Shown one piece after another: positions 1 to 64,000 of a stretch of DNA of 64,000 bases. The position numbers were made by a program, and so were the translations under genes. Location of the stretch: contig JAGVGO010000238.1 of the NCBI GenBank assembly GCA_020057085.1, positions 1,361-65,360 on the forward strand. Reading direction: 5' to 3'. Every line of letters begins with the position of its first letter. Positions within the stretch are counted from its first letter, which is position 1. This DNA comes from Planctomycetota bacterium. Lineage in GTDB: Bacteria; Planctomycetota; Uabimicrobiia; Uabimicrobiales; JABWCH01. Below the pieces are notes generated by a model that ran no database searches, was not told the DNA's origin, and was given only the letters and a program-made list of their open reading frames with translations.

Positions 1-548
1 CGTTGCAAATAAAACATTTTTGTGATGAACAACCCTGCTCTTTTTATCATCTCTTGGATCGTATGGTCGGTAAAAAATCTAAGATGAGTATGTTCTAAAA
101 GTCCAGAATCAACATATGCAAAACTACCACACAAAAGTGCAATTCTGACGCTTGCAAAAGCGACATTAGGTAGCGAAATAATTATTTGTGTTTTTTCCCC
201 AATTATTTCCCGTAAGGCCGTTAAAAATGAGAGGGGATCTGGCATATGCTCAAGAACATCGGCAAGCACAATAAAGTCGTAGTTATCCCTTTTGATGAAA
301 TCCAAAAACTCTTGCGCATAACCTGTATAAAAATTCCTATAATATTGTCTGGCTATGCTTGCAGCATATGCATTAGGTTCTATGCCATCAATAATAATTT
401 TTGGGTGTAATTGCTTTAATACAAGTGCAAGCAGCCCATTTCCGGCTCCTATATCTAAGATTGTCGAACAATCATTTACTATCTTACCAATCTGTCGTAG
501 TGGGTTTACCTCATCCTGCAAAACAAATTTGACCGACTCTGTATTCAT
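1..548 (-). CDS. Class I SAM-dependent methyltransferase, 3' end cut by the window edge
   Basis: Absent from the ORF track because it runs off the window. My own translation from the ATG at 548-546 reads MNTESVKFVLQDEVNPLRQIGKIVNDCSTILDIGAGNGLLALVLKQL...DFIVLADVLEHMPDP..., open to position 1. It carries the LDIGAGxG SAM-binding motif I and a VLEH-type motif. The start lies 13 nt after the stop of the upstream ABC ATPase gene. Confidence 0.75.
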   Translation of the reverse strand, partial: MNTESVKFVLQDEVNPLRQIGKIVNDCSTILDIGAGNGLLALVLKQLHPKIIIDGIEPNAYAASIARQYYRNFYTGYAQEFLDFIKRDNYDFIVLADVLEHMPDPLSFLTALREIIGEKTQIIISLPNVAFASVRIALLCGSFAYVDSGLLEHTHLRFFTDHTIQEMIKRAGLFITKMFYLQ

Positions 549-561
549 CTTATAGGTTTCT

Positions 562-1845
562 TCACTTCGGTTGAACATCATCTGCCTCAAACAAATAGGG
601 AATACTCAAAAAACCATGAGATTGATTGCGCGATCCTTCAAAAAAACCACGGCCAATTTCTATAAAAAAAGGGCTACAGTTGTCTACATATGTTAAGGTA
701 TTATTACAATAACTAACAGCAGCGCTTAAAGAATATTTTGCACTGATGACTGGCAGAGAATTAACTATGATTTTGACTCTCAAGGTGCGACTTGACGTTT
801 TGATGGGGCATCCGCACCAGGAAGAAACTACAGTGGTAATTCTTTCCCCCAATTCTGAGTCAATGCCAACCCCCACTACAAGTTCTTTATTGAGAAAGGA
901 ATCTTCAACCTCGGCGTCTAAATGAATATGAAATTTTTCGTCATTAAAAAAGCTATTTATTCTTTTCGATTTTTCATTAGTAATGTAAATATCTTTGAAT
1001 TTAACGCCGCCAGAACCAGCATGTTTTACCAATGCAATTTCTTCATTTTGTTGCGCAGTCAAATAACTGCTTACTACTGGGGAAGCTTTGCCATATTCCA
1101 AGAGGTATCCGGACTTGAGCAATATAGCATGCTCGCAGAGCTTTAATATTGCCCCCATATTGTGGCTTACAAACAGCACTGTCCTGCCTTCTTTGGCCGA
1201 AACATCTTCCATCTTGCCCAGGCACTTCTTTTGGAACTGCGCATCGCCCACGGCCAATACTTCGTCTACCACCAGTATTTCCGGCTCCAGGTGGGCGGCG
1301 ACGGCAAAGGCAAGGCGCACGTACATGCCAGAAGAATAGTGCTTGACAGGCGTATCCAGAAAGTTCTCGACTTCGGCAAAGGCGACGATCTCGTCGAATT
1401 TGCGTTTGATTTCTGCTCTGCTCATGCCCAAGATGGCGCCATTCAGAAAAATATTTTCGCGACCGGTGAGTTCCGGGTGGAAACCGGTACCGACTTCGAG
1501 CAGGCTGGCGACGCGGCCTTTGGTGTAAATTTTGCCTTTGGTCGGTTCGGTGATGCGGCTCAGGATTTTGAGTAGCGTAGATTTGCCGGCGCCGTTACGG
1601 CCAATGATGCCGACGCGGTCGCCTTGTTTGATTTCAAACGAAACGTCCTTGAGCGCCCAAAATTCCTCATGTGCCTGATCTGCTGGCAGCGGGCGGGCCA
1701 ATAAACGGGATAGCGCACGGTGTCCGGCAGTTTTTACCCACTCCGTGATAATATTGCGCAAAGCGGGATGTCGGTCTGTTTTTTTTTGGTGGCCGATGAT
1801 GTATTTTTTGCTGAGATTCTCTACGCGGATTACCGTGTCGCTCAT
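562..1845 (-). CDS. Polysaccharide/O-antigen-type ABC exporter ATP-binding protein (Wzt/TagH-like) with a C-terminal extension
   Basis: 427-aa ORF. Walker A GRNGAGKST, ABC signature YSSGMYVRLAFAVA, Walker B ILVVDEVLAVGD, H-loop VSHN. The N-terminal layout (VENLSKKY...EFWALKDVSFEI) is typical of glycan-exporter ATPases. About 160 aa lie beyond the NBD, as in Wzt proteins that carry a glycan-terminus-binding domain. Confidence 0.9.
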   Translation of the reverse strand: MSDTVIRVENLSKKYIIGHQKKTDRHPALRNIITEWVKTAGHRALSRLLARPLPADQAHEEFWALKDVSFEIKQGDRVGIIGRNGAGKSTLLKILSRITEPTKGKIYTKGRVASLLEVGTGFHPELTGRENIFLNGAILGMSRAEIKRKFDEIVAFAEVENFLDTPVKHYSSGMYVRLAFAVAAHLEPEILVVDEVLAVGDAQFQKKCLGKMEDVSAKEGRTVLFVSHNMGAILKLCEHAILLKSGYLLEYGKASPVVSSYLTAQQNEEIALVKHAGSGGVKFKDIYITNEKSKRINSFFNDEKFHIHLDAEVEDSFLNKELVVGVGIDSELGERITTVVSSWCGCPIKTSSRTLRVKIIVNSLPVISAKYSLSAAVSYCNNTLTYVDNCSPFFIEIGRGFFEGSRNQSHGFLSIPYLFEADDVQPK

Positions 1846-1906
1846 AGTACCACGCTCTTGGCCTGCCTGTCGGCTCTGGTTTGGTATTTTCTTTTTTTTC
1901 AGCCGC

Positions 1907-3292
1907 CTATATCCCTTTTCCGGTCAGGATTATCCAGGCGGTGCGGCAGATGATAAAGAGATCGAGCCAGCAGCTTTGGTGCCTGATGTAGTAGAGATCG
2001 TATTCCAGCCGTGTGGTGGCGCCTTCCAGGTCGTTGACATGGCGGAACTGGACTACCGCCCAGCCGGTCACCCCTGGCTTTGCCAGATGGCGCAAGTCGT
2101 GATTCGGAATGTCACGTGCAAATTGCCGGCACTGCTCGACGGTGAGCGGACGTACACCGACGATGGAGATATCTCCTTTGAATACGTTCCACAACTGCGG
2201 GAACTCATCGAGGTGAATTTTGCGCAAAATTTTGCCGACGCGGGTGACGCGTTTGTCGCCGTTTTCAGTCCACATTGGCCCTTGGTATTCCGCCTCGGTT
2301 ACCATAGTGCGCAATTTCCACAATTTAAAATGCCGTCCGTTTTGGCCGACGCGCAGTTGCGAGTAAAAGATCGGCCCACGTGAATCGAGTTTGATGGCCA
2401 GTGCCAAAAGCGGCAACAAGGGCAGAAAAAATGCCGCACCGATCAGCGTTAGGGCAAAATCCATGGCCCGTTTCGCTACCGTGTAGACGCTACCGGCGAT
2501 CTGGCCTTCAGCCGGCAAAAATGAAGAGTAGCAACCCTGTAAGTAACTGCTGGGGGTTCGTCCCAGAAAGCTTTCATACCATAGTGGCGCCAAAGTGAAG
2601 TTGATGCCTCTCGCTCTGCTCCGGATAAGCTGTTTTAACAGATGGTTTGATGGCAACTTGCAGTCGGCATAAATAATTTCATCCACGTCGTAGGCGGAAA
2701 TTTGTTTTAAATCTCTAAAATTGGCCGTGGCTATGGTCGCTACCACTTCATAGCAATGCGGATAGCAAGCCAGCAATTTTTCTAGCTCTTGCATGTATTT
2801 CGGCTTTCCCAGCAGCATGACGCGCTCTTGCATCGGCTTGCGGGGAAATATGATAAAGTAGGAAAAACGCCAGGCGAATACCAGCGAGCAAGTGATGACG
2901 CAAAACAACGACAGCGAAGCGCGCGGGTAATGATTAGGCGTGAAAAAATAGACAACAGTGATGACTATGCCGATCAATAACGTATTGTATAACGGCTGAA
3001 ACAAGGCGATTTTGCGATTGCGGAAGGTGGCCATGCCATAAGCATCGGTCACCATAGCAAACACCAGCCACAGCCCACACAGTGCCAACACTTCCCAGGC
3101 AAACTGATCCAGCCCGCTATAGATCTGCCAGACGATTAGCGTTGTCGCAGTCGCTATAATCAGGGCAACCATCTCTCCCAAGATCAGAAATATCTTGCGC
3201 CGAGAGAGATTTGGCCGCGGTTTTTTTAGACGAGGTCGCTCCACCTCAAGCTGCTGTGCGATCAACTCTCTTGCCAGTGCTTCTGTTTCCAT
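1907..3292 (-). CDS. Polyprenyl-phosphate glycosyl-1-phosphate transferase (bacterial sugar transferase family, WbaP/EpsB-like)
   Basis: 461-aa ORF with an ATG start. Several N-terminal hydrophobic segments are followed by the sugar transferase domain: KRAMDFALTLIGAAFFLPLLPLLALAIKLDSRGPIFYSQLRVGQNGRHFKLWKLRTM...DEFPQLWNVFKGDISIVGVRP. Confidence 0.9.
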   Translation of the reverse strand: METEALARELIAQQLEVERPRLKKPRPNLSRRKIFLILGEMVALIIATATTLIVWQIYSGLDQFAWEVLALCGLWLVFAMVTDAYGMATFRNRKIALFQPLYNTLLIGIVITVVYFFTPNHYPRASLSLFCVITCSLVFAWRFSYFIIFPRKPMQERVMLLGKPKYMQELEKLLACYPHCYEVVATIATANFRDLKQISAYDVDEIIYADCKLPSNHLLKQLIRSRARGINFTLAPLWYESFLGRTPSSYLQGCYSSFLPAEGQIAGSVYTVAKRAMDFALTLIGAAFFLPLLPLLALAIKLDSRGPIFYSQLRVGQNGRHFKLWKLRTMVTEAEYQGPMWTENGDKRVTRVGKILRKIHLDEFPQLWNVFKGDISIVGVRPLTVEQCRQFARDIPNHDLRHLAKPGVTGWAVVQFRHVNDLEGATTRLEYDLYYIRHQSCWLDLFIICRTAWIILTGKGI

Positions 3293-3303
3293 AATTGTAC
3301 CAA

Positions 3304-3351
3304 TATAAAATCCCTGTCAGCCTACTGGCCTAAGGCGAGTAGACTGGCAGG
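3304..3351 (-). terminator. Candidate intrinsic terminator closing the three-gene unit
   Basis: Read on the minus strand: CCCTGCCAG-T-CTACT, an 11-nt loop, AGTAG-G-CTGACAGGG, then ATTTTATATT. It begins 11 nt after the stop of 3363..5156. The outer stem has one C-A mismatch and the T-tract is short. Confidence 0.5.
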
Positions 3352-3362
3352 GAAGCAAAGTA

Positions 3363-5156
3363 TTAGCTCACTTTGAGCAGTTTGTCATAGAGTGGGAAGG
3401 CGGACGGATGTTCGCCGGCAATGAGCATTTCGATCTGGAAATCGTCCGGCGTCACTTCTGCCTTGCCTTCTGCCTTGATTTTGACCACTTTGAGATCGTC
3501 GGGCGCCTCGGTGCGGAATGTCACCTGCAACGGCACGGCCACTCTTACCTTGAGATTGACGTTCGCCCACAACTGGCTAATGCCACCCACCGTCTTCTGG
3601 TAGCCGAAATTGAGGCGTCTCACTCCGCGTTCGAAAGAGGCCGTGAATTCGCGCGGATGCTGCGCATCCCATTCTTTGTTATCCGGTTCGAGGGTGGTGT
3701 CAACGAGCGTGCCTTCCACCACCTTGCCGACGCGCCAGGTGAATTTCTGGCTCACTTCGGTGTCGAGGCCACCTTTTACGGTAAACATGCGGCCAAGACC
3801 TTTCTGATGGAACTGTACGATGTCGCACACACGCTCGATGCTAAGTTCGTCACTCGGCGCAGAAACACGTGCCTGCGGCACGCGGTTGCGATAGAGGAAC
3901 TCCTTGAACGCGTCGCGGAAATAAGGAATAGCGAACACTCTGCCGCCAAGGATGATGATGGTGTTCTCCGGGCTTTCGCTGAATCCCTTGAAAGTGAGCT
4001 CGCCCAATTTTTCCATGGCCTTGGTAAACTGCTCGCCCATCAGCTCCTCGAAGTGTTTTTTGCCATCAACTGATGACATTTTTTGCCAATCTTCCATCAC
4101 TTTGCGTGACAGGGTGCTGATGCGGTGCATCGGCGTGGCGCCATATCGTTTCTCCTCCTCCTCTTCGAGGAAGGCGCAACTGATGTGGTCGCCGCCAAAA
4201 CCAGTGCGGCCGAGGTAGTTGTGCGACAGCGTCACCGTCTCGCCGACGCGCTTGGCCGAGGCCAACTGGCTGAACGAGTTGACGCGCAGCTTGACGACGC
4301 GGGAGTGCGTGGCGCCGATGGTGACGACGAGGAAATTGATCGGATCGCTCGTGCGCGGCAAGATACCGTAGTGTACCATCAGTTTTTTGAGCTCCAGTTC
4401 CTGCACCGCCAGCTTCGCTTCCATCTGGTCGGTGAGCCAATGGAGGAATGTTACCACCGCTTCCGGCAGGAACACGAACCTCTCGCCCAGCTCCGGTGTT
4501 TCCTCTTCAGCAGGCAACAGCGGCGGGAAGAACTTATCCGCCGTTTCCACTAGCCACTGGCGGTACTGTTTGAGGTCGCCGGATGCGAAATAATCGGGAT
4601 ACTCGATGACGATTTGGCCTATCTGGAACCGCTTCACATCCGAGAAAAAAGTGCGCGCCTTGTGCCACAGGTGCTTGAACTGCGAACGCACGAACATCTG
4701 GTAGATGTCCTTGTTGGTGGGCGACTGATAAAGGCTCTTCTGGCCGTCGCACAGGGTGACGAACGAGGGCAGCTTGGTGCTGTTCAGCAAAAAACGACCC
4801 GGCTGCAGAAACAGTGTACACGGCGGGTCACTGCGGTCGCTCATGAAGTTGCTGAGTGCTTCGTCGCCGAGCGAGATTTCCTGTTCCTGATCGCTCAACA
4901 CTTTCTCGACACGCGCTGCCGCCAGTTCTACTTTCTGCTGCTGGTTCTCCGGCTTCCAGCGCATCACTTCGCTGCCTATCTGGCAGAGGAAGGTGCGCTT
5001 GGTAAACGTCGTACCGAGTGCCAGCCCGAGACAGAGCGACGGCAACTGGTAGCTACGTTTGGGTAACTTGATACCCGGCACGCTCATGGAAGATGGTCCC
5101 ATCGCCGGAACTACCCTGGATCTTGGATTCTTGTATACTTTGTCCCATACGCTCAT
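3363..5156 (-). CDS. Hsp70/actin-fold (ASKHA) ATPase-like protein with substituted catalytic residues; function unknown
   Basis: 597-aa ORF, ATG start preceded by GGAAAGG. Hsp70 NBD landmarks appear in the correct order: LGLALGTTFTK (phosphate-1-like), FLPEAVVTFLHWL (NEPTAAA-like), FLVVTIGATHSRVVKL (phosphate-2-like), IIILGGRVFAIPYFRDAFKEF (adenosine motif-like). The C-terminal region is beta-rich and unlike an Hsp70 substrate-binding domain. The alignment is by eye only. Confidence 0.6.
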   Translation of the reverse strand: MSVWDKVYKNPRSRVVPAMGPSSMSVPGIKLPKRSYQLPSLCLGLALGTTFTKRTFLCQIGSEVMRWKPENQQQKVELAAARVEKVLSDQEQEISLGDEALSNFMSDRSDPPCTLFLQPGRFLLNSTKLPSFVTLCDGQKSLYQSPTNKDIYQMFVRSQFKHLWHKARTFFSDVKRFQIGQIVIEYPDYFASGDLKQYRQWLVETADKFFPPLLPAEEETPELGERFVFLPEAVVTFLHWLTDQMEAKLAVQELELKKLMVHYGILPRTSDPINFLVVTIGATHSRVVKLRVNSFSQLASAKRVGETVTLSHNYLGRTGFGGDHISCAFLEEEEEKRYGATPMHRISTLSRKVMEDWQKMSSVDGKKHFEELMGEQFTKAMEKLGELTFKGFSESPENTIIILGGRVFAIPYFRDAFKEFLYRNRVPQARVSAPSDELSIERVCDIVQFHQKGLGRMFTVKGGLDTEVSQKFTWRVGKVVEGTLVDTTLEPDNKEWDAQHPREFTASFERGVRRLNFGYQKTVGGISQLWANVNLKVRVAVPLQVTFRTEAPDDLKVVKIKAEGKAEVTPDDFQIEMLIAGEHPSAFPLYDKLLKVS

Positions 5157-5196
5157 GATTAATCTGCCTTTCCAAATTTAATACACACACGGATCG

Positions 5197-7491
5197 CTAA
5201 CTCTTCTGGGCGGCTATGCTGGGCAACGGCGGAAGCTTGTCATACACCGTGCGCATTTTGTCATAACACTGGGTGACGATGATGGCCTCTTCTTCCGAGA
5301 TGTCGTCCCTGATATGGAAGGAAGAGGTGATGCGTGGTTTTTGCGCCCACAAATGCTTGCGCAGGCGATCCTGGTTCCACAGAGCGGCAGCCAGTTGGCA
5401 TTCCATGACACTCTGCACCGCTTCCTGGAAAGCTTTGCGTTCTTTGGTGGTGTAGAGTCCCTTCAGTTCCTGTTCCAGGACAGCTGCCGGTTCGAGCAGG
5501 TAGGCGATGACCGCTTCGACCGGGATGTTGCCTTTGATGATGGGCCGGCCCTTCTCTTCCATGAAGGCGACAATCTGGGCAACGACGCGTTCACGCACCT
5601 GTTTGAAGGTGTCTTCCTGGTAAGTGTCCCAGTCTTCCTGGTCTCTCTCGGCATACTGCAACACCTCACGCACCTGCTCCAGAGTCATGTATTTCTTGTC
5701 AACCAGAATCTGGCCGATGCGCACCCTGCGTCCGGTTTCTTTTTCGCCCTCGGCCTGGATGTGTAGAGCCTCCTCGATCTGTTTGGAGCTGGCAAATTTT
5801 TTCTGGATGCAGATTTCACCGAAACGTTCCGGCAAGCGGAACTCTTCGTTGCGCCAGCGCAGATCCTTGAGGTCTTCCATCAGCTTTTCCATGTAGGTGT
5901 CAATTTCTTTGTCGCTGGGACGGCCAGGCGTGATGCGTTTGACGCCGAGGATGGTGAGAAGATCCTTGGCGAACGGCAGAATCTGCGAGCCAAGACGGCT
6001 ATAGCGGATTTCGCTGCCCTGCTCACGCATAACTTTGGCCACTGTGCCCCAGGCAAATTTGATACCGCCGTCGGTGTTGCTGAGGCAGGCATCGAGGTTG
6101 GCATTGACATCGTACAGATAACGGTTGAGGGTCGGGCTGTTTTTGCTCGACTGAAGGAACGGCCGCGATTCCGACTGCGAGAAGTCGAACTTGGTGGCAC
6201 GGGTGAGGAACACATTGCGGAAGGTTTCACCAAGGCCGCGAATCTTGTCCATGACGTTGATTTGCACCCAGTTTTTCCATGATTGCTCCTCGTCAGGGAT
6301 AATCTCATTATTTGGCCCCTGCTTGAACTGTTTGTTCTTGATCGCCTGGTCGGTCGCCTTGTCAACCTTGTTGAGAAAGATAAAGAGACGGTTCTGCAAG
6401 TGGCCATGCTTGCGCGCTTCCTCGAACAGAGCCTGAAATTCGGTATCCACCTGCTGCTCTTCCAGCACCAGGATAAAGATGATGATATCCACCGAGGCCA
6501 CCAGACGCTCAAAGCCCCATCTGTTCTTGAAGGCCTGAATCTGCGAATGAACCATCTGGCGCGGCTTCAGGATATCTGCCTCGTCGCCACCGACACGCAC
6601 ACCGGCGGTATCGTAAACATCAATGTCTTTGAGAATGTCTTCGTCAACGAACAGTTGGGTAATGGCGCCGCAGGTGCGCATCATGAAGTAGGTCTTGGAC
6701 TCTTCCTTGGCCTCTTCGTCGCGGCACAAACGTTTATCTATGAGTGCCTTGGCAATGTGTTGCTCTCTTTCGCCTTTGTCCAGGAAGTTGATGAGTAGAC
6801 TGCGCGGCAGCGGGTTGTGACGCCCGAATTTGCCGCCTTCCGGATCGAAATATTTGGCGATTTCGTGCAGTGTCTCGAAATATTCGGCATCGTCGGCATT
6901 ACCTGTTACCTTGGCCCACGAGAAAATTTCGAGACTCCATTCGACCAACGCTGTGTGCAATTTTTTCTCGTGTGCAGCGTCCTTCTTCTGACTTGGGTCG
7001 CGTGCCACCTTGCCGAGGCGGTCCCATGCTTCGGCCATCTGTGTGTCACGCCGCACCACATTCTGCACTTTGGGCAGATCCGACACCAGTTTGTACAGAT
7101 CGCGCGGCATCAGGAAGGTGACGAGCCCGTGTTCCGCCGGGTTGATAGTGCGCGGATAGCGCAGACGCACTAACATCGGCGTAGTATCGGACGAAGTGGA
7201 AGCCGAAAATTCGCGTAGTCTTGTCAGGAAGCTATTGAGGAGTTCGGTCTTGCCTGCCGAGCTTGTGCCGAGCAGGATGGCGCACGGCGGGCGCTGCGCT
7301 CGTTCCACTACACTCAGTCCGTCGTTGCCGATAGAAGTAAGTTCGTCATCGAGGTCACGCAGTATCTTAAACCCCTTCTGGTCTATGTTGTCCTTGAATG
7401 TCTGTAATGGCCGTACCGCCTTGACGACCTCCCGCATCACTTCCGCCAAGTCGCCCAGTGTACGACAATGTTCTTGATAAGAAGATGGCAT
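5197..7491 (-). CDS. Dynamin-like large GTPase with C-terminal tandem MshEN/T2SSE_N-like helical motifs
   Basis: 764-aa ORF with an ATG start. G1 P-loop GTSSAGKT, G3 DTAGV, G4 NKVD. The large helical remainder fits bacterial dynamin-like proteins. Residues about 556-615 read RFGEICIQKKFASSKQIEEALHIQ...RIGQILVDKKYMTLEQVREVLQY. Confidence 0.75.
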   Translation of the reverse strand: MPSSYQEHCRTLGDLAEVMREVVKAVRPLQTFKDNIDQKGFKILRDLDDELTSIGNDGLSVVERAQRPPCAILLGTSSAGKTELLNSFLTRLREFSASTSSDTTPMLVRLRYPRTINPAEHGLVTFLMPRDLYKLVSDLPKVQNVVRRDTQMAEAWDRLGKVARDPSQKKDAAHEKKLHTALVEWSLEIFSWAKVTGNADDAEYFETLHEIAKYFDPEGGKFGRHNPLPRSLLINFLDKGEREQHIAKALIDKRLCRDEEAKEESKTYFMMRTCGAITQLFVDEDILKDIDVYDTAGVRVGGDEADILKPRQMVHSQIQAFKNRWGFERLVASVDIIIFILVLEEQQVDTEFQALFEEARKHGHLQNRLFIFLNKVDKATDQAIKNKQFKQGPNNEIIPDEEQSWKNWVQINVMDKIRGLGETFRNVFLTRATKFDFSQSESRPFLQSSKNSPTLNRYLYDVNANLDACLSNTDGGIKFAWGTVAKVMREQGSEIRYSRLGSQILPFAKDLLTILGVKRITPGRPSDKEIDTYMEKLMEDLKDLRWRNEEFRLPERFGEICIQKKFASSKQIEEALHIQAEGEKETGRRVRIGQILVDKKYMTLEQVREVLQYAERDQEDWDTYQEDTFKQVRERVVAQIVAFMEEKGRPIIKGNIPVEAVIAYLLEPAAVLEQELKGLYTTKERKAFQEAVQSVMECQLAAALWNQDRLRKHLWAQKPRITSSFHIRDDISEEEAIIVTQCYDKMRTVYDKLPPLPSIAAQKS

Positions 7492-7586
7492 ATTGACTCT
7501 GCCTTTCTAAAATTGACATGCTGTAACCCGGGCCGCCGGATCGAGCCTGCGGCCACGGGACAGTCCGTTAGATTGACAAGAAACGG

Positions 7587-10500
7587 CTAATATTTGTTGA
7601 TCACCGGTTCACTGTTGGGGAAATGTTTCTTTTCCATGATGTACTTCGGGAAACCAGGCAATTCCTGTAGCTGATCGCCCTTGACCGGCGTGATGCGCCA
7701 GATCACCGTAGTCTCACGACCGCGCGGCCATTCCAGCTTCGGATGCGTCCCCTTGAAATCCTTGGGTTGCTCGAAAATTTCCGGCACCAGGAAATTCAGG
7801 GTGTGGCTGTCTTGATAGCTGTAGCGGAACATCTGCTTCGGCTCACGCTCTTCCTTGTAATACTCGGTCAGTTCTTTTGACCAGATTAGCTTGGTTGCAC
7901 CAGGAATCTGGTCGGTCATCTCAAAGAACTTACTGAGCATCTCTACTGTGCGGTTGGGCGAAATCATACGAAAATCATAATCCTTGCACAGATCCTTGAG
8001 TGTGCGGTACGGTGAGAAAATATCGGGTAACACGGCATCTATATCTACATAGACAAATTCCAGGCGGTAGTCGCGGGAAAGTGCTTCCAGAGACCTCTGC
8101 CCCTCATCGGGCGCCGGTAACTGTTTCCAAGTGAGCAAGTGTGGTACGCGCTCAATGATGTAAGGCTTCGCTTCGATATGGTAGGCAAATGGCGACAAGA
8201 TCGGGCCATTGTCGAAGCTGAAAGTCCACCACCACCGCATCTTTTCTTTGGTAGTAGCGTTTTCTTTGCTGATGAGAATGGTAAATGTCTTGTCACGCAC
8301 CAGTTGCCGGATTCGGTCAGGCGAAATATGGTAGCCGCTCACTTCAAACAATAACACAGCGGCCGGGTGCGCCTCAAAGTCAATCATCGGCGGCCCACCT
8401 TCGCCCGGGCGGGTGATGTCTTTCTCGACGCCGCCTTCTTCGTAGAAGAGGCGCAGGCGCAAACGATTGGGTACCTTGGAAGCCTTAAGTTCGGCCGACG
8501 GATGCTGGACAAACCAATCCTGAAAGGCGGCGATGCCCTCTACGGTAACGAGATGGTAATTGGTTTCTTCCTTGGTGATGTTCACACTGTAAGCCTGGCT
8601 CGGATAGGCATCGAGGTCGAGGCCATTTCTACGGAAAAGGTACAGTTTCACCGGTTCGATGGGCGAGCCGTCTGCTGCCTCGCGATACGACTTGATGTAG
8701 ATCCACTTGCCGCCCCACGGACACCGTTCCAGCATCAGACGATCCACGACGAAAGTAAAGTTGGCGTACCATGTCTCGCGCGTTTTGGCGTCGGTGTATT
8801 GCGACATCATCGAACGCTCGACAAAGCGCAACAAGCCGGACGTTTCTTCTTTGCCAAGCCCCTCGCGGTTCTTGTCGTTTTCCATGCCGCGCACTTTGTC
8901 CTGGACCTCGCTGAAGTGTACCCGGCGTATATCGAGCGGAGTGACGAAGTAAGAACTGAGTTGCTTCTGGATCTCGGCCGCTATAGTGTTCACTTCAGGA
9001 TAATCTATCTTGCCTTCGACATCGCCTATTTGCGGGCTTACCGCCAGCATGGCAAGCCAGAATTTGCTGTCCGCCTTGTGGAAATCTTTGAGCCGTTTTT
9101 CCCACAACGAATCACGCAAGAGGTTCTGGTACAGCATGTCGGAAACCGACACATTGGCTTTTTCGACGACGTTGCTCTGTTTGGCAAAACTGGCCGGGAA
9201 CGGATATAGTTCTTTCAAAATCTCGGTGCTATCGGCAGCTTGCGCGAAATTTTTTGGCACACCATAGTAGTAAGACTCTGCCAGTTCGAAGATTTGCGCA
9301 GACTGCTTGTCGAGCAGCAACTTGTCATACGGAATAGCAAGCTGCACACTGACAAATCGCTCCGGTTCGCCGACGAGCGGCGGCAACGGATGGTTCGGCT
9401 CGGGCTGGACTTTCAGTTCAAAGGTCTTGCGGCTGGCCGACTCTTCTCTGTTGAGCAACCCGATCATGCTCCTGAGTTGCAACTGATCTTCGAGCAGTGA
9501 CTGGGTTTGCGGGCTCCAGGCCAGAAGCAACGCCTCGCGCATCATCTGGTAAGCCTCCTGTATCTTGGCCTCATTCTTGGTGCGGATGGCCTCGGTCACC
9601 ACGTCGCCCTGCTTGCCGAGAATGTTGACAGGAGGAGCGAGCGGCGGATAGCGGAAGCCGACTCCCTCAAGGCTCCAGCGAACGGTTTCCGCCCATCTTT
9701 GATCGTCAGCATGTACTACACCATCGCGATGGTACTTCTTGTGGAGCAGGGTCACGCTGGCGCAAGTGGCCAGGAATTCCAGTTTCTTCACCAGTTTGAG
9801 TGCCTGGGCTTTCGGATAATTTTCCACCTTGGCGGTGAACAGTTTCTTTTCGTCGTCCAGTTTTACCGTCCATTCCACCTGCTTCTCGGCAGCGCATGAA
9901 ATGTTCACTTTGAGCGTCGCTTCCATGCCTTTCGGCGGGTAGAAGAACTGGATTTCGGTGGCCTTGCCTGCATCGCCATACTTGACGCCCTGGCCGGGTA
10001 CTACCAGATATTTGAAAACCTTGCCGATAACGTCCTGTTCAGCACGGAAGTATTTCTCGCGGCCCGCTTCTTTGCACAAAGTGAGTTGTCCTGGGAACGT
10101 CTTGAGCAGTTTCAGCGTGTTATCGGCCTGTTCCAGGTTGGCAAACCAATCCTGATCGACGGTCTGATACAGACAGTTGGCTGTCTGCGGCTCTCTGATC
10201 GAGATGTAGACCTGATCCGACACGTCTTTGTCGGGCTGTTCGCCGGAGAATATGATCGCTTGGTAACGGAATTCACCGAGCGGTCCTTGCACATTTACGT
10301 TGTCGCGCCAATCTTCGCGGCCATACGCGGAGAGGCCTTTGCTCGCCGTATCCGATTTCCACTGGACGATGCGCAGCGCTTCCTTTGAACGTGCAGTGAG
10401 CGGCAGCACAGCCGCCACTTCACCGCTACGTGTCAAGGTAAACGAGGCATTTTCCACGTTCTTGTCGGTGAGTACCACCGCATACAACTGGTTGGCCGAC

Positions 10501-12755
10501 TTGGCGAAATCTTCGCGGATGCGGAACTGGCGGAAATCTTTCTTGTCAACTTCCTCGAACACCTTCACCTTGTTGGGTGCTTCCTGGTAGGCAGCAGCCT
10601 TCGGGGTGAAGTACATGGTGTTTTCCTTGAAATTGTAATCGCGGATGACGCGGGTTTCACCATTGGCTGTGTTGTAGAAATACAGCGTACGCGGGTCTTC
10701 CTGCAGTTGCAAGCCAAGGCCGAGAGCGCCGTAGCCGTCGGTCACCGGGTTGCTATCCTGGATATTGAAGGTGAATTGGCTGTACTCGTTCGGTTCTACC
10801 TTCTTGGGCGCTTCAGTCCAGAGCTGCTTGCGCAACTGGATCGGATAGGCAAGCCCTGTCACCTGATCACGGTCCGGGATTTTGGCCACGTCGAATTCCA
10901 CTTTCTCTTTGGGTACGAATATGAGCGCTACCGAGAGTGGCGAGGAAATGCCCGGTACGGCGATGTGCAGGCTGCCTTCCACCTTGTTGGTCGGCAGATT
11001 GCCGGAACGCACAGCCACCCGCACCACGGTGATCTTGGATGGCAGCTTGGGCAGACGATAAAAAGTCGTGCCGGCGAGTTCGAAACTATCCAATGGCTGC
11101 GCTTCCAGCTCATCTATGTCGGTCTTGGCCGGCTTCTTTTTGGGCTGTCGCGGTTTCGGCCTTGGGCGTTCCTCGCCTTCTCTGGCTTCATCTTCATCCT
11201 CTTCAAGGTTGATCGAGCGTACTTTCGGGTCTTTCGGCTTGCCTCGCGGATCGAACTCTTCGAAGGCAATAGTGGCTACCGGCTCCCCTTTGGGATCACG
11301 CAGGTAATGGATTTCCATAGGAATGGCCACACGGCTGACGAAATAGCTTTCCAGACTGACCCCGACCGCCGTTGTCTTGTCGTTCGGCGGATTGGCGAAC
11401 ACGCGAATTTCTTTGCCGATATAGCCACCACCGGGGATAGAACCGACTTCCGCCTGTTGGAAAGAAATTTCTGCAGGTTTATAGTTGATGTCCAGTGTCC
11501 AGTTCGGTTGCAATACCAATATTTCAATCTGCTGGCTTGCCACTTTAGCAGCCCCGGCATCCCTGGCGTTCACATCTTCCTTGGCCGGCACGATGGTGCA
11601 TCTTTCGCGACCACGTTTTTTGCCGGTGAGACGGAAGGTACGTTTGCCTTTTGCGTCGGCGATAAAGTTGGTTTCTACCAGCGTCTCAATCTTGGGTTCG
11701 CATTTGAATTCCTCTTCCTTGAGTGGCTCTTCGTAGTCCAGGTGGTACAGGCGATCCAATTGTGCCGAAATACCTAACGTCTTCTCTAAACGCAAAGGAG
11801 CACGATAGGTGCCGATCACCTGGATGTTATCCTGTACCTCTTCGTTCACATTGAGGACGATGCGGTTATTGACATATTCGCCTTTACCCATCGCCTCCAG
11901 ACGGATATTTTCCAGCACCGGCCGATTGAGGGGAGTAAGACCGGTGAGAAACATCAAGATCGAGAAAATGATGAAACCTATGCACGTGTACACTGCGGCA
12001 TAAGCTGTGCGGATGCACACCATTTCCAAAGTCGGAATATCACGGGAAAGATAGCGCAAGATTTGCAACATAGCGCCAAGATCATTGCTTTTGAGCAATT
12101 TGCGGAATTCCCGTTTATCCCATCGTTCCTGCACCAAATCTTTGATGGCGCGGATGGAAAGATCTTCGCTCTTTACCGTTTCATCTACCTCGGCAGGCAC
12201 GAGCGAATGCATGCCTATGGTAATGTGCCGCTCTCCGCTGTCGGAATCGCGAATGACAAAAGCTTCTTTGCCCGGATAGAGATGAAAATTGGCATACTGG
12301 AAAAGCTTTTCTTCTCGCAATGTCTTGACGGCGGCAACAATATCAAGAAGTTCTCTGGCAAATTTCTTAGTTTCATGGAATGGATTGGTTGGGTCTTTGC
12401 TCAGAGAAGAATCTACAGGGAAATATTGGCGATTCTGTGGCAACGAGATGCGCAAAGGTAACATCTGATTGCCGAGGTTGGTATAGGTGGAAGATGCGTT
12501 AAACACTCCCAACTCAGGAATGCGTTCCGCAATATTTTCCCAAATAGCTTTTTGCACTAAGACCCCTTCCTTTTCTTCGGGAGGAACTTCGTAGAAAAGG
12601 TCGCCCAATGCCTCGATTCCCTGATGGCAAATTTCGAATTTTCGAGGAATTTCCTCAAAGGCCTTAGCGTCTACCCGACATTTAAAGTTAGGGGGAAATG
12701 TAAAGCTGCCTTCTTTTAGCTGAATTCCCCTAGCTGTCTCTATTGTGGTAGGCAA
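7587..12755 (-). CDS. Orphan giant protein (1722 aa), single predicted transmembrane helix, no recognisable domain
   Basis: Uninterrupted 5.2-kb ORF. TTG start 7 nt downstream of AAGGAG. One hydrophobic segment at about residues 250-274 (TAYAAVYTCIGFIIFSILMFLTGL). A highly charged linker reads EEDEDEAREGEERPRPKPRQPKKKPAKTD. I saw no internal repeats and no signal peptide. Confidence 0.85.
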   Translation of the reverse strand: MPTTIETARGIQLKEGSFTFPPNFKCRVDAKAFEEIPRKFEICHQGIEALGDLFYEVPPEEKEGVLVQKAIWENIAERIPELGVFNASSTYTNLGNQMLPLRISLPQNRQYFPVDSSLSKDPTNPFHETKKFARELLDIVAAVKTLREEKLFQYANFHLYPGKEAFVIRDSDSGERHITIGMHSLVPAEVDETVKSEDLSIRAIKDLVQERWDKREFRKLLKSNDLGAMLQILRYLSRDIPTLEMVCIRTAYAAVYTCIGFIIFSILMFLTGLTPLNRPVLENIRLEAMGKGEYVNNRIVLNVNEEVQDNIQVIGTYRAPLRLEKTLGISAQLDRLYHLDYEEPLKEEEFKCEPKIETLVETNFIADAKGKRTFRLTGKKRGRERCTIVPAKEDVNARDAGAAKVASQQIEILVLQPNWTLDINYKPAEISFQQAEVGSIPGGGYIGKEIRVFANPPNDKTTAVGVSLESYFVSRVAIPMEIHYLRDPKGEPVATIAFEEFDPRGKPKDPKVRSINLEEDEDEAREGEERPRPKPRQPKKKPAKTDIDELEAQPLDSFELAGTTFYRLPKLPSKITVVRVAVRSGNLPTNKVEGSLHIAVPGISSPLSVALIFVPKEKVEFDVAKIPDRDQVTGLAYPIQLRKQLWTEAPKKVEPNEYSQFTFNIQDSNPVTDGYGALGLGLQLQEDPRTLYFYNTANGETRVIRDYNFKENTMYFTPKAAAYQEAPNKVKVFEEVDKKDFRQFRIREDFAKSANQLYAVVLTDKNVENASFTLTRSGEVAAVLPLTARSKEALRIVQWKSDTASKGLSAYGREDWRDNVNVQGPLGEFRYQAIIFSGEQPDKDVSDQVYISIREPQTANCLYQTVDQDWFANLEQADNTLKLLKTFPGQLTLCKEAGREKYFRAEQDVIGKVFKYLVVPGQGVKYGDAGKATEIQFFYPPKGMEATLKVNISCAAEKQVEWTVKLDDEKKLFTAKVENYPKAQALKLVKKLEFLATCASVTLLHKKYHRDGVVHADDQRWAETVRWSLEGVGFRYPPLAPPVNILGKQGDVVTEAIRTKNEAKIQEAYQMMREALLLAWSPQTQSLLEDQLQLRSMIGLLNREESASRKTFELKVQPEPNHPLPPLVGEPERFVSVQLAIPYDKLLLDKQSAQIFELAESYYYGVPKNFAQAADSTEILKELYPFPASFAKQSNVVEKANVSVSDMLYQNLLRDSLWEKRLKDFHKADSKFWLAMLAVSPQIGDVEGKIDYPEVNTIAAEIQKQLSSYFVTPLDIRRVHFSEVQDKVRGMENDKNREGLGKEETSGLLRFVERSMMSQYTDAKTRETWYANFTFVVDRLMLERCPWGGKWIYIKSYREAADGSPIEPVKLYLFRRNGLDLDAYPSQAYSVNITKEETNYHLVTVEGIAAFQDWFVQHPSAELKASKVPNRLRLRLFYEEGGVEKDITRPGEGGPPMIDFEAHPAAVLLFEVSGYHISPDRIRQLVRDKTFTILISKENATTKEKMRWWWTFSFDNGPILSPFAYHIEAKPYIIERVPHLLTWKQLPAPDEGQRSLEALSRDYRLEFVYVDIDAVLPDIFSPYRTLKDLCKDYDFRMISPNRTVEMLSKFFEMTDQIPGATKLIWSKELTEYYKEEREPKQMFRYSYQDSHTLNFLVPEIFEQPKDFKGTHPKLEWPRGRETTVIWRITPVKGDQLQELPGFPKYIMEKKHFPNSEPVINKY

Positions 12756-12955
12756 CTTTGTACTCCTTTTTCTTGTTTAGATCTTTTGCCGATACCTTTT
12801 TGTCAGCAATCGCTAACAAAAGCAACATTAACCGCAGCTAATGTAGGGTATGTCTACCAACGCACGTAGCAATCAGTTACGTGCTCCTGCTAACGTTTTA
12901 CTGAATTGCTGGATAAATTGCAATTACTTTTCTGATTTTGTTTATCGTTATAGCC

Positions 12956-12983
12956 ATTTTACTTGTTTTTTATAGCATGTCAA
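12956..12983 (-). promoter_or_regulatory. Sigma70-like promoter candidate for the giant/dynamin/Hsp70-like unit
   Basis: Minus strand reads TTGACA (12983-12978), a 16-nt spacer, then TAAAAT (12961-12956). It lies in an AT-rich intergenic region and implies a leader of about 190 nt before the TTG start at 12755. Confidence 0.5.
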
Positions 12984-13004
12984 AGCAAAAAATTTTACGT
13001 GTAG

Positions 13005-13085
13005 CACGGGCGTATCCAATAATTAGGGGGCATAGTAACTTTTTGGAATAACTACCCACCCCCCGAAGTGTTAGATACGCCCGTG
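13005..13085 (-). terminator. Long hairpin just downstream of 13095..13598 (terminator/insulator candidate)
   Basis: Perfect 12-bp inverted repeat CACGGGCGTATC (13005-13016) / GATACGCCCGTG (13074-13085), with inner pairings AGGGGG/CCCCCC and TAGT/ACTA. It starts 9 nt after the upstream gene's stop. On the minus strand a T-run (AAAATTTTTT) follows only after about 10 nt, so it is not a canonical intrinsic terminator. Confidence 0.4.
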
Positions 13086-13094
13086 TAGCACCAA

Positions 13095-13598
13095 TCAGTC
13101 ATGGTTGATGCCGGACATGTTTTGTTCACGTTCGCGCATCTGCGCCTTTTCGATGAAAGTCTTTTGACTGCCGACGGTGTTGTGCGCTTTAAACAACAAG
13201 ACAGAAGATTTGTAATTGGCAGTCACTTTGATTATTTTTTGCGACGTGGAGATACCTGCCTGCCCCAGCATGTCGCTTACTGTGCCGCTGCCATGCTGGA
13301 CACGCACGATCTCGACGCGGACGTCTTGCGGAGTAAGGCGAACGCCATTCTTACCGGCGCGCGCGATGACATCGTTGCGGATGGTATCTTCGTCTCCGTA
13401 GCGGTTGGCGTCTATAGCCGCGAAAAGCTGGTCTTGCATATAGGCGTACTGCAAGCTGTTTTGGAATATTTGCCATACGACTACGCCGGCCAGCAAAGCG
13501 ATGACAATGAGAGTATATTTCATAAAAATTCCCAAAAAATTTTTGCTTGTAACTGGTTTAGCGCGAAAGTCACTTTCGCGCAGCAAGACCTTCTCCAT
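13095..13598 (-). CDS. Small membrane-anchored hypothetical protein
   Basis: 167-aa ORF with a single N-terminal hydrophobic helix (YTLIVIALLAGVVVWQIF) followed by a soluble domain. An alternative start at Met26 (13523) is possible. No strong RBS precedes either start. Confidence 0.55.
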   Translation of the reverse strand: MEKVLLRESDFRAKPVTSKNFLGIFMKYTLIVIALLAGVVVWQIFQNSLQYAYMQDQLFAAIDANRYGDEDTIRNDVIARAGKNGVRLTPQDVRVEIVRVQHGSGTVSDMLGQAGISTSQKIIKVTANYKSSVLLFKAHNTVGSQKTFIEKAQMREREQNMSGINHD

Positions 13599-13724
13599 TT
13601 CACCAAACTATATACCATTTTACCAGAAAAATTTTGGTGCAATTTACCTGGATTATGCTAAAATGCAACCAAGAGCAAGAGATATTGCAAACACTAAGCC
13701 ATAAAAACGGTAACGGAGAAATGA

Positions 13725-15962
13725 ATGTCGGACCCTTTTGAGCCAAATAAAGCGCAGTCCAATGATGCGGGCAACAAACAGCGTGCCTTAGACCGCGAAA
13801 GAGCGCTAGAACGCATTTTCGTGTACCAGGCCGTGGAATTCGGCTATTTGACACAGGATCAATTGATCGAGTGTATAGCCGAACAGGAGGGATCGTCGCA
13901 AGCAATTGCCCTCCTTACGATTTGCAAACAAAAAAAATATCTGACCGAATCTCAAGTCAGACATCTCATGAGCAAAAGAGGTGTGTTCAAATTCTCCAGT
14001 CTGGAGCCGCGCGAGGAGAGACAACCTGTGGCGCCGCCGGTGTTCCGCGAAATACCAGAGCCTATTTTGCATCCCGCCGTTCCGTTGGAAGCAAAAGTGG
14101 AACGTCTGCTGGAAGAAAAAGACCGCCAATTGGAAAGAGAGCAAAAACAGCGCGAATTTTTGAAACGGCAGGTAGGAACTCTGGAGCAGAGAGTCCAGAA
14201 TAGCGAAAAGGAGAAGTTGGAATTTGTCACCAAATACCAAAGCGATATCGCGACGCTCAATGCCCAGTTGGAATATTATCGTAGTCTGAACGCCGAGCAA
14301 AAACTGAAAGATCTCGAAAAGAAACTGGAAGAAAAACAGCAGAAATGCCAGGTTTTGTTCAAATTGGTGGAGCAAAACAGAGAAGAACTCCAGGAGTCGG
14401 AAGAACAGAAGCTCAAAGCGGAAGGTGAATTGCAAAAGAACAGCAAAGAACTGGAGTTCTTACAGGAAAAACTGGACAAAGAAAACAAGGAGAAAATCCG
14501 CTTAAAGAAAGATTTACAGGAAAGCGAGGAAAATCTCGCCAGGCTTGGCAAAGACCTGGAATCGCTGCGTATTGAAAAAAAGAGGGTGACTGTGGCGATG
14601 GTCAAGCAGGACGCATCGGCCAAGTCCGCCGAAGGACCATGCGCAGGCAGAGAGTGTGATGATTACACTAAATTGGCACGAGAGCTCGAGGAGAAGGGCA
14701 TCCTGGAAAGCAGGCTCAGGCAACAAGAAGCCACGCTGTTGCAACAATTGGAAAAGGCCAACAAAGACCACGAACTGTTGCAAGAGCAGTTACGCCAGGA
14801 AAAAAACGGTCTCAGAGAGCAATGGGAGCAGGAAAAGGCGAAGATGGAAGAGGAGCTACACAAGCTCAAAGTATCTCTGGAAACCGATGTGACCCAGTAC
14901 CGGCAGAAAAACGAGCAACTGGAAGCAAAAGTTCAGCAATACCAGCATTCGCTGGGTTTCGATGATCAGGAAAAACAGAAAAAAGTTTTGCAACAACAAC
15001 TGGAGGAAGAGCAACAGAAGAGCAAGGCTGAAGAGGAAAAGAGAATACAATTGGCGCAACAGATGGAAAAAATCCAGCAGGAAATGGCCAATTTTCGCCA
15101 GTTGGTGATTGCCGGAGAACTAAAGGCCGGCACCTCGCTCTTGGGTAGCGGCGGCGAGTCTTATATCATCCAGAAAGTACTCGGACGCGGCGGCATGGGC
15201 ATCACCTATTCGGCGCTGCGCAACTCCGACCAGTTTACGGTGGTGGTGAAAACCCTGTTACCGGAAGCCCTGGGCGATATGAAAGTACTCATGCGTTTCG
15301 TGCAGGAGGCTCGCACCATCATGACTTTCGAGCATGAGAATCTGGTGCGAGGGCTGGACGTCTATCAGGGCCGCAATTTCAGTTACTTTGTCATGGAATT
15401 TCTCGATGGCGAGTCGGTGGAAAATATTCTGGAAGAGTAGGCGTTCGTGGACCCGGTACGCGGCACGGAAATCGTTCTTGGCATTGCGCGTGGGTTAGCT
15501 TATATGGAAGCACACCACCTGGTACACCGCGATGTCAAACCAGCCAATATCATTGTCCAGAAGAGCGGCGCGGCGAAGCTGGTAGATTTCGGTATCGTCA
15601 AAATGACCGACCGTACCTGCTCGCTTACCACTGAGGGTATCATCCTGGGCACACCGTATTATCTTTCGCCGGAGCAGACCTATCAGACCAGTGTAGACAT
15701 CAGAAGCGATATTTACAGCCTGGGCGCCACTTACTATCACATGGTGGTAGGCGAAGTACCGTTCCCCGGTGACAACCCGATTGATGTGATTCAGCAACGC
15801 CTGCACCACACGCCAAAACCGAACAAAACCAAGCCAGACCTGCCCAAAGAGATCAATAATGTCATCGAAAAGATGATGCATTGCAAAAAAGAAAAGCGAC
15901 AGACGACGGCCGCGGAGCTGGTCAAGGAACTGGAGTTTGTCTATAAGAGGATTCATCGCTAG
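13725..15962 (+). pseudogene. Coiled-coil Hanks-type Ser/Thr kinase interrupted by a single in-frame TAG (15438-15440)
   Basis: ORFs 13725..15440 and 15447..15962 are in the same frame and separated only by TAG-GCG-TTC. The first carries the G-loop LGRGGMG, VVVKTL and the alpha-C Glu. The second carries [11 protein letters not shown] and YYLSPEQ. Together they make one complete kinase domain split between the N- and C-lobes. The N-terminus has a GspE_N-like helical motif and about 350 aa of coiled coil. Confidence 0.7.
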
Positions 15963-15976
15963 GAAAGGAGCGGTAT

Positions 15977-18367
15977 ATGGCACGCTACATTACCTGCCCA
16001 TTTTGTCAGTATAGATTTCCGGCATCTTCGCAACATACTGGCAGAAATATTCAGTGTCCACAATGTGCCGGAGCCGTAGATGCGTCCGGTACTGCTTTGC
16101 AGGGAGCGGAAGACGGTATCTGCCCTTTGTGCAAACAGACTTTAGCAAAGGAAAGTAGTACATGCAAAACTTGCGGCTGTGATATCAAGAGCGATACGGA
16201 AGTGGCGGTGCGTTTGCTGCCGGAAATTTTTGTGCGTCCGCCAAGCCAGGACATACCTACCTCGCATAGCCGAGGCTTGTTGTTGGCGATGGTACTGCTG
16301 GCATTGACCTCCGGTCTCTATTATTTCAAAGCCATGTCTCATGTGATACCGATCCTCACTCTATTGCCAGAAGATACCAAACTGGTGGTGTTGGCACACT
16401 GGAAAAGTGCACTCAAAGAGGAAGGCGGAGATGCCAGTAGCACATTCCTGTCGCATGTGCAAAGCAAAATTTTGCCATGTCTTTCTACCTTGCTGCCTGA
16501 TGCTCTCCAGGTTGACTGGCAAAACGATGTGAAATTGGTGTGCCTGCTTGGCAACGAACCCGCATTGTTCGACCAGATGCTGGAACAAAATTGCACACAG
16601 TGGTTGCCATATGCCGTTTTGCTCGATGGGCATTTTCCTGTCGAACGCTGGCACACGTACGCCACTGGCAAAAAGAGTAATTATCAGAATTGCCCAATTT
16701 GGCAACACATGCGCAAAGCGGACGAAGAGGCCAGTGCCGTTTTTTTTACTATATTGGAACCTAACATCGTAGTAATTAGCCGCGACCTCGACACGGTAAA
16801 GAACATCATCAGTGTGAGCAGAGGTTACAGCCAAGGCGTGGCACGCGGTTTTACCAACATGTTAGAGCCTGCCTCCGAGCCACATCTGTTACAGGTTTGC
16901 GGTCAGTTTCCAGCCAAGTTCTTTTCTGCCCAGTCGGTTCTCGGACATATTGCCCCGGAAATGATCTCACTACACAGATTATACCTGGCCGCCAGGTATG
17001 AGAACCGGAGTCTGAAAGTTCGCCTGGAGACAGGCTTTACCGCAGACAACGCCGCCCTGCATGCCAAAGAGGCATGGGAGCGACTGGCGAACGACAGTTT
17101 GAGCTTACTTATGGCTATATCTTCACCTTATGCAAAAAATTTTGCCGAGTGGCAACAAGGTAGTAAGGTACAATTCTTCAAACACAAATTGATGATCGAG
17201 TGGCAAACTAGCGATGAACACAGCCAGAAATTTTGGCAGTTTTTGTCATGGCTGCACAAAGAAAACGGCTACGAAACAATGCTGGCAGAGCATCACTGGC
17301 AGAAAATTGTCAAGGCCGAGGCAACGCAAAAACCTCTGTTGATCGAGACTTTTATGCAAGATACACGTTTTGCCAACAGCCCTCTATTGGCCAAGGTGAA
17401 GGAGCTACAACGTTCCTTACACAAAGAAAGCAAGGAAAATGAAGCGCAGACCGTCTACAACCAGCTTACCCAGAGAGTACCGACAGGCAATGTAGTACTG
17501 CGTTGGGCTGCCTTACAGCAATTTCCTGCCGGCTATGAGGGAACTGTTGTTGCCCGCCAGGTAAACCAGGAACTGGAAGAAGTCCAAAGACAACTGCGAC
17601 AGCAAGTGGAAGAAACAAACCAAACGGTAAAAAAACTGCTCGATAGCCACAAGAGCGAGGAACTCCGGACTCTTCTGGCCGCCAATCCATTGTTGACCCC
17701 CGAACAGATGGCAATTCTCAAAAAAGCCGGCGAGCAGAATCTGCAGTTGCAGACACATGTGCAGGTGTTGCACAAATTGTATGGAAACGCTCAACGCGAA
17801 CTGCAACAAGGTACGGTATCGGCAGTCTCATTCTTGCGAGAGGAGTTACCGGGGCTTGTGGCACGCCGCGAGTGGGACAATGCCACGCGCCAGGTGCGCG
17901 ATTGGCAAAGCCAGCTCAAGACCAGCGGCAAGGCTGTCGAACCCGGTCTTGGCAAAGCATTACAGGACATTGTCGAACTCAAAGCCTTGTTTAGCCAGGT
18001 CGCAGACACTTTGAGCGAAGCCGGCAAACAGAGGAAACAAGTGTCGGTAACTTTACGCAAAGGGGAAAGTTATACCGGCAAAGTGGCGAGGTTCAGCAAG
18101 AGCAAAGACAAATTCGAGATGCGCGACACCAAGGATCAGCCGCATATTGTAACCATAGAGGAAATCAAAGCGGCGACATTGAACGAACTCATTGCCAACA
18201 AGGACAGAACGGCAAAAACATGGTACTATATTGGCATGTTGGCACTCTACGAAGGACAAGAGCAAGAGGACAACAATAGCCTGCAACTGGCGCAGAAGTG
18301 CCTGAACGAAGCCAAAAAACTAGGCTTCGAGGCCGCCGTTGAGCTTTTGAAATCGTTGGAGAAATAG
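15977..18367 (+). CDS. Double zinc-ribbon membrane protein, function unknown
   Basis: 796-aa ORF, ATG preceded by AAAGGAG. Two CxxC...CxxC pairs at the N-terminus (CPFC/CPQC, CPLC/CKTC), one hydrophobic helix (LLLAMVLLALTSGLYYF), and a long, largely helical C-terminal region. It starts 14 nt after the kinase ORF. Confidence 0.7.
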   Translation: MARYITCPFCQYRFPASSQHTGRNIQCPQCAGAVDASGTALQGAEDGICPLCKQTLAKESSTCKTCGCDIKSDTEVAVRLLPEIFVRPPSQDIPTSHSRGLLLAMVLLALTSGLYYFKAMSHVIPILTLLPEDTKLVVLAHWKSALKEEGGDASSTFLSHVQSKILPCLSTLLPDALQVDWQNDVKLVCLLGNEPALFDQMLEQNCTQWLPYAVLLDGHFPVERWHTYATGKKSNYQNCPIWQHMRKADEEASAVFFTILEPNIVVISRDLDTVKNIISVSRGYSQGVARGFTNMLEPASEPHLLQVCGQFPAKFFSAQSVLGHIAPEMISLHRLYLAARYENRSLKVRLETGFTADNAALHAKEAWERLANDSLSLLMAISSPYAKNFAEWQQGSKVQFFKHKLMIEWQTSDEHSQKFWQFLSWLHKENGYETMLAEHHWQKIVKAEATQKPLLIETFMQDTRFANSPLLAKVKELQRSLHKESKENEAQTVYNQLTQRVPTGNVVLRWAALQQFPAGYEGTVVARQVNQELEEVQRQLRQQVEETNQTVKKLLDSHKSEELRTLLAANPLLTPEQMAILKKAGEQNLQLQTHVQVLHKLYGNAQRELQQGTVSAVSFLREELPGLVARREWDNATRQVRDWQSQLKTSGKAVEPGLGKALQDIVELKALFSQVADTLSEAGKQRKQVSVTLRKGESYTGKVARFSKSKDKFEMRDTKDQPHIVTIEEIKAATLNELIANKDRTAKTWYYIGMLALYEGQEQEDNNSLQLAQKCLNEAKKLGFEAAVELLKSLEK

Positions 18368-18375
18368 GGCATCCA

Positions 18376-19278
18376 ATGCAACCGACCTTAAGTTTCAAAG
18401 TTGATGTAGACACCCACGACGGCATGAAAAACGGTGTGCCGAAGTTGCTCGACATCCTGGCCGGCTGCCAGATAAAAGCCACTTTTTTTCTGGCGTTCGG
18501 GCCTGACAACTCAGGCAAAGCGATCTGGCAAATCTTTCGCCAGAAGGGCTTTCTCAAGAAAATGGTGAAAACCAAGGCGCCCAAGCTGTATGGCTGGCGC
18601 ACCGTGTTCTCCGGCACGCTCTTGCCTGCGCGTCCGATTGCTACCGCTTTTCCCGATCTGGTCCGGTGCATCCGCGACAGCGGCCATGACGTGGGCGTAC
18701 ATGCCTGGGACCATCGTCTGTGGCAAGATCACTTGCACCACATGTCGCGCGAAGCGATAAATACGCAATTTGCCCGAGCCTGTGGCGCTTTCCACAGCAT
18801 CCTCGGCGACAAACCACAGGCCGTGGCTTCACCGTCCTGGCAGGCTACGCCGTTGAGCCTTGCCGTAGAAGACACGCTGGGGATTCTCTACGCCAGCGAC
18901 CTGCGCGGCGGCGCACCATGTTTCCCGCAGATGGAGAATTATACCGCCACTACCCTGCAACTTCCCACCACCACTCGCTGCCTGGAAGAACTCCTGACGA
19001 TGGGCGTGCATGACGAAAAAGGCTGGGAAGCCGCCTTGCTTGAAGATTGTAAGCTACAAACGCACACCGTGTTTCCGTTGCATGCCGAAGTGGAAGGCGG
19101 ACCTTTTGCCGGTTTCTTTGCACAATTGCTGCCCAAGATGCTGGCGCAAGGGGTAAAGGTAATCACCATGCAGGAGTACGCACAAAGAGTCCTGGCCAAA
19201 CGCGAAGATATCTGCATCCGCCAGGTACGCATGGTTGAAATACCAGGCCGCGGTGGCTGTGTTGCGGCTTATTTGTAA
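18376..19278 (+). CDS. Polysaccharide deacetylase-family enzyme, ArnD-like (4-deoxy-4-formamido-L-arabinose-phosphoundecaprenol deformylase-like)
   Basis: 300-aa ORF. N-terminus LSFKVDVDTHDGMKNGVPKLLDILAGCQIKATFFLAFGPDNSGKAIW and the GVHAWDH metal-binding motif resemble ArnD/NodB-fold deacetylases. Confidence 0.75.
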   Translation: MQPTLSFKVDVDTHDGMKNGVPKLLDILAGCQIKATFFLAFGPDNSGKAIWQIFRQKGFLKKMVKTKAPKLYGWRTVFSGTLLPARPIATAFPDLVRCIRDSGHDVGVHAWDHRLWQDHLHHMSREAINTQFARACGAFHSILGDKPQAVASPSWQATPLSLAVEDTLGILYASDLRGGAPCFPQMENYTATTLQLPTTTRCLEELLTMGVHDEKGWEAALLEDCKLQTHTVFPLHAEVEGGPFAGFFAQLLPKMLAQGVKVITMQEYAQRVLAKREDICIRQVRMVEIPGRGGCVAAYL

Positions 19279-19286
19279 AGGAAAAA

Positions 19287-21005
19287 GTGATAATAATGAT
19301 GTGGAGCAAAGACAAAATAGTGTGGCTATTGCCACTGGTGATCTACCTCGCCTTGCTCGGCCATGCACCGCTCCTCGATACCGACGAAGGCCGCTATGCC
19401 GAGATTGCCCAGTACATGGTAAAAAGTGGCGACTGGTTGGTACCGCACCTCAACCAGGTGGTTTATTTTGAGAAACCGCCACTGTTCTACTGGTTTACCG
19501 CTTTTTCATTCCTGGTGTTCGGCCAGAACGAATTTGCCGCGCGTCTGGTATCTGTCGTTTTTGCGTTTCTCACCTTGCTCCTGACTTACCGTCTTGCCTA
19601 CTCGCTCGCCGGTGAGAAATTGGCCAGGTACAGTGGGATGGTATTTGCGGTGCTGCTATTCAATTTCGTGGTCGGCAGACTGGTGAGCCTGGACATGACT
19701 GTGGCATTCTTTATCGCCTGGGCCATCTGCGAATTCTACTGGTACATGCACACCAGGCTGCGGCGGCACATTTACCTTGGCTACCTTGCCTGTGGTCTGG
19801 CGATGATGGCCAAGGGACTCATCGGCGTCGTGCTGCCAGTCGGCGTCATCGGATTATATGCACTTCTGACGCAACGCTGGCGTATGCTGTGGCGGCTCAT
19901 TTCGCCGGTGGGTATTCTTTTGTTCGTTTCGGTGACGTTGCCTTGGTATGGTTTCATGACGATGCGCTTCCCTGGCGAAGGCGGCTATTTCGGGCCGGGC
20001 GGCTATTTCGACTTTTTTATCATGCGCCACCATTTTTATCGCTTCACCTCGGGCATGTCCCATCAGGAAGGTGTGTTTTATTTCTTCGGCGTGGTATTGG
20101 TGGGAATGTTGCCATATCTGCTGTTCCTGCCGCGCTGGCTGTATGATCTGCGCCATACCGGTTGGCCGTTCTGGCGCGAACGACGGGATAGCGTGCTGTT
20201 TCTGCTCGCCTGGTTTGGCCTGATATTCGTGTTTTTCTCCATCTCGCAATCGAAACTCATGCCTTATGTGTCGCCGCTTTTTCCGCCGCTTGCGGTACTC
20301 CTTGCCAGCGTGGTGGCAGCATGGCTGAAACTGCCGCCGCAGGAAAACCGCTGGTTCAGTTTGTGGGAGTCGCTCGTGTTCTTCGTCGCCTGGCTCTCGC
20401 TCTTTCTCATTCCGTTGTTAGTGACGATGCTCATAGACCGACGTGGATGGTTGCTGGGCACAGTGCTATTGAGCCTGCCGCTTCTGGCTCTGGTCTTGCT
20501 GCCATGGCGCACGCACCTTGGCAAAGAGCGACAGGTGCGTGCTTTGTCGGTATTGTTCGCTACCCTGTTGGCATTTTCTCCCCTGCTAATATCCTCTTTC
20601 GCGGCCTCTTACAAGTCGGGCAGAAATATCGCTTTGGCCTTGCAAAAGCACTACAAGCCTCAAGATGTCATCGTGCATTTTGAAGGGTACGTCAACAGTC
20701 TGGCTTTTTATGCAGGAAAATATTGTAATGAGCGGCCTATAGTCGTTGACTATCCACGGGAACATCGTTTTGGCGTACAAAGACTACCTCTGGAAGAACA
20801 GAAAACCTATTGCCCGGAAGTAAGCGAATTCGCCGCACGCTGGCCAGGCGAAACGCGCAGACTGTTGTGCGTGTACCGGGCGCGCGAGTTGCGCAAAAGT
20901 AATGGCCAGGAACAAGTGCGGCAGGAACTCGGCACCGTTTTGGGCAAAGTCTATTTTCTCGAATGGTGTGGCGAATATGTGTTGTTCAGCAATCGCGAGC
21001 CATAA
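19287..21005 (+). CDS. GT-C family (GT39/ArnT-like) lipid-linked glycosyltransferase
   Basis: 572-aa polytopic ORF. DTDEGRYAEIAQYMVKSGDWLVPHLNQVVYFEKPPLFYW closely mirrors the ArnT/PMT N-terminal loop motif. GTG start, with an ATG three codons downstream as an alternative. Confidence 0.85.
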   Translation: MIIMMWSKDKIVWLLPLVIYLALLGHAPLLDTDEGRYAEIAQYMVKSGDWLVPHLNQVVYFEKPPLFYWFTAFSFLVFGQNEFAARLVSVVFAFLTLLLTYRLAYSLAGEKLARYSGMVFAVLLFNFVVGRLVSLDMTVAFFIAWAICEFYWYMHTRLRRHIYLGYLACGLAMMAKGLIGVVLPVGVIGLYALLTQRWRMLWRLISPVGILLFVSVTLPWYGFMTMRFPGEGGYFGPGGYFDFFIMRHHFYRFTSGMSHQEGVFYFFGVVLVGMLPYLLFLPRWLYDLRHTGWPFWRERRDSVLFLLAWFGLIFVFFSISQSKLMPYVSPLFPPLAVLLASVVAAWLKLPPQENRWFSLWESLVFFVAWLSLFLIPLLVTMLIDRRGWLLGTVLLSLPLLALVLLPWRTHLGKERQVRALSVLFATLLAFSPLLISSFAASYKSGRNIALALQKHYKPQDVIVHFEGYVNSLAFYAGKYCNERPIVVDYPREHRFGVQRLPLEEQKTYCPEVSEFAARWPGETRRLLCVYRARELRKSNGQEQVRQELGTVLGKVYFLEWCGEYVLFSNREP

Positions 21006-21009
21006 ATCG

Positions 21010-21558
21010 CTAGTCTGCGCTCCCGCCATCTTTACAAAATTCTTCGGGACATTGCGATTTGAACCTGCCCTGGTAAATGGCTGCACCGATGGTGAGATGG
21101 AAGATGAACTGGCAGACGGCGATACCCGGCACGATTTCGAGCGGGATGGGACCGAAATTACTCATTTCCAGCACCTGGTGGTTGGCGATACCCGGCTGCA
21201 TGAAGCTGGCAGAGATGTGCACGAGCAACCCCATGCGGGCGAATTTACTGCGCCCTTCCAGCCAGCCGCCGATGTTGTCGGCAGTCTTGATTTTTTCTTC
21301 GGTCATGCCGAGAATGGTTTCGTTCGGCATCAGTAGCAAACTTTCCTTGTCATGCAGCCACATGCCGGTGGTAAACTCACGATAGTCAACATCGTCAGTG
21401 ACGCGAATGATCTTACGCGGACTACGGAACACACGAAAAGCTCGACTCAAATGAAGGTCCACCGAAGCCGGTCCGACACACTCCTCATGATAGGGCGTAA
21501 TTTCGATGCGTTTAGCATGGATTTGTGCCAGAATTTCGTCATGCGTTAAGATGCTCAT
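21010..21558 (-). CDS. dcd: dCTP deaminase
   Basis: The ORF track gives 262 aa, but the family-length protein starts at MSILTHDEIL (ATG at 21558). Motifs SVDLHL, GWLEGRSKFARMGLLVH and PG...LEMSNFGPIPLEIVPGIAVCQ match Dcd/dUTPase-fold deaminases. Confidence 0.85.
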   Translation of the reverse strand: MSILTHDEILAQIHAKRIEITPYHEECVGPASVDLHLSRAFRVFRSPRKIIRVTDDVDYREFTTGMWLHDKESLLLMPNETILGMTEEKIKTADNIGGWLEGRSKFARMGLLVHISASFMQPGIANHQVLEMSNFGPIPLEIVPGIAVCQFIFHLTIGAAIYQGRFKSQCPEEFCKDGGSAD

Positions 21559-21679
21559 GGTTTCTGCCTTTCTAACAGATTGACGTTGGGCCACAATAGA
21601 TCCAGAAAAATCATTATACAATTTGTCGGAATATTGCCAAAAGAAAAAAGATAAAATGTGGATATTGAAAGGAAAATTT

Positions 21680-22585
21680 ATGTATTTTACACTTCGTCTC
21701 ATTTGCCTGCTTCTGTTGAGCCTCTTGTCTGCCGCTCCGCTTTCGGCCTGCTCGATATTCATGACCACAGATGGTAAGGCGGTGCTGGTGGGCAACAATG
21801 AGGACTACATCCTGAGCGACGCCCGTATCACTTTTACCCCGGAAAATGGCAGCAAATACGGCACGCTCATCTTCAGCTTCGACGCCGGCTCTTTACCCGG
21901 TTTCCCCCAGGGCGGGATGAATACGGCCGGCCTGTTTTATGATATTACGGCGACTCCGGCCAGCGAAGTCGTCTTCGCTCCGGGACAGCCCATTTACGAA
22001 GGGTATCTGCCACAGAAGATGCTTGAAGATTGCGCCACGGTGGAGGAGGCGTGGGCGTTGCTCCAGAAATATGCGATGCCCGGCATTGGCCAAGGCCATA
22101 TCTTTCTGACCGATAAGGGTGGCAACGCAGCGATAGTCGGCGTTGCCAAGGACAAACAACTCCACATCACCCGCAAAACCGAAAAATTTCTGGTGCTGAC
22201 CAATTTCAACCTGGACAATCCTGCACTTGGCGGTTATCCCTGCTACCGCCATGCCCTGGCCACGGAGCTGCTGCAAAAGAATCCGGCCACGACTGTAGAT
22301 AACTGCCGCGCACTCTTGTCCGCCGTCCATGTCGAAGGGTTGGCGGCCACGATTTATTCCAACATCTGCGACCTCAACAACGGCGAGATGTACCTCTACT
22401 ATTTCCACAACTTCGAGATCGCCGTCAAGATCAATCTGGCCGAAGAGTTGAGCAAAGGCCAACACAGCGTCACCATCTCCTCGCTCTTTCCCTACCGGCC
22501 TTTTTCCGTCATCGTCACCGACGAGACGCGCAAACTCGTGATCCCGCTCCTGGAACAGCATTACCAGCAGCAACAGCAAAAATAG
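21680..22585 (+). CDS. Secreted Ntn-hydrolase superfamily protein (choloylglycine hydrolase / C45-like)
   Basis: Start chosen at MYFTLRLICLLLL (AAAGGA upstream). The signal peptide ends LSA|CSIF, which exposes an N-terminal Cys and also fits a lipobox. It is followed by VLVGNNEDY, the pattern of Cys-nucleophile linear-amide hydrolases. Confidence 0.6.
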   Translation: MYFTLRLICLLLLSLLSAAPLSACSIFMTTDGKAVLVGNNEDYILSDARITFTPENGSKYGTLIFSFDAGSLPGFPQGGMNTAGLFYDITATPASEVVFAPGQPIYEGYLPQKMLEDCATVEEAWALLQKYAMPGIGQGHIFLTDKGGNAAIVGVAKDKQLHITRKTEKFLVLTNFNLDNPALGGYPCYRHALATELLQKNPATTVDNCRALLSAVHVEGLAATIYSNICDLNNGEMYLYYFHNFEIAVKINLAEELSKGQHSVTISSLFPYRPFSVIVTDETRKLVIPLLEQHYQQQQQK

Positions 22586-22654
22586 GCGTCTGAGAAAAAA
22601 TAAGATGCGGAAGGAATTATCCCAAACAATACTTTTGAAGGAGTAAAACCTGCG

Positions 22655-25600
22655 CTAGCGCCCGCTTTTTCCCCACACCAGGATTTCCCCGGCATAATTG
22701 CCGGTGGCGAGTAGCTGTCCCTGAGGATCGAAAGTGAGCGCGGTGACCGAGGATGTGTGCCCGCTCTTGCCGGCAATGAGCAATCCATCGTGCAGGCTCC
22801 ACAAGAGTATCTTCTTGTCGCGTGAGCCGCTGGCCAGAATCTCTTCCTGTTCGCCGAAGGCCAGGGCTGTCACCGGCATGGTGTGGCCTTCCAGCACCAT
22901 GCGGAGCTGGCCGCTACGGCCGTCCCACACTTTCACTATATTGTCGCCGCCTGCCGAGGCAAGCCAGCGGCCGCTTGCGGAAAAAGAAAGAGCGAGTACG
23001 CCTCCCTGATGCGCCTTGTGTGTCCATATCTCCGGTACTTCTTTACGTACCACCAGTTTGAGATAACCATTGCGGTCGCCGACGGCAAAACGCGCGAAGT
23101 CGGGTGATACCGCAATCTGTCGTACCTGCGGCTGGCAAAACTCGCCGACAAACCGATAGGGCGAATTTTCCAGAGCGGCCTCCGATATCTGCCATGTTCC
23201 GCCGGCTTCCATGTGCTCCCAGAATTTGTCTTTGGTTTTGTTGCTCACGCTTTCCAGCATGCCACTCACGAAGAAAATAGCCGGGGTAATGGTGAACTCG
23301 TGCGAGGTGGCAAAATAGCCGTCAATGGAACGCTCGATTTGCCAATTGGCCACCCGTAGCGTGTGGATTTTCTGATCGTTGCCGGCACAAACCAAAAAAT
23401 CGCCTTGTGGGCTGAACGCCAGTCCCCATACTTTGTCCTCGTGCAGTTTCATGGCAAAGGTGAGCGGCAAATAAGCCCAATAGAAATAGCGGGAGCGCAG
23501 CGGCCACAATATTTGTGCCTTGTTGCCGGCACGGTCGCGGGCTTCGATGGGCAGCGTAAAGGCCTCTTTGTGTCTGGTCAGGGCCAGCAGCGGCACTTCG
23601 ATTTGCCAGCTCCCCTGGCTGCTCTCTGTCAGTGGTACACGCAGACCAGCAACACTGAGAAAAGCGATCCCCGAGGCATCTTCCACCCGTCCACGCACGG
23701 TGATGCGTGGGCCGTACGACACGCTGTCGGCAGGCGGCGACACAATCGTCAATATCGGTGGCGTAATGTCCTCCGGCAGAGTGGCGGTGAGACTTGCGGT
23801 ATTGCCTGCATCGTCGCGCACTACAAACGGCAGTTTGCCTTGCACTGCGCTCGCCGCAATGGTGTAACGCCATGCTTGAGAATCTTTGGCGCTGCTGCGG
23901 AAAATGGGCTGGCCCCGAGCCTCCACAGTCACACCATTCTCATCCTTGGCCTTGCCTGTGATGAGCCATGTGGTGCCATCGTTGGCCAGCGCCACATGTT
24001 CTATCTCTGCACGCGGCGGAGTGGTATCAATGGTGACGGCGACACGACTGAGCGACAAGTCACACATCTCATCACGGTAGCTCAACGTCAGTTCATGATC
24101 CCCTTCCGGCAGTTCCAGCGATAGCTGCCATGTGTTCTGCGCCATCGGCACAACCGGCATGCCTTGCAGCGTGAGCCAGGAGGTATAAGCAGGCTGCGGC
24201 AACGTACCACGCACAGTCAGATTGTGCTCACGCAGCAACGCGCCTCTTGACGGAAATTGTATGGCGCATTGCTCCTGCAGCCACTGTTGCAGTTGTGCTT
24301 TGCCTGTCTCGTATCGCTCTTGCCAGGGCGGCCGAGAAAGATGCTGCCGGCACAGCGTAAGCGCCTCGATAAATTGTTTTTTGCGCAGATGTGTTTCATA
24401 GGTGGCAACAAGCTTCCATTCCACGATATTTTTTTCCAGTTGCCGTCGAGTCTCTTCCGGCAAAAAAGGCAACAAAGCGGCAAGCTGGCGCTGGACGCCA
24501 GGAGCGTCCTGGCGTGAGATAGCCTGGTGCATAGTTTCGAGTGACGAGCCGAGACGCAGGCGCTTTGCCTGTTTCTGCAAGATGCTGCGTATACCTTGCG
24601 GCCTCTGGCATGCCTCGGCTAACTCCGCCGCCTTGACATATTCTCCTTGTTGCGTCAACTCGCTGAGCTGACCATTCATGTAATAAAACGACACATAAGC
24701 ATGCAACCAGTTGTCTTCTGCGCTCTCCTCCCAGGAGGACAAACTTGCCAGCCAGGCCGGTATTTCTTCGAGTGACAGGTTGGGCAGCCTTGCCAGAGCA
24801 GCCTTACGCAATATGCCACGCGCCTCTTGTGGGAAACTTTGTTTGGCCTGTTGCGCCAGCCGCTCGGCTTCCGCATAATGTTGTTGTTCCAGCGCGTAAG
24901 CCGCCTCTGCCAGGGCTCTCTTGTGCTGTCTCCGCTCTTGATAGAACATGGCGGCATAGCAGAGCACACAGAGCAGCAAGATAGTCGCGCCGATCGCCGC
25001 CAAGCTGCGCCTGGCGACATACCGGCGGCGACTCCAGGCATCTTGCCAGGCAACAAAAAATTCGTGGGCAGTCTGGTAACGCTCGGCGGGAGTAATCGCC
25101 AGTGCTTTGCTCAACACTTTGTCCAGGGCAGGCGGCAGATTCGGGCGGTAGTGTGAGGCGGGTGGTGTTTTCTGGCATGTCACCTGATAGGCCCATTTTT
25201 CCAGGCTTTCTGCCGCTACCGGCGGCATACCGGCGATCATCTGGTAAAGGCAGGCGGCGGCGCTATAAAGATCGCTGCGCAGATCCGCCTGGTTGTGCAG
25301 AATCTGCTCCGGCGCTACATAACTGAGTGTGCCGGCGTCGCTGTTTTTGTGCTTCTCTTCGCGCAGTGCCGCCAGGCCGAAATCGAGAAGGCGTAGTTCG
25401 TGCCTGCCGTCTTTGCTCTCGCTCACCAACAGATTGGCCGGCTTGATGTCGCCGTGCCGAATGCCTTTGCGGTGTGCCTCCTTGAGGCAGAGCAATAATT
25501 GCTCGCCAAAAATCTTCAGTTGCCGCAAGGTAAAGCGGCGTTTCTGCAGTAGCCTTGCCATCGTCTCGCCGGGGTGGTAATCCAGCACCAGATACATGGT

Positions 25601-25846
25601 GTCTTGCCAGGCAGCAATGTCTCGCACGGCTACTGCATAAGGACTCACGAAATAGGCGGACAGCGCCGCTTCGCGCAGGAATCGCTCGCGGTGTGCCGGC
25701 ACGGCGAGTAGTTCCTGGCGCAACAGTTTCACCACCACAAGCTGGCCAAGATCGTTATCCCTTGCCTTGTAGACGATACTCGTCGTGCCTTCGCCGAGGC
25801 GCTCTTCGATACTGTATTTGCCGTCAATCACATCACCGGTTTGCAT
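22655..25846 (-). CDS. Ser/Thr protein kinase (non-RD, HGD) with TM helix, helical repeats, Ig-like segments and C-terminal WD40 repeats
   Basis: 1063-aa ORF. G-loop LGEGTTSIVY, VVVKLL, HGDIKPANLL, DFGLA, SYVAPEQ. One TM (AAIGATILLLCVLCYAAMFY). The C-terminus carries WD40-like units (GGVLALSFSASGRWLASAGGDNIVKVWD, HTMPVTALAF..., HTSSVTALTFDPQGQLLATG). Confidence 0.9.
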   Translation of the reverse strand: MQTGDVIDGKYSIEERLGEGTTSIVYKARDNDLGQLVVVKLLRQELLAVPAHRERFLREAALSAYFVSPYAVAVRDIAAWQDTMYLVLDYHPGETMARLLQKRRFTLRQLKIFGEQLLLCLKEAHRKGIRHGDIKPANLLVSESKDGRHELRLLDFGLAALREEKHKNSDAGTLSYVAPEQILHNQADLRSDLYSAAACLYQMIAGMPPVAAESLEKWAYQVTCQKTPPASHYRPNLPPALDKVLSKALAITPAERYQTAHEFFVAWQDAWSRRRYVARRSLAAIGATILLLCVLCYAAMFYQERRQHKRALAEAAYALEQQHYAEAERLAQQAKQSFPQEARGILRKAALARLPNLSLEEIPAWLASLSSWEESAEDNWLHAYVSFYYMNGQLSELTQQGEYVKAAELAEACQRPQGIRSILQKQAKRLRLGSSLETMHQAISRQDAPGVQRQLAALLPFLPEETRRQLEKNIVEWKLVATYETHLRKKQFIEALTLCRQHLSRPPWQERYETGKAQLQQWLQEQCAIQFPSRGALLREHNLTVRGTLPQPAYTSWLTLQGMPVVPMAQNTWQLSLELPEGDHELTLSYRDEMCDLSLSRVAVTIDTTPPRAEIEHVALANDGTTWLITGKAKDENGVTVEARGQPIFRSSAKDSQAWRYTIAASAVQGKLPFVVRDDAGNTASLTATLPEDITPPILTIVSPPADSVSYGPRITVRGRVEDASGIAFLSVAGLRVPLTESSQGSWQIEVPLLALTRHKEAFTLPIEARDRAGNKAQILWPLRSRYFYWAYLPLTFAMKLHEDKVWGLAFSPQGDFLVCAGNDQKIHTLRVANWQIERSIDGYFATSHEFTITPAIFFVSGMLESVSNKTKDKFWEHMEAGGTWQISEAALENSPYRFVGEFCQPQVRQIAVSPDFARFAVGDRNGYLKLVVRKEVPEIWTHKAHQGGVLALSFSASGRWLASAGGDNIVKVWDGRSGQLRMVLEGHTMPVTALAFGEQEEILASGSRDKKILLWSLHDGLLIAGKSGHTSSVTALTFDPQGQLLATGNYAGEILVWGKSGR

Positions 25847-25852
25847 AATTAT

Positions 25853-26596
25853 CTACGATCTACGATCTTGTAAAACAGGAAATTTCTCGCGTACTTCGCT
25901 CACCGCCTGTGGTCGCAGCTCGACGCCGAAGATACCTTCTTCATCGCCGCAATCCAAAAGGGTCGTGCCCCACGGGCTCAACACCGCCGATTTACCTGGA
26001 TAGTTGACTTTGGTGTCACTACCGATGCGGTTGACGCCAATGACATAGGCCTGGTTTTCCATGGCGCGCGCCTTGAGCAGAGTGTTCCACGCTTCGATGC
26101 GAAGCTGTGGCCAGTTGGCGACCACTACAAACACGTCGGTACACGTCGCCAGCCGCCAGAACACATCGGCAAAACGCAGGTCATAACAGACAAACGGCGA
26201 CACCCTGAGGTCGCCGAGGATAAAGCTAACTGGTGCATCACCCGGCAGGTAGGCTGTGTTCTCATGGGCAAACGAGAAGAGATGCATCTTGGCATAACGG
26301 GACAGCATTTGTCCCTGGTTGTCCACCGTGAACAGCCAGTTTCTGCGGTCCTGGACGCCGCCAAAGCTTATAGCCATGTGTTGGCTCTGAGCCAGATCGC
26401 TAAAGAAAGCAATATCACCGGCATCCAGAGTCGTCTTATCGTTTTTCATGGAAAAACCGGAGAGCGTCATTTCTGGCAAGATCAGCCAGTCCAGGGGCTT
26501 TTCGCCGCGATATGCAGCGATCATGGCGCCAATCTTGGCTCTGTTTGCCTCTCTGTTTTCCCAGACAATATTGAATTGACAAATTCCTGCTTGCAT
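25853..26596 (-). CDS. Carbon-nitrogen hydrolase (nitrilase superfamily, omega-amidase/YafV-like)
   Basis: 247-aa ORF with a catalytic E-K-C triad context: ILPEMTLSGF, AKMHLF, PFVCYDLRF. ANWP and ARAMENQ motifs are also present. Confidence 0.85.
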   Translation of the reverse strand: MQAGICQFNIVWENREANRAKIGAMIAAYRGEKPLDWLILPEMTLSGFSMKNDKTTLDAGDIAFFSDLAQSQHMAISFGGVQDRRNWLFTVDNQGQMLSRYAKMHLFSFAHENTAYLPGDAPVSFILGDLRVSPFVCYDLRFADVFWRLATCTDVFVVVANWPQLRIEAWNTLLKARAMENQAYVIGVNRIGSDTKVNYPGKSAVLSPWGTTLLDCGDEEGIFGVELRPQAVSEVREKFPVLQDRRS

Positions 26597-26625
26597 AAAT
26601 ATCTGTACCTATTAACTTTAGCTCG

Positions 26626-28149
26626 CTATTTCTTTTGCAGCCAGGCTTCCACTTCCTCTATTTTGCTGGGGATGCCGGATGTCAAAATCTTGCACCCGTT
26701 TTGGGTGACGAGTACGTCGTCTTCGATGCGGATGCCGATATTCTGATAGCGTACCACCTGGGCGGCAATTTTTTGCGCGAATTCATCACCGAACATCTGC
26801 TGTGCGCGCACAAGCAGATCGGGTGACACGTAGATGCCAGGCTCGACCGTGAGCACCATGCCCGGTGTGAGTGGTATGTTGTGAGGCCCGACGTCGTGGG
26901 TATCGAGTCCCAGCCAATGGCTGGTGCCGTGCATGAAGTAGAGGTTATACGCACCGCTCTCCACATTGTCAATGAGGCCGAGGCGTAATAGACCCTGGGA
27001 GACAGTCTCTACAGCACGCTGGTGGATTTGTGCGAATTTGACGCCAGGCTTGATCGTAGCAAAGGCGGCTTCTTGCGCCGCCTGCACGATTTCATAGATA
27101 TCCCGTTGCTCCTTGCTGAAAGTGCCGTTCACCGGCAGCGTGCGCGTGATGTCGGCGGCGTAGTAATCGTAGCTGGCGCCAATATCGAGCAGCAACAAAT
27201 CGCCGTCCTCCAGACGACGCCTGCCATAAGGATAGTGCAGGGTCGTGGTGTTGGCGCCGCTCGCAACGATCGCCGGAAACGCCCAATCTGCTTCGTGTTG
27301 CTGGAACACGTACTCGATGAGCGCCCTGATTTCATATTCGTAGACGCCGCTTTGCATCTCGTCGGCTACCATGCAGAGAGCCTGTTCGGTGATACGCATG
27401 GCTTTTTGCATACGGGCAAGCTCGGCAGGCGATTTGACGAGGCGCAGCTCGGCGAGCATCGTCCCTATGTCGCGGGAGCGGGCATCGGGAAAACGTGCGA
27501 TGAACCGTTGCGCAAAGCGTTTTTCACGGCTCATGTCGCCTTCTTCGTCTGCCTTGCGCTGGAGGTCGAGGTAGACGACCGTCTTTTTCTGCCGCCGCCC
27601 TGCAAAAAAAGGATGCTTGCCCAGGTGGTGGCGATCGAGCAAGCCGGCATCGCTGCGCATGAGTTGGGTGAAGATTTTGTCGAATTCGCTCGTCGCGTAG
27701 ATACTGTCAATACCGCTCAGGCGGCTGCCCTCTTCACGGCGCAAGTGCTTGCCGTACCACAATTCGTCTTCGGGACTGACTGTTTGCAGAAACAGAAATG
27801 CCGGCGTAACTTTCTCGTGGTGCGCCAGCAACAGCAAAATGGTGTCGGCTTGCCTGATGCCGGTGAGATAGAACAGGTGGCTGCTCTGGCGGTATGGATA
27901 GTCTGTGTCGCCCGACTTGTTGCGTTGGGGGGCGCTGAAGAGGATTACCATGCCGCACTTGTCCATCTTTTCCGCCAGGGCATCCCGTCGCCGCTTGAGA
28001 TCGCTGGCTAGGTCGCTGTCAAGCGTCGGATCGGCGTTTGTATCGTCGCTAACCGTAACACGCGGTACTGCTTCCTGGGCGCTCGTTGCCTGTCCCCACG
28101 GCGTGGGCAGCAGGCACAACAAAGAAATGGCGATGGTGAGGAGTTTCAT
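26626..28149 (-). CDS. Xaa-Pro aminopeptidase (peptidase M24B) with signal peptide
   Basis: 507-aa ORF. N-terminal signal MKLLTIAISLLCLLPTPWGQATSA. M24 metal-ligand motifs DIGASYDYYAADITRT, HGTSHWLGLDTHD, LTVEPGIY, GIRIEDDVLVT. Its ATG overlaps the upstream stop (ATGA). Confidence 0.85.
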   Translation of the reverse strand: MKLLTIAISLLCLLPTPWGQATSAQEAVPRVTVSDDTNADPTLDSDLASDLKRRRDALAEKMDKCGMVILFSAPQRNKSGDTDYPYRQSSHLFYLTGIRQADTILLLLAHHEKVTPAFLFLQTVSPEDELWYGKHLRREEGSRLSGIDSIYATSEFDKIFTQLMRSDAGLLDRHHLGKHPFFAGRRQKKTVVYLDLQRKADEEGDMSREKRFAQRFIARFPDARSRDIGTMLAELRLVKSPAELARMQKAMRITEQALCMVADEMQSGVYEYEIRALIEYVFQQHEADWAFPAIVASGANTTTLHYPYGRRRLEDGDLLLLDIGASYDYYAADITRTLPVNGTFSKEQRDIYEIVQAAQEAAFATIKPGVKFAQIHQRAVETVSQGLLRLGLIDNVESGAYNLYFMHGTSHWLGLDTHDVGPHNIPLTPGMVLTVEPGIYVSPDLLVRAQQMFGDEFAQKIAAQVVRYQNIGIRIEDDVLVTQNGCKILTSGIPSKIEEVEAWLQKK

Positions 28150-29672
28150 TTGCCGTACTCATCGAGCAAACCGCCAGACCCGGCGATCTGCCAGGCTGGA
28201 ATTTCCTGATCTGCAGGAAGTTGTTGGTCCATCCCGCGAAACATGTTCATGACCGAAATCGGCAATGTCTGCCAACTGCGGAAGAGCCCGCCCTGGCTAT
28301 TCATCAGATACAGCAAACACGGCTGCCGGCCAAGGTCCAGGCGCACACCGTACCAGCGAGCGCCGTCACACTGGAACATGAAGACATCGAAGCCATTCGC
28401 TTCATCCTGTACCACGACACTGCCGATATGCCGGCGGTATTTTTGCGTGAGCGATGGGCTCACTTCCGGCTGCTGGGGCACTTCACCGGCTGCTGCCTGG
28501 CCGCTGTGGTACTGCAGGAACATGTGCGTGGTCTCGCTTAACTCTTCGCGGAAGCTGGTTTTGTGGAAACGCTCTTGCAACAGTTGCTCGGCAAGAAACG
28601 AAACGGCGCTGGTATTCTTTATGTACATACCGACAGCACAAGGAACCGAAAGCAAGAGCGCCCAGACAGTGAGCACCCGCAGTTGCGTCTTGTGTCCTGA
28701 CAGATGCAAAGTAAAGGCGGTGGTGACCATGGGCAGGAGAAAGGAAACGACGAGAAAAAACATGAAAAACAGCGATACGAAAATCATCATAGCCGCATCT
28801 TTCCAGTCGAGGTGCGGCGGGTAGGCGGATGGGTAGGAAAAGGCTGTCTCCAGCATCAGTACCATGGCAATGGCGAGGATAATTTTCGCATAGAGGAAAA
28901 ACTCCTGCCGCGCCTTGCTGGAAAAGAGGAGCGATGGGAAACCGAGCAAAGGATAACACAGATAATACAAAAACGAGCTGGGTTTGTTATGGTAGTAATA
29001 ATCGTACAGCCGCCGCACACTGGCCAGCACTTCACCCATGAGCGGCAGCCGTTCCATCACTTCGTAATGTTCCAAATTTTTTTTCACGGAGCCGACGATG
29101 CCGGTGGCGACGAGAACTACCAGCATGATGAGAGACAGTTCATATTGTTTGAGGATGACCGTGAACATCACGAAGAGAGGCGGCACAACGGTAAAGAAGA
29201 ACAACCGCACAGGAAAAGCCAGGTAGCTAAAAATCCCCTTGGACTCTGCCCACGGAGCGATTGTCGCCTCTTCTTCGGCGATGAACTGTTCCGGCTTTTC
29301 CTGCATTTGTCGCTGTATTTTGCTGCGCGCCTCTTTCACCAGGAAATAGGTGAGGAAAAAATCCAACCCCCAGCCAAAACAAAAAAAACCGCCAGAGAAG
29401 GCATAGAGGAGGCCGGTAAAGTATTTGCCCAAATAAAAACGGTGGGCGCCCAGATACCCCAGACAAGCCCACAAGATGTAGGCAGTGAGGTAAGACGGTT
29501 CATGCCTGCGGCGCACTTCATCGGATACCGTCGCCGATTGCATATCGCGGCTCAGTGCCGCAGGTTCATGCTCAGATTCAGGGAAATTCATAGAAAATAT
29601 GCGGCGGAAACCTCTGCGAGGAAGCCGCACCCTCCTTATTCGGGTAAAACCATAGGCAAAAACTGCCGTCAC
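28146..29672 (-). CDS. TM2-domain polytopic membrane protein, function unknown
   Basis: 508-aa ORF. TM2 domain YLTAYILWACLGYLGAHRFYLGKYFTGLLYAFSGGFFCFGWGLDFF, then several more hydrophobic helices and a soluble C-terminal domain of about 130 aa. The GTG start overlaps the upstream stop (GTGA). An ATG at 29591 is an alternative start. Confidence 0.7.
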   Translation of the reverse strand: MTAVFAYGFTRIRRVRLPRRGFRRIFSMNFPESEHEPAALSRDMQSATVSDEVRRRHEPSYLTAYILWACLGYLGAHRFYLGKYFTGLLYAFSGGFFCFGWGLDFFLTYFLVKEARSKIQRQMQEKPEQFIAEEEATIAPWAESKGIFSYLAFPVRLFFFTVVPPLFVMFTVILKQYELSLIMLVVLVATGIVGSVKKNLEHYEVMERLPLMGEVLASVRRLYDYYYHNKPSSFLYYLCYPLLGFPSLLFSSKARQEFFLYAKIILAIAMVLMLETAFSYPSAYPPHLDWKDAAMMIFVSLFFMFFLVVSFLLPMVTTAFTLHLSGHKTQLRVLTVWALLLSVPCAVGMYIKNTSAVSFLAEQLLQERFHKTSFREELSETTHMFLQYHSGQAAAGEVPQQPEVSPSLTQKYRRHIGSVVVQDEANGFDVFMFQCDGARWYGVRLDLGRQPCLLYLMNSQGGLFRSWQTLPISVMNMFRGMDQQLPADQEIPAWQIAGSGGLLDEYGK

Positions 29673-32014
29673 TTCTTCTCTCGCACGATCGCCATCGCCA
29701 CTTTCTCGGCTGTGATCGGCATACTCTTGATGCGCAGTCCGAGCGCGTCTTCCACGGCATTGGCGACCATCGGCGCGGCTGGAATCATGGTGTGTTCGCC
29801 CATACCGCGGGCACCATAGGGACCGTCGGGTTGCGCCACTTCGATGATGATCGGCACCACTTTGTCCGGAATCTCGACACTCGTCGGGATCTTGTAGTCG
29901 GTAAAATTCTGGTTGAGCATGCGCCCCTTGTCGTCGTAGCGCATGTCTTCGTAGAGTACCGTGGCAAGCCCCTGCAACAGACCGCCGGTCACCTGGCTGT
30001 TGACTAGGTCAGGGTTGATCGCCTTGCCCACGTCAACCGCCTCGACCGCCTTGAGTACGCGCATCTTGCCAGTCTCTCTGTCAATTTCCAAAGTGATGGC
30101 GGCGGCGCCCACTGTGTAGTGGACGGTCGGATGCCCGCCCTGGCCGGTTTCAGGGTTGCTCAGAGCCGAAGAAAATTCCGGCATGTACATGCCATGTCCG
30201 GTCACCGGTCGGCCACGGAAGGTGCCGTCTTTCATCATCAGTCCGTTGATGACGAAACTTTTGAGTGCGACGCTGAAACTGGCATCGCTTCTCGATTTTA
30301 CCTGCTCGTTGTCGAGATAGATATCTTGCTTGGCGATGTTGTAGAAACTGTGGATGAGGTCAAATATCTGCTCGCGTGCCTCGAGAGCGGCAGCTTTCAC
30401 CGCATTGCCGGTAGACCAGGTGATGTGCGAGGCGACGGTCTGCCACTCGTAAGGGTTGCGGTCGGTGTCGGGCGTCTCGACGCGGATTTTGGCGACCGGC
30501 ACCGTCAACACTTCGGCGGCGATCTGCGCCATGACGGTCAAAAATCCCTGGCCGATTTCCATGGCCGACACCAGGATGTTGATACTGGCGTCTTCGTTGA
30601 ACTTGAGGAAAGCGGCCGAGGCGGCGTTGGGTGGCATGGCCGGAGCTTTCCAGAAGAGCGAAAAGCCTTTGCCGATCACCTTGTTGGGGTCTTTGGACAC
30701 TTCTTTCTTGCCCCACTCGATTTCTTTTGCTACTTTGTCAATGGCTTCGATAAGCCCGTTCGGGTTCATGTGTCCGCCATAAGCCAGGGTGTCGCCCTCG
30801 CGGATGGCATTCTTACGCCGGAACTCGACCGGGTCCATGCCGATAGCCCTGGCCACGCGCGTCATGTGCGATTCGAGGCCGAAGTGGAACTCCGAGTAAC
30901 CGAATCCGCGGTAAGGGCCTCCGGGCGGCAGGTTGGTGTAGATGCAAAGCGAATCGATTTTGAGGTTGGGGATGCGGTAGGTGCCGGTGGCCGAAAGCCC
31001 AGCGGCATTCACCACGTTGGCGCCGTATTCGACATAAGCGCCGGCGTCCCAGTACAGCGTGTGTTCCATGGCGGTGATGGTGCCGTCTTTCTTGACGCCA
31101 AGTTTCAGTTTGGCCACTACGCCCTGGCGCTGGTAGGTGTTGTGAAATTCCTGGGCACGGTTCCACATCACTTTGACCGGCATGCCCTTCACCCTGGTCG
31201 CCAGCACGGCGGCCAGAATCTCCATGGTGACACCCGCTTTGCCACCAAAGCCACCGCCGACGTACGGTGTGATGACACGCACATCTTTGTTGCTGAGTCC
31301 TAGCGAGGCGAGTGTCTCGGCAAAAATGTTGCGTTGGGTGTAGGGTGACTGCGAGGCGGTCCACATCGTCAGGCGGCCGGTGTAGTCGTAGAGACCGACA
31401 GCTCCGTGTACTTCGATGGCACAGTGCGAATAGCGCGGCACTTTGTAGGTGTCTTCGAGGATGAAATCGGCTTCTTTGAAGCCTTGCTCGATGTCGCCAC
31501 GCCGGACTTTACGCCAGTGGGCGATGTTGGTATCGGCCTTGGGAAAAAACCACGGCACATGCGGATAATTGCCGAGCTCGGGGTGGATGAGTGTCGGTTT
31601 TTCCTGGATCGCCACTTCCGGATCGAGGACGGCCGGCAGCGGCTCGTACTCTACTTCCACCAGTTTGCTGGCGCGAATGGCGGTCTTCTGGTCGTGCGCG
31701 ATCACGGCGGCGACCTGCTCGCCGACAAAGCGTACGCGGTCAACGGCAAAGGTGTAGCGGTCTTTCATGTAGAGGCCGAACTTGTAGGGTACGTCTTTGC
31801 CGGTCACCACCGCCACGACTCCAGGTAGTTGCTGTGCTTGACTCGTGTCGATTTTCTTGATGAGGGCATGCGCATGCGGACTCTCGATGATGTTGGCATA
31901 CACCAGGTTAGGGCCGAATGCGATGTCGTCAACATATTGAGCGGCACCGGTGATCTTTTCCAGCCCGTCAATGCGCACTACCGACTTGCCAATTACTTTT
32001 AACTCTTCGCTCAT
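29669..32014 (-). CDS. Molybdopterin-binding large subunit of a xanthine dehydrogenase/aldehyde oxidoreductase-family hydroxylase
   Basis: 781-aa ORF. N-terminus GKSVVRIDGLEKITGAAQYVDDI, GGGFGGK, and C-terminal GEHTMIPAAPMVANAV are typical of the aldehyde oxidase/xanthine dehydrogenase a/b hammerhead and Moco-binding domains. Confidence 0.9.
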   Translation of the reverse strand: MSEELKVIGKSVVRIDGLEKITGAAQYVDDIAFGPNLVYANIIESPHAHALIKKIDTSQAQQLPGVVAVVTGKDVPYKFGLYMKDRYTFAVDRVRFVGEQVAAVIAHDQKTAIRASKLVEVEYEPLPAVLDPEVAIQEKPTLIHPELGNYPHVPWFFPKADTNIAHWRKVRRGDIEQGFKEADFILEDTYKVPRYSHCAIEVHGAVGLYDYTGRLTMWTASQSPYTQRNIFAETLASLGLSNKDVRVITPYVGGGFGGKAGVTMEILAAVLATRVKGMPVKVMWNRAQEFHNTYQRQGVVAKLKLGVKKDGTITAMEHTLYWDAGAYVEYGANVVNAAGLSATGTYRIPNLKIDSLCIYTNLPPGGPYRGFGYSEFHFGLESHMTRVARAIGMDPVEFRRKNAIREGDTLAYGGHMNPNGLIEAIDKVAKEIEWGKKEVSKDPNKVIGKGFSLFWKAPAMPPNAASAAFLKFNEDASINILVSAMEIGQGFLTVMAQIAAEVLTVPVAKIRVETPDTDRNPYEWQTVASHITWSTGNAVKAAALEAREQIFDLIHSFYNIAKQDIYLDNEQVKSRSDASFSVALKSFVINGLMMKDGTFRGRPVTGHGMYMPEFSSALSNPETGQGGHPTVHYTVGAAAITLEIDRETGKMRVLKAVEAVDVGKAINPDLVNSQVTGGLLQGLATVLYEDMRYDDKGRMLNQNFTDYKIPTSVEIPDKVVPIIIEVAQPDGPYGARGMGEHTMIPAAPMVANAVEDALGLRIKSMPITAEKVAMAIVREKK

Positions 32015-32016
32015 GG

Positions 32017-32493
32017 CTACTCCCCCTTCCCTTGCACCAGATCGCTAATCGCGGTAATGATCGGTTCATAGCCGGTGCAACGGCACAAATTGCCACACAG
32101 TGTCTCCTTGATTTCTTCGCGCGAAGGATTGGGATTTTTTTGCAACATTTCCGTGGCCGTGATGACGATGCCCGGCGTGCAAAATCCGCACTGGAAGGAG
32201 TTGTGTTTGAGGAAAGATTTCTGGAGCGGCGTCAGGCCGTCTTTACACAAACCTTCGAGGGTGATGACTTCCTGGCCGTCAACTTCGATAGCCAGGATGA
32301 GGCAGCTACGTACACTTTTGCCATCGAGAAATACCGTGCAGGTGCCGCAATCGCCACGGCCACAGCCACATTTCGGACTCTTGAGGCCGAGCCTGTCGCG
32401 CAGCAGTTCGAGCAGCGTGTCGTTGCTCTCCACCTCCACGCTTCGCGTTTCATGGTTGAGCTTGAAAGTTATTGTTTTTTTCATAAAACTCAT
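32017..32493 (-). CDS. [2Fe-2S]-binding small subunit of the molybdenum hydroxylase
   Basis: 158-aa ORF. Plant-type cluster CGCGRGDCGTCTV and second cluster CGFCTPG...CRCTGY. It ends 2 nt before the large-subunit start. Confidence 0.9.
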   Translation of the reverse strand: MSFMKKTITFKLNHETRSVEVESNDTLLELLRDRLGLKSPKCGCGRGDCGTCTVFLDGKSVRSCLILAIEVDGQEVITLEGLCKDGLTPLQKSFLKHNSFQCGFCTPGIVITATEMLQKNPNPSREEIKETLCGNLCRCTGYEPIITAISDLVQGKGE

Positions 32494-32502
32494 GCGCAGA
32501 AA

Positions 32503-32669
32503 GCAGGGCTATTTCATTCTTCGTGTTTTGCCATCTTCGCGCGGCAATGCCTTCTCCACGATGATCGGAACAACGAACGGTTGCAACCAAAGTGCGCGTA
32601 AGCTGGACAGCCGATCCTCGTTACGAAGGCATTTGCCGCGCTCGCTCTGGAGAATGAAATGACCCTGGC
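32503..32669 (-). promoter_or_regulatory. Long multi-helix RNA structure in the 5' leader of the Mo-hydroxylase operon (riboswitch/attenuator candidate)
   Basis: Three nested complementary pairs. First, 32503-32520 with 32651-32669 (10 bp + 2 mismatches + 5 bp). Second, 32541-32554 with 32625-32639 (14 bp, 1 bulge). Third, 32558-32568 with 32611-32621 (11 bp, 1 mismatch). The apex of about 42 nt contains the palindrome GGTTGCAACC. The element ends 9 nt upstream of the ATG at 32493. Confidence 0.45.
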
Positions 32670-32793
32670 AGAAAGCCGCATCCTTCTATTTCCTGTTAAG
32701 TCGCTGTCAAAAAATAAGAATAACTGAAATCATGTTTGCAACATGCACCCACACGCGTGCGCCGTCAGCCGCTGCGGGTAATAATGTCAAGTC

Positions 32794-32822
32794 ATTGTAT
32801 GAAATTTCTTTTGCCGGTTCAA
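32794..32822 (-). promoter_or_regulatory. Sigma70-like promoter candidate for the Mo-hydroxylase operon
   Basis: Minus strand reads TTGAAC (32822-32817), a 17-nt spacer, then TACAAT (32799-32794). It implies a leader of about 290 nt that contains the structured element. Confidence 0.5.
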
Positions 32823-32874
32823 TATAAATTCCAGTCATTTTTACACAGGCGGTGGCTGTGTTGCTTCTTGTCAC

Positions 32875-32924
32875 ATAAAAATAGCCTGCCATGTGTGTCT
32901 ATATAACAACACACATGGCAGGCT
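32875..32924 (-). terminator. Rho-independent terminator of the beta-oxidation operon
   Basis: Perfect 15-bp stem AGCCTGCCATGTGTG (32883-32897) / CACACATGGCAGGCT (32910-32924). On the minus strand it is followed by ATTTTTAT. It lies 19 nt after the stop of 32944..35274. Confidence 0.8.
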
Positions 32925-32943
32925 CTCGAGCTGACATTATCGC

Positions 32944-35274
32944 TTAATTGAACAACGGTTTCTTGTTTTTCAGCATATAGGCAATACGGTCCTGGCTTTT
33001 TTCCTCACCGCACAGGCTGACAAAAGCTTCGCGTTCGAGTTCGAGAATATACTCTTCGCTTACCGGTTCCACGGGCGAGGCCTTGTCGCCGCCAGTTAGC
33101 ACGTATGCCTGTTTGCGGGCGATGAGTGCGCCGTGCGGCGTGAGCTTGCCGGCGACGACGAGGTCATCCACCTGTGCGTCTATCACCAGATAACCGCTAT
33201 TACCCGGCAGATACAGCTCGCGAAGAGGCTTGGCCGTGTGGCCAGCGATCATGCCAAGAGCTACTTCCTTGGCTCGCTGTATCTGTTCGTCCTTATTGTA
33301 CACCACGTGGTCGCTTTGCCTGATGATCCCTTTGTCCATGGCATCGTAAGCCGAGGTGGACACCGTGCCATAGGCGATCAGCTCAAAAGCTTTCATCATC
33401 GGATAGACAGGGCCGGGGTTGGCCGCTTCCATAGTTTCCAGAAATTGCAAGAGTAGCAGCAGGTTGCCCCCGCCGCCCGGCAAGAGCCCCACGCCTACCT
33501 CGACCAGTCCGCCATAAAATTCGCTCAGCACCACTCGCCGGTGGCCGCTCAGGGTGATCTCCATACCACCACCTAAACTCATGCCATGCGGCGCGACAAC
33601 CACTGGGAAGCCGGCGTGATAGAGGTCAGTGTTGGCCTTCTCGAAGGAAAAACACATCTCCTCGATCTTCTTCCACGCCTTTTCCTTACACGCCTCGAGA
33701 ACCATCTGCAATTGCGCGCCGGCACAGAAATTGTCCGCCTGATTGCCGATGACGAGAGCCTTGAACCCTTCTTCTTTCATCACCTGAGGTACCTGGTTCA
33801 TCATGCGGATGACAAACTCGTCCACCGGGTTCATGGTCGGTACCATCTTGTGGTCCAATTCGAGCAGCAGTACGCTGTCTCCCAAGTCTATGAGCCGCGT
33901 GCTCAGGTTGGCCCTTACCACTTTGCCACTTTGCTTGAGGATTTCCAGCGAGACGTAGTGGGCGGACGGCAGCGGTGTAAAATCTTTGGCCTTTGGCGCA
34001 AAGCAGTAGTTCTTGCCTGCCTCGCTCTTGTACACAGAGCCCTTGGCGATGATATCGTCGAGTACAGGCGGAATCGGAATTACGAATTCCTGCATCCACT
34101 CGCGCGCACGTTCGAGGCCGATATAGTCGAGTACCTCGATTGGGCCGATCTCGCGGCGGAACCCCCATTTGAGAGCATTGTCAATGGCGGCGATGTCGTC
34201 CGTGATTTCGCCCAGCCGGTGCAGGCTGTAAGAGGCGGTGGCCAGCACCAGTTCACGACAGAAGCGACTGGCAGTGTTGTCGCCCTGGCACATCACACGT
34301 ACGCGGTCGCCTGCATTTTCATACTCTTTGGCTGCGCCGACGATGTCGAGTTTTACCTTGTTCTGCGGCCGGTACAGCCACTTTTCGATGTCGAGGGTAA
34401 GAATCTTGTCGCCGCTTTTCTGGTAAAAGCCTTTGCCCGTCTTTTCGCCGAGCATTTTCTCCTGCACCATGCGTTCCAGCCAGGCACAAGGTTTGAAAAT
34501 ATCGCGCACCTCGTCGAGTGGGCAGTTGAGGTAAACGTTCCTGGCCACTTCGACCGCGGTGTCAAGGCCGACCATGTCGCACAGGCGTAGAGTCGCTGTG
34601 TTTGGATTGCCTAGTGGCGGGCCGGTGATGAGGTCTATCATCTCGACATCGAAGCGATAGCGATCCATCATGCTGATACTCTTCATCAGCGAAAAGATGC
34701 CGATGCGGTTGGCAATGAAATTGGTCGTATCTTTACAGATGAGCGGTTTTTTGCCGACTGTTTCATAAAATTGTATAAGAAACTCGGCGATTTTAGGGTC
34801 GCTCTTGTCGCTCAAAATAATCTCGACGAGAGGCATGTAGCGCACCGGGTTAAAGTAGTGGGTGCCGAGAAAATAGCGTGCCATGCTTTCCGACATTACC
34901 CTGGACATGGCGTTGATCGAGAGTCCTGAAGTATTGGTGGCGACGATGGCGTCGCTACGGCGGTGTTTGTCAACTTCCGTAAACACCTTGTGTTTGATTT
35001 CCATTTTCTCCGGTACAGCCTCAATGATCATGTCGGCATTCTTGAGATATTTTTCCATCTCGCTTATCAGCCGCGGCTGGATTCTTTTGACAAAACGCGG
35101 CGTGTACAGGACGGGCATCTTGCTGTTCGGATCGGAGATTTTCTGCAACGTCTTTTCGGCGATGGCACGATCAATATCGTACAGATCGCTCTTGATTCCC
35201 AGGTTGGCAAAGAAGGCGGCAATATGACCACCCATGATGCCGGCGCCTACTATGGCCACATGTTCTATTTTCAT
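32944..35274 (-). CDS. Bifunctional 3-hydroxyacyl-CoA dehydrogenase / enoyl-CoA hydratase (FadN/FadB-like, HAD domain N-terminal)
   Basis: 776-aa ORF. N-terminal Rossmann motif VAIVGAGIMGGHIAAFFANLG and 3HCDH core. The C-terminal crotonase-fold region contains FCAGAQL and PVVVAPHGMSLGGGMEI. Confidence 0.85.
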   Translation of the reverse strand: MKIEHVAIVGAGIMGGHIAAFFANLGIKSDLYDIDRAIAEKTLQKISDPNSKMPVLYTPRFVKRIQPRLISEMEKYLKNADMIIEAVPEKMEIKHKVFTEVDKHRRSDAIVATNTSGLSINAMSRVMSESMARYFLGTHYFNPVRYMPLVEIILSDKSDPKIAEFLIQFYETVGKKPLICKDTTNFIANRIGIFSLMKSISMMDRYRFDVEMIDLITGPPLGNPNTATLRLCDMVGLDTAVEVARNVYLNCPLDEVRDIFKPCAWLERMVQEKMLGEKTGKGFYQKSGDKILTLDIEKWLYRPQNKVKLDIVGAAKEYENAGDRVRVMCQGDNTASRFCRELVLATASYSLHRLGEITDDIAAIDNALKWGFRREIGPIEVLDYIGLERAREWMQEFVIPIPPVLDDIIAKGSVYKSEAGKNYCFAPKAKDFTPLPSAHYVSLEILKQSGKVVRANLSTRLIDLGDSVLLLELDHKMVPTMNPVDEFVIRMMNQVPQVMKEEGFKALVIGNQADNFCAGAQLQMVLEACKEKAWKKIEEMCFSFEKANTDLYHAGFPVVVAPHGMSLGGGMEITLSGHRRVVLSEFYGGLVEVGVGLLPGGGGNLLLLLQFLETMEAANPGPVYPMMKAFELIAYGTVSTSAYDAMDKGIIRQSDHVVYNKDEQIQRAKEVALGMIAGHTAKPLRELYLPGNSGYLVIDAQVDDLVVAGKLTPHGALIARKQAYVLTGGDKASPVEPVSEEYILELEREAFVSLCGEEKSQDRIAYMLKNKKPLFN

Positions 35275-35286
35275 AGATTGTCTCCG

Positions 35287-36426
35287 TTATTTTCTGGCGA
35301 GGACCGTAGCGGCACCCTGCCCTCCGCCTACGCACAAAGTGGCCAGAGCATGGTTGCCGTTCACTTTCTCCAGGGCAGTGATGGCTGTGCCGACGATACG
35401 CACGCCCGACATGCCGAGCGGATGGCCCAGAGCGATGGCGCCACCCAGGATGTTCACTTTGTCGGGAGGGAAGCCGCCTTGGCGAATCACGTAGAGCGAC
35501 TGCGCGGCAAACGCTTCATTCAGTTCAATGACATCCATCTGATGCAGGGTGAGCCTGGCGCGCTCCAGTGCCTTTTTCGATGCAGGGAGTGGCCCCATGC
35601 CCATGTGTGTATAGTCGCAGCCGGTCACGGCGGTGCTGAGGATGCGGGCACGCGGTTCGATGCCAAGACTCTTGGCCTTGTCTTGGGTCATCACCAGCAT
35701 GGCGGCAGTGCCGGTAGATACCGGTGAAGCGGTGGCAGCGGTGATGGTGCCATGTGCATCGAAAGCAAGAGGCAGACTCTTCATCTTGTCTACTTCCGGC
35801 GCACGCGGACACTCGTCGCGCATGCACTTGCCACCCTTAGGCAGATCAATCGGCACGACCTCACGGGCGAATGTGCCGCTTTCCCATGCAGCCAAAGCCT
35901 TGCGGTGGCTATCGGCGGCAAATTTTTCCTGATCTTCACGCGAGATGCCCAGCTCTTTGGCCAGATTCTCGGCAGTCAGCCCCATACTCATGTAGAAATT
36001 CTTTTCCTTCAGTTCCGGATCAAAGAAAGGGTTGAATCCACCCATGGGGATGCGAGTCATGTGCTCAAGGCCGACTACAATGCCAATTTCGCCTTTACCG
36101 CAGCTGAGCGCGTCGGCTACGATCATGAGCGCCTGCTGCGACGAGGCGCAGAACTGGTTGACGGTAATGCCGGCAACACTGACCGGGAGGCCGGCTTTGA
36201 TCACCAGGCAACGGCCGATATTGAAGCCTGCTTCGGCCTCAGGGAAAGCACAACCGGCCACCAGCATCTCGATATCCTGTTGCGGCACCTTTGCATTGCG
36301 GGCCAGCAACTGACGCACTACCTGCGCCGAAATGTCTAATGGAGTAACGGCATTGAGCGCCCCATCCTTAGCCTTGGATATGGGGGAGCGGGCAAAATCC
36401 ACAATCACCACATTCTTCAGTTCCAT
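35287..36426 (-). CDS. Acetyl-CoA C-acyltransferase (thiolase)
   Basis: 379-aa ORF. Active-site Cys context VNQFCASSQQA, NEAFAAQ, GGAIALGHPLGMSG, CVGGGQG. RBS AAGGAG upstream. Confidence 0.9.
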   Translation of the reverse strand: MELKNVVIVDFARSPISKAKDGALNAVTPLDISAQVVRQLLARNAKVPQQDIEMLVAGCAFPEAEAGFNIGRCLVIKAGLPVSVAGITVNQFCASSQQALMIVADALSCGKGEIGIVVGLEHMTRIPMGGFNPFFDPELKEKNFYMSMGLTAENLAKELGISREDQEKFAADSHRKALAAWESGTFAREVVPIDLPKGGKCMRDECPRAPEVDKMKSLPLAFDAHGTITAATASPVSTGTAAMLVMTQDKAKSLGIEPRARILSTAVTGCDYTHMGMGPLPASKKALERARLTLHQMDVIELNEAFAAQSLYVIRQGGFPPDKVNILGGAIALGHPLGMSGVRIVGTAITALEKVNGNHALATLCVGGGQGAATVLARK

Positions 36427-36446
36427 GACGATTTCTCCTTATTTTT

Positions 36447-38285
36447 TTACAGCGACAAAATTTTAAGGCCTTTTTCTACCACCGTCCTGCCGATTTCGCG
36501 TTTGAGACGCATCGGGTTGTGATTGCTTTTCATGAACGAACACAGCCAGGTCAGTTTGCCATAACCGGCTGCTTTCGGCTTGCCTTCGTAAATTTCGGCC
36601 ATAAGCTGCCAGGCCAATGTCTGCGTAGTAGCGAGCGCCTGGGCCAGGCAAAGCTCTGCCATAGCTTTGGCGATCTTCGCTTCGCTGTGTTCTTTTTCGA
36701 TCAACGTGTATGCTCTGGCAATTGCCGAGTCGGCAGCGTACAAGGGCAGAATCATATCGGAGATATGTCGCATTACCTGTTGGTTGTTCTTGATATCTTT
36801 ACCAAACCGCATGATAGTTTCGTTGACAAGGAAATTCAACAGATATTTGCCGGCGTAGAGGCTCTTTCGTTCCTCATGCAGAATGGGAGAGTTGTCAGGG
36901 AAAGAGAAGATGCCTTTGCGCCAGCTCGCGTCCACTTCTTCTGAGAAGGCTGCAAACGGAATGTTCTGATTGTAGATGCTGCGCACCAGAAAATCGAAGA
37001 TGACCAGGCGGTTGATATCGTTGGTGCCTTCGTAGATCATATTGATAACACTGTCGCGTAGCGCCTGTTCCACATGGTAGTCAGATATGTAGCCATAGCC
37101 GCCGTGCATCTTGACGGCATCGCTGGAGATTTGGAACACCATCTCCGAACCTTCCACCTTGGCTACGGAAGCTTCCATCGCATGTGAACGGATTACTTTC
37201 ACCATGTTGTCCCAGTACTGGTCATCCTTGGGCAGCATGGCAATCTTATCGTCTATGGCATGGATGATGCGATAGAGTATTGAATCAACGGCAAACAGCC
37301 GGGTCACCATTTCTGCCAAACGTCCGGTTTGCATGTCGAATTCGCAGATCGGTCGGCCAAACTGTTTGCGCTGTTTGGTGTACTCAAGCGTGTGCTGGAT
37401 AACCTTGCGTGTCGCACCGATGCAGGCAAAGCCGAGTTCGAGACGGCCCATATTGAGGATATTGAGCGCAATGGTGGCGGCATCACCGGCCTTACCGAGC
37501 AAATTCTTTCTGGGCACCTTGACGTTGTCGAACATGAGGGCGGTCGTGGACGAGCCCTGGATGCCCATTTTCTCTTCTTCGAGCCCACGCGACACACCCG
37601 GTGAATTTAGTTCGACGATGAGCGCCGAATATTGGTCGTCTATGCGGGCAAACACGATGGCCAGGTCGGCCCAGTCGCCGTTGCTGATGAATTGTTTGTT
37701 GCCGTTGAGCGTATAAAAGTCGCCGTCGAGTACCGCCGTAGTTTTGCCGCTCAAGGCATCCGAGCCGCTTCCCGCCTCGGTGAGGGCATAACACGCCACC
37801 CATTCCGCCGACACCAGCTTGGGCAGGTATTGCGCTTTTTGCTCCGGCGTACCGAAGAACAGGATAGGCAGCGCACCGATGCCCATCTGCACTATTGCCG
37901 TCGTGGTAAAACTGCCACCTGCGGGACCCAGGTTTTCTGCCACGTGCATGGTGGTGGTGAGGTCCATGCCAAGGCCGCCGTAGGTTTCCGGCACGTCAAC
38001 ACCCAGTGCCCCAAGGTTGCCAAGCTCTTTCAATAGTTTGACGCACAGAGGCATACCGTCAATTTCCACTTGCTTGTATTCGATTTCTTTTTTTTTGGTG
38101 AGCACTTTGCTCTCGATAAAATTTTTGACCATTTTGCCCATTTCGAGCTGTTCGGCATTCAACTGTTCGCGGGTAAATATCTTGCCTGTCGGGGTAGGAC
38201 ATAGTAGAAACCCGCCGTTGCCGGTCAAGTACAGATCATCTTTACCAGAGCCGGAAATGGTCACTCCCTGGGAGATCGGTTCCAT
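36447..38285 (-). CDS. Long-form acyl-CoA dehydrogenase
   Basis: 612-aa ORF. YALTEAGSGSDA, FISNG and MHGGYGY motifs of ACADs, plus an extra helical C-terminal domain. RBS AAGGAG upstream. Confidence 0.85.
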   Translation of the reverse strand: MEPISQGVTISGSGKDDLYLTGNGGFLLCPTPTGKIFTREQLNAEQLEMGKMVKNFIESKVLTKKKEIEYKQVEIDGMPLCVKLLKELGNLGALGVDVPETYGGLGMDLTTTMHVAENLGPAGGSFTTTAIVQMGIGALPILFFGTPEQKAQYLPKLVSAEWVACYALTEAGSGSDALSGKTTAVLDGDFYTLNGNKQFISNGDWADLAIVFARIDDQYSALIVELNSPGVSRGLEEEKMGIQGSSTTALMFDNVKVPRKNLLGKAGDAATIALNILNMGRLELGFACIGATRKVIQHTLEYTKQRKQFGRPICEFDMQTGRLAEMVTRLFAVDSILYRIIHAIDDKIAMLPKDDQYWDNMVKVIRSHAMEASVAKVEGSEMVFQISSDAVKMHGGYGYISDYHVEQALRDSVINMIYEGTNDINRLVIFDFLVRSIYNQNIPFAAFSEEVDASWRKGIFSFPDNSPILHEERKSLYAGKYLLNFLVNETIMRFGKDIKNNQQVMRHISDMILPLYAADSAIARAYTLIEKEHSEAKIAKAMAELCLAQALATTQTLAWQLMAEIYEGKPKAAGYGKLTWLCSFMKSNHNPMRLKREIGRTVVEKGLKILSL

Positions 38286-38425
38286 GTCGTTCTCCTTATG
38301 AAAAACAAGTTATAATGCACTGCGTTATAATCATAATCAAAAAAAACACAAAATGCCAGCAATTTTTTATTTTTTTGAAAAAAACCGTCACCCAGTGCGG
38401 ATTTCTTCCCCTCCCGCAAATTCTC

Positions 38426-38454
38426 TTGCATGACCGCAAACACCCATGTAAAAT
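38426..38454 (+). promoter_or_regulatory. Sigma70-like promoter candidate for the HEAT lipoprotein gene
   Basis: TTGCAT (38426-38431), a 17-nt spacer, then TAAAAT (38449-38454), about 125 nt upstream of the ATG at 38579. Confidence 0.45.
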
Positions 38455-38578
38455 CATAATACAGCGTCAATTTATAGATTTGCACGTCTCCAATGCTTCT
38501 TTTTGATCTTCATGATCGAAAGTACACATCCAACGATGCGACAATGGCAATGTCAAATTAGAAAGGCGGAAAACAGTT

Positions 38579-38989
38579 ATGGGCAGAAATAAGCGACTAA
38601 AGCGTAGCGCGTTGTGTGTCTGGTGTCTTTTTGGGGTGTTATTCGTAGCCTGTGCCAGCACAGGCAGGCAACAACAAGATGCGTCGCCGGCATTGCTGCA
38701 AGGGCTACGTAGCGACGAGGAGAGCAAACGAGGGGAGGCTGTGGACGCCTTGATCGGCATGGGTGAAGAGGCTCTGCCTACGCTCATCGCAGCTCTTGGA
38801 GACGAGAAGACAAGTGTACGTGAAATAGCCGCCTATCTAATTGGCAGCCTTGGCAGCAAAGGGGCACCGGCCGTGCCAGCGTTGAAAAAGGCGCTGGAAG
38901 ATTCTGACTGGTCGGTGCGACTCAATGCCGAGCGTTCGCTTCGCATCATTGATCCGGATTGTCCCTGTAAGGCCAAACCAAGGCGATAG
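38579..38989 (+). CDS. HEAT-repeat lipoprotein
   Basis: 136-aa ORF. Signal peptide with lipobox LFVAC. PBS-lyase/HEAT-like repeats EAVDALIGMGEEALPTLIAALGDEKTSVREIAAYLIGSLG...AVPALKKALEDSDWSVRLNAERSL. Confidence 0.75.
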   Translation: MGRNKRLKRSALCVWCLFGVLFVACASTGRQQQDASPALLQGLRSDEESKRGEAVDALIGMGEEALPTLIAALGDEKTSVREIAAYLIGSLGSKGAPAVPALKKALEDSDWSVRLNAERSLRIIDPDCPCKAKPRR

Positions 38990-39108
38990 GCTGCGTGCCG
39001 AAAGAAAGACAGTAGCTTGTCAGAAATTGCTTGACTTTTCTGCTATATAGTAGGAGCATGACTATAGACCTCCGTATCTGGGAAATTTTTTGTAAAGGAG
39101 TTAATGGT

Positions 39109-40959
39109 ATGGAACGCTTTCACCTTCTTTCTTCATTGTCTTTTACCCCACATGCCAGGAAACTGTTTTTGGACTACTTTGCCCGACTCGAAACCCACAA
39201 GTCCCAAGCGACGAAAGATTGGCAGGCTGTGCTTGGCCATCTGGAAGATGTGGTTTACGCTTCACTACAGAGAAAAGTTCAGGAAATGAAGATGCCGCAA
39301 GAGCCGGTCAATGCGGAAACCATGCTGGATGTTCTCAGCGAATTGGGAGAACCGGAAGTTTTCCTGAAGGCGGTGGCCGACCAGGGAGGGACGACGCCGG
39401 CCGCCGCCGCCAAGTTCAGGCGGCTTTACCGAACAAAAGACGACAAGCTCATTGCCGGAGTTTGCGGCGGGCTTGGCGAATATTTCCGCATCGATCCGAT
39501 CCTGCTGCGCATTTTGTTCGTTGCCCTCACCTTTGCCGGCGGCTGGACCGTTCTCCTCTATGTTGCCCTTTGGGTGATGCTGCCGCTAAAGCCACAACCC
39601 GTTCTATCCGGCAAAGAAGCGGCTTCGGCCAAAGAACAGCAAGCGCGGCCTGTTGCTTTGCTCAGACGCATCGCGTTCTGGGGTATCAGCATAGGCCTGT
39701 TTGCGCTCGTGTATATCCCACTCTTGCTCATCCTGGCAGCCGTATCCACCACGAGTGCCGTGGCAATCTTTACGCCTGTCGTCGGGGACGATGCTTTTTC
39801 CATTGCGCTGTCGCAGTTGGGTTTTCCTGGAATGGTCGCCGGCGGTGCCGTATCCCTCTTGTTCTTTTCCCTGTTTTTGCTGGTGTTAGCGTTTGTCAGC
39901 AGGCTACACTGCAAAAAGAACCTTTGGGGCAAAAATTTGCAAGCCATCCTGGTCGTACTGGTCATCATGAGTATTTTCAGCATCCTGGTGTCGGGCGGTA
40001 TCCTTATCAACGAAAACAAGGCAGAAGCCACCCTAACCGCCAGCAAAGAATTTTCCGTGCCACAAGACACGCCTGTGTTTAGGTTCGACAAGGAAAAACT
40101 GGCTATCAGCGATATTCCCATAAAAACATTCACTATCCAGGGGCAACAGAATGCCAAACAGATTACCGTCCAGACCATTCTCAAAGCTCGTGGCAATAAC
40201 ATCAATCTGGCCACCGGCTATGCCACGGAGGTGCAAACCATATGGCCCGAAAAAGATGGCGGCTATCTGCCACGATTCGAGAAAAAAGACAAGGCTTTTC
40301 GCTTTGAAACTGCCGAACTCGTAGTCATCGTACCTGCAACCATGAGTCTGGAACTAAATGGCACTCCATCTCGTCATACCCAACTGGAAGGTAACCTCGG
40401 CGAGAGCGTCTTCGTAGAAAACCGGCATGGGGGCCTGTTCCTGCAAAATCTGCAAACAAAGATGATGCAGATAAAGAACGAAAAAGGATTTGTGGAAGGC
40501 AACAAACTTTCTTGCGCAGTGCTAAAACTTGCCAACAAATTTGGTAGCACCCGCCTGACCGCGCTACAAAGTCAACAGCTTGAGATTACCAACAGCCAGG
40601 GCAGCGTCACCATGCAAGATGTGACAGGAAGCCTCAATGTCAGCAATGAGCAAGGCAGGGTCAAACTAAAAATCCGCGACTACCAGGCAGGCGTAGAAAA
40701 CAAGATCGCCAACAAGCAGGGCGCCATGTTACTCTATTTCGTCAAAGACAAAATTCCGACATGCAAAATCAGCAATGTACACGGCCATGTTACGGATCTA
40801 TTGCCGCAGGGCGTGCCACTGCAGGAAACGCTCTTTACCATCCAGCTCCACAGCGGTCGCTTGCGTCTGGCCGTATGGAATCCCGACCGTCCGGACGGTG
40901 ACAACGTCAACCATGAAAATGGCGAACACGAAGAGCATGAACGGCAGCAGGAAGAATAA
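39109..40959 (+). CDS. HAAS(DUF1700-like)-PspC-domain membrane protein with DUF4097-like beta-repeat C-terminus (envelope-stress type)
   Basis: Start moved to the ATG at 39109 (MERFHLL), 8 nt after AAGGAG. PspC motif KLIAGVCGGLGEYFRIDPILLRILFVAL. Several TM helices. The C-terminal repetitive beta region (LEITNSQGSVTMQDVTGSLNVSNEQGRVKLKI) resembles LiaG/DUF4097 proteins. Confidence 0.75.
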   Translation: MERFHLLSSLSFTPHARKLFLDYFARLETHKSQATKDWQAVLGHLEDVVYASLQRKVQEMKMPQEPVNAETMLDVLSELGEPEVFLKAVADQGGTTPAAAAKFRRLYRTKDDKLIAGVCGGLGEYFRIDPILLRILFVALTFAGGWTVLLYVALWVMLPLKPQPVLSGKEAASAKEQQARPVALLRRIAFWGISIGLFALVYIPLLLILAAVSTTSAVAIFTPVVGDDAFSIALSQLGFPGMVAGGAVSLLFFSLFLLVLAFVSRLHCKKNLWGKNLQAILVVLVIMSIFSILVSGGILINENKAEATLTASKEFSVPQDTPVFRFDKEKLAISDIPIKTFTIQGQQNAKQITVQTILKARGNNINLATGYATEVQTIWPEKDGGYLPRFEKKDKAFRFETAELVVIVPATMSLELNGTPSRHTQLEGNLGESVFVENRHGGLFLQNLQTKMMQIKNEKGFVEGNKLSCAVLKLANKFGSTRLTALQSQQLEITNSQGSVTMQDVTGSLNVSNEQGRVKLKIRDYQAGVENKIANKQGAMLLYFVKDKIPTCKISNVHGHVTDLLPQGVPLQETLFTIQLHSGRLRLAVWNPDRPDGDNVNHENGEHEEHERQQEE

Positions 40960-41176
40960 GTATCGGCCCGATAATCACCTGTTCACGCCCCCAACCTGTA
41001 GTGATATTGGCCACCGCCTGATCGCGGCGCTCCTTGCGTTCAGCTAGCAACGAATTGATGAGGTAGAGAGGAACCAATAGCAATAACACCAACAGCCCGA
41101 TGGTTGTCATCTTGGACAGTGTCACGTTGTTGGCTGACACAAACTGAAGCACATCGTTTTTCGTGTTGTTTTCCAT
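40907..41176 (-). pseudogene. N-terminal fragment of a CreD-family inner-membrane protein
   Basis: The 89-aa ORF contains MTTIGLLVLLLLVPLYLINSLLAERKERRDQAVANITTGWGREQVIIGPILILP. This matches the CreD N-terminal pattern (TM helix, ER, WG..Q...GP). Full-length CreD is about 450 aa. Similarity stops near 40950, where the ORF runs into the 3' end of the convergent gene. Confidence 0.5.
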
Positions 41177-41204
41177 AAACCACGCCCTCCAAGCGATGCA
41201 ATTG

Positions 41205-42923
41205 CTAGATTTTCACGCCCATGGCCGCCAAAATCGAAAATATCACGGCCACTATAGCCTCGCCAGCGATGAAGCCGGAAGCCAGCGGAATGCGATGCTT
41301 CGCTTCTGCTGTGGCGGCCTTTTTGGCCCAGATGGCTTGCGCGGCGCCGCCCAAAATGAAAGGCATGAGAACATCGGCGGGAATGAGCATACCGATTCCC
41401 AGAGCAGCCGATGAGGGTACGACCTCGCCAAATTTTTCAGCCAGCAACGTGAGCAAAATACCGAGGCTGACGCCGACCAGCAACCCGATGAGGCAGCCCG
41501 GCGGCAAAGCGTCAAGACCGCGCGTGAGGAGTTCGGCAAAACCGGCCCATTTGACGCTGATGGGCGATGACAAACCATTGTCGCCAATGCCGTATTTGGC
41601 CCGCAGAATCGGGTAGATGATGGCGGTAGCGGCAGCGCCGACGGGTGCAGCCAGGAGTTGCACATAGGTGAGGGTGCGGTTGTTCGAGCCTAACATCTTG
41701 CCGGTTTTGAAGGTTTGCATGAGCGCCTCCGACTGCACGGCGATAGTACCGGTTAGCCCGCTCGACGCCATGTTGATAGGCACGTGGCCCGGCGAGATCA
41801 CGGCAAAGATGGCCTGCATCATGTTGGACATGGCGCTGATCGGACCCCAGTTGGTTTCACCCAGCACGCGCAGGCCGACCAGCATCAACGGCAGCGACAG
41901 GATGATGGCGATAAAGGTCACCCAGTAGGGAATGTCGAGTATCTGTTTCTGGACGAAGCACAAGAGGACAGCCAACAACACAGAGCCGACCGCCACCCAG
42001 CTCATCGGGAATTCGCGATCGCTCACTGCCGTCCCATGTAGTGTGCTGAAGGTCTTGACGATGAGTCGCCATTTGAGGCATAGCGACATCAGCCCGCCTG
42101 CCACCATGAGCCCCGTGGCTGGCCACATTACCCAGCGCAAGGTTTCTTTGAAGTTTTGCACGGGGATCATGCCATGCGAAACAAGGTAGGTCGGCAGGAT
42201 AAACCAGCTGATCACCATGCCAATGGCCATAGCCAGACAAATCCGCCAGCCGACGAGCAGTCCCGAACCAAACGACAAGAGGCTCCAGTTGAAACCGATA
42301 CGCATCATCTGGGTGCCCGCGCTGAAGTAAAAGATTTCCGCAAACGGCTTGAGAATGCTGAGTACCGCAAGCAATGCTCCCGAAGCCAGAGCGCCCAGCC
42401 CCAGAGTGGCGGTTGGCCCGCCGAAACCCTTTTCGGTGCTCGCGTGTAAAGCGATGATTGTTTCGGCGGACGCCACGCCATCCGCATAGGTAAGGTTTTC
42501 CTGGTCGATGTAGTGATGCCGCATGGGCACGGCCAGGAGTACGCCGAGCAAACTGGCGCTGCACAGCCAGAAAAAAATCTGCCATTCACTGAGGAGGATC
42601 GGTTTGCCAAAGACACCTTTCTGATTGAGCATGTCAAAGGCGGCCAGGAGGACACACATGAAAGCGGTCTGGCCGGCGCTCGTGCCCATAGCCTGAATGA
42701 TGTTGGTTTCACGCGGGTTGGCGTCCGTCGCTCGCAGTATCAGCACCAGGGCGATAAAACCGAAAAAGGCGGAAACGACCGAAATGTTGGGGCCAAAGCC
42801 GAGCTTCAATACGACATAGGGATAGGCCATGCCAATGACTGTGGCCACGACCATACCGATGCACGCGGCACGCCAGGTAAGCTCTGGCCCGCCTGGCATC
42901 TGGGGAGTTTGATCTTGGTGCAT
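41205..42923 (-). CDS. OPT-superfamily oligopeptide transporter
   Basis: Start moved to the ATG at 42923 (MHQDQTPQ), preceded by AAGGAGG. Polytopic protein of about 572 aa with the glycine-rich helices typical of bacterial OPT transporters. Confidence 0.8.
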   Translation of the reverse strand: MHQDQTPQMPGGPELTWRAACIGMVVATVIGMAYPYVVLKLGFGPNISVVSAFFGFIALVLILRATDANPRETNIIQAMGTSAGQTAFMCVLLAAFDMLNQKGVFGKPILLSEWQIFFWLCSASLLGVLLAVPMRHHYIDQENLTYADGVASAETIIALHASTEKGFGGPTATLGLGALASGALLAVLSILKPFAEIFYFSAGTQMMRIGFNWSLLSFGSGLLVGWRICLAMAIGMVISWFILPTYLVSHGMIPVQNFKETLRWVMWPATGLMVAGGLMSLCLKWRLIVKTFSTLHGTAVSDREFPMSWVAVGSVLLAVLLCFVQKQILDIPYWVTFIAIILSLPLMLVGLRVLGETNWGPISAMSNMMQAIFAVISPGHVPINMASSGLTGTIAVQSEALMQTFKTGKMLGSNNRTLTYVQLLAAPVGAAATAIIYPILRAKYGIGDNGLSSPISVKWAGFAELLTRGLDALPPGCLIGLLVGVSLGILLTLLAEKFGEVVPSSAALGIGMLIPADVLMPFILGGAAQAIWAKKAATAEAKHRIPLASGFIAGEAIVAVIFSILAAMGVKI

Positions 42924-42987
42924 GGAAAGAACCTCCTTCTTTTCTAAAATTATGCTTGGTCGCAGATGAAACTTTACGGGTCGCGCT

Positions 42988-43075
42988 GATACCCTCTGTC
43001 CCTCACTCCGTTCGGGACGAGGGCGAGACCAGCCCTCTTGTACTCGTGTCCCGCTTGTCGGGACACAGAGTATCC
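42988..43075 (-). other. Structured intergenic element: three adjacent hairpins closed by a long-range helix
   Basis: Plus-strand coordinates. Closing helix 42988-42999 with 43066-43075. Hairpin GTCCC...GGGAC at 42998-43018. Hairpin GAGGGC-7nt-GCCCTC at 43019-43037. Hairpin GTGTCCCG-5nt-CGGGACAC at 43047-43067. The element lies 65 nt upstream of the OPT start and about 150 nt downstream of the NYN gene stop. The strand is assigned by context only. Confidence 0.4.
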
Positions 43076-43223
43076 GCAATGCGGCGCAGGGCGTGTGCGT
43101 GTTAGACGATTGTTTACTTTGGAAAGTATGCCTAAGTATGTGCGTCTTGACTATTTATCTACGCTCATCGCTGTGCTTCAGGCTAGTATCACGCTCCCAT
43201 CCGCACGGGGCGACTGGCTTGTC

Positions 43224-44099
43224 TCATTGTCGCTGAGTGCGCCTGCGCCGGTCGCGCACATAGATGAGTTTACCTGGCGAATGGCGCATACTGTGCTCTT
43301 CCGTGTCGAACAACTGGATCTCCTTGATCAGATCGAGGAGCTTCTTGTAACCGTAGTTGCGTGGATCGAACTCCGGCGACTGGTTGGCGATGTGCTGGCC
43401 GACATGGCCGAGGTAAGCCCATCCGCTCTCGTCGGTCGATGCCTCGACCGCCTTGCGCAGCAAGTTTGCCACACGGGTATCTGTTTTCAATTCGTACGGA
43501 TGGCGGCGGCGCTGAGTTTCTTCCTCGTCGTCCTCATCTTCTTTACGCAAAATTTCGGTATAGATAAACTTGTCGCAGGCACCGACAAACGCCTTGGGTG
43601 TTTTCTTTTCACCGAAGCCATAGACCAACATCCCCGCTTCTCGCAGGCGTGAAGCGAGGCGTGTAAAATCGCTGTCGCTCGATACCAGACAAAAACCCTC
43701 TACTTTGCTGGCGTAAAGCAAATCCATGGCATCAATGATCATGGCGCTGTCGGTGGCGTTCTTGCCTACGGTGTAACGGAATTGCTGGATCGGTTGGATC
43801 GAGTGTTCGAGGAGTACTTCTTTCCAGCCCTTGAGGTTTGGGTTGGTCCAGTCACCATAGATGCGTTTTACACTTGCCAGTCCATACTTGGCAATCTCGG
43901 CGAGCAGGTCGTCGATTATTGCCGACGGTGCGTTGTCGGCATCAATCAAGACCGCCAGCTTGGTCGTGCTGATCTCTTTGAATTTAAGCCCTGTTGACTC
44001 AGGTTCCATACGTTCATTACGGTCATTGATACGGTCATTGATACGGTCATTGATTTTTTTATCGTTCATCTCTTGCTTTCTCATAACCATCTTGGCCAT
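43224..44099 (-). CDS. NYN-domain (LabA/limkain-like) protein with C-terminal OST-HTH/LOTUS domain
   Basis: 291-aa ORF. NYN core LAVLIDADNAP...VKRIYGDWTNP...GKNATDSAMIIDAMDLLY...FCLVSSDSDFTRLASRLREAG. The C-terminal GWAYLGHVGQHIANQSPEFDPRNYGYKKLLDLIKE fits OST-HTH. Confidence 0.8.
   Translation of the reverse strand: MAKMVMRKQEMNDKKINDRINDRINDRNERMEPESTGLKFKEISTTKLAVLIDADNAPSAIIDDLLAEIAKYGLASVKRIYGDWTNPNLKGWKEVLLEHSIQPIQQFRYTVGKNATDSAMIIDAMDLLYASKVEGFCLVSSDSDFTRLASRLREAGMLVYGFGEKKTPKAFVGACDKFIYTEILRKEDEDDEEETQRRRHPYELKTDTRVANLLRKAVEASTDESGWAYLGHVGQHIANQSPEFDPRNYGYKKLLDLIKEIQLFDTEEHSMRHSPGKLIYVRDRRRRTQRQ
44019..44054. repeat. In-frame 12-bp tandem repeat x3 (ACGGTCATTGAT) inside the NYN gene 5' end
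   Basis: Three perfect copies at 44019-44030, 44031-44042 and 44043-44054, with a degenerate copy just upstream. They encode (INDR)x3 near the N-terminus. Confidence 0.9.
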
Positions 44100-44118
44100 C
44101 CTTCTCCCAATAATGATT

Positions 44119-46290
44119 TCATTGTTGTTCGCTGAAGCTAGTCACGCCGGCGATGGCGAAAGTAGCTTCCGTCGTCTCTAGCAACACATCGAACGGAATC
44201 GGCCACGCTACTTCTTTGCCTTTCAGCACGCGCGCCAGTGCCAGCAACTCCTCGCGGTGTCCCTTGTCGCTCCTGGTCGTGGCAATATCTGCGAGCTTGA
44301 CGTCGTAACCCTGGAGTGATTGGTAATTATCCATGACGACACTCTTGCCGTCGAAGTGCAGTTCCACATATTCTTTGGACAACTGGGGGCTGCCCACGGC
44401 AAAATAGTGGAGCGTGGCAACTGAACCGTCGCCATATTTCAATACAATCGCTTTGTTGTCAACAGCCTGGAATTTGCCCATAGCCGGTGACAGATTATCC
44501 CAGAACAAAGAGGTGATAGGCGCGCCGATCCAAAAAGCAAAGAGATCGAGAATATGGCACGCCTCGCCGACGATCCTGCCACCATGCTCGTGTACCCAGT
44601 GTTCAGAAGCGATGTAGCCGGCATTCATACGATAGGTGATGAAAAGCGGTCCCAGCCGCTGGGCCACATGTTTTTTGATCTCCTGGGCATAACAACTGAA
44701 ACGGCGGTTGTAGGCGACCATCAGGAGAGGCTTATTGGCCGTGCCATAGCTGTAAAATTCCTTGATTTTGTTCAACTCTTCTAGCCGCACCGCCAGCGGC
44801 TTTTCTACGAGCACATGCTTGCCTGCTTGCAGAGCCTGTAATGTCAACTGTGCGTGGCTATCATGGCGGGTAGCGATGAGCAGCAAATCAACCTGATTGT
44901 CATGTAAAATTTCCTGGTAACTGGTCGTGGCATACGCCGCTCCGTACGCCTCAGCCGCAGCCCTGGCCTTGACACCACAGGCATCCATCACGGCGTGTAG
45001 TTGATAGTGGGCAGACAGATCACGCAGGTTGGGCAGATGCATAGTGGTAGCAAAATTGCCGGCACCTACCAACGCCACTTTGATTTTGTCACTCGCCACC
45101 GGCCGGCTGTTGACCATTACCTTGCGTTCATGGTTGCGGCAATTCACCAACTGCGTCATATCCGGCTCGCCGTAATGGACGAGCAGCATAAGCGGTTTTT
45201 GTGCCGTGCCGTCTTGTAAGGCTGCAAAAGCGGCTTCCACCTGGGCGAGCGGATAGCTGCCATGAATCAGTTTGTCCAGACGTACGACACCGACAGCGAG
45301 CAGCCGCAGGTATTCCTGCATATTGCGTCGTTCGGTCCAGCGCACGTAGGCATACGGGTAGTCCACCCCGTTCTGTTCGTATCTGTCGTCATAACGACCT
45401 GGCCCATAGGAGGTGGAGATCATAAAATCAATTTCCTTGGCATACATGTCTTCGCGGGCAATTTGCATGCCTGACACCCCGACCAGCACTACACGCCCTT
45501 TCTTGCGTGCCATCTTGAAACTTTGTGCCAGCGGCGTCGAGCTGGCCGTAGCGGCAGTGAACAGCACAGCATCGGCGCCATGTCCGCCCGTGATGTGTTG
45601 CACGGCCGCCACGATATCCGTTTCACTCACCGACAGGGTATATTCCGCACCCAGTGCTGCGGCGATTTGCAGGCGTTGCGTATTGATGTCGCTTGCCACC
45701 ACACGTACGCCGGAGGCCTTGAGAATTTGCACACACAAGAGGCCAATGATGCCGGTGCCGAGCACTACCCCCCACTCGCCGAGTTTAAGGTTGGCGCGTC
45801 TTACCGCATGCAGGGCGATAGCACCGAGCGCCACCGACGAGCCTTCGGCAAAACCAATGCTGGCAGGCAGTGCCACCACGAGGTTGTCCGGCACTTCCAC
45901 ATATTCGGCATGGTGAGCGATACCGGCGCCAGCCGCCGCCACGCGGTCGCCTGGCTGAAAATCGCGTACACCTTCGCCTACAGCCAGCACCACGCCCGCC
46001 AGCGAATAGCCGATCGGCGCACTTGCTTCCTGTTTTTCACGCAGCTTACGCCACAGCCTATCCAATCCTTCGCTTTGTGCCATATGCCAGGCTTTTTTGA
46101 GTTTTTCCGGTTGGGACAGAGCTTTCTGGATCAGGGATTTCTGGCTTTCCTGCACTACCGCCACCTCGGTGCCGGCGGAAATACAGCTTGTCACCACCTT
46201 GATAAGGACTGTACCAGGGGATACCATGGGTGCCGGTACCTCGGCGGCCCACACTTTGCCTTTTTTGACCAATGCCTGTCGCATGCTCAC
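44119..46290 (-). CDS. Bi-domain oxidoreductase: N-terminal zinc-type alcohol dehydrogenase (MDR) fused to C-terminal Gfo/Idh/MocA domain
   Basis: 723-aa ORF. GroES-like/MDR N-terminus (PGTVLIKVVTSCISAGTE...GDRVAAAG...VVLGTGIIGLL). Second Rossmann motif KVALVGAGNFATTMHLPNL with EKPLA typical of Gfo/Idh/MocA. RBS AAAGGAG upstream. Confidence 0.8.
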   Translation of the reverse strand: MSMRQALVKKGKVWAAEVPAPMVSPGTVLIKVVTSCISAGTEVAVVQESQKSLIQKALSQPEKLKKAWHMAQSEGLDRLWRKLREKQEASAPIGYSLAGVVLAVGEGVRDFQPGDRVAAAGAGIAHHAEYVEVPDNLVVALPASIGFAEGSSVALGAIALHAVRRANLKLGEWGVVLGTGIIGLLCVQILKASGVRVVASDINTQRLQIAAALGAEYTLSVSETDIVAAVQHITGGHGADAVLFTAATASSTPLAQSFKMARKKGRVVLVGVSGMQIAREDMYAKEIDFMISTSYGPGRYDDRYEQNGVDYPYAYVRWTERRNMQEYLRLLAVGVVRLDKLIHGSYPLAQVEAAFAALQDGTAQKPLMLLVHYGEPDMTQLVNCRNHERKVMVNSRPVASDKIKVALVGAGNFATTMHLPNLRDLSAHYQLHAVMDACGVKARAAAEAYGAAYATTSYQEILHDNQVDLLLIATRHDSHAQLTLQALQAGKHVLVEKPLAVRLEELNKIKEFYSYGTANKPLLMVAYNRRFSCYAQEIKKHVAQRLGPLFITYRMNAGYIASEHWVHEHGGRIVGEACHILDLFAFWIGAPITSLFWDNLSPAMGKFQAVDNKAIVLKYGDGSVATLHYFAVGSPQLSKEYVELHFDGKSVVMDNYQSLQGYDVKLADIATTRSDKGHREELLALARVLKGKEVAWPIPFDVLLETTEATFAIAGVTSFSEQQ

Positions 46291-46298
46291 TCACTCCT

Positions 46299-47546
46299 TT
46301 AGCGCCAGACTCCGCGCGTGTCAACCACCTCTTTCTGCCGCAAGAGGGTTCGGTCTATCTGCGCAAACAGGCGATGGTTGACGAGCAATACCACGATATT
46401 GGCGTCGCGCATGGCGCTATCGAGGTCACAAAGACGCAGAGGCAGTCCCTGCAAGACGTTGGGCAACGCGGTGATATAGGGTTCCACGAGCAAAATATCA
46501 CCGAGCCTTTCGCGCGCGAGCATTTCTACCACTCGCACCGACGGGCTTTCGCGTAAGTCATTGGTGTCTGGTTTATAGCTGAGTCCCAGGCAGGCGATCA
46601 CCGGTTTTTTTAACTGCCTGGCTTTTTGTCGGATTTGGGCCACCACGTAGTCAGGGCGCTCATCGTTGATTTCACGGGCAGTGCGAATGAGTCGTGCCTC
46701 TGCCGGAGCGCTGTGCACGATAAACCACGGCACCACCGGAATGCAGTGGCCGCCGACGCCGGGGCCGGGCTGGTGGATGTTGACTCGCGGATGATGATTG
46801 GCCAGAGAGATCACCTCCCACACGTCAATGCCAAGTTTGTCGCAGATCACGGCAAGCTCGTTGGCAAAGGCGATATTGATGTCACGGAAGGTATTTTCCG
46901 CCAGCTTTACCAGTTCCGCCGTGCGCGCCTTGGTGAGAATGCAGTCGCCTTTGACGAAAATCTTGTAGAGAGCGACGGCTCGTTCTGTGCATTTTTTGCT
47001 GATGCCGCCGATAACACGGTCGTTATGTACCAGCTCTTTCATAATCTGACCGGGGATGACCCGCTCCGGGCAGTGTGCTACCTGGACATCGGCGTTTTCG
47101 CCATGGTTGTGCGGAAAAGTGAGGTCGTGTCGCATGTGCGACAACCAGCGCGACAGTTCTTCAGTAGTGCCTACGGGCGAGGTTGATTCAAGAATCACGA
47201 GATTGCCCCTCGCCAGCACAGGGGCAATCGCTTTGGCGGCACTTTCGATATAGCTGGTGTCCGGTGTGTGGGAAGAACCCTTGAACGGCGTGGGTACGGA
47301 GATGATAAAAACATCTGCCGCTTCCGCCGTTACCGTAGCCCGCAGTCTACCGCCAGACACGGCGTCGGCGACGATGTTTTGCAGATCGGGTTCGACGATG
47401 TGGATTTTCCCCTGGTTGATCGTCTCAACCACTTTTGCGTTGATATCCAAGCCGACCACTTCGGGAACATGCTGGGCCAGTACTGCGGCGGTCGGCAGGC
47501 CAATGTAACCCAGCCCTACGATTTCTATTTTGGCAAACTTTTCCAA
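46299..47546 (-). CDS. Nucleotide-sugar (UDP-glucose/GDP-mannose family) dehydrogenase, WecC/UDP-ManNAc dehydrogenase-like
   Basis: IEIVGLGYIGLPTA Rossmann motif, catalytic-Cys region PGPGVGGHCIPV, GLSYKPDTNDLRESP. The track ORF extends to a TTG at 47612. I prefer the in-frame TTG at 47546, which is preceded by AAGGAAAG and sits just before the Rossmann motif. Confidence 0.8.
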   Translation of the reverse strand: MEKFAKIEIVGLGYIGLPTAAVLAQHVPEVVGLDINAKVVETINQGKIHIVEPDLQNIVADAVSGGRLRATVTAEAADVFIISVPTPFKGSSHTPDTSYIESAAKAIAPVLARGNLVILESTSPVGTTEELSRWLSHMRHDLTFPHNHGENADVQVAHCPERVIPGQIMKELVHNDRVIGGISKKCTERAVALYKIFVKGDCILTKARTAELVKLAENTFRDINIAFANELAVICDKLGIDVWEVISLANHHPRVNIHQPGPGVGGHCIPVVPWFIVHSAPAEARLIRTAREINDERPDYVVAQIRQKARQLKKPVIACLGLSYKPDTNDLRESPSVRVVEMLARERLGDILLVEPYITALPNVLQGLPLRLCDLDSAMRDANIVVLLVNHRLFAQIDRTLLRQKEVVDTRGVWR

Positions 47547-47721
47547 AGTTCTTTCCTTTGCAATGTAACCATCACTTTTCACTATTATTACATCGTGAAG
47601 GCAAATTGCCAAGGAAATTCCGTAAAAATCGCGCTGGCTGAGTGCATGAACTATGCGTTCGTGGAAATCCCCGTGAGATGCACGGAGCTATAAATTTTGC
47701 ACCTGACGGCTTCCCAATCTG

Positions 47722-50157
47722 TCATCTTTTCTCTTTTTGCATGGCGTTCAGCCGCTCTTGACGCACGGCCGGATCAAGGCGTTCGATACGGGTGATCTGG
47801 ACGCATGCTATCTTTTCCCGCCGCATTTTGGACTTGTCGCTATTCTCCTGCCAGGATAACAGTATGATGTAGTCCTTACTCTCTTTTTCGATCAGTCCTT
47901 GCACTATTTTTCCGTCTTGCAGGTAAATAACATCCCAGAGCCGAGTATCGGCAGTCAGCTTCCGACGCAGATTGGCGATGAGCGGGGACAGTTCTGCCGA
48001 TAGCGCCTGTAGCTTGCCGGTTTCCTGTCGTTCAGGCGACCACTGCCACTTTAATGCTTCGGAGCACTTGCGCACAGCGTGTGTGTAAAATTCTTGGGCG
48101 TAGGCCGGTTTGGCCGGTTCCAGGTCTTGCGCAACTTCTTTGAGCAATTTTGCCAGATTGCACACCCCGGAGGCCGACTGCTCGCGCAGAGCCAGGAGCG
48201 CCGCTTGCACACGCACATTGTCGGTTTCCTGCGTGCGGAACTCCTCAAGCAAAGAATCTATACGGTAGCTCTGGTAACAATCTTCCCATGACAAGGCAAG
48301 AAACGGTAAAATTCCCTCCACGGACGGCAAGATGTAGGCTTTCTTTTTCCACTCGCCTTGGTTCATCAATCGCCACTTATTCTGCGCCGCCGTCAGTTGT
48401 TTTTGCGTGCGTTCCAGCAGTTTGGCCAACGGCTGCCAGCTGTTCTGCACCTTGACATATCCTTTTTTCTCCAACTCGCTTGTCGCATACCACACGCCGT
48501 CCTCGCAGTGATAGTATTTACGGTATTGGGGAGCTATGGAAAGTAAACTCTCGATAGCCGCCTGGCGCAAACTGTCAGGGGCTTTCGACGAGATGGCGAT
48601 TGCATATACCGCCCTTTTTGCATCTTCTACCGCCGCCGCTCCTAAAATCTGTATGGCTTCGATCTTGGCATCTACATTGTACTCACCGGTGTCGTCCTCG
48701 ACCACGGCGATCAGCGCAGGAAATACCTCGTTGCCCCATTTTTTCAAGATTTGTTTGGCCTGTTTACGCAGCGTAAAATTCTGGATATTGAGAGCCAAAA
48801 TGACAAGCGGTATCGCTTCATTGCCATACTGCTCCAACATCTGCAAGGCACGCATCCTTTGCTCATCGCTGCCGCGTACGATGTCGTTACGCAATTTTTC
48901 GATACTGGGTGGTGCGAAATAGAGCCAGACACCCAAGAGTAGTAGCAGCAGAAAACCACTTAGAGCAATCCACTTGCGCCAGAGATAGGCACGTACGAGC
49001 CAGGTGGCAGAACAGTTCTGCAAAAATGCCGGTAGAGCAGGCTTGTCGTCGCCTGGTTTTTCCCGTGCTGGGTACTCAGGTGTGTCCGCGTCCTGGAAAG
49101 TCAGTGAATTATTTTCTTGCGGTGTTGCTTCGACCTCTGGTGTGTCCGCGTCCTGGAAAGGCAGCAAATCGTTGAAAGCCGGTGAATTATTTGCTTGCTG
49201 CGTAACCTTGACGGCATTTTTGTCAATGCATGTCTCGGTGTCAATGACCTCTTCGTTCCATATCGGCATAGGAGCCTTGTCGTTATTGGCGGCCACAGTG
49301 TTTCCCTTTTGCTGCTGCAATGTCTCGGCGAGCGCCTGTGCCATCTCGGCGGCCCTCTGATAGCGATGTTCGGTTTTTTTTTGCAGTGCTTTCAGGCAGA
49401 TGGCTTCGGCCATCCGTCCGAGAGGTGACAGCTTGGGGTTTACTTTTTGCGGCAAGGGGATGGGTTTCATCAGCACCGCATACATCAGGTTGGCGTCGGA
49501 TAGCCCATGGAACGGGGTGCGTCCGGTGAGCATCTGATAGAGAATGATACCAAGCGACCAGATATCGGCGCGCTGATCCACCACTTGCGAGTTTTCCCAT
49601 TGTTCGGGCGACATGTAGTGCGGAGTACCAAGGCTGATTTGCGGGGCGGTGATTCCCTCTTCGTCCGCATCTTTTGCCTTGGCCAGGCCGAAATCGGTGA
49701 TTTTGGGTACCAACGAAGTGGAAAACAAGATATTGGCCGGTTTCAGGTCTCTGTGAATCAGTTGCTTTCCATGCGCGAAATCGAGCCCTTCTGCCACTTG
49801 CTGCAAAACGCGCAAGCCGTCGCTCAAGGTGAAATTCTTTTGTTTCAGATATTGAGCAACTGAGCCGCCAGCGAGATACTCCATGATAAAGTACGATTCT
49901 TTGGGATTGGCATAGTAGATGGTGACAATGTTCGGATGATTGAGATTGGCCAGCGTGCTGATCTCGCGAAAAAAGCGATGCTGTTCTTTCTCCCCCATCT
50001 GTCGCAAAAGTTTAGCAGCTTCCTGTCGCCCCGGATCACCCATATTTCGGTTAAGCACCAACCACACCGTGCCTTGTGCCCCGCTAGCAAGCTCTTTGAC
50101 ATATTGATAACCCGCTGGTAATGGAGGAAGGTAGAGATTCTGCTCTATTCCAGCCAT
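47722..50157 (-). CDS. Ser/Thr protein kinase with TM helix and HEAT-like repeat region
   Basis: Start moved to the ATG at 50157 (MAGIEQ), preceded by GGGAAAGGGAA. LASGAQGTVW, AAKLL, HRDLKPANIL, DFGLAK, HYMSPEQ. TM WIALSGFLLLLLLGVWLYF. HEAT-like ALQMLEQYGNEAIPLVILAL. Confidence 0.9.
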   Translation of the reverse strand: MAGIEQNLYLPPLPAGYQYVKELASGAQGTVWLVLNRNMGDPGRQEAAKLLRQMGEKEQHRFFREISTLANLNHPNIVTIYYANPKESYFIMEYLAGGSVAQYLKQKNFTLSDGLRVLQQVAEGLDFAHGKQLIHRDLKPANILFSTSLVPKITDFGLAKAKDADEEGITAPQISLGTPHYMSPEQWENSQVVDQRADIWSLGIILYQMLTGRTPFHGLSDANLMYAVLMKPIPLPQKVNPKLSPLGRMAEAICLKALQKKTEHRYQRAAEMAQALAETLQQQKGNTVAANNDKAPMPIWNEEVIDTETCIDKNAVKVTQQANNSPAFNDLLPFQDADTPEVEATPQENNSLTFQDADTPEYPAREKPGDDKPALPAFLQNCSATWLVRAYLWRKWIALSGFLLLLLLGVWLYFAPPSIEKLRNDIVRGSDEQRMRALQMLEQYGNEAIPLVILALNIQNFTLRKQAKQILKKWGNEVFPALIAVVEDDTGEYNVDAKIEAIQILGAAAVEDAKRAVYAIAISSKAPDSLRQAAIESLLSIAPQYRKYYHCEDGVWYATSELEKKGYVKVQNSWQPLAKLLERTQKQLTAAQNKWRLMNQGEWKKKAYILPSVEGILPFLALSWEDCYQSYRIDSLLEEFRTQETDNVRVQAALLALREQSASGVCNLAKLLKEVAQDLEPAKPAYAQEFYTHAVRKCSEALKWQWSPERQETGKLQALSAELSPLIANLRRKLTADTRLWDVIYLQDGKIVQGLIEKESKDYIILLSWQENSDKSKMRREKIACVQITRIERLDPAVRQERLNAMQKEKR

Positions 50158-50301
50158 AAAATTCCCTTTCCCTGTCACGAATTAAAAATTTGAAATATTT
50201 AAAAAATAAAAAATTTGCCAACATATTCTATTCTCGCGGCGAATGCGGTAATTTCTGTGTTTTATGATACCATGAAATGTGGATAGCGCAAAATGATTTT
50301 C

Positions 50302-50330
50302 TTGCAAGCGAAGCGGTTTTCTAGTAAGAT
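50302..50330 (+). promoter_or_regulatory. Sigma70-like promoter candidate for the FHA-like kinase gene
   Basis: TTGCAA (50302-50307), a 17-nt spacer, then TAAGAT (50325-50330), 36 nt upstream of the ATG at 50366, which has an AGGAG RBS. Confidence 0.45.
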
Positions 50331-50365
50331 AGGCAGAGAAGAAATCCAGAATTAGGAGAGCTGGC

Positions 50366-52402
50366 ATGGATATTTTAAGCTATCACCAAAATAACCGTTG
50401 TATTGCCAGGTTTAACTTACAACAAGATGCAAAGATATACACGATAGGAAGTTCAGCGGATAACGATTTTGTGATTGCCCACCCGCAAGTGGCCCCTCAA
50501 CAGTTGCAAATTCAGTTTGACAACGGCATTTACCATTTTCTGGCAGTTGCCGAAAACGGCACCATGTTGGAAGCTTTTACGCTGCCTGTAGACTGCTGGC
50601 TGGATTTGCCGGAAAACAAAAAAATATGGCTGAATCGCGAGCAGAGCGCCGGTTATCTGTTGTTTCGCTCTAAAGTGGCTGCGCCGCTGCCGAAAAATCA
50701 AAAAAATACGGCCGACAGCAATCCTGCCATGACTGGCGGCAAGGCTCGTACCACAAACGGTCTGAGCGATATACCGGCAAAGATGGCGGAGAAAAATGTT
50801 GCCGCCGAACCAGCAAATGATATCGGCAAAGCATCGGCAGCCGGCAGAAAGAAAACCGGCAAAAACCCTGCCGCAAATCCTGATCTGCAGACCACAGATA
50901 GCGAAGAAGCCGCTGTCACCAATCTATGGCAACAGGAGCAACCCACCATTGTCCCAGTTGCCGACGCCGGCGAACTTAACCTTGCGCCGGAGCCATCATG
51001 GGAACAGGATACTCTGTTGTACGAAACACGCAAGAAAAACGATGGCAAACTCGATGTTGACAAAATTTCTTCATTTGCAGGGCGTTACACAGTCATCGGC
51101 CTGCTCGGCAAAGGCGGCATGGGTATCGTCTACAAAGTCAGAGATGAAAAGATGAACCGCATAGTTGCCTTGAAACTTCTTATTGTCAAAGATAAGGAAA
51201 CTCTCGAACTGATACAACGTTTTTTGAGTGAAGCCAGAACCATCGCCAAATTACACCACAGCAACGTCGTTGCCGTGCACGATATCGGCATGCACGAAGG
51301 TATGCCCTATTTCACCATGGATTTCATTGACGGCAAGGAACTGCATAAATGCCTCAATGATGTCAAGCCGAGACAGGCTATGCAATGGATGCTCGTTTTG
51401 TGTGATGCGGTAAATTACATCCACGAGTGTGGTGTAATTCATCGCGATCTGAAACCATCCAATGTCATGTTGCAGGGCAACCAGCCGATCCTCATGGATT
51501 TCGGCATTGCCCGCGATGAAACGACTCACTCCGTTCTCACCGTCGCAGGCAAATCAATCGGCACGCCGGTGTACATGTCGCCCGAACAGGCACGTGGGCA
51601 GACCAGTCAGATCAATGTGCAAAGCGACGTGTACGGGCTTGGCGCTATCTTCTATGAAATGTTGACCAAGCAACCGCCGTTTGCCGGCACGCCCATTCAG
51701 GTAATTTACAAAGTCTGCAATATCGAACCGACACCTATTGCCACGCTCAATCCGGGTATACCAAAAGATATCATCACCATCGTCAGCAAAGCAATGTGCA
51801 AAGACAAGTCTTTCCGCTACGCTTCGGCCAAAGAAATGGGGAAGGATATACAAAGGTATTTGCAGGGACTGTGTATTCACGCTAAACCGCTCACGCTCTC
51901 GCAACACCTGGTCAAATTGTTCCGCCAGAATCGCAATGTCAGCTATGGCGTGCTGGGCGGGGCAGCGTTGTTGATCTTGATGCTCGGCACCTTCTTTTAT
52001 TCGCGATATACTGCGGCAGCAACGCGGCAGCACAAAATCAGCGAACAGATGCAGACTGCAGCCCAACATCTGGAGGCGGCAAAGACGTTGAACAGTGACA
52101 CTATCACTCACTACATTCAGGCTTCCGAAAACTATACGCGTGTCCTTGGGTTGGACAGCAGCAACGCAGAAGCGCAAAACGGAAAATTCGAAACATTGCT
52201 GCAGATCGCCCAGCATGCGAGTCTTGTCTTGCACGATTACAATTTCGCCCGTACCATGTACAGCAGTGCCCAACAAATGGGAATCAACGACCAGCGAGTC
52301 AAAGCCGAACTGGAGATCATGCAGAAAAAAGAGAAAGAAGAAAAACTGGCGGTGCATAATATGCTCAACAAAATTTTTGCGCAGTTGCGTGAACAAAAAT
52401 GA
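50366..52402 (+). CDS. Ser/Thr protein kinase with degenerate FHA-like N-terminus, TM helix and helical (TPR-like) C-terminus
   Basis: 678-aa ORF. LGKGGMGIVYKV, VALKLL, HRDLKPSNVM, DFGIAR, VYMSPEQ. TM VLGGAALLILMLGTFFY. The N-terminal KIYTIGSSADNDFVIAHPQVAPQQLQIQFDNGIYHF resembles an FHA fold but lacks the canonical Arg/Ser/His. Confidence 0.85.
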   Translation: MDILSYHQNNRCIARFNLQQDAKIYTIGSSADNDFVIAHPQVAPQQLQIQFDNGIYHFLAVAENGTMLEAFTLPVDCWLDLPENKKIWLNREQSAGYLLFRSKVAAPLPKNQKNTADSNPAMTGGKARTTNGLSDIPAKMAEKNVAAEPANDIGKASAAGRKKTGKNPAANPDLQTTDSEEAAVTNLWQQEQPTIVPVADAGELNLAPEPSWEQDTLLYETRKKNDGKLDVDKISSFAGRYTVIGLLGKGGMGIVYKVRDEKMNRIVALKLLIVKDKETLELIQRFLSEARTIAKLHHSNVVAVHDIGMHEGMPYFTMDFIDGKELHKCLNDVKPRQAMQWMLVLCDAVNYIHECGVIHRDLKPSNVMLQGNQPILMDFGIARDETTHSVLTVAGKSIGTPVYMSPEQARGQTSQINVQSDVYGLGAIFYEMLTKQPPFAGTPIQVIYKVCNIEPTPIATLNPGIPKDIITIVSKAMCKDKSFRYASAKEMGKDIQRYLQGLCIHAKPLTLSQHLVKLFRQNRNVSYGVLGGAALLILMLGTFFYSRYTAAATRQHKISEQMQTAAQHLEAAKTLNSDTITHYIQASENYTRVLGLDSSNAEAQNGKFETLLQIAQHASLVLHDYNFARTMYSSAQQMGINDQRVKAELEIMQKKEKEEKLAVHNMLNKIFAQLREQK

Positions 52403-52404
52403 CG

Positions 52405-53832
52405 CTATCCCCGCCACACCCTGTAGCTGGTGCCGCCCAGTTCTATATGGTTTTCGCCAGGCTGCAGTTTCATATTTTCTGTAAGCACATGGCGCAGAAT
52501 ATGCAAGTTTTGCGAACGGGCGTGGGTGATGAGTGCGCGTGCGAAGACGAGGTGCGGCGTCTGGCGATCCAGGTAGTACAACTGTAGTGTCTGTGCCAGT
52601 TCTTTGAGCGAAGCGAGTGTCACCGCTGTAGTTCCCTCTTTGTTTGCCGATTCTTGGGGCGCACCAGGGGGAGTGGCAGCTACCGCCGGCGAAAAGTCTG
52701 CCAGCGGCTGCTCCGAGCAGATGTCGCGAAGTCCGTCGAGCCGGGCCAAAAGCCGCAAATTTTGTTCACGTAGCTCCTGCGCCAGTTTTTCGTGTTCGCC
52801 GGCGATCGTCTGCAATTGTTCTTCATGCTGCTGCAACATGTGGCTTGCCTTGTGAGCGAAGTCATTCAAACCATTTTCGACACGCCGCAACAGCTCGGTA
52901 AGCGGCGCCGTCTCGCGGCTGATTTCAGTGTGCAACTTTTGCCATGCCGCCTCGTGCCTGGCCGGATCGTCAGGATAATCGGGCACAGGCTCCATGGCAC
53001 ATACCACAGCAGGCTGCGTCGTTGGCGGCTCAACAGTTTCAGGGCGGGTGTTGTGCGCTTCGATTTCCCTGAACGGCAACCACTCGCCACCCCGGCATTG
53101 CGGCCACACTTCCCGCTCGAAACAAAGTCGCATCAGGCTAAACATCGGATGGCGCAGGCAATTCCAGTAACGATAGAGGCCAGTCTGGTAAAACAAAAAA
53201 GCTTCCTTCCGAGTCAGTAAGTTTGCACCTGCCTGGCCACCATTGCCCTCCGCCGACGGCTCCAGCCAGCTATCCATGTGCAAATTGGCGACATAGCCGT
53301 GTAGTGCACGCGACACGTGGTCGAGGGGCGGCACGGCGAGCAGTTCGAAGATGTCGGAAAACATGATGCCGAAGCGCCCGTGCCACAGCAGCACGTAAAA
53401 TTCACAGTTGAGGTAGAGGCTTGCGATTTTTTGGTAAGCGGCCAAGGGAAGATGGCTGCGCAACAACGGAAAGACTTCGCTCATCAGCCATTCACCGACG
53501 CGTACGGCCTGTTCTTTGCAGTTTCTGCCGAGCAGAAAGGCGGCGCCGGTTTCGCTGATGAGAAACAAGCGGTTCACGCGCCGGTAGTGGGGAATGTTTT
53601 GCGTACTCAGGTAGTGTTTGAAAACACAGAGTGTTGGTCCGCTCAGGGTGAAAAAGTGGATGTTCTCGCTGCAGTCGGGGGAATTGCGGAGAACACGGCT
53701 GAGTGAACCATAGCCCATGAGAAGTGCCATTTCGCCGCCGATCACCACCCCTTCTCCGGTGTCGGTGTGGCGGAACAACCTGAGCGGCATGCGGTTGAGA
53801 GGACAGATTACGGTAGTCACCAATGCGAACAT
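52405..53832 (-). CDS. Hypothetical protein with Bro-N-like N-terminal domain and coiled-coil region
   Basis: Start moved to the ATG at 53832 (MFALV), 7 nt after GGAGGA. LRLFRHTDTGEGVVIGGEMALLMGYGSLSRVL...LFLISETGAAFLLGRNCKEQAVRVGEWLMSEVFPLLR follows the Bro-N pattern (vRv..dge.wf.a.dva..LGY ... iSE.GlY.Lil.S....A..F..Wv..eVlP.iR). By-eye match only. Confidence 0.45.
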   Translation of the reverse strand: MFALVTTVICPLNRMPLRLFRHTDTGEGVVIGGEMALLMGYGSLSRVLRNSPDCSENIHFFTLSGPTLCVFKHYLSTQNIPHYRRVNRLFLISETGAAFLLGRNCKEQAVRVGEWLMSEVFPLLRSHLPLAAYQKIASLYLNCEFYVLLWHGRFGIMFSDIFELLAVPPLDHVSRALHGYVANLHMDSWLEPSAEGNGGQAGANLLTRKEAFLFYQTGLYRYWNCLRHPMFSLMRLCFEREVWPQCRGGEWLPFREIEAHNTRPETVEPPTTQPAVVCAMEPVPDYPDDPARHEAAWQKLHTEISRETAPLTELLRRVENGLNDFAHKASHMLQQHEEQLQTIAGEHEKLAQELREQNLRLLARLDGLRDICSEQPLADFSPAVAATPPGAPQESANKEGTTAVTLASLKELAQTLQLYYLDRQTPHLVFARALITHARSQNLHILRHVLTENMKLQPGENHIELGGTSYRVWRG

Positions 53833-53956
53833 GTTTTCTTCCTCCATAAAAATAACAAGTGAAGATTGCGTGAAGATTTTAGCCCGCACCGACGACAAAA
53901 TTGGCGACGTTAGGATGTGGGTATTTTTTAACGGATCCAGACACAGCGGAGTAGTT

Positions 53957-56900
53957 ATGGATACTTCCCAAGATAAATTCGGTTCCCGGGCGCAGCCATT
54001 GGCAAACGCGAAAGCTTCACCGCCGCTTCAAGCCAAAACCCCGCCACAGTTATTGCAGGATATCACCATACTCGCACAGGAACACGTGGAGGTGAGTGCA
54101 CCCACCGTTCAGGTGAATCAGGCCGATGCCCAACTTTGCAAAAGCGCTACCGTGATTGTGAAAACTGTAGAAGAACCGGCCGACAGCCAGATGTTGCCGG
54201 AACCGGCCGCCGGAGAGAGGCATCTGCAGGAATCGGTCTATCTCTTGGGTAAAAAAATGTTGCGGCGCTACCAGATTCTCGCAGAGCTGGGGCGTGGCGG
54301 TATGGGCGTGGTATATAAAGTCTGTGATCGTGAGTTGAACCGAACCGTGGCGCTCAAGGTGATTCTGGCAGAAGCCGCGGTCAAAGAAGAAAAAAAAGAG
54401 CGATTTTGGCGGGAAGCCAAAGCGACGGCATTACTTCGTCATCCTAACATCGTAACGGTGTACGATATCGGCATCGAGGACGACCGCCCGTTCTTCACGA
54501 TGGAACTGATCTCCGGCGTGTCGTTCCAGCAATACCTGCACCAGGGCAAACACAGTCTGCGTGAGGTCGTGGAGATCGTGCGAAAATGTTGTGAAGCAGT
54601 TGATTATGCTCACAGCCAGGGCATCATTCACCGCGACCTGAAACCGTCCAATATCATGGTCCAGGAGCAGGGCGAACCCAAGGTGATGGATTTCGGCCTG
54701 GCTAAAATTACCACCGCCCATGACGATTTGTCCAAAACAGGCGATGTGATGGGCACCCCGGCTTACATGTCCCCTGAGCAGGCAGCCGGCAGTAAAGAGC
54801 TCGATGCGAGAAGCGATGTCTTCAGTCTGGGTGCTACTTTGTATGAAGCCCTCACCGACAAGCCGCCGTTTAAAGGCGAAACCTATCTCAACACGCTGTA
54901 CCAGGTACAGTACAAAGAGCCGAGCCCGCTGCGTGCCCTGAATGCTCAAATTCCGTTCGAGCTGGAAGCAATCTGCCTCAAGAGCCTGGAAAAAGAACCA
55001 CGAGCGCGCTATGCCAGCGCGGCGGAGATGGCCCATGATCTGCAAAATTTCCTCGACTTCAAGCCGATCAAAGCCAAGCAATTGACCGTTTGGACGCATA
55101 CAAAAAAATTCATCCGGCGCCATCGGTTGCTATTCACCGCCTGCACCATGGTCTTTCTGGCCATCCTGCTCGGCGGCATTTTTTCCTTCTGGCAATGGCG
55201 TCGGGCCGAAAGCCAACGTTTGCTCGCGGAGCAGGCGCGCCGCCTGGCGGAAATCTCCAGAGACGAAGTCAACACGAAGCTGGCTGAAATATATGTCGAC
55301 AAAGCGAAGCTCTCCTTACAGAAGAACTACCTGGGTCATGCTTTGATCCACTACTGGCAGGCTCAGCAATACGCTTTCCTGCCGCAGAGCAGCTTCGGCA
55401 CAATGTATACCTGTCACCATCAGATACCTGAACTGACGGTGTTGCCTGCCCCAAGCATGATCGCAGCTATAGCCTGTTCGCCGCAAGGCGACTGTGTAGC
55501 CGCTGCACTTTGGAGCGGCGACATCCACATCTGGGAAATGGAGACGGGCCGGCAAGTGCGGACTCTGCACGGACACCGCGACGCTGTGCGAGCGGTCTGC
55601 TACTCGCCGGATGGCCGCTATCTGGCCAGCGGCGGCCATGACAAGAGTGTCAGGATCTGGGATATGACCACCGGCAAGGAGGTAATCTCTTTGCTCGGAC
55701 ATACGGGTATGGTGCGCGCCGTGAGCTATGCGCCGGATGGCAAACAATTGGCCAGCGGCAGCCATGACAAGAGCGTCAAGATATGGGATGTGGCCAGCGG
55801 CCAGGAAGTGTTGTCGTTAGCAGGTCACAGTCATTGCGTAATTTCGCTCCAGTACACGCCGGACGGCAAGTGTCTGACCAGTGGCAGCTATGACAAAACC
55901 GTCAAAATTTGGAACGTGAGCAACGGCCAGGAAGTGCGCAGTCTGTCGCGACACAAGAGCTATGTCTTGGCGGTGAGTTATACGCCGGACGGCAGATATC
56001 TGGCCAGCGGCAGCAGTGACCGAACCATCAAAATATGGGAGAACGGCGAAGCCAAAAAAGTGGTGACCTTGCAAGGCCACACCGATTCGGTCAATGCCTT
56101 ATGCTATGCGCCGGGCGGCAGGCATCTGGCCAGCGGCAGCGCCGATAAAACAGTCAAAATATGGGACGCCAGGAGCGGCAGCGAAATTCTGACCCTGTTC
56201 GGACACACCCAGGAAGTGGTGGCCGTGAGTTACACGCCGGACGGACGATATCTGTTGAGCGCCAGCAGTGACAAAACCATCAAGGTCTGGGATCTGAGTA
56301 CCTGCAAAAAATTGCAGCAACGGGCGAGCCAGGCAGAGGTGGTGAATGCTTTGAGCTGGTCGCCCGACAGCAAATACCTGGCCGGCTGCAGCGACAAAGC
56401 CATCAAAATATGGGACGCCAGGAGCGGCCAGGAAGTGCGCTCCTGGCCGGTAACACAGGCCTTCATTTCCCTGACCTGGGCTACTGACAGCACATATCTG
56501 GCAGGCTGCAATGGCAATGTTGTCACAATCTGGGACGCCGGACGTGGCGTGGTGGCCGCTACCCTGAAGGGACACTCGGACGCCGTAACATGTGTTGTCT
56601 ATGCGCCGACCGGCGACCATCTGGCCAGCGCCAGCAAAGACGGCGCCATCAAGATTTGGCAAGTGAGCGACGGCAGAGCTATTGTGACCAGCCATGGCCA
56701 CTTTGTTACCTCCCTGATCTATTCTCCCGACGGACGTTATCTCGCCGGCAGCGCGGAGTCCGACATCATCCTCTGGGAGTTGAGCATCGGGCAAACGCTT
56801 CCCCAGTTGCGGAAATATCGCGTCTTGAAAGGGCACGTCAACACAGTCTCTGCCCTGGCGTACACAATGGATGGAAAACATCTGGCCAGCGGCAGTTGGG

Positions 56901-57415
56901 ACAATGTCATCAAGATATGGGAAGTGAAGAGCGGCGAGGAGCTACAGATTTTGCGCGGCCACGAGGCGTTTGTCATTTCGCTTTCTTATGCTCCTGATGG
57001 CGATTATCTGGTCAGTTTGAGCAGCGACGGCACCGCTAAAATCTGGGCCACCACCGGAGCCGAAGTGCAAACTCTAGCCGGCCATGACGCCTCGGTCGCT
57101 GCGCTCATTTTTTCCCCAAACGGCAGGTATCTGGCCAGCGGCGACAACGACGGTTCGGCCAGGATCTGGGAAACGGGGTTGTGGGCGAATGCCGACCAGT
57201 TGACCGAGCGCGTGCGAAATTATGTGGAGTATGCCATCAGTTATGGTCTGGATATCAATGAGGCACTGTTGCCGAAAGGTCTGTTGCAACGCGCCAGAAA
57301 CAAACGGGAAGCCGCCCGCCAAGGTAAAATCGGGTATTACCCCGACGGCGGCAAAAAATATGTCGAGCTGTTCGCCAACGAGTATGACAACATCTTGCGC
57401 TGCGGCATCAAATAG
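53957..57415 (+). CDS. Ser/Thr protein kinase with TM helix and about 14 WD40 repeats (PkwA-like)
   Basis: Start chosen at the ATG at 53957 (MDTSQD), because the upstream part of the track ORF overlaps the divergent gene. LGRGGMGVVYKV, VALKVI, HRDLKPSNIM, DFGLAK, AYMSPEQ. TM LLFTACTMVFLAILLGGIF. Then repeated GH..V..V.YSPDGRYLASGS.DKT(I/V)KIWD units. Confidence 0.9.
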   Translation: MDTSQDKFGSRAQPLANAKASPPLQAKTPPQLLQDITILAQEHVEVSAPTVQVNQADAQLCKSATVIVKTVEEPADSQMLPEPAAGERHLQESVYLLGKKMLRRYQILAELGRGGMGVVYKVCDRELNRTVALKVILAEAAVKEEKKERFWREAKATALLRHPNIVTVYDIGIEDDRPFFTMELISGVSFQQYLHQGKHSLREVVEIVRKCCEAVDYAHSQGIIHRDLKPSNIMVQEQGEPKVMDFGLAKITTAHDDLSKTGDVMGTPAYMSPEQAAGSKELDARSDVFSLGATLYEALTDKPPFKGETYLNTLYQVQYKEPSPLRALNAQIPFELEAICLKSLEKEPRARYASAAEMAHDLQNFLDFKPIKAKQLTVWTHTKKFIRRHRLLFTACTMVFLAILLGGIFSFWQWRRAESQRLLAEQARRLAEISRDEVNTKLAEIYVDKAKLSLQKNYLGHALIHYWQAQQYAFLPQSSFGTMYTCHHQIPELTVLPAPSMIAAIACSPQGDCVAAALWSGDIHIWEMETGRQVRTLHGHRDAVRAVCYSPDGRYLASGGHDKSVRIWDMTTGKEVISLLGHTGMVRAVSYAPDGKQLASGSHDKSVKIWDVASGQEVLSLAGHSHCVISLQYTPDGKCLTSGSYDKTVKIWNVSNGQEVRSLSRHKSYVLAVSYTPDGRYLASGSSDRTIKIWENGEAKKVVTLQGHTDSVNALCYAPGGRHLASGSADKTVKIWDARSGSEILTLFGHTQEVVAVSYTPDGRYLLSASSDKTIKVWDLSTCKKLQQRASQAEVVNALSWSPDSKYLAGCSDKAIKIWDARSGQEVRSWPVTQAFISLTWATDSTYLAGCNGNVVTIWDAGRGVVAATLKGHSDAVTCVVYAPTGDHLASASKDGAIKIWQVSDGRAIVTSHGHFVTSLIYSPDGRYLAGSAESDIILWELSIGQTLPQLRKYRVLKGHVNTVSALAYTMDGKHLASGSWDNVIKIWEVKSGEELQILRGHEAFVISLSYAPDGDYLVSLSSDGTAKIWATTGAEVQTLAGHDASVAALIFSPNGRYLASGDNDGSARIWETGLWANADQLTERVRNYVEYAISYGLDINEALLPKGLLQRARNKREAARQGKIGYYPDGGKKYVELFANEYDNILRCGIK

Positions 57416-57463
57416 CGAGGATCGAGCCTGCATGCAGGCCGAAACAATAGCGGCAGCGAAAAT

Positions 57464-60223
57464 TTACCAGATATATGAACGGCTAGCCTCACGGTAGCGC
57501 TGCCGCCAGGCGCGTGCCTCACGCAGCCTGAGCATCTGTTCTTCAAGGCCAGGTTTTCCCTGGTGCTGCAACAACAGCGCATCCAGTTGAACGTTGAGCC
57601 GCCGCTCCAGTTCCAATTCGCAACGTGCGTCGGGTTTGCCTGTTGCCTGCCGTTTTTCCACCTCGGCCAAGAGGTCACTCATACTCCACTGGTGCGGATT
57701 TAACAGGTGTTCCGGGTTACACATAGCCTGAATCAGGCGTTGTAGTGCTCGCCGGTTCTTGCTGGTGGCATCGCGCAGATCGCTGGCCGTTACCGTACCG
57801 CTTGTGCCGACACGCGCCAGGATGGCTTCTTCATAGTCCATCGTCTGCCACAATATGCCCTGTTCTTCGCCGCCCGAACGGTTCCCATGTTCGGCGGCCA
57901 ATTTTTCCCTGAGCAGCATTGTCATGCGCTGGTAGCCACGCAGCATATCAACATACATGCGTTCCAGCTCGGCACGTGAATAGCGCATACAAAAAGCGAT
58001 GACAAACCAATCTTTCCAGCCACTAAAAAAACCGGCAGGGTTGGGGACAAAGCTCATGAAAAAATCTTTTCCCGATTTCTGCACCAGGCCCATCACTTCG
58101 CCTGTGGTAAGAAAATCGAGGTCGCGTTTCATCTCGTCCAGGTGGCCGCGCGCATCAATGGCCAGCTTGAGTGGAAAGCTCGGCGCGATGAGTTCCTGCC
58201 ACTCTTTCTGCATGGAAGATGGCAGTTGCCGGGCGTGCTGTTCGAGATTGAAGCCGGCAAAGAAAAACAGGCGCGACAGACGGATGCGGCCGACCATGAG
58301 GTCTTCAAGCACGCTTTGCACTTGGCTTTGCTTAAGCTCGCGTTTGAGGCGACGCTGGATCGTCTTCATCATTTTCCAGGTGCGGAAAATACTGCCGATG
58401 TAACTGGCAAGCGCCTCCAGCACGATGTCAACGGCATTGGCCAAAAGAATGAACTTGAGGCCGATGGTGGCTTGCATGGCGCGCAGGAACAACACCGACT
58501 GAGCGGCGGCACGCTCGACCGAGCCAGGCCGTCCGGCATCGTCGCCGAGCAGGAGTTCGAACCACGGCATGCCGCTCGCCTTTGATTTTTCTAAAATCCG
58601 GCGACGCAGATTCCTGAGAGCATCCCATGCCAGCTTGGGCAAGAGGATAAATTTGTAGAGCACGACCACCACGCCACGGCCGACGTAGAACACACCCTTG
58701 CCCACGTACCAGATGCCGAGAAACGGCAGCAACAAGAGGCGAAATGGCAGCAGCCACGGATGCGCGAGTCTGGCCCTGGGTGCCATCCTCAAATCTCGCG
58801 GCATAAGATTCAAAGCTTGCGAAGGCGGTTCGGCCAATTTTTTTTTGCCGGCGGTTACCGTAGTCGGAGCCACTCCGCCGGCGCGCGTTATCGTGACACG
58901 GTCCTTGGCCACCTCTTCCTCGGCTTTGCGCTCTTCCGCCTCTTTGGCGAGTTTGGCCGGAGCACGACGCTCTCCCTCTTTCTGCAACTCTGAAGCACGA
59001 CGTTTGTCTTCCTCTGCCGGCAGCTCCTCTTTCTCCAGTAACATTTCTGCCTCTGCCGCACCAAACGATATTTCGCCGCCTTCTGGCGACACAGCCGTGC
59101 CAGCCCCGGCGCCGCCAACCTCGCGTTCACCGGCGCCGATTTTACTAGGTCGCCGGGCATCGTCCGTCTTGCCTCCCTTGGGCGCCTTTGCCGCTTTGTC
59201 AGGCATTGCCATCAGTCCGGTGCCGTCGTCCACAGGTGCTTGCTGCCGCTGTGCCTGTTCTTCGTCGCGGCGCGCTTCGGGCTTTTTCTCTTTCTTTTTT
59301 TCGGCTACGGCTATGCGCTCGGTCGTGACTGTCGTTGGTTTGGCTTCGGGCGGCAGCATGCCGCCTAGCACCGGCGGCATGGGGGCACGTGCCGGTTTGG
59401 CTGGCTCGACAGCCCCGGCTGGCGCCGCAGGCGCAGGGGGCGCTTCTTTCTTGAACGAAATGCCCCTGGCTAACTCTTGTTGCGGCTCAGGGCGCGACAC
59501 AGGTTTTGGTGATGGTTTGGCCGGCGGCGAAGCACGCCGTTTCTTGTCCACTTCCGGTTCGCCGAGGATGATTTCGCGTGGCTTTTCCTCTTTTGCTTGC
59601 ACAGCAATTTTGGGCGGTGCAGCCGCGCCAGGCGCAGGACAGACCGGAGCGGGTGGAGGCGCTGGAGCTGCCGGTTTTTTCTGGAGCAGTGACACCAGGC
59701 TACGCAGATAGGCAAGTGCCTCGGCGGCGGTCGGGAAGATGCGAAAAACATTGTTGATTCCCGACTCGTCGAGCATGGCGAGCATGTCCGGTTCGTCTGT
59801 CACCAGCACTACCACGTCATTCGCTCGCTCAAATTCGGAGAGGATGCCGATGAGAAAAGAGAGATCTGCGGCGGCGACGGCAAACGCCTGGCTCAGGTCG
59901 AGAACCACGTGGCATATTTTCTTTTCCAGAGAAGACAAGGCTTCCTGCATGATGCCGCCGGCATTTTGTCGAGTGATCAGGCCGCGCACATGTATGATAG
60001 CTACCTGGTGTGACTCGTACAGCGTGTCTACCTCGCTCGTCACTTCTGTGATGTCATGGCGCATCGCCAGGGCAATCCATCGCTCCATAGCGGCGGGATC
60101 CTTCTGCCAGGCGGCGTAGCGGAATGGCCACTTGCGCAACAATAAATCTTTCATCCGCGCTGTCTGTCGTTTGAGCAGCGAACTGGGTTCTTGCGAGTTG
60201 GGGGAAAGCAGCGAATCGCTCAT
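57464..60223 (-). CDS. STAS-domain protein with long Pro/Ala-rich region, membrane segment and unknown C-terminal domain
   Basis: 919-aa ORF with AAGGAA RBS. STAS-like VAIIHVRGLITRQNAGGIMQEALSSLEKKICHVVLDLSQAFAVAAADLSFLIGIL...VVVLVTDEPDMLAMLDESGINNVFRIFPTAAEALAYL. About 280 aa of P/A/K/E-rich low complexity. Hydrophobic helices (WLLPFRLLLLPFLGIWYVG; IGLKFILLANAVDIVLEAL). Confidence 0.75.
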   Translation of the reverse strand: MSDSLLSPNSQEPSSLLKRQTARMKDLLLRKWPFRYAAWQKDPAAMERWIALAMRHDITEVTSEVDTLYESHQVAIIHVRGLITRQNAGGIMQEALSSLEKKICHVVLDLSQAFAVAAADLSFLIGILSEFERANDVVVLVTDEPDMLAMLDESGINNVFRIFPTAAEALAYLRSLVSLLQKKPAAPAPPPAPVCPAPGAAAPPKIAVQAKEEKPREIILGEPEVDKKRRASPPAKPSPKPVSRPEPQQELARGISFKKEAPPAPAAPAGAVEPAKPARAPMPPVLGGMLPPEAKPTTVTTERIAVAEKKKEKKPEARRDEEQAQRQQAPVDDGTGLMAMPDKAAKAPKGGKTDDARRPSKIGAGEREVGGAGAGTAVSPEGGEISFGAAEAEMLLEKEELPAEEDKRRASELQKEGERRAPAKLAKEAEERKAEEEVAKDRVTITRAGGVAPTTVTAGKKKLAEPPSQALNLMPRDLRMAPRARLAHPWLLPFRLLLLPFLGIWYVGKGVFYVGRGVVVVLYKFILLPKLAWDALRNLRRRILEKSKASGMPWFELLLGDDAGRPGSVERAAAQSVLFLRAMQATIGLKFILLANAVDIVLEALASYIGSIFRTWKMMKTIQRRLKRELKQSQVQSVLEDLMVGRIRLSRLFFFAGFNLEQHARQLPSSMQKEWQELIAPSFPLKLAIDARGHLDEMKRDLDFLTTGEVMGLVQKSGKDFFMSFVPNPAGFFSGWKDWFVIAFCMRYSRAELERMYVDMLRGYQRMTMLLREKLAAEHGNRSGGEEQGILWQTMDYEEAILARVGTSGTVTASDLRDATSKNRRALQRLIQAMCNPEHLLNPHQWSMSDLLAEVEKRQATGKPDARCELELERRLNVQLDALLLQHQGKPGLEEQMLRLREARAWRQRYREASRSYIW

Positions 60224-60235
60224 AAAATTCCTTCT

Positions 60236-61501
60236 TTATCTTTTTTTCTTCTCCGGCAGCAGTTGTGTCAGATGCAACACGCTCAGCACACCAAGGCACA
60301 CCACTACGGTAAACCAGAACAGCCCGTAAGGGTAAACGGCACGCTTGTACCAGTAGGCATTGCTCAACGCTGGCAAAATGAGGAGCCCGCCTCCCAAACC
60401 AGAGAAAAGATGGATTGCCTCCCACTTCGTCAGCCGTTCTCTGGGCGCGGCTACTGGCATACGTGTCGCGCGTGTCTTGCCGATAGGCTCCCGCGATATC
60501 TTGTGCTCCTGTGTGCGCGCAAGCGAACTGGAGCCGCTGCGCGTAGGGATGCGATGTTCTTGGGTCTTGGCGAGTGTTGTCTTGTTGACGCGGCCACTGC
60601 TCGCAGTGCTCACCCGTTTGCTACCGCCGGGGCTGGGGACCGGCATACGCTTGGTGGTGCCGGACGTACTCTGTTTCACTGGCGCGGCACGGCTTGGTGC
60701 CGGACGCAGTGTAGCCGCAGCGATGATGTTGCTGCTATGCGGGTAAATCTTTCGATAAAGGTGAAATTTCAGGAGCAGGCAGAGAATCAGGAGAGCGATG
60801 CCGATTTCCAGGTACAGGCGACTTTTCTCATCTTGCCACAGCGAGGCCCACGGACGCACACAGTACTCTTCTTTGATCGAGAAGCTGCCGAACAACGGAC
60901 TGATGAGCGCGGTAGGCCGCTCGTATACATCCTGGTATCGCTCCGGCCACCATTCAGCCGGCTTGAAAGCCCAGCGCGAATGGTAGAGGAACAAGCCGAG
61001 CAGACAGCCGATGAAAAGTGTGGCAGCAATCTGCAAAAAACGGCTGCGTCGTCTGTGGCTGCGCCAGAAACTGCGAAGTTCATCGCTGTAGAGTGCGCCT
61101 TTGATGACCAGGAGAAACGCCACGAACGTCATCGCCATCCACGGTTCCGGATAATCGTAGCGATCAATCTGGAACAGGCTTTGTACCAATGGTGCCAGAT
61201 AGAGGCCACACACCACGCCGACCAATGTTGTGCAGGTTTCCTGGCACAAGATCAGTGGCCGCGGAGGTATGTCGTGTCGCCGCTTCTTGCCGGCTGGGTG
61301 CCAGGTAGTCACTCCCATGTAGAGCATGCTTTTCACTACGAATCCGGCCGATACGAGTGCGGCAATCGCCAACAGGACAAGACTCGCTTCCTGGCACGCG
61401 CGCGCGGTGAAGATAGTGGTGACGCCTGTAGCAATTGTCAACATCGAGATTTCATGTACGTAGAGATCACGGTCCACAGCAGTTGAGGACGGCGTGGTCA
61501 T
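60236..61501 (-). CDS. Polytopic membrane protein with Ser/Thr/Arg-rich loop, function unknown
   Basis: 421-aa ORF with AAGGAG RBS and multiple hydrophobic helices. The loop RPAPSRAAPVKQSTSGTTKRMPVPSPGGSKRVSTASSGRVNKTTLAKTQEHRIPTRSGSSSLARTQEHKISREPIGKTRATR contains an internal repeat (LA[KR]TQEH[RK]I). The 431-aa plus-strand antisense ORF was rejected. Confidence 0.75.
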   Translation of the reverse strand: MTTPSSTAVDRDLYVHEISMLTIATGVTTIFTARACQEASLVLLAIAALVSAGFVVKSMLYMGVTTWHPAGKKRRHDIPPRPLILCQETCTTLVGVVCGLYLAPLVQSLFQIDRYDYPEPWMAMTFVAFLLVIKGALYSDELRSFWRSHRRRSRFLQIAATLFIGCLLGLFLYHSRWAFKPAEWWPERYQDVYERPTALISPLFGSFSIKEEYCVRPWASLWQDEKSRLYLEIGIALLILCLLLKFHLYRKIYPHSSNIIAAATLRPAPSRAAPVKQSTSGTTKRMPVPSPGGSKRVSTASSGRVNKTTLAKTQEHRIPTRSGSSSLARTQEHKISREPIGKTRATRMPVAAPRERLTKWEAIHLFSGLGGGLLILPALSNAYWYKRAVYPYGLFWFTVVVCLGVLSVLHLTQLLPEKKKR

Positions 61502-61512
61502 TGAGTTCTCCT

Positions 61513-63033
61513 TTATTTATTGTCTGCCGTGCCGACAACGAAGGGCAGCGCCACTACCTTGATTTCACCTTGGCGACAGGCTTCCCGTAGTGCCATTACA
61601 TCATCGGAGTGGAATTTTTTGCCGGCCAGTTCCTTGAGCTCTTTGAGTGCTTCCTTGAGTTCGAGCGGGTTGCCGTTTGGCCGTTTGTCAGTGAGCAGAT
61701 GGTCGAAATAGTTGGCCAAGCCTACGATGCGGGCGACTATCGGAATGTGCTCCTCCTTGAGTCCTTCTGGGAAACCGCTACCGTCATGGTATTCATGGTG
61801 GTATTTCACCGCGGGTAATATATCTTCCATGCCTTCCATCTCAAATAGTATCTTTTCGCCGGCCGTGACATGTTCCTGGTAAATTTTCTTTTGTTCCTCG
61901 GGGTTCTTCACCGCACTTCTGCTGATTACTTTGCCAACATCGTGGAGATAGCCGCCGAGCTGGCACAGGTAAGTTTTTTGCGGCGACATCGCTTTTTCCT
62001 GGGCAATGGCGCCGGCGTAGCTCGCCACTCGCATAGAGTGTCCGCGCGTTTCGGGCAGAGCCAGCTCCATGGCGGTAACGAGCGAGCGCATCATATTCAT
62101 AAGCAACCGCGATTGCTTGCGATGCGAGCGCAGATTGTCTATGGCGATGGCGGTAAGGCAGGCGATGCCGTTTACGAACTCAAGATCTTGCTGAGTGAAT
62201 AACTGCACCACACTACTGCCGCCGACATAGATGGCGCCCATCACCTGCTGCCGTGAAGTGAGAGGTGCGCAGATCACAGCCTTGATCTTACGGCGGACAA
62301 TGCTGAGATTGTCGCGGAAACGTGTGTCGGCAGACGCATCGGTGGTGATGACCGCACGGTTGCTTTTGAGTACGCGCCGGATGATGCCACGCGATACCGG
62401 AGCGATCTTCACTTTTTCGCGCTCAAAAATGGCTTTGGGCGAAAGATCGCCATGCTTGTCTTTGAGGAAGATGTAGATGTTGTCTGGCGCCATTGCATCG
62501 GAAATATGTTTTAACGCTACCTGTAACACATGTTCATATTCCTTGGCATCGGCAATGATTTCGCTGAAGCTGTGCAATGACGAGAGGTGGCGTGCTGCCG
62601 TTTCGCCCGAATATTTGTTGCTTTTGTTGCCCTTGCCTCCCTTCTCCGCCACTTCTGCTTCTTCCACGACTTCGGGTGTCTCTTCGCCACCTTCGCCGCT
62701 TTCATCCTCGTCGTATTGGATCGGCCGGCCAGAATTTTTGCCAGCGATGGCTTCTTCGAGTTTGAGTTCGACGCTGCCGATTTTTATTTTGTCACCGGCG
62801 TCGAGGATTTCCTCATGGACGCGCTTGTTGTTGAGGAAAGTGCCATGCTGTGTCTTGAGGTCGCGAATAAAACACATGTCGCCCAGGGTAAAGAACACGG
62901 CGTGCCGTTGTTCCACTTCGGTATCCTTGATCTGGATATGATTACCGTCTTCGCGTCCGATATAAATTTCATCCTTGCTGATGGGGAATACTTTGTCTTT
63001 CAAGGGACCGTTGAGGATTTTTAAGTTCAGCAT
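61513..63033 (-). CDS. FHA-GAF-HD-GYP protein (putative phospho-Thr-responsive c-di-GMP phosphodiesterase)
   Basis: Start moved to the ATG at 63033 (MLNLKIL), preceded by AGGAGCGAAGGA. FHA: IYIGREDGNHIQIKDTEVEQRHAVF...IRDLKTQHGTFLNNKRV. GAF core: IYIFLKD...AVICAPLTSRQQVMGAIYV. HD-GYP: GHSMRVASYA...GGYLHDVGKV...YHHEYHDGSGFPEGL. Confidence 0.85.
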   Translation of the reverse strand: MLNLKILNGPLKDKVFPISKDEIYIGREDGNHIQIKDTEVEQRHAVFFTLGDMCFIRDLKTQHGTFLNNKRVHEEILDAGDKIKIGSVELKLEEAIAGKNSGRPIQYDEDESGEGGEETPEVVEEAEVAEKGGKGNKSNKYSGETAARHLSSLHSFSEIIADAKEYEHVLQVALKHISDAMAPDNIYIFLKDKHGDLSPKAIFEREKVKIAPVSRGIIRRVLKSNRAVITTDASADTRFRDNLSIVRRKIKAVICAPLTSRQQVMGAIYVGGSSVVQLFTQQDLEFVNGIACLTAIAIDNLRSHRKQSRLLMNMMRSLVTAMELALPETRGHSMRVASYAGAIAQEKAMSPQKTYLCQLGGYLHDVGKVISRSAVKNPEEQKKIYQEHVTAGEKILFEMEGMEDILPAVKYHHEYHDGSGFPEGLKEEHIPIVARIVGLANYFDHLLTDKRPNGNPLELKEALKELKELAGKKFHSDDVMALREACRQGEIKVVALPFVVGTADNK

Positions 63034-63109
63034 TCCTTCGCTCCTAAGTCGCTTTTTTTTACAGATACTAATTGACAATGGGTTGTCGTTTCAGATGCCA
63101 GGATTTGGA

Positions 63110-63138
63110 TTTACAAAACCGTTTTCTTATAGTACAAT
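63110..63138 (+). promoter_or_regulatory. Sigma70-like promoter candidate overlapping a 10-bp inverted repeat
   Basis: TTTACA (63110-63115), a 17-nt spacer, then TACAAT (63133-63138). The -10 box lies inside AGTACAATTT (63131-63140), whose perfect reverse complement AAATTGTACT is at 63162-63171. Confidence 0.5.
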
Positions 63139-63189
63139 TTTTTTCTGCAAATTACAATCTGAAATTGTACTGTCTACAGGAACTCAACT

Positions 63190-63429
63190 ATGCCTAAAAA
63201 AAGAAATGAAGCCATCCTCATTCGTAACCATGGCGGTAAACTGGTGGAAGTGCATATCGTGCCGCATAGCCAGAAGCAAGGGAATGCTCGTTTTCAGAGC
63301 GATAATGTGGTAGTCGGAGCGATGGAGACAAGAGCGCTGCCGGAAAGATTCGATGCGCTCATCGAGTGGCTCGATCGCTCCGGTCGCTTGGGGGAAGTAG
63401 AGCAGATGGTCAAAGCGATCTTCGAGTAA
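63190..63429 (+). CDS. Small hypothetical protein (79 aa)
   Basis: ORF lies downstream of a good promoter candidate. Weak RBS and no recognisable motif. Confidence 0.4.
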   Translation: MPKKRNEAILIRNHGGKLVEVHIVPHSQKQGNARFQSDNVVVGAMETRALPERFDALIEWLDRSGRLGEVEQMVKAIFE

Positions 63430-63483
63430 TTAGCTTGACAATGTTAAACCAGAGACCACGTAAAATTTCAGGTAGCGGATAGC

Positions 63484-63717
63484 ATGGTCGTGATAGAACG
63501 CCCGCAGCCCTGGAAAAACCTCGCACAGCCACAGCCAAAAAGCAAATTGCCACCTGGCCTCTCAGACGCCATTCGCCTAAATGCAGAAAAACTGGCAGAT
63601 GCGATAGGCCGAAATGGCGGACCTGTCACCGAAATCGCCGTGCTCAGACAAGGCAAGATAGTGTCGCTGTCGCTGCCAAGCGCAGTGACTTCCCTGCTTA
63701 TTGCCAGTAGAAAATAG
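63484..63717 (+). CDS. Small hypothetical protein (77 aa)
   Basis: ORF co-directional with 63190..63429. Its composition is more protein-like than the overlapping 95-aa minus-strand ORF. No recognisable motif. Confidence 0.35.
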   Translation: MVVIERPQPWKNLAQPQPKSKLPPGLSDAIRLNAEKLADAIGRNGGPVTEIAVLRQGKIVSLSLPSAVTSLLIASRK

Positions 63718-64000
63718 GCAAACCTGGCTGGTGGCAAAACCGTGTATTTGACCAATGAGCGTGTAACCGCCGCTGGCCGTGTTTCATTATGTCTTCGCCA
63801 GGTACCACCTCTTGGAGAATAGCTTATGTTGGAACTTCAGTGGCCGGACGAAAATTTTGTTGAGTAGCCATAGGATTTTGCTATGATAAGGAGGTGGAAG
63901 AAATTCGTAACTCGCTGCCACAACTTTCACGGTATTTATTGAGGAAAACCACTTCATGTTGACGCTGACTACGGAAGAAAAGAAAAAATGGATCGCCACG

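Follow-up and report, generated by a model that had tools for sequence, protein, structure and literature searches.

A conserved three-gene unit encoding a giant membrane protein, a dynamin-like GTPase and a degenerate Hsp70-fold protein in Candidatus Uabimicrobiia

What could a membrane-anchored giant protein, a dynamin-like GTPase and a degenerate Hsp70-fold protein be doing side by side in a bacterial genome? This question is raised by a locus in a 64,000-nucleotide stretch of DNA (hereafter, the window) from a Planctomycetota bacterium (GCA_020057085.1, JAGVGO010000238.1:1361-65360), whose own family is made up of uncultured MAGs. A preliminary description of this locus had proposed three co-directional minus-strand genes, separated by gaps of 95 and 40 nt, as a self-contained transcription unit that is bounded by a promoter with a leader of about 190 nt and by a hairpin plus T-tract terminator, and that is separate from the polysaccharide genes downstream. 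We examined the locus by homology searches, structure prediction and comparison of gene neighborhoods. The ORF coordinates were confirmed exactly (Table 1), with 95 nt between the genes for the giant and the GTPase and 40 nt between those for the GTPase and the Hsp70-like protein. Chance ORFs could be excluded because all three have full-length homologs at 40-88% identity.

Table 1. Features of the three-gene unit in the window (positions counted from the first letter of the window)
Feature	Position	Strand	Basis or remark
Inverted repeat, 26 nt, followed by a T6 run	13005..13085	-	Arms 13005-13030 and 13060-13085, 85% complementary
Promoter-like site, sigma-70 type, TTGACA-16-TAAAAT	12956..12983	-	11/12 positions match
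5' leader, ~190 nt	12756..12949	-	AGGAG at 12763-12767, 7 nt upstream of the giant's TTG start
Giant orphan membrane protein, 1722 aa, TTG start	7587..12755	-	ORF call
Giant aa 1-245, putative cytoplasmic N-terminal domain	12021..12755	-	Best-conserved part
Giant aa 246-277, single transmembrane segment (signal anchor)	11925..12020	-	Hydropathy peak 2.23
Giant aa 278-1722, putative extracytoplasmic region	7590..11924	-	Signal peptides on module paralogs
GC-rich hairpin in the 95-nt giant-GTPase spacer	7521..7563	-	121-nt stretch, dG -36.4 kcal/mol, z -2.2
Dynamin-like (mitofusin/BDLP-type) GTPase, 764 aa	5197..7491	-	AF2 model, pLDDT 83, pTM 0.71
GTPase aa ~60-475, G domain	6067..7314	-	Invariant columns, modeled secondary structure
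GTPase aa 556-612, MshE-related c-di-GMP-binding-type motif	5656..5826	-	NF053729
Degenerate Hsp70-fold protein, 597 aa	3363..5156	-	AF2 model, moderate confidence, pLDDT 59
Hsp70-like aa ~39-455, actin/Hsp70-type nucleotide-binding domain	3792..5042	-	VIA-align, alignment
Hsp70-like aa ~470-580, C-terminal beta-rich domain	3417..3749	-	DSSP strands, Foldseek to full-length DnaK and BiP (~515 columns)
Intrinsic-terminator-like hairpin and AUUUUAUAUU	3301..3353	-	Hairpin 3311-3353, past the last stop codon

Organization and distribution of the three-gene unit

All of the regulatory signals proposed earlier are present in the window; the promoter and the leader sequence, however, show no conservation even in the nearest relative. 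The promoter-like site is the top-scoring one within positions 3100-13800, and the leader has a fold z-score of -2.5 and no match in Rfam. The nearest relative, in which approximately 215 nt of the leader region are missing, has its own promoter-like site (TTGCAA-17-TATAAT). The inverted repeat upstream of the unit is probably the terminator of an upstream 167-aa gene and as such would insulate the cassette. At the opposite end, the terminator-like hairpin has a folding energy of -29 kcal/mol (z -4.8), and an equally good fold was obtained in none of 200 shuffles. Because the ATG of the next gene lies at 3292, some read-through past this hairpin may occur.

Each of the nine genomes of the class holding Candidatus Uabimicrobium has the three genes adjacent and in identical order. 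The unit was found once per genome, at a single locus, and in most of these genomes 0-25 nt separate one gene from the next. Thus, homologs of the giant co-occur with the GTPase and Hsp70-like genes across genomes, as would be expected of the proposed unit. Clustering of the ORFs of the nine loci and their 10-kb flanks revealed no flanking gene common to all; these three genes alone are shared while the flanks vary, and the polysaccharide genes do not adjoin the unit in other genomes, both in agreement with the preliminary description. Outside the class, the Hsp70-like gene was found in none of 392 other Planctomycetota sampled, and a pattern scan for it in 185,579 species (one genome per species) yielded eight loci, every one of them in the class, including those of Ca. 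Uabimicrobium amorphum SRT547 and Ca. U. sp. HlEnr_7. Sequence identity across the class is 58-67% for the GTPase and 57-67% for the Hsp70-like protein. For DnaK, identity of the best match is 68-82% in six of the eight remaining class genomes, and the sequence comparison thereby suggests that conservation of the unit is near the level of DnaK, that is, of a housekeeping gene.

These observations bear on whether the unit could be an NTPase-centered conflict (anti-phage or anti-invader) system with the giant as its sensor or effector. GTPase-centric conflict systems with HSP70-family proteins are known (Kaur, Burroughs, Iyer, and Aravind 2020, PMC7159879) and, like the present unit, they couple a TRAFAC-class GTPase genomically to an HSP70-family protein; the odd composition of the unit and the expanded dynamin and kinase families of the class (PMC11032199) would also fit such a role. 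However, those systems are patchy, contain effector domains, often include tubulin or GrpE, and occur preferentially in multicellular bacteria, whereas the unit described here has no recognizable effector and is found throughout one class, each of the nine genomes having these three genes at a single locus. Defense systems are typically patchy and mobile. Conservation near that of DnaK also speaks against such a role. Moreover, none of the three proteins has a PADLOC match at E<=1, no tubulin or GrpE partner accompanies them, and the flanks contain no recognizable defense genes, mobile elements or effector domains. A defense or conflict role is thus disfavored, and we regard it as very improbable.

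Folds of the GTPase and the Hsp70-like protein

The product of the middle gene had been described as a large GTPase with dynamin-type G1, G3 and G4 motifs. These motifs are intact, and G2 is present as well: the P-loop G1 GTSSAGKT (aa 75-82, nt 7246-7269), G2 DTTP (102-105), G3 DTAG (294-297) and G4 NKVD (374-377) are invariant or near-invariant across 19 homologs. In the predicted structure, helices from the N- and C-terminal parts pack into a bundle (neck/HB1) that flanks the G domain. A Foldseek search with this model returned top matches nearly all belonging to the dynamin superfamily, such as SynDLP (E 5.8e-9) and BDLP (E 4.8e-6). VIA-align aligned 353 positions of residues 1-759 with the minimal GTPase domain of mitofusin-1 (Z 17.3, rmsd 6.4), and Z scores of 15.7 and 15.0 were obtained for SynDLP and BDLP, respectively. 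At the level of the predicted model, the protein is shown to be folded like a dynamin of the mitofusin/BDLP type, and its GTP-binding motifs are intact.

The gene has no match to Pfam Dynamin_N (PF00350) at E<=1, and a PF00350 search of its own genome detected four other loci but not this one. Comparison by hhalign with the canonical DLPs of the clade gave a probability of 91.6%, with similarity over G1-G2 only. When set against bacterial DLPs and mitofusins (BDLP 2j68, SynDLP 7zw6, Campylobacter DLP1/2 5owv, MFN1 5yew, IniA, and LeoA), the GTPase shares with them the G domain, the helical bundle and intact G1-G4 motifs, but it differs in lacking a Dynamin_N match and a detectable paddle, in carrying a c-di-GMP-type motif and, between G2 and G3 (aa ~129-274), about 145 aa of inserted helical sequence, and in being paired with an Hsp70-fold protein where others have a second DLP. 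Hydropathy analysis revealed neither a membrane paddle nor a transmembrane segment; the sole hydropathy peak (1.88, aa 325-343) belongs to a beta-strand in the core of the G domain, and an amphipathic surface is possible. In the engulfing strain Ca. U. amorphum, the reading frame of the GTPase gene is shifted by 1 nt at an A5 run, and the gene is intact in a close relative (P0037). Should this frameshift be genuine rather than a sequencing error, an intact GTPase would be dispensable in Ca. U. amorphum.

The c-di-GMP-type motif sits as an insert within the C-terminal helical region of the GTPase, where the model contains four helices. The NF053729 profile matches the GTPase with an E-value of 3.4e-7 and 29.9 bits, which is below the curated cut-off of 38, and it matches all 19 members of the GTPase family (best E 1.3e-9). 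This segment also has matches in numerous other proteins encoded by genomes of the class, several being about 600 aa long, and the class has GGDEF cyclases. Of its two motifs, the first, 24 residues long, agrees with the R-x-G...L...Q pattern of MshEN domains, but the spacer is approximately 11 residues long, as against five in the canonical domain, and the closing Gln of the second motif has moved by two positions and varies among homologs. In addition, MshEN domains are hosted by secretion ATPases (at the N-terminus of MshE/GspE-type ATPases), whereas the host here is a dynamin-like GTPase. Judging from these profile matches, the GTPase may well carry a c-di-GMP sensor of this kind.

The preliminary description had assigned the third protein to an Hsp70/actin fold in which the phosphate-binding Asp residues are replaced, and both parts of this assignment were borne out. 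Every one of the top 50 Foldseek matches of the model is an Hsp70; DnaK is aligned over approximately 515 columns at E 3e-10. VIA-align of the nucleotide-binding domain (NBD) gave Z 17.4 against Ssz1 (273 residues aligned, rmsd 3.7) and about 17 against the Hsc70 NBD, pairing residues 40..452 with Hsc70 4..381; alignments to Hsp70-type NBDs overall comprise 273-287 residues with rmsd 3.6-3.8. Since MreB comes within 1 Z unit of Hsp70, the NBD by itself establishes the superfamily only. The alignment to 5obu spans residues 39..593, and the beta-rich C-terminal domain probably resembles the Hsp70 substrate-binding beta-domain, albeit with low confidence; no helical lid is present in the model. 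In the first phosphate loop, 'GLALGTTFTK' aligns with 'GIDLGTTNTK' of the organism's own DnaK, which places Ala46 at the position of Hsc70 Asp10, and in the second, T279-I-G-A-T-H replaces D-L-G-G-G-T, with Thr279 at the position of Asp199. A divergent homolog (P0064) retains the first of these Asp residues. The predicted structure and these alignments show an Hsp70-type nucleotide-binding fold in which neither phosphate-loop aspartate is retained, and the protein is probably catalytically impaired.

This protein has no match to Pfam HSP70 (PF00012), a PF00012 search of its own genome omits the gene, and hhalign against the organism's own DnaK gave a probability of 0.4%. Its likeness to the Hsp70 family, especially to the non-hydrolyzing Ssz1 and Hsp110, consists in the NBD fold, the retained GTT of the phosphate-1 loop and GG of the adenosine loop (aa 404-405), and the Foldseek alignment of the beta-rich C-terminal domain with SBD-beta; the differences are the missing Asp10/Asp199 pair, the missing lid, and the lack of a J-domain or GrpE gene nearby.

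The earlier statement that no characterized system has this architecture calls for a qualification: in predicted shape, the GTPase and the Hsp70-like protein come nearest to SrfC and SrfB, encoded by the srfABC operon of Salmonella, Xenorhabdus and other Proteobacteria. In the ESM Atlas, the best shape match of the GTPase is a SrfC cluster (TM 0.55 by query, with 519 residues aligned within 5-748), and the highest TM by query for the Hsp70-like protein (0.49, 370 residues) is that of a SrfB cluster. SrfA, SrfB and SrfC are encoded by a three-gene operon, as are the proteins studied here, and they co-immunoprecipitate as a heteromeric complex that is poorly understood in mechanism and has been reported as cytotoxic in Xenorhabdus (PMC6950479). 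The lineage here being predatory, one could imagine a divergent SrfABC-type complex acting as a cytotoxic factor, either secreted or dependent on contact, that is directed at prey or competitors and has no endogenous remodeling activity. However, Pfam SrfC (PF10139) and SrfB (PF07520) match neither the GTPase nor the Hsp70-like protein. PF10139 is never above its cut-off in 301 Planctomycetota and has no match whatever in the nine class genomes, and the weak PF07520 matches in the class hit other proteins, of about 830-1440 aa. The proteins are also smaller (764 aa versus ~890, and 597 aa versus ~1000), and the gene order A-B-C becomes giant, C-like and B-like, with the latter pair inverted. 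Furthermore, a 1722-aa single-pass orphan takes the place of the 51-kDa SrfA, an MshE-type motif is inserted in the GTPase, the distribution is confined to a single planctomycetal class, and secretion signals are absent from both the GTPase and the Hsp70-like protein. Given how poorly SrfABC itself is understood, this reading would explain little, and we consider it quite unlikely.

The giant membrane protein

The database gene call of the giant is 66 aa short at the N-terminus; we judged this start wrong because residues 10-66 are conserved, the first invariant residues being found at Q12. The full-length protein has no match in Pfam, NCBIfam, PADLOC or PDB, and no Pfam match was found among 16 orthologs. 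Only 16 homologous clusters exist among 5.8 billion proteins, and a profile search of 1.84 billion proteins retrieved orthologs, fragments and a few short paralogs, and nothing else. The preliminary description, which had recognized no domain in the giant, is upheld by these searches, and the profile comparisons show a protein without relatives outside the class Ca. Uabimicrobiia.

Mean identity is 0.55-0.76 in aa 1-245, compared with approximately 0.3-0.7 (mostly 0.4-0.6) elsewhere, and no signal peptide was found in this N-terminal part. It is followed by the sole hydrophobic stretch of the protein. Across the 16 orthologs, this transmembrane stretch comprises 25-34 uncharged residues, and its flanks are net basic on the N-terminal side and acidic on the C-terminal side, which fits an N-in/C-out orientation. 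Within the remainder (aa 278-1722), a charged linker occupies aa ~518-560 (nt 11076-11204), and hhalign detected no internal repeats. Stand-alone paralogs of the C-terminal modules bear signal peptides, and one paralog is fused to an FGE-sulfatase domain, downstream of a signal anchor. Based on these sequence features, the giant is most likely a type II membrane protein with approximately 1,445 aa exported. This probable export, the c-di-GMP-type motif and the phyletic context (Ca. Uabimicrobiia) are three points absent from the preliminary description.

A large exported region and the existence of secreted stand-alone paralogs would also suit an assembly system for the envelope or surface layer, in which the exported part of the giant is a structural component of the surface or periplasm, such as a coat or a crawling adhesin, and the two cytoplasmic NTPase-fold proteins serve only to insert, fold or turn it over and do not remodel the membrane. 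Hsp70-fold proteins are classically chaperones, and polysaccharide genes adjoin the operon in the window. However, these neighbors do not recur in other genomes, GTPases of the mitofusin/BDLP type whose catalytic motifs are invariant are not known to be export or folding factors, and a chaperone cycle needs the catalytic aspartates that the Hsp70-like protein lacks. We therefore hold an assembly role of this kind to be rather unlikely.

A possible role in membrane remodeling

The explanation that we favor, tentatively and at a strength somewhat short of probable, is that the conserved operon encodes a single envelope-associated machine, specific to Ca. Uabimicrobiia, that would span the envelope, remodel membranes in a nucleotide-driven manner and serve a core trait of the lineage for which membranes must be cut or reshaped. 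The giant would hold its conserved 245-aa N-terminal domain in the cytoplasm and approximately 1,445 aa outside. As neither a paddle nor a transmembrane segment is detectable in the GTPase itself, we infer that it is recruited to the membrane by the cytoplasmic domain of the giant. GTP-driven self-assembly of the GTPase might then bend, tether or sever the membrane at the site marked by the outer part of the giant, and the MshE-type motif would place the GTPase under c-di-GMP control. The Hsp70-like protein, which may bind nucleotide and hydrolyze it poorly, could be a clamp or an assembly/disassembly factor of the complex. The heteromeric assembly of SrfA, SrfB and SrfC, two of which are the nearest in shape, is a precedent for such a complex.

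Which trait might be served? Uabimicrobium engulfs its prey into fully sealed compartments, and its cells divide by pulling apart until a thin thread snaps, with most canonical division genes missing (PMC11481906; bioRxiv 10.64898/2026.10.26.761892). Candidate traits for the proposed machine would include the sealing of prey compartments, the rupture of the thread in traction-driven division, and surface crawling; the evidence suggesting a link to engulfment, division or motility is phyletic co-occurrence. A more specific version, which we think quite improbable, is that the operon is all or part of the core of the engulfment/scission apparatus of these 'bacteria of prey'. The exported region of the giant would touch the prey or the substratum while its cytoplasmic domain nucleates the paddle-less GTPase, which, controlled by c-di-GMP, would close and sever the neck of the prey compartment or the division thread, and the pseudo-Hsp70 would assemble or recycle the complex. 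In clathrin-mediated endocytosis of eukaryotes, dynamin and Hsc70/auxilin act at the same membrane-internalization event. The comparison with the present unit is by analogy only: neither homology nor a coat is in evidence, and the Hsp70-like protein is probably impaired. If the engulfment version were true, the operon would represent an independently evolved bacterial counterpart of the receptor/dynamin/Hsc70 logic of eukaryotic endocytosis.

Engulfment by Ca. Uabimicrobium challenges the idea that uptake of whole cells requires eukaryotic machinery. In the most recent survey, no eukaryote-like protein, including those of eukaryotic phagocytosis, was found to be conserved in these bacteria, a proposed actin homolog is present in only three of nine engulfing strains, and among 245 orthogroups exclusive to them 'no individual protein stands out' (bioRxiv 10.64898/2026.10.26.761892). 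By predicted shape, the unit ties the widespread and unexplained SrfB/SrfC families to Hsp70 and dynamin folds, and it points to the pairing of a dynamin-like with an Hsp70-like protein as a recurrent bacterial module. The operon unites a membrane-remodeling GTPase fold, a membrane-spanning giant and a putative second-messenger input. Since it is found in every genome of the class and nowhere else searched, it offers, from a lineage-exclusive kind of set, a concrete and testable candidate for the membrane biology of this lineage.

Organization and distribution of the operon

The three co-directional minus-strand genes of the preliminary description were recovered as claimed, as ORFs arranged head to tail with spacers of 95 nt (giant-GTPase) and 40 nt (GTPase-Hsp70-like). 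The promoter that had been proposed ahead of them was found as a sequence match, and the hairpin and T-tract reported after the last gene could be located 3' of its stop codon, where a hairpin of dG -29 kcal/mol (z -4.8) precedes AUUUUAUAUU. The gene next downstream encodes a Bac_transf sugar transferase (E 3.8e-60) and starts only ~10 nt past this terminator-like element, so that some read-through is possible. On the other side of the operon, the inverted repeat preceding the promoter is probably the terminator of the upstream 167-aa gene. An Rfam scan of positions 3000-13700 returned chance-level snoRNA matches only and no riboswitch.

Coordinates of the operon and neighboring features (window positions)
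Feature	Position	Strand	Description
Giant	7587..12755	minus	ORF, 1722 aa, TTG start
GTPase	5197..7491	minus	ORF, 764 aa
Hsp70-like protein	3363..5156	minus	ORF, 597 aa
Promoter-like site TTGACA-16-TAAAAT	12983..12956	minus	11/12 positions match; top site in 10.7 kb scanned
Inverted repeat, 26 nt, then T6	13005-13085	minus	Arms 85% complementary; between the upstream 167-aa gene and the promoter
GC-rich hairpin	7521-7563	minus	No U-tract; in the 95-nt giant-GTPase spacer
Ser/Thr protein kinase, first ORF	13725-15440	plus	N-lobe at the end of the ORF
Ser/Thr protein kinase, second ORF	15447-15962	plus	C-lobe
796-aa ORF	15977-18367	plus	No Pfam match
Wzt-type ABC transporter and methyltransferase genes	3-1845		

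In the public annotation, the giant comprises 1656 aa and begins 66 codons late (12558-12755, minus strand). Residues 10-66 contain many invariant columns across 16 orthologues and AGGAG lies 7 nt ahead of the TTG; because of these features, we consider the TTG at 12755 to be the correct start and the database call to be too short. In the nearest relative, whose giant is 88% identical, the promoter and ~215 nt of spacer/leader are absent, and a promoter-like TTGCAA-17-TATAAT of its own lies ~80 nt before the giant start. Given such a site ahead of the giant in each genome, the transcription unit plausibly begins at this gene in both of them; the leader sequence itself is not conserved. The giant-GTPase spacer, which harbors a GC-rich hairpin in the window, is only ~10-20 nt in most relatives versus 95 nt here.

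All three genes are adjacent in each of the nine genomes of the GTDB class Ca. Uabimicrobiia, always in the order giant, GTPase, Hsp70-like, and are separated by 0-25 nt in most of them. The genome containing the window is a MAG of 3.7 Mb and 59% completeness, with the window on its contig C27. A pattern scan of 185,579 species, each represented by a single genome, yielded eight loci, all inside the class, including Candidatus Uabimicrobium amorphum SRT547 and Ca. Uabimicrobium sp. HlEnr_7 (NCBI taxonomy places the genus Uabimicrobium in the class Ca. Uabimicrobiia), and the Hsp70-like gene was found in none of 392 other Planctomycetota sampled. Among 5.8 billion proteins, each of the three has ~16-24 homologue clusters, with a lowest identity of 40-52%. 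All-against-all clustering of ORFs with 10-kb flanks showed that only the three operon genes are common to all nine loci. Across the class, identity is 58-67% for the GTPase and 57-67% for the Hsp70-like protein; the best DnaK match shares 68-82% identity in six of the eight other class genomes and 54-56% in the remaining two, in which a paralogue may have been matched instead. At the sequence level, the three genes thus form a conserved operon, and conservation of the GTPase and the Hsp70-like protein is high.

Membership of the operon in a polysaccharide cluster was rejected because the polysaccharide genes of the window are not its neighbors in other genomes, which upholds the earlier view of a unit separate from them. 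Several other genes were observed nearby. Divergent from the operon, a Ser/Thr protein kinase is split over two ORFs, a break that a frameshift, stop codon or assembly error could explain; the kinase is followed by the 796-aa ORF and then by genes for a polysaccharide deacetylase and a PMT-family glycosyltransferase. Only in three Uabimicrobium-family loci does an FHA-GAF-HisKA-HATPase-receiver hybrid kinase lie divergently upstream of the giant (e.g., 6765-9371 in L001, the locus of Ca. U. amorphum, and 6984-9602 in locus L002). One genome of the window's family has a canonical Dynamin_N gene (742-aa ORF) immediately upstream of the giant, in divergent orientation (G159:C48:15258-15749, equivalent to ~8960-9451 of locus L003, minus strand).

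Predicted architecture of the three proteins

The giant was previously described as lacking any recognizable domain, and our searches agree. None of its 16 orthologues has a Pfam match, profile searches of its two halves against PDB sequences found nothing, and a feature search of the ESM Atlas gave no usable match. A HMMER profile of residues 560-1722, run over 1.84 billion representatives, retrieved 19 proteins (all E <= 1e-18). Besides orthologues and fragments, these include a few short paralogues but no more distant relative. hhalign detected no internal repeats. Judged from these searches, the giant is an orphan membrane protein.

Its N-terminal 245 aa, the best-conserved part, precede a single hydrophobic segment (aa 246-277), and there is no N-terminal signal peptide. 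Across the 16 orthologues, the N-side flank of this segment is net basic and the C-side flank strongly acidic. In several orthologues the uncharged stretch measures just 25 residues, and a re-entrant hairpin was rejected for this reason. Paralogues that stand alone and correspond to C-terminal modules occur in Ca. Uabimicrobium sp. HlEnr_7 (CP165719), at 6001-7557 in locus L071 and 6001-7134 in L072, and carry classical signal peptides; among the short paralogues of these modules, which include P0073 and P0075, the latter is a fusion of an FGE-sulfatase domain with the last module of the giant, behind a signal anchor. The lack of a signal peptide, the charge bias around a short uncharged stretch, and the export signals of the paralogues together point to an N-in/C-out topology, in which ~1,445 aa of the giant would probably lie outside the cytoplasmic membrane.

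No Pfam family exceeds its threshold in the GTPase, including Dynamin_N, a model that does recognize four other genes of this genome, and in a profile search against PDB sequences it matched nothing beyond the P-loops of myosin and TnsC, and these weakly. Its GTSSAGKT, DTTP, DTAG and NKVD motifs are intact and are invariant or near-invariant among its homologues. In an AlphaFold2 model built with 19 homologues (pLDDT 83, pTM 0.71), the top Foldseek matches in the PDB are nearly all members of the dynamin superfamily, such as SynDLP (E 5.8e-9), BDLP (4.8e-6), the Campylobacter DLP pair, mitofusins, LeoA, Drp1, MxA, EHD4 and IniA. VIA-align scored Z 17.3 against the mitofusin-1 minimal GTPase domain (353 residues aligned within 1-759 of the query), 15.7 against SynDLP and 15.0 against BDLP. 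Based on these matches to dynamin-like proteins (DLPs), the GTPase is predicted to be of the mitofusin/BDLP type, with a G domain and a helical bundle of N- and C-terminal helices, which bears out its earlier assignment as dynamin-type. It contains a helical insertion of ~145 aa between G2 and G3, and hydropathy indicates no paddle or transmembrane segment.

Residues 556-612 of the GTPase match the MshE-related c-di-GMP-binding motif NF053729 of NCBIfam (E 3.4e-7, a score under the curated cut-off). Since all 19 homologues match this model and GGDEF cyclases are present in the class, c-di-GMP may plausibly control the GTPase. Many further proteins encoded in the class genomes, several of them ~600 aa long, also match this segment. 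In Ca. U. amorphum, a 1-nt frameshift at an A5 run (L001 ~17058-17070), inside this motif, breaks the GTPase orthologue into pieces of 588 and 159 aa. This may be a sequencing error, because the gene is intact in a close relative (protein P0037), or else a real strain-specific break.

The Hsp70-like protein has no match in Pfam or NCBIfam; hhalign of its family against the organism's own DnaK found nothing, and a profile search against PDB sequences found nothing meaningful. Its AlphaFold2 model is of moderate confidence (pLDDT 59, core 70-89), and the best 50 Foldseek matches are all Hsp70s (DnaK, E 3e-10 over ~515 columns). For residues 40-452, VIA-align gave Z 17.4 to Ssz1 and ~17 to Hsc70 nucleotide-binding domains, with MreB within one Z unit. 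Ssz1, the top-scoring solved structure, is an atypical member of the Hsp70 family that is not known to have more than slight ATPase activity. At this model confidence (pLDDT 59), the protein shows a degenerate Hsp70 fold, and the replacement of phosphate-binding Asp residues noted earlier was also seen. The phosphate-1 loop reads GLALGTTFTK versus GIDLGTTNTK in the organism's own DnaK, with Ala46 at the position of Hsc70 Asp10 (one divergent homologue retains Asp), and the phosphate-2 hairpin reads T-I-G-A-T-H instead of D-L-G-G-G-T; the adenosine-loop GG is retained. The protein may bind nucleotide, and efficient hydrolysis appears unlikely. In the model, its beta-rich C-terminal domain is probably the counterpart of the substrate-binding beta-domain, and there is no helical lid.

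Relationship to other dynamin-like/Hsp70-like pairs

Shape searches of the ESM Atlas placed the GTPase closest to a SrfC cluster (PF10139; TM 0.55 by query, 519 residues) and gave the Hsp70-like protein its highest TM by query with a SrfB cluster (PF07520; 0.49). srfABC is a three-gene operon widespread in Proteobacteria, whose products co-immunoprecipitate as a complex and are reported to be cytotoxic by an unknown mechanism (PMC6950479). In spite of this likeness in gene number and predicted shape, membership in SrfABC is not supported, because neither the SrfC nor the SrfB Pfam model matches our proteins, the gene order (giant, GTPase, Hsp70-like) differs, and the third partner, here the giant, is entirely different. 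No link between SrfC and dynamin or between SrfB and Hsp70 was found in the literature searched.

Canonical Dynamin_N proteins are strongly expanded in the class: each of the eight other genomes has 6-21 matches, of which many form tandem arrays. The window's own MAG, at 59% completeness, has 4, and other Planctomycetota sampled have ~2 weak matches per genome. The class also holds same-strand paralogous pairs, in which a weak Dynamin_N gene (~700-1000 aa) is followed by a SrfB-like/weak HSP70 gene (~830-1440 aa), in the same order as in the operon (locus L062, G159:C60:2-6493, and contigs G121:C201 and G098:C154). Because of such pairs, the dynamin-like/Hsp70-like pairing looks like a recurrent module, of which the operon is the most derived and most constrained version. 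hhalign of the GTPase and Hsp70-like families against one such paralogous pair of the class detected nothing beyond the P-loop.

Conflict systems that combine a GTPase with an HSP70 have been described (PMC7159879), and the operon could formally be one of them. However, its distribution is universal in the class, fixed and single-locus, and its proteins have no PADLOC match, both of which weaken this explanation. Of the functions suggested in the preliminary description, membrane remodelling or repair and envelope assembly stay as candidates and defence is disfavoured. The observation of the unit is confirmed and its anatomical interpretation supported.

Possible role in engulfing bacteria

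We propose a membrane machine in which the giant, through its putatively cytoplasmic N-terminal domain, would bring the paddle-less GTPase to the membrane. Assembly of the GTPase, driven by GTP, could then remodel, tether or sever membrane where the probably exported region of the giant marks the site; the pseudo-Hsp70 might clamp or recycle the assembly, and c-di-GMP might tune it. Members of the class engulf prey into fully sealed compartments, crawl on surfaces, and, without most canonical division genes, divide by traction until a thin thread ruptures (PMC11481906; bioRxiv 10.64898/2026.10.26.761892). Prey engulfment, crawling and thread-breaking division all require membrane scission or traction. 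Of the ten cultured predators in the preprint, nine are engulfers and one, Ca. Nanovorax helgolandensis, is not. Among the 245 orthogroups that it finds to be exclusive to the lineage, no effector stands out, and it names neither dynamin nor Hsp70 (bioRxiv 10.64898/2026.10.26.761892); the Uabimicrobium literature searched does not name them either. These traits are described from members of the class outside the window's own family. The bacteria of this lineage are the only ones known to engulf cells. What is new here is the addition of an orphan membrane partner and a candidate regulatory insertion to a dynamin-like/Hsp70-like (SrfC/SrfB-type) pairing, and the phyletic pattern ties this operon to cell-engulfing bacteria.

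Follow-up and report, generated by a model that had tools for sequence, protein, structure and literature searches.

Three co-directional genes encoding an orphan giant protein, a dynamin-superfamily GTPase with an MshEN domain and a divergent Hsp70-family protein appear to constitute a unit that is confined to the order Ca. Uabimicrobiales and is inherited there as a fixed block. The parts come from known superfamilies (dynamin, Hsp70 and MshEN), and their assembly matches no characterised system. The earlier note on this DNA had already held that no characterised system shows this architecture, and none was retrieved by PADLOC, domain or literature searches; the papers searched contain no mention of a dynamin-like or Hsp70-like module in Uabimicrobium. 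Tentatively, we favour the view that the module is a c-di-GMP-gated machine for membrane remodelling (tethering/fusion/fission).

The window, i.e. the whole 64,000-nt stretch of DNA that was analysed, represents contig C27 of a 3.73-Mb MAG (59% complete), which belongs to one family (f1) of the order. The three ORFs are all located on the minus strand, in the order giant, GTPase, Hsp70-like protein, and are separated by gaps of 95 and 40 nt, neither of which contains a terminator-like site. A promoter-like site precedes the start of the giant by ~200 nt, and conservation of the promoter region among relatives did not extend beyond the Uabimicrobium pair. The TTG start of the giant has the motif AAAGGAG upstream, and the N-terminus that follows is kept across the homologs. 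A comparison of the 200-nt leader with Rfam identified no family; the one miRNA match, to mir-3817 at 13001-13087 (minus strand), had an E value of 0.29, far under the gathering score, and was discarded as a chance match. Past the Hsp70-like gene lies a hairpin with a folding energy of -29 kcal/mol (z = -5.1 versus shuffled sequences), directly followed by the U-rich tail UUUUAUAUU, so that the two together plausibly form an intrinsic terminator.

Table 1. Features of the three-gene unit, in the direction of transcription (positions are those of the window)
Feature	Position	Strand	Remarks
Sigma-70-like promoter TTGACA-16-TAAAAT	12956..12983	-	11/12 consensus match, top-scoring such site in the region
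5′ leader, ~200 nt	12756..12955	-	Between the promoter-like site and the start of the giant
Giant protein, 1722 aa, TTG start	7587..12755	-	ORF; N-terminus conserved
Intergenic spacer, 95 nt	7492..7586	-	Without terminator
Dynamin-superfamily GTPase (mitofusin/BDLP-like), 764 aa	5197..7491	-	Fold and G motifs
Intergenic spacer, 40 nt	5157..5196	-	Between the GTPase and Hsp70-like ORFs
Divergent Hsp70-family protein, 597 aa	3363..5156	-	Lobe II of the NBD matches Hsc70
Putative intrinsic terminator	3300..3353	-	Hairpin 3353-3310 and U-rich tail 3309-3300

Downstream of the unit are genes for a Wzt-type O-antigen ABC transporter and a WbaP-like sugar transferase. These polysaccharide genes lie beyond the putative terminator, and the unit is therefore set apart from them. 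The sequence signals, i.e. the promoter, the hairpin terminator and the terminator-free gaps, thus support a single transcription unit separate from the polysaccharide genes, as the earlier note had proposed with coordinates that were all correct. The O-antigen/capsule export ORFs for the ABC transporter, which has a Wzt C-terminal domain, and for the bacterial sugar transferase occupy positions 562-1845 and 1907-3292 (both minus strand). Upstream of the unit, on the plus strand, a Ser/Thr protein kinase is split over two ORFs (13725-15440 and 15447-15962). The first ORF closes with the beginning of the Pkinase domain (aa 481-570), and the second carries its continuation (aa 7-160); this split suggests a frameshift or a sequencing error. 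An expansion of Ser/Thr kinases has been noted in this lineage (PMC11032199).

Homologs of all three proteins are confined to Uabimicrobiales, i.e. to five genomes of family f1 and three genomes of a second family (f2), which include Ca. Uabimicrobium amorphum SRT547 and Ca. U. helgolandensis HlEnr_7. A survey of 401 Planctomycetota genomes from across the phylum detected the giant in those Uabimicrobiales genomes only. The earlier note had named a lack of synteny among the homologues as a finding that would refute it, and the opposite was observed: in all 8 other carriers, the three genes are direct neighbours with order and orientation unchanged. The genes flanking the module differ between the genomes and are unrelated. 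The pairwise identities of all three proteins rank the genomes alike, as expected if the unit has been inherited together.

The second gene had been described as encoding a GTPase with dynamin-type G1, G3 and G4 motifs, and the comparison with its homologs bore this out. The G1 P-loop GTSSAGKT (aa 72-79; nt ~7255-7278) is invariant in the 12 homologs that contain the N-terminus, and the G3 motif DTAG (aa 294-297) and the G4 motif NK(V/I/L)D (aa 374-377) are invariant in the GTPase homologs. A PDB profile search retrieved only weak myosin P-loop matches. In a structural comparison, the model of the protein aligned over almost its entire length with mitofusin, BDLP and SynDLP, and its architecture, a large GTPase domain joined to a helical bundle (neck/stalk), is BDLP/mitofusin-like. 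By analogy with these proteins, it is probably a membrane tethering, fusion or fission enzyme. In human cells, dynamin-family proteins pinch and fuse membranes.

The C-terminal helical region of the GTPase contains a feature that the earlier note had missed, i.e. a tandem MshEN domain (aa 556-614; nt ~5650-5826). It consists of two ~24-aa motifs of the type RLGxxLxxxGxLTxxQLxxALxxQ, in agreement with the MshEN fold, and is predicted to be a c-di-GMP sensor. Many other proteins with MshEN-like motifs are encoded in the same genome (e.g. on contigs C94, C140, C163 and C68), pointing to a rich repertoire of c-di-GMP receptors. The protein shares fold and G motifs with the dynamin superfamily (BDLP, SynDLP, LeoA/DynA and mitofusin), but differs from these members by an all-helical insertion of ~150 aa, which the secondary structure of the model places between alpha1 and switch I; G-alpha subunits also match the GTPase over this region. 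Unlike known bacterial dynamin-like proteins, it carries the tandem MshEN motifs, which in MshE reside on a type II secretion/pilus ATPase. Other bacterial dynamin-like proteins are usually found singly or in dynamin pairs, whereas the operon partners here are the orphan giant and the Hsp70-like protein instead of a second dynamin. In Ca. U. amorphum SRT547 (NZ_AP019860.1, locus L020 ~8450-8460), a frameshift at an A5 homopolymer in the MshEN region splits the GTPase gene into ORFs of 588 and 159 aa; this may reflect either an error in the assembly or a genuine pseudogene.

The nucleotide-binding domain (NBD) of the third protein is actin-like with Hsp70 topology (lobes I/II, IIA/IIB), although the AlphaFold model is poor (mean pLDDT 54) and lobe II alone, which matches Hsc70, is trustworthy. 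A PDB profile search with this protein gave no match. The phosphate-1 loop reads GLALGTT instead of the canonical DLGTT, with 13 of 14 homologs having Ala in place of the Asp, and the phosphate-2 loop reads VVTIGATHS, without an Asp, instead of DLGGGTFD. These motifs were read by eye, because an hhalign comparison of the profile with E. coli DnaK aligned just the adenosine GG motif. The phosphate/Mg-binding Asp residues thus apparently are replaced, in line with what the earlier note had described, which could mean that the protein binds nucleotides only. A beta-rich C-terminal region (aa ~475-577) is a putative SBD-beta-like part; the alignment with 7a4u extends to residue 591 of the poor model, in which no helical lid was seen. 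Both the absence of the lid and the apparent Asp replacements distinguish the protein from DnaK, Hsc70, BiP and Hsp110, to which it is ~15% identical, and it was not detected with E. coli DnaK as query. A role as a housekeeping chaperone was rejected, since a canonical DnaK is encoded elsewhere in the genome.

The giant had been regarded as an orphan with a single membrane pass, and both attributes were supported. Together with about 12 homologs it yielded nothing above chance against Pfam, and the same was true for the giant against NCBIfam, PHROGs and PADLOC. A PDB profile search with a 12-sequence alignment gave no match, ESM Atlas feature searches with three segments gave no usable match, and self-BLAST revealed no internal repeats. 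A full HMMER profile search with the 1163-aa C-terminal body against 1.84 billion protein representatives retrieved only 19 proteins, i.e. members of its own family (about 6 full-length at 50% clustering), fragments and two shorter Uabimicrobium paralogs. By these searches, the giant represents a genuine orphan family of one order. The two shorter proteins, P0072 (518 aa, profile positions 419-975) and P0071 (377 aa, 648-978) of Ca. U. helgolandensis HlEnr_7, are by sequence a small paralog family in Uabimicrobium.

Strong hydrophobicity is limited to a single segment of the giant (aa 250-277; nt ~11925-12008). This segment follows a conserved RDIPT motif, is kept in all homologs and contains the invariant residues F261, M268 and N277. 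The protein is therefore most likely a single-pass protein with an N-terminal domain of ~245 aa and a body of ~1450 aa. The charges that flank the helix are balanced (K+R 3 versus 3) and favour neither orientation. No homology to membrane-coat proteins of the beta-propeller/alpha-solenoid type was detected by sequence, and a clathrin-like nature of the giant was rejected, as no relation was detectable.

Membrane remodelling or repair was one of three candidate roles put forward in the earlier note, next to envelope assembly and conflict (defence). In the membrane-remodelling model that we tentatively favour, the three proteins would act in one assembly. The giant would be the scaffold or organiser that fixes the machine to a site on the membrane, and the dynamin-like protein would oligomerise and, by hydrolysing GTP, tether, fuse or sever membranes. 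Binding of c-di-GMP to the MshEN domain would gate the GTPase, and the Hsp70-like protein would reset or disassemble the assembly. In eukaryotic endocytosis, Hsc70 uncoats after dynamin has acted. The likeness to clathrin-mediated endocytosis, i.e. to a coat, dynamin and uncoating by Hsc70, is a functional analogy only, consisting of a large organiser, a dynamin GTPase and an Hsp70-family protein. In contrast to the clathrin system, the giant has no detected homology to clathrin, the Hsp70-like protein is not Hsc70, and the three-gene unit includes no auxilin/J-domain partner.

Tethering, fusion and fission by the dynamin superfamily could also serve envelope biogenesis or a vesicle/tubule machine unrelated to feeding, for example in OMV release, cell division or endomembrane maintenance. 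The link of the module to c-di-GMP signalling via MshEN would fit, as c-di-GMP commonly regulates envelope and surface programmes, and it would couple membrane remodelling to shifts in lifestyle such as surface-dependent motility, which reportedly occurs in U. helgolandensis; in addition, the envelopes of Planctomycetota are unusual. This role is inferred solely from the general function of dynamin-like proteins, however, and the restriction to Uabimicrobiales is in better agreement with a lineage-specific trait than with a general envelope function, making it an unlikely explanation.

The presence in every sampled member of Uabimicrobiales and the absence from all other sampled Planctomycetota are also relevant for a possible role in anti-phage defence or membrane repair, in which the dynamin-like protein would guard the membrane during infection and the giant would be a sensor or effector. 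Other bacteria employ dynamin-like proteins against phages and to repair membranes: DynA of B. subtilis guards membrane integrity during infection, and Eleos is a dynamin-based defence system. Odd combinations of genes, such as the present one, are common in defence systems. However, these are usually patchy among close relatives and located in defence islands, whereas the module is flanked by polysaccharide and kinase genes and shows a stable gene order and co-varying identities. Its restriction to one lineage also speaks against a mobile defence system. PADLOC gave no match for any of the three proteins, and no homologs of the Hsp70-like protein were found on viral contigs. We regard a defence function as rather improbable. 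It is very unlikely that the GTPase and the Hsp70-like protein serve to fold, insert or traffic a giant that has an unrelated surface or adhesion role: Hsp70s are chaperones, a membrane protein of 1722 aa might need dedicated help and the genes share one predicted transcription unit, but dynamin-superfamily GTPases that carry a second-messenger sensor are not known as chaperone partners, and the apparent loss of the catalytic Asp argues against classical ATP-driven cycling.

Membrane remodelling might have a specific use in this order. Engulfment of other cells into sealed compartments has been shown for no bacteria other than the “bacteria of prey” (BoP), which belong to this lineage (PMC11481906; bioRxiv 10.64898/2026.10.26.761892). 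The MAG lineages of family f1 carry the module as well, beyond the members of the order for which engulfment has been shown. Ca. Nanovorax helgolandensis is non-engulfing. According to the BoP preprint, no eukaryote-like phagocytosis protein is conserved, and its list of 245 BoP-specific orthogroups names no candidates (bioRxiv 10.64898/2026.10.26.761892). The module is therefore a natural candidate for a part of the machinery, and in these bacteria it might help to seal or process the compartment that holds engulfed prey. A stricter version, a scission/sealing machine dedicated to prey engulfment, in which the giant would organise the neck of the phagosome or the engulfment cup, the GTPase, gated by c-di-GMP, would seal or cut the membrane and so close off the prey compartment, and the Hsp70-like protein would then disassemble the complex, seems doubtful to us. 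If the frameshift in U. amorphum is real, an engulfing organism has a broken GTPase, which weakens the link and may argue against the necessity of the module for engulfment.

A fixed operon that combines a dynamin-like GTPase, an orphan giant and an altered Hsp70 with predicted gating by c-di-GMP has no characterised counterpart. The operon is a specific and testable candidate for machinery by which prey-containing compartments are sealed. If the engulfment role were true, bacteria would have arrived by convergence at a counterpart of the eukaryotic coat/dynamin/Hsc70 module, with implications for how phagocytosis-like uptake can evolve in the absence of eukaryotic parts and for the debates about eukaryogenesis. 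If that role were false, the module would still represent a new class of putative c-di-GMP-regulated dynamin systems.
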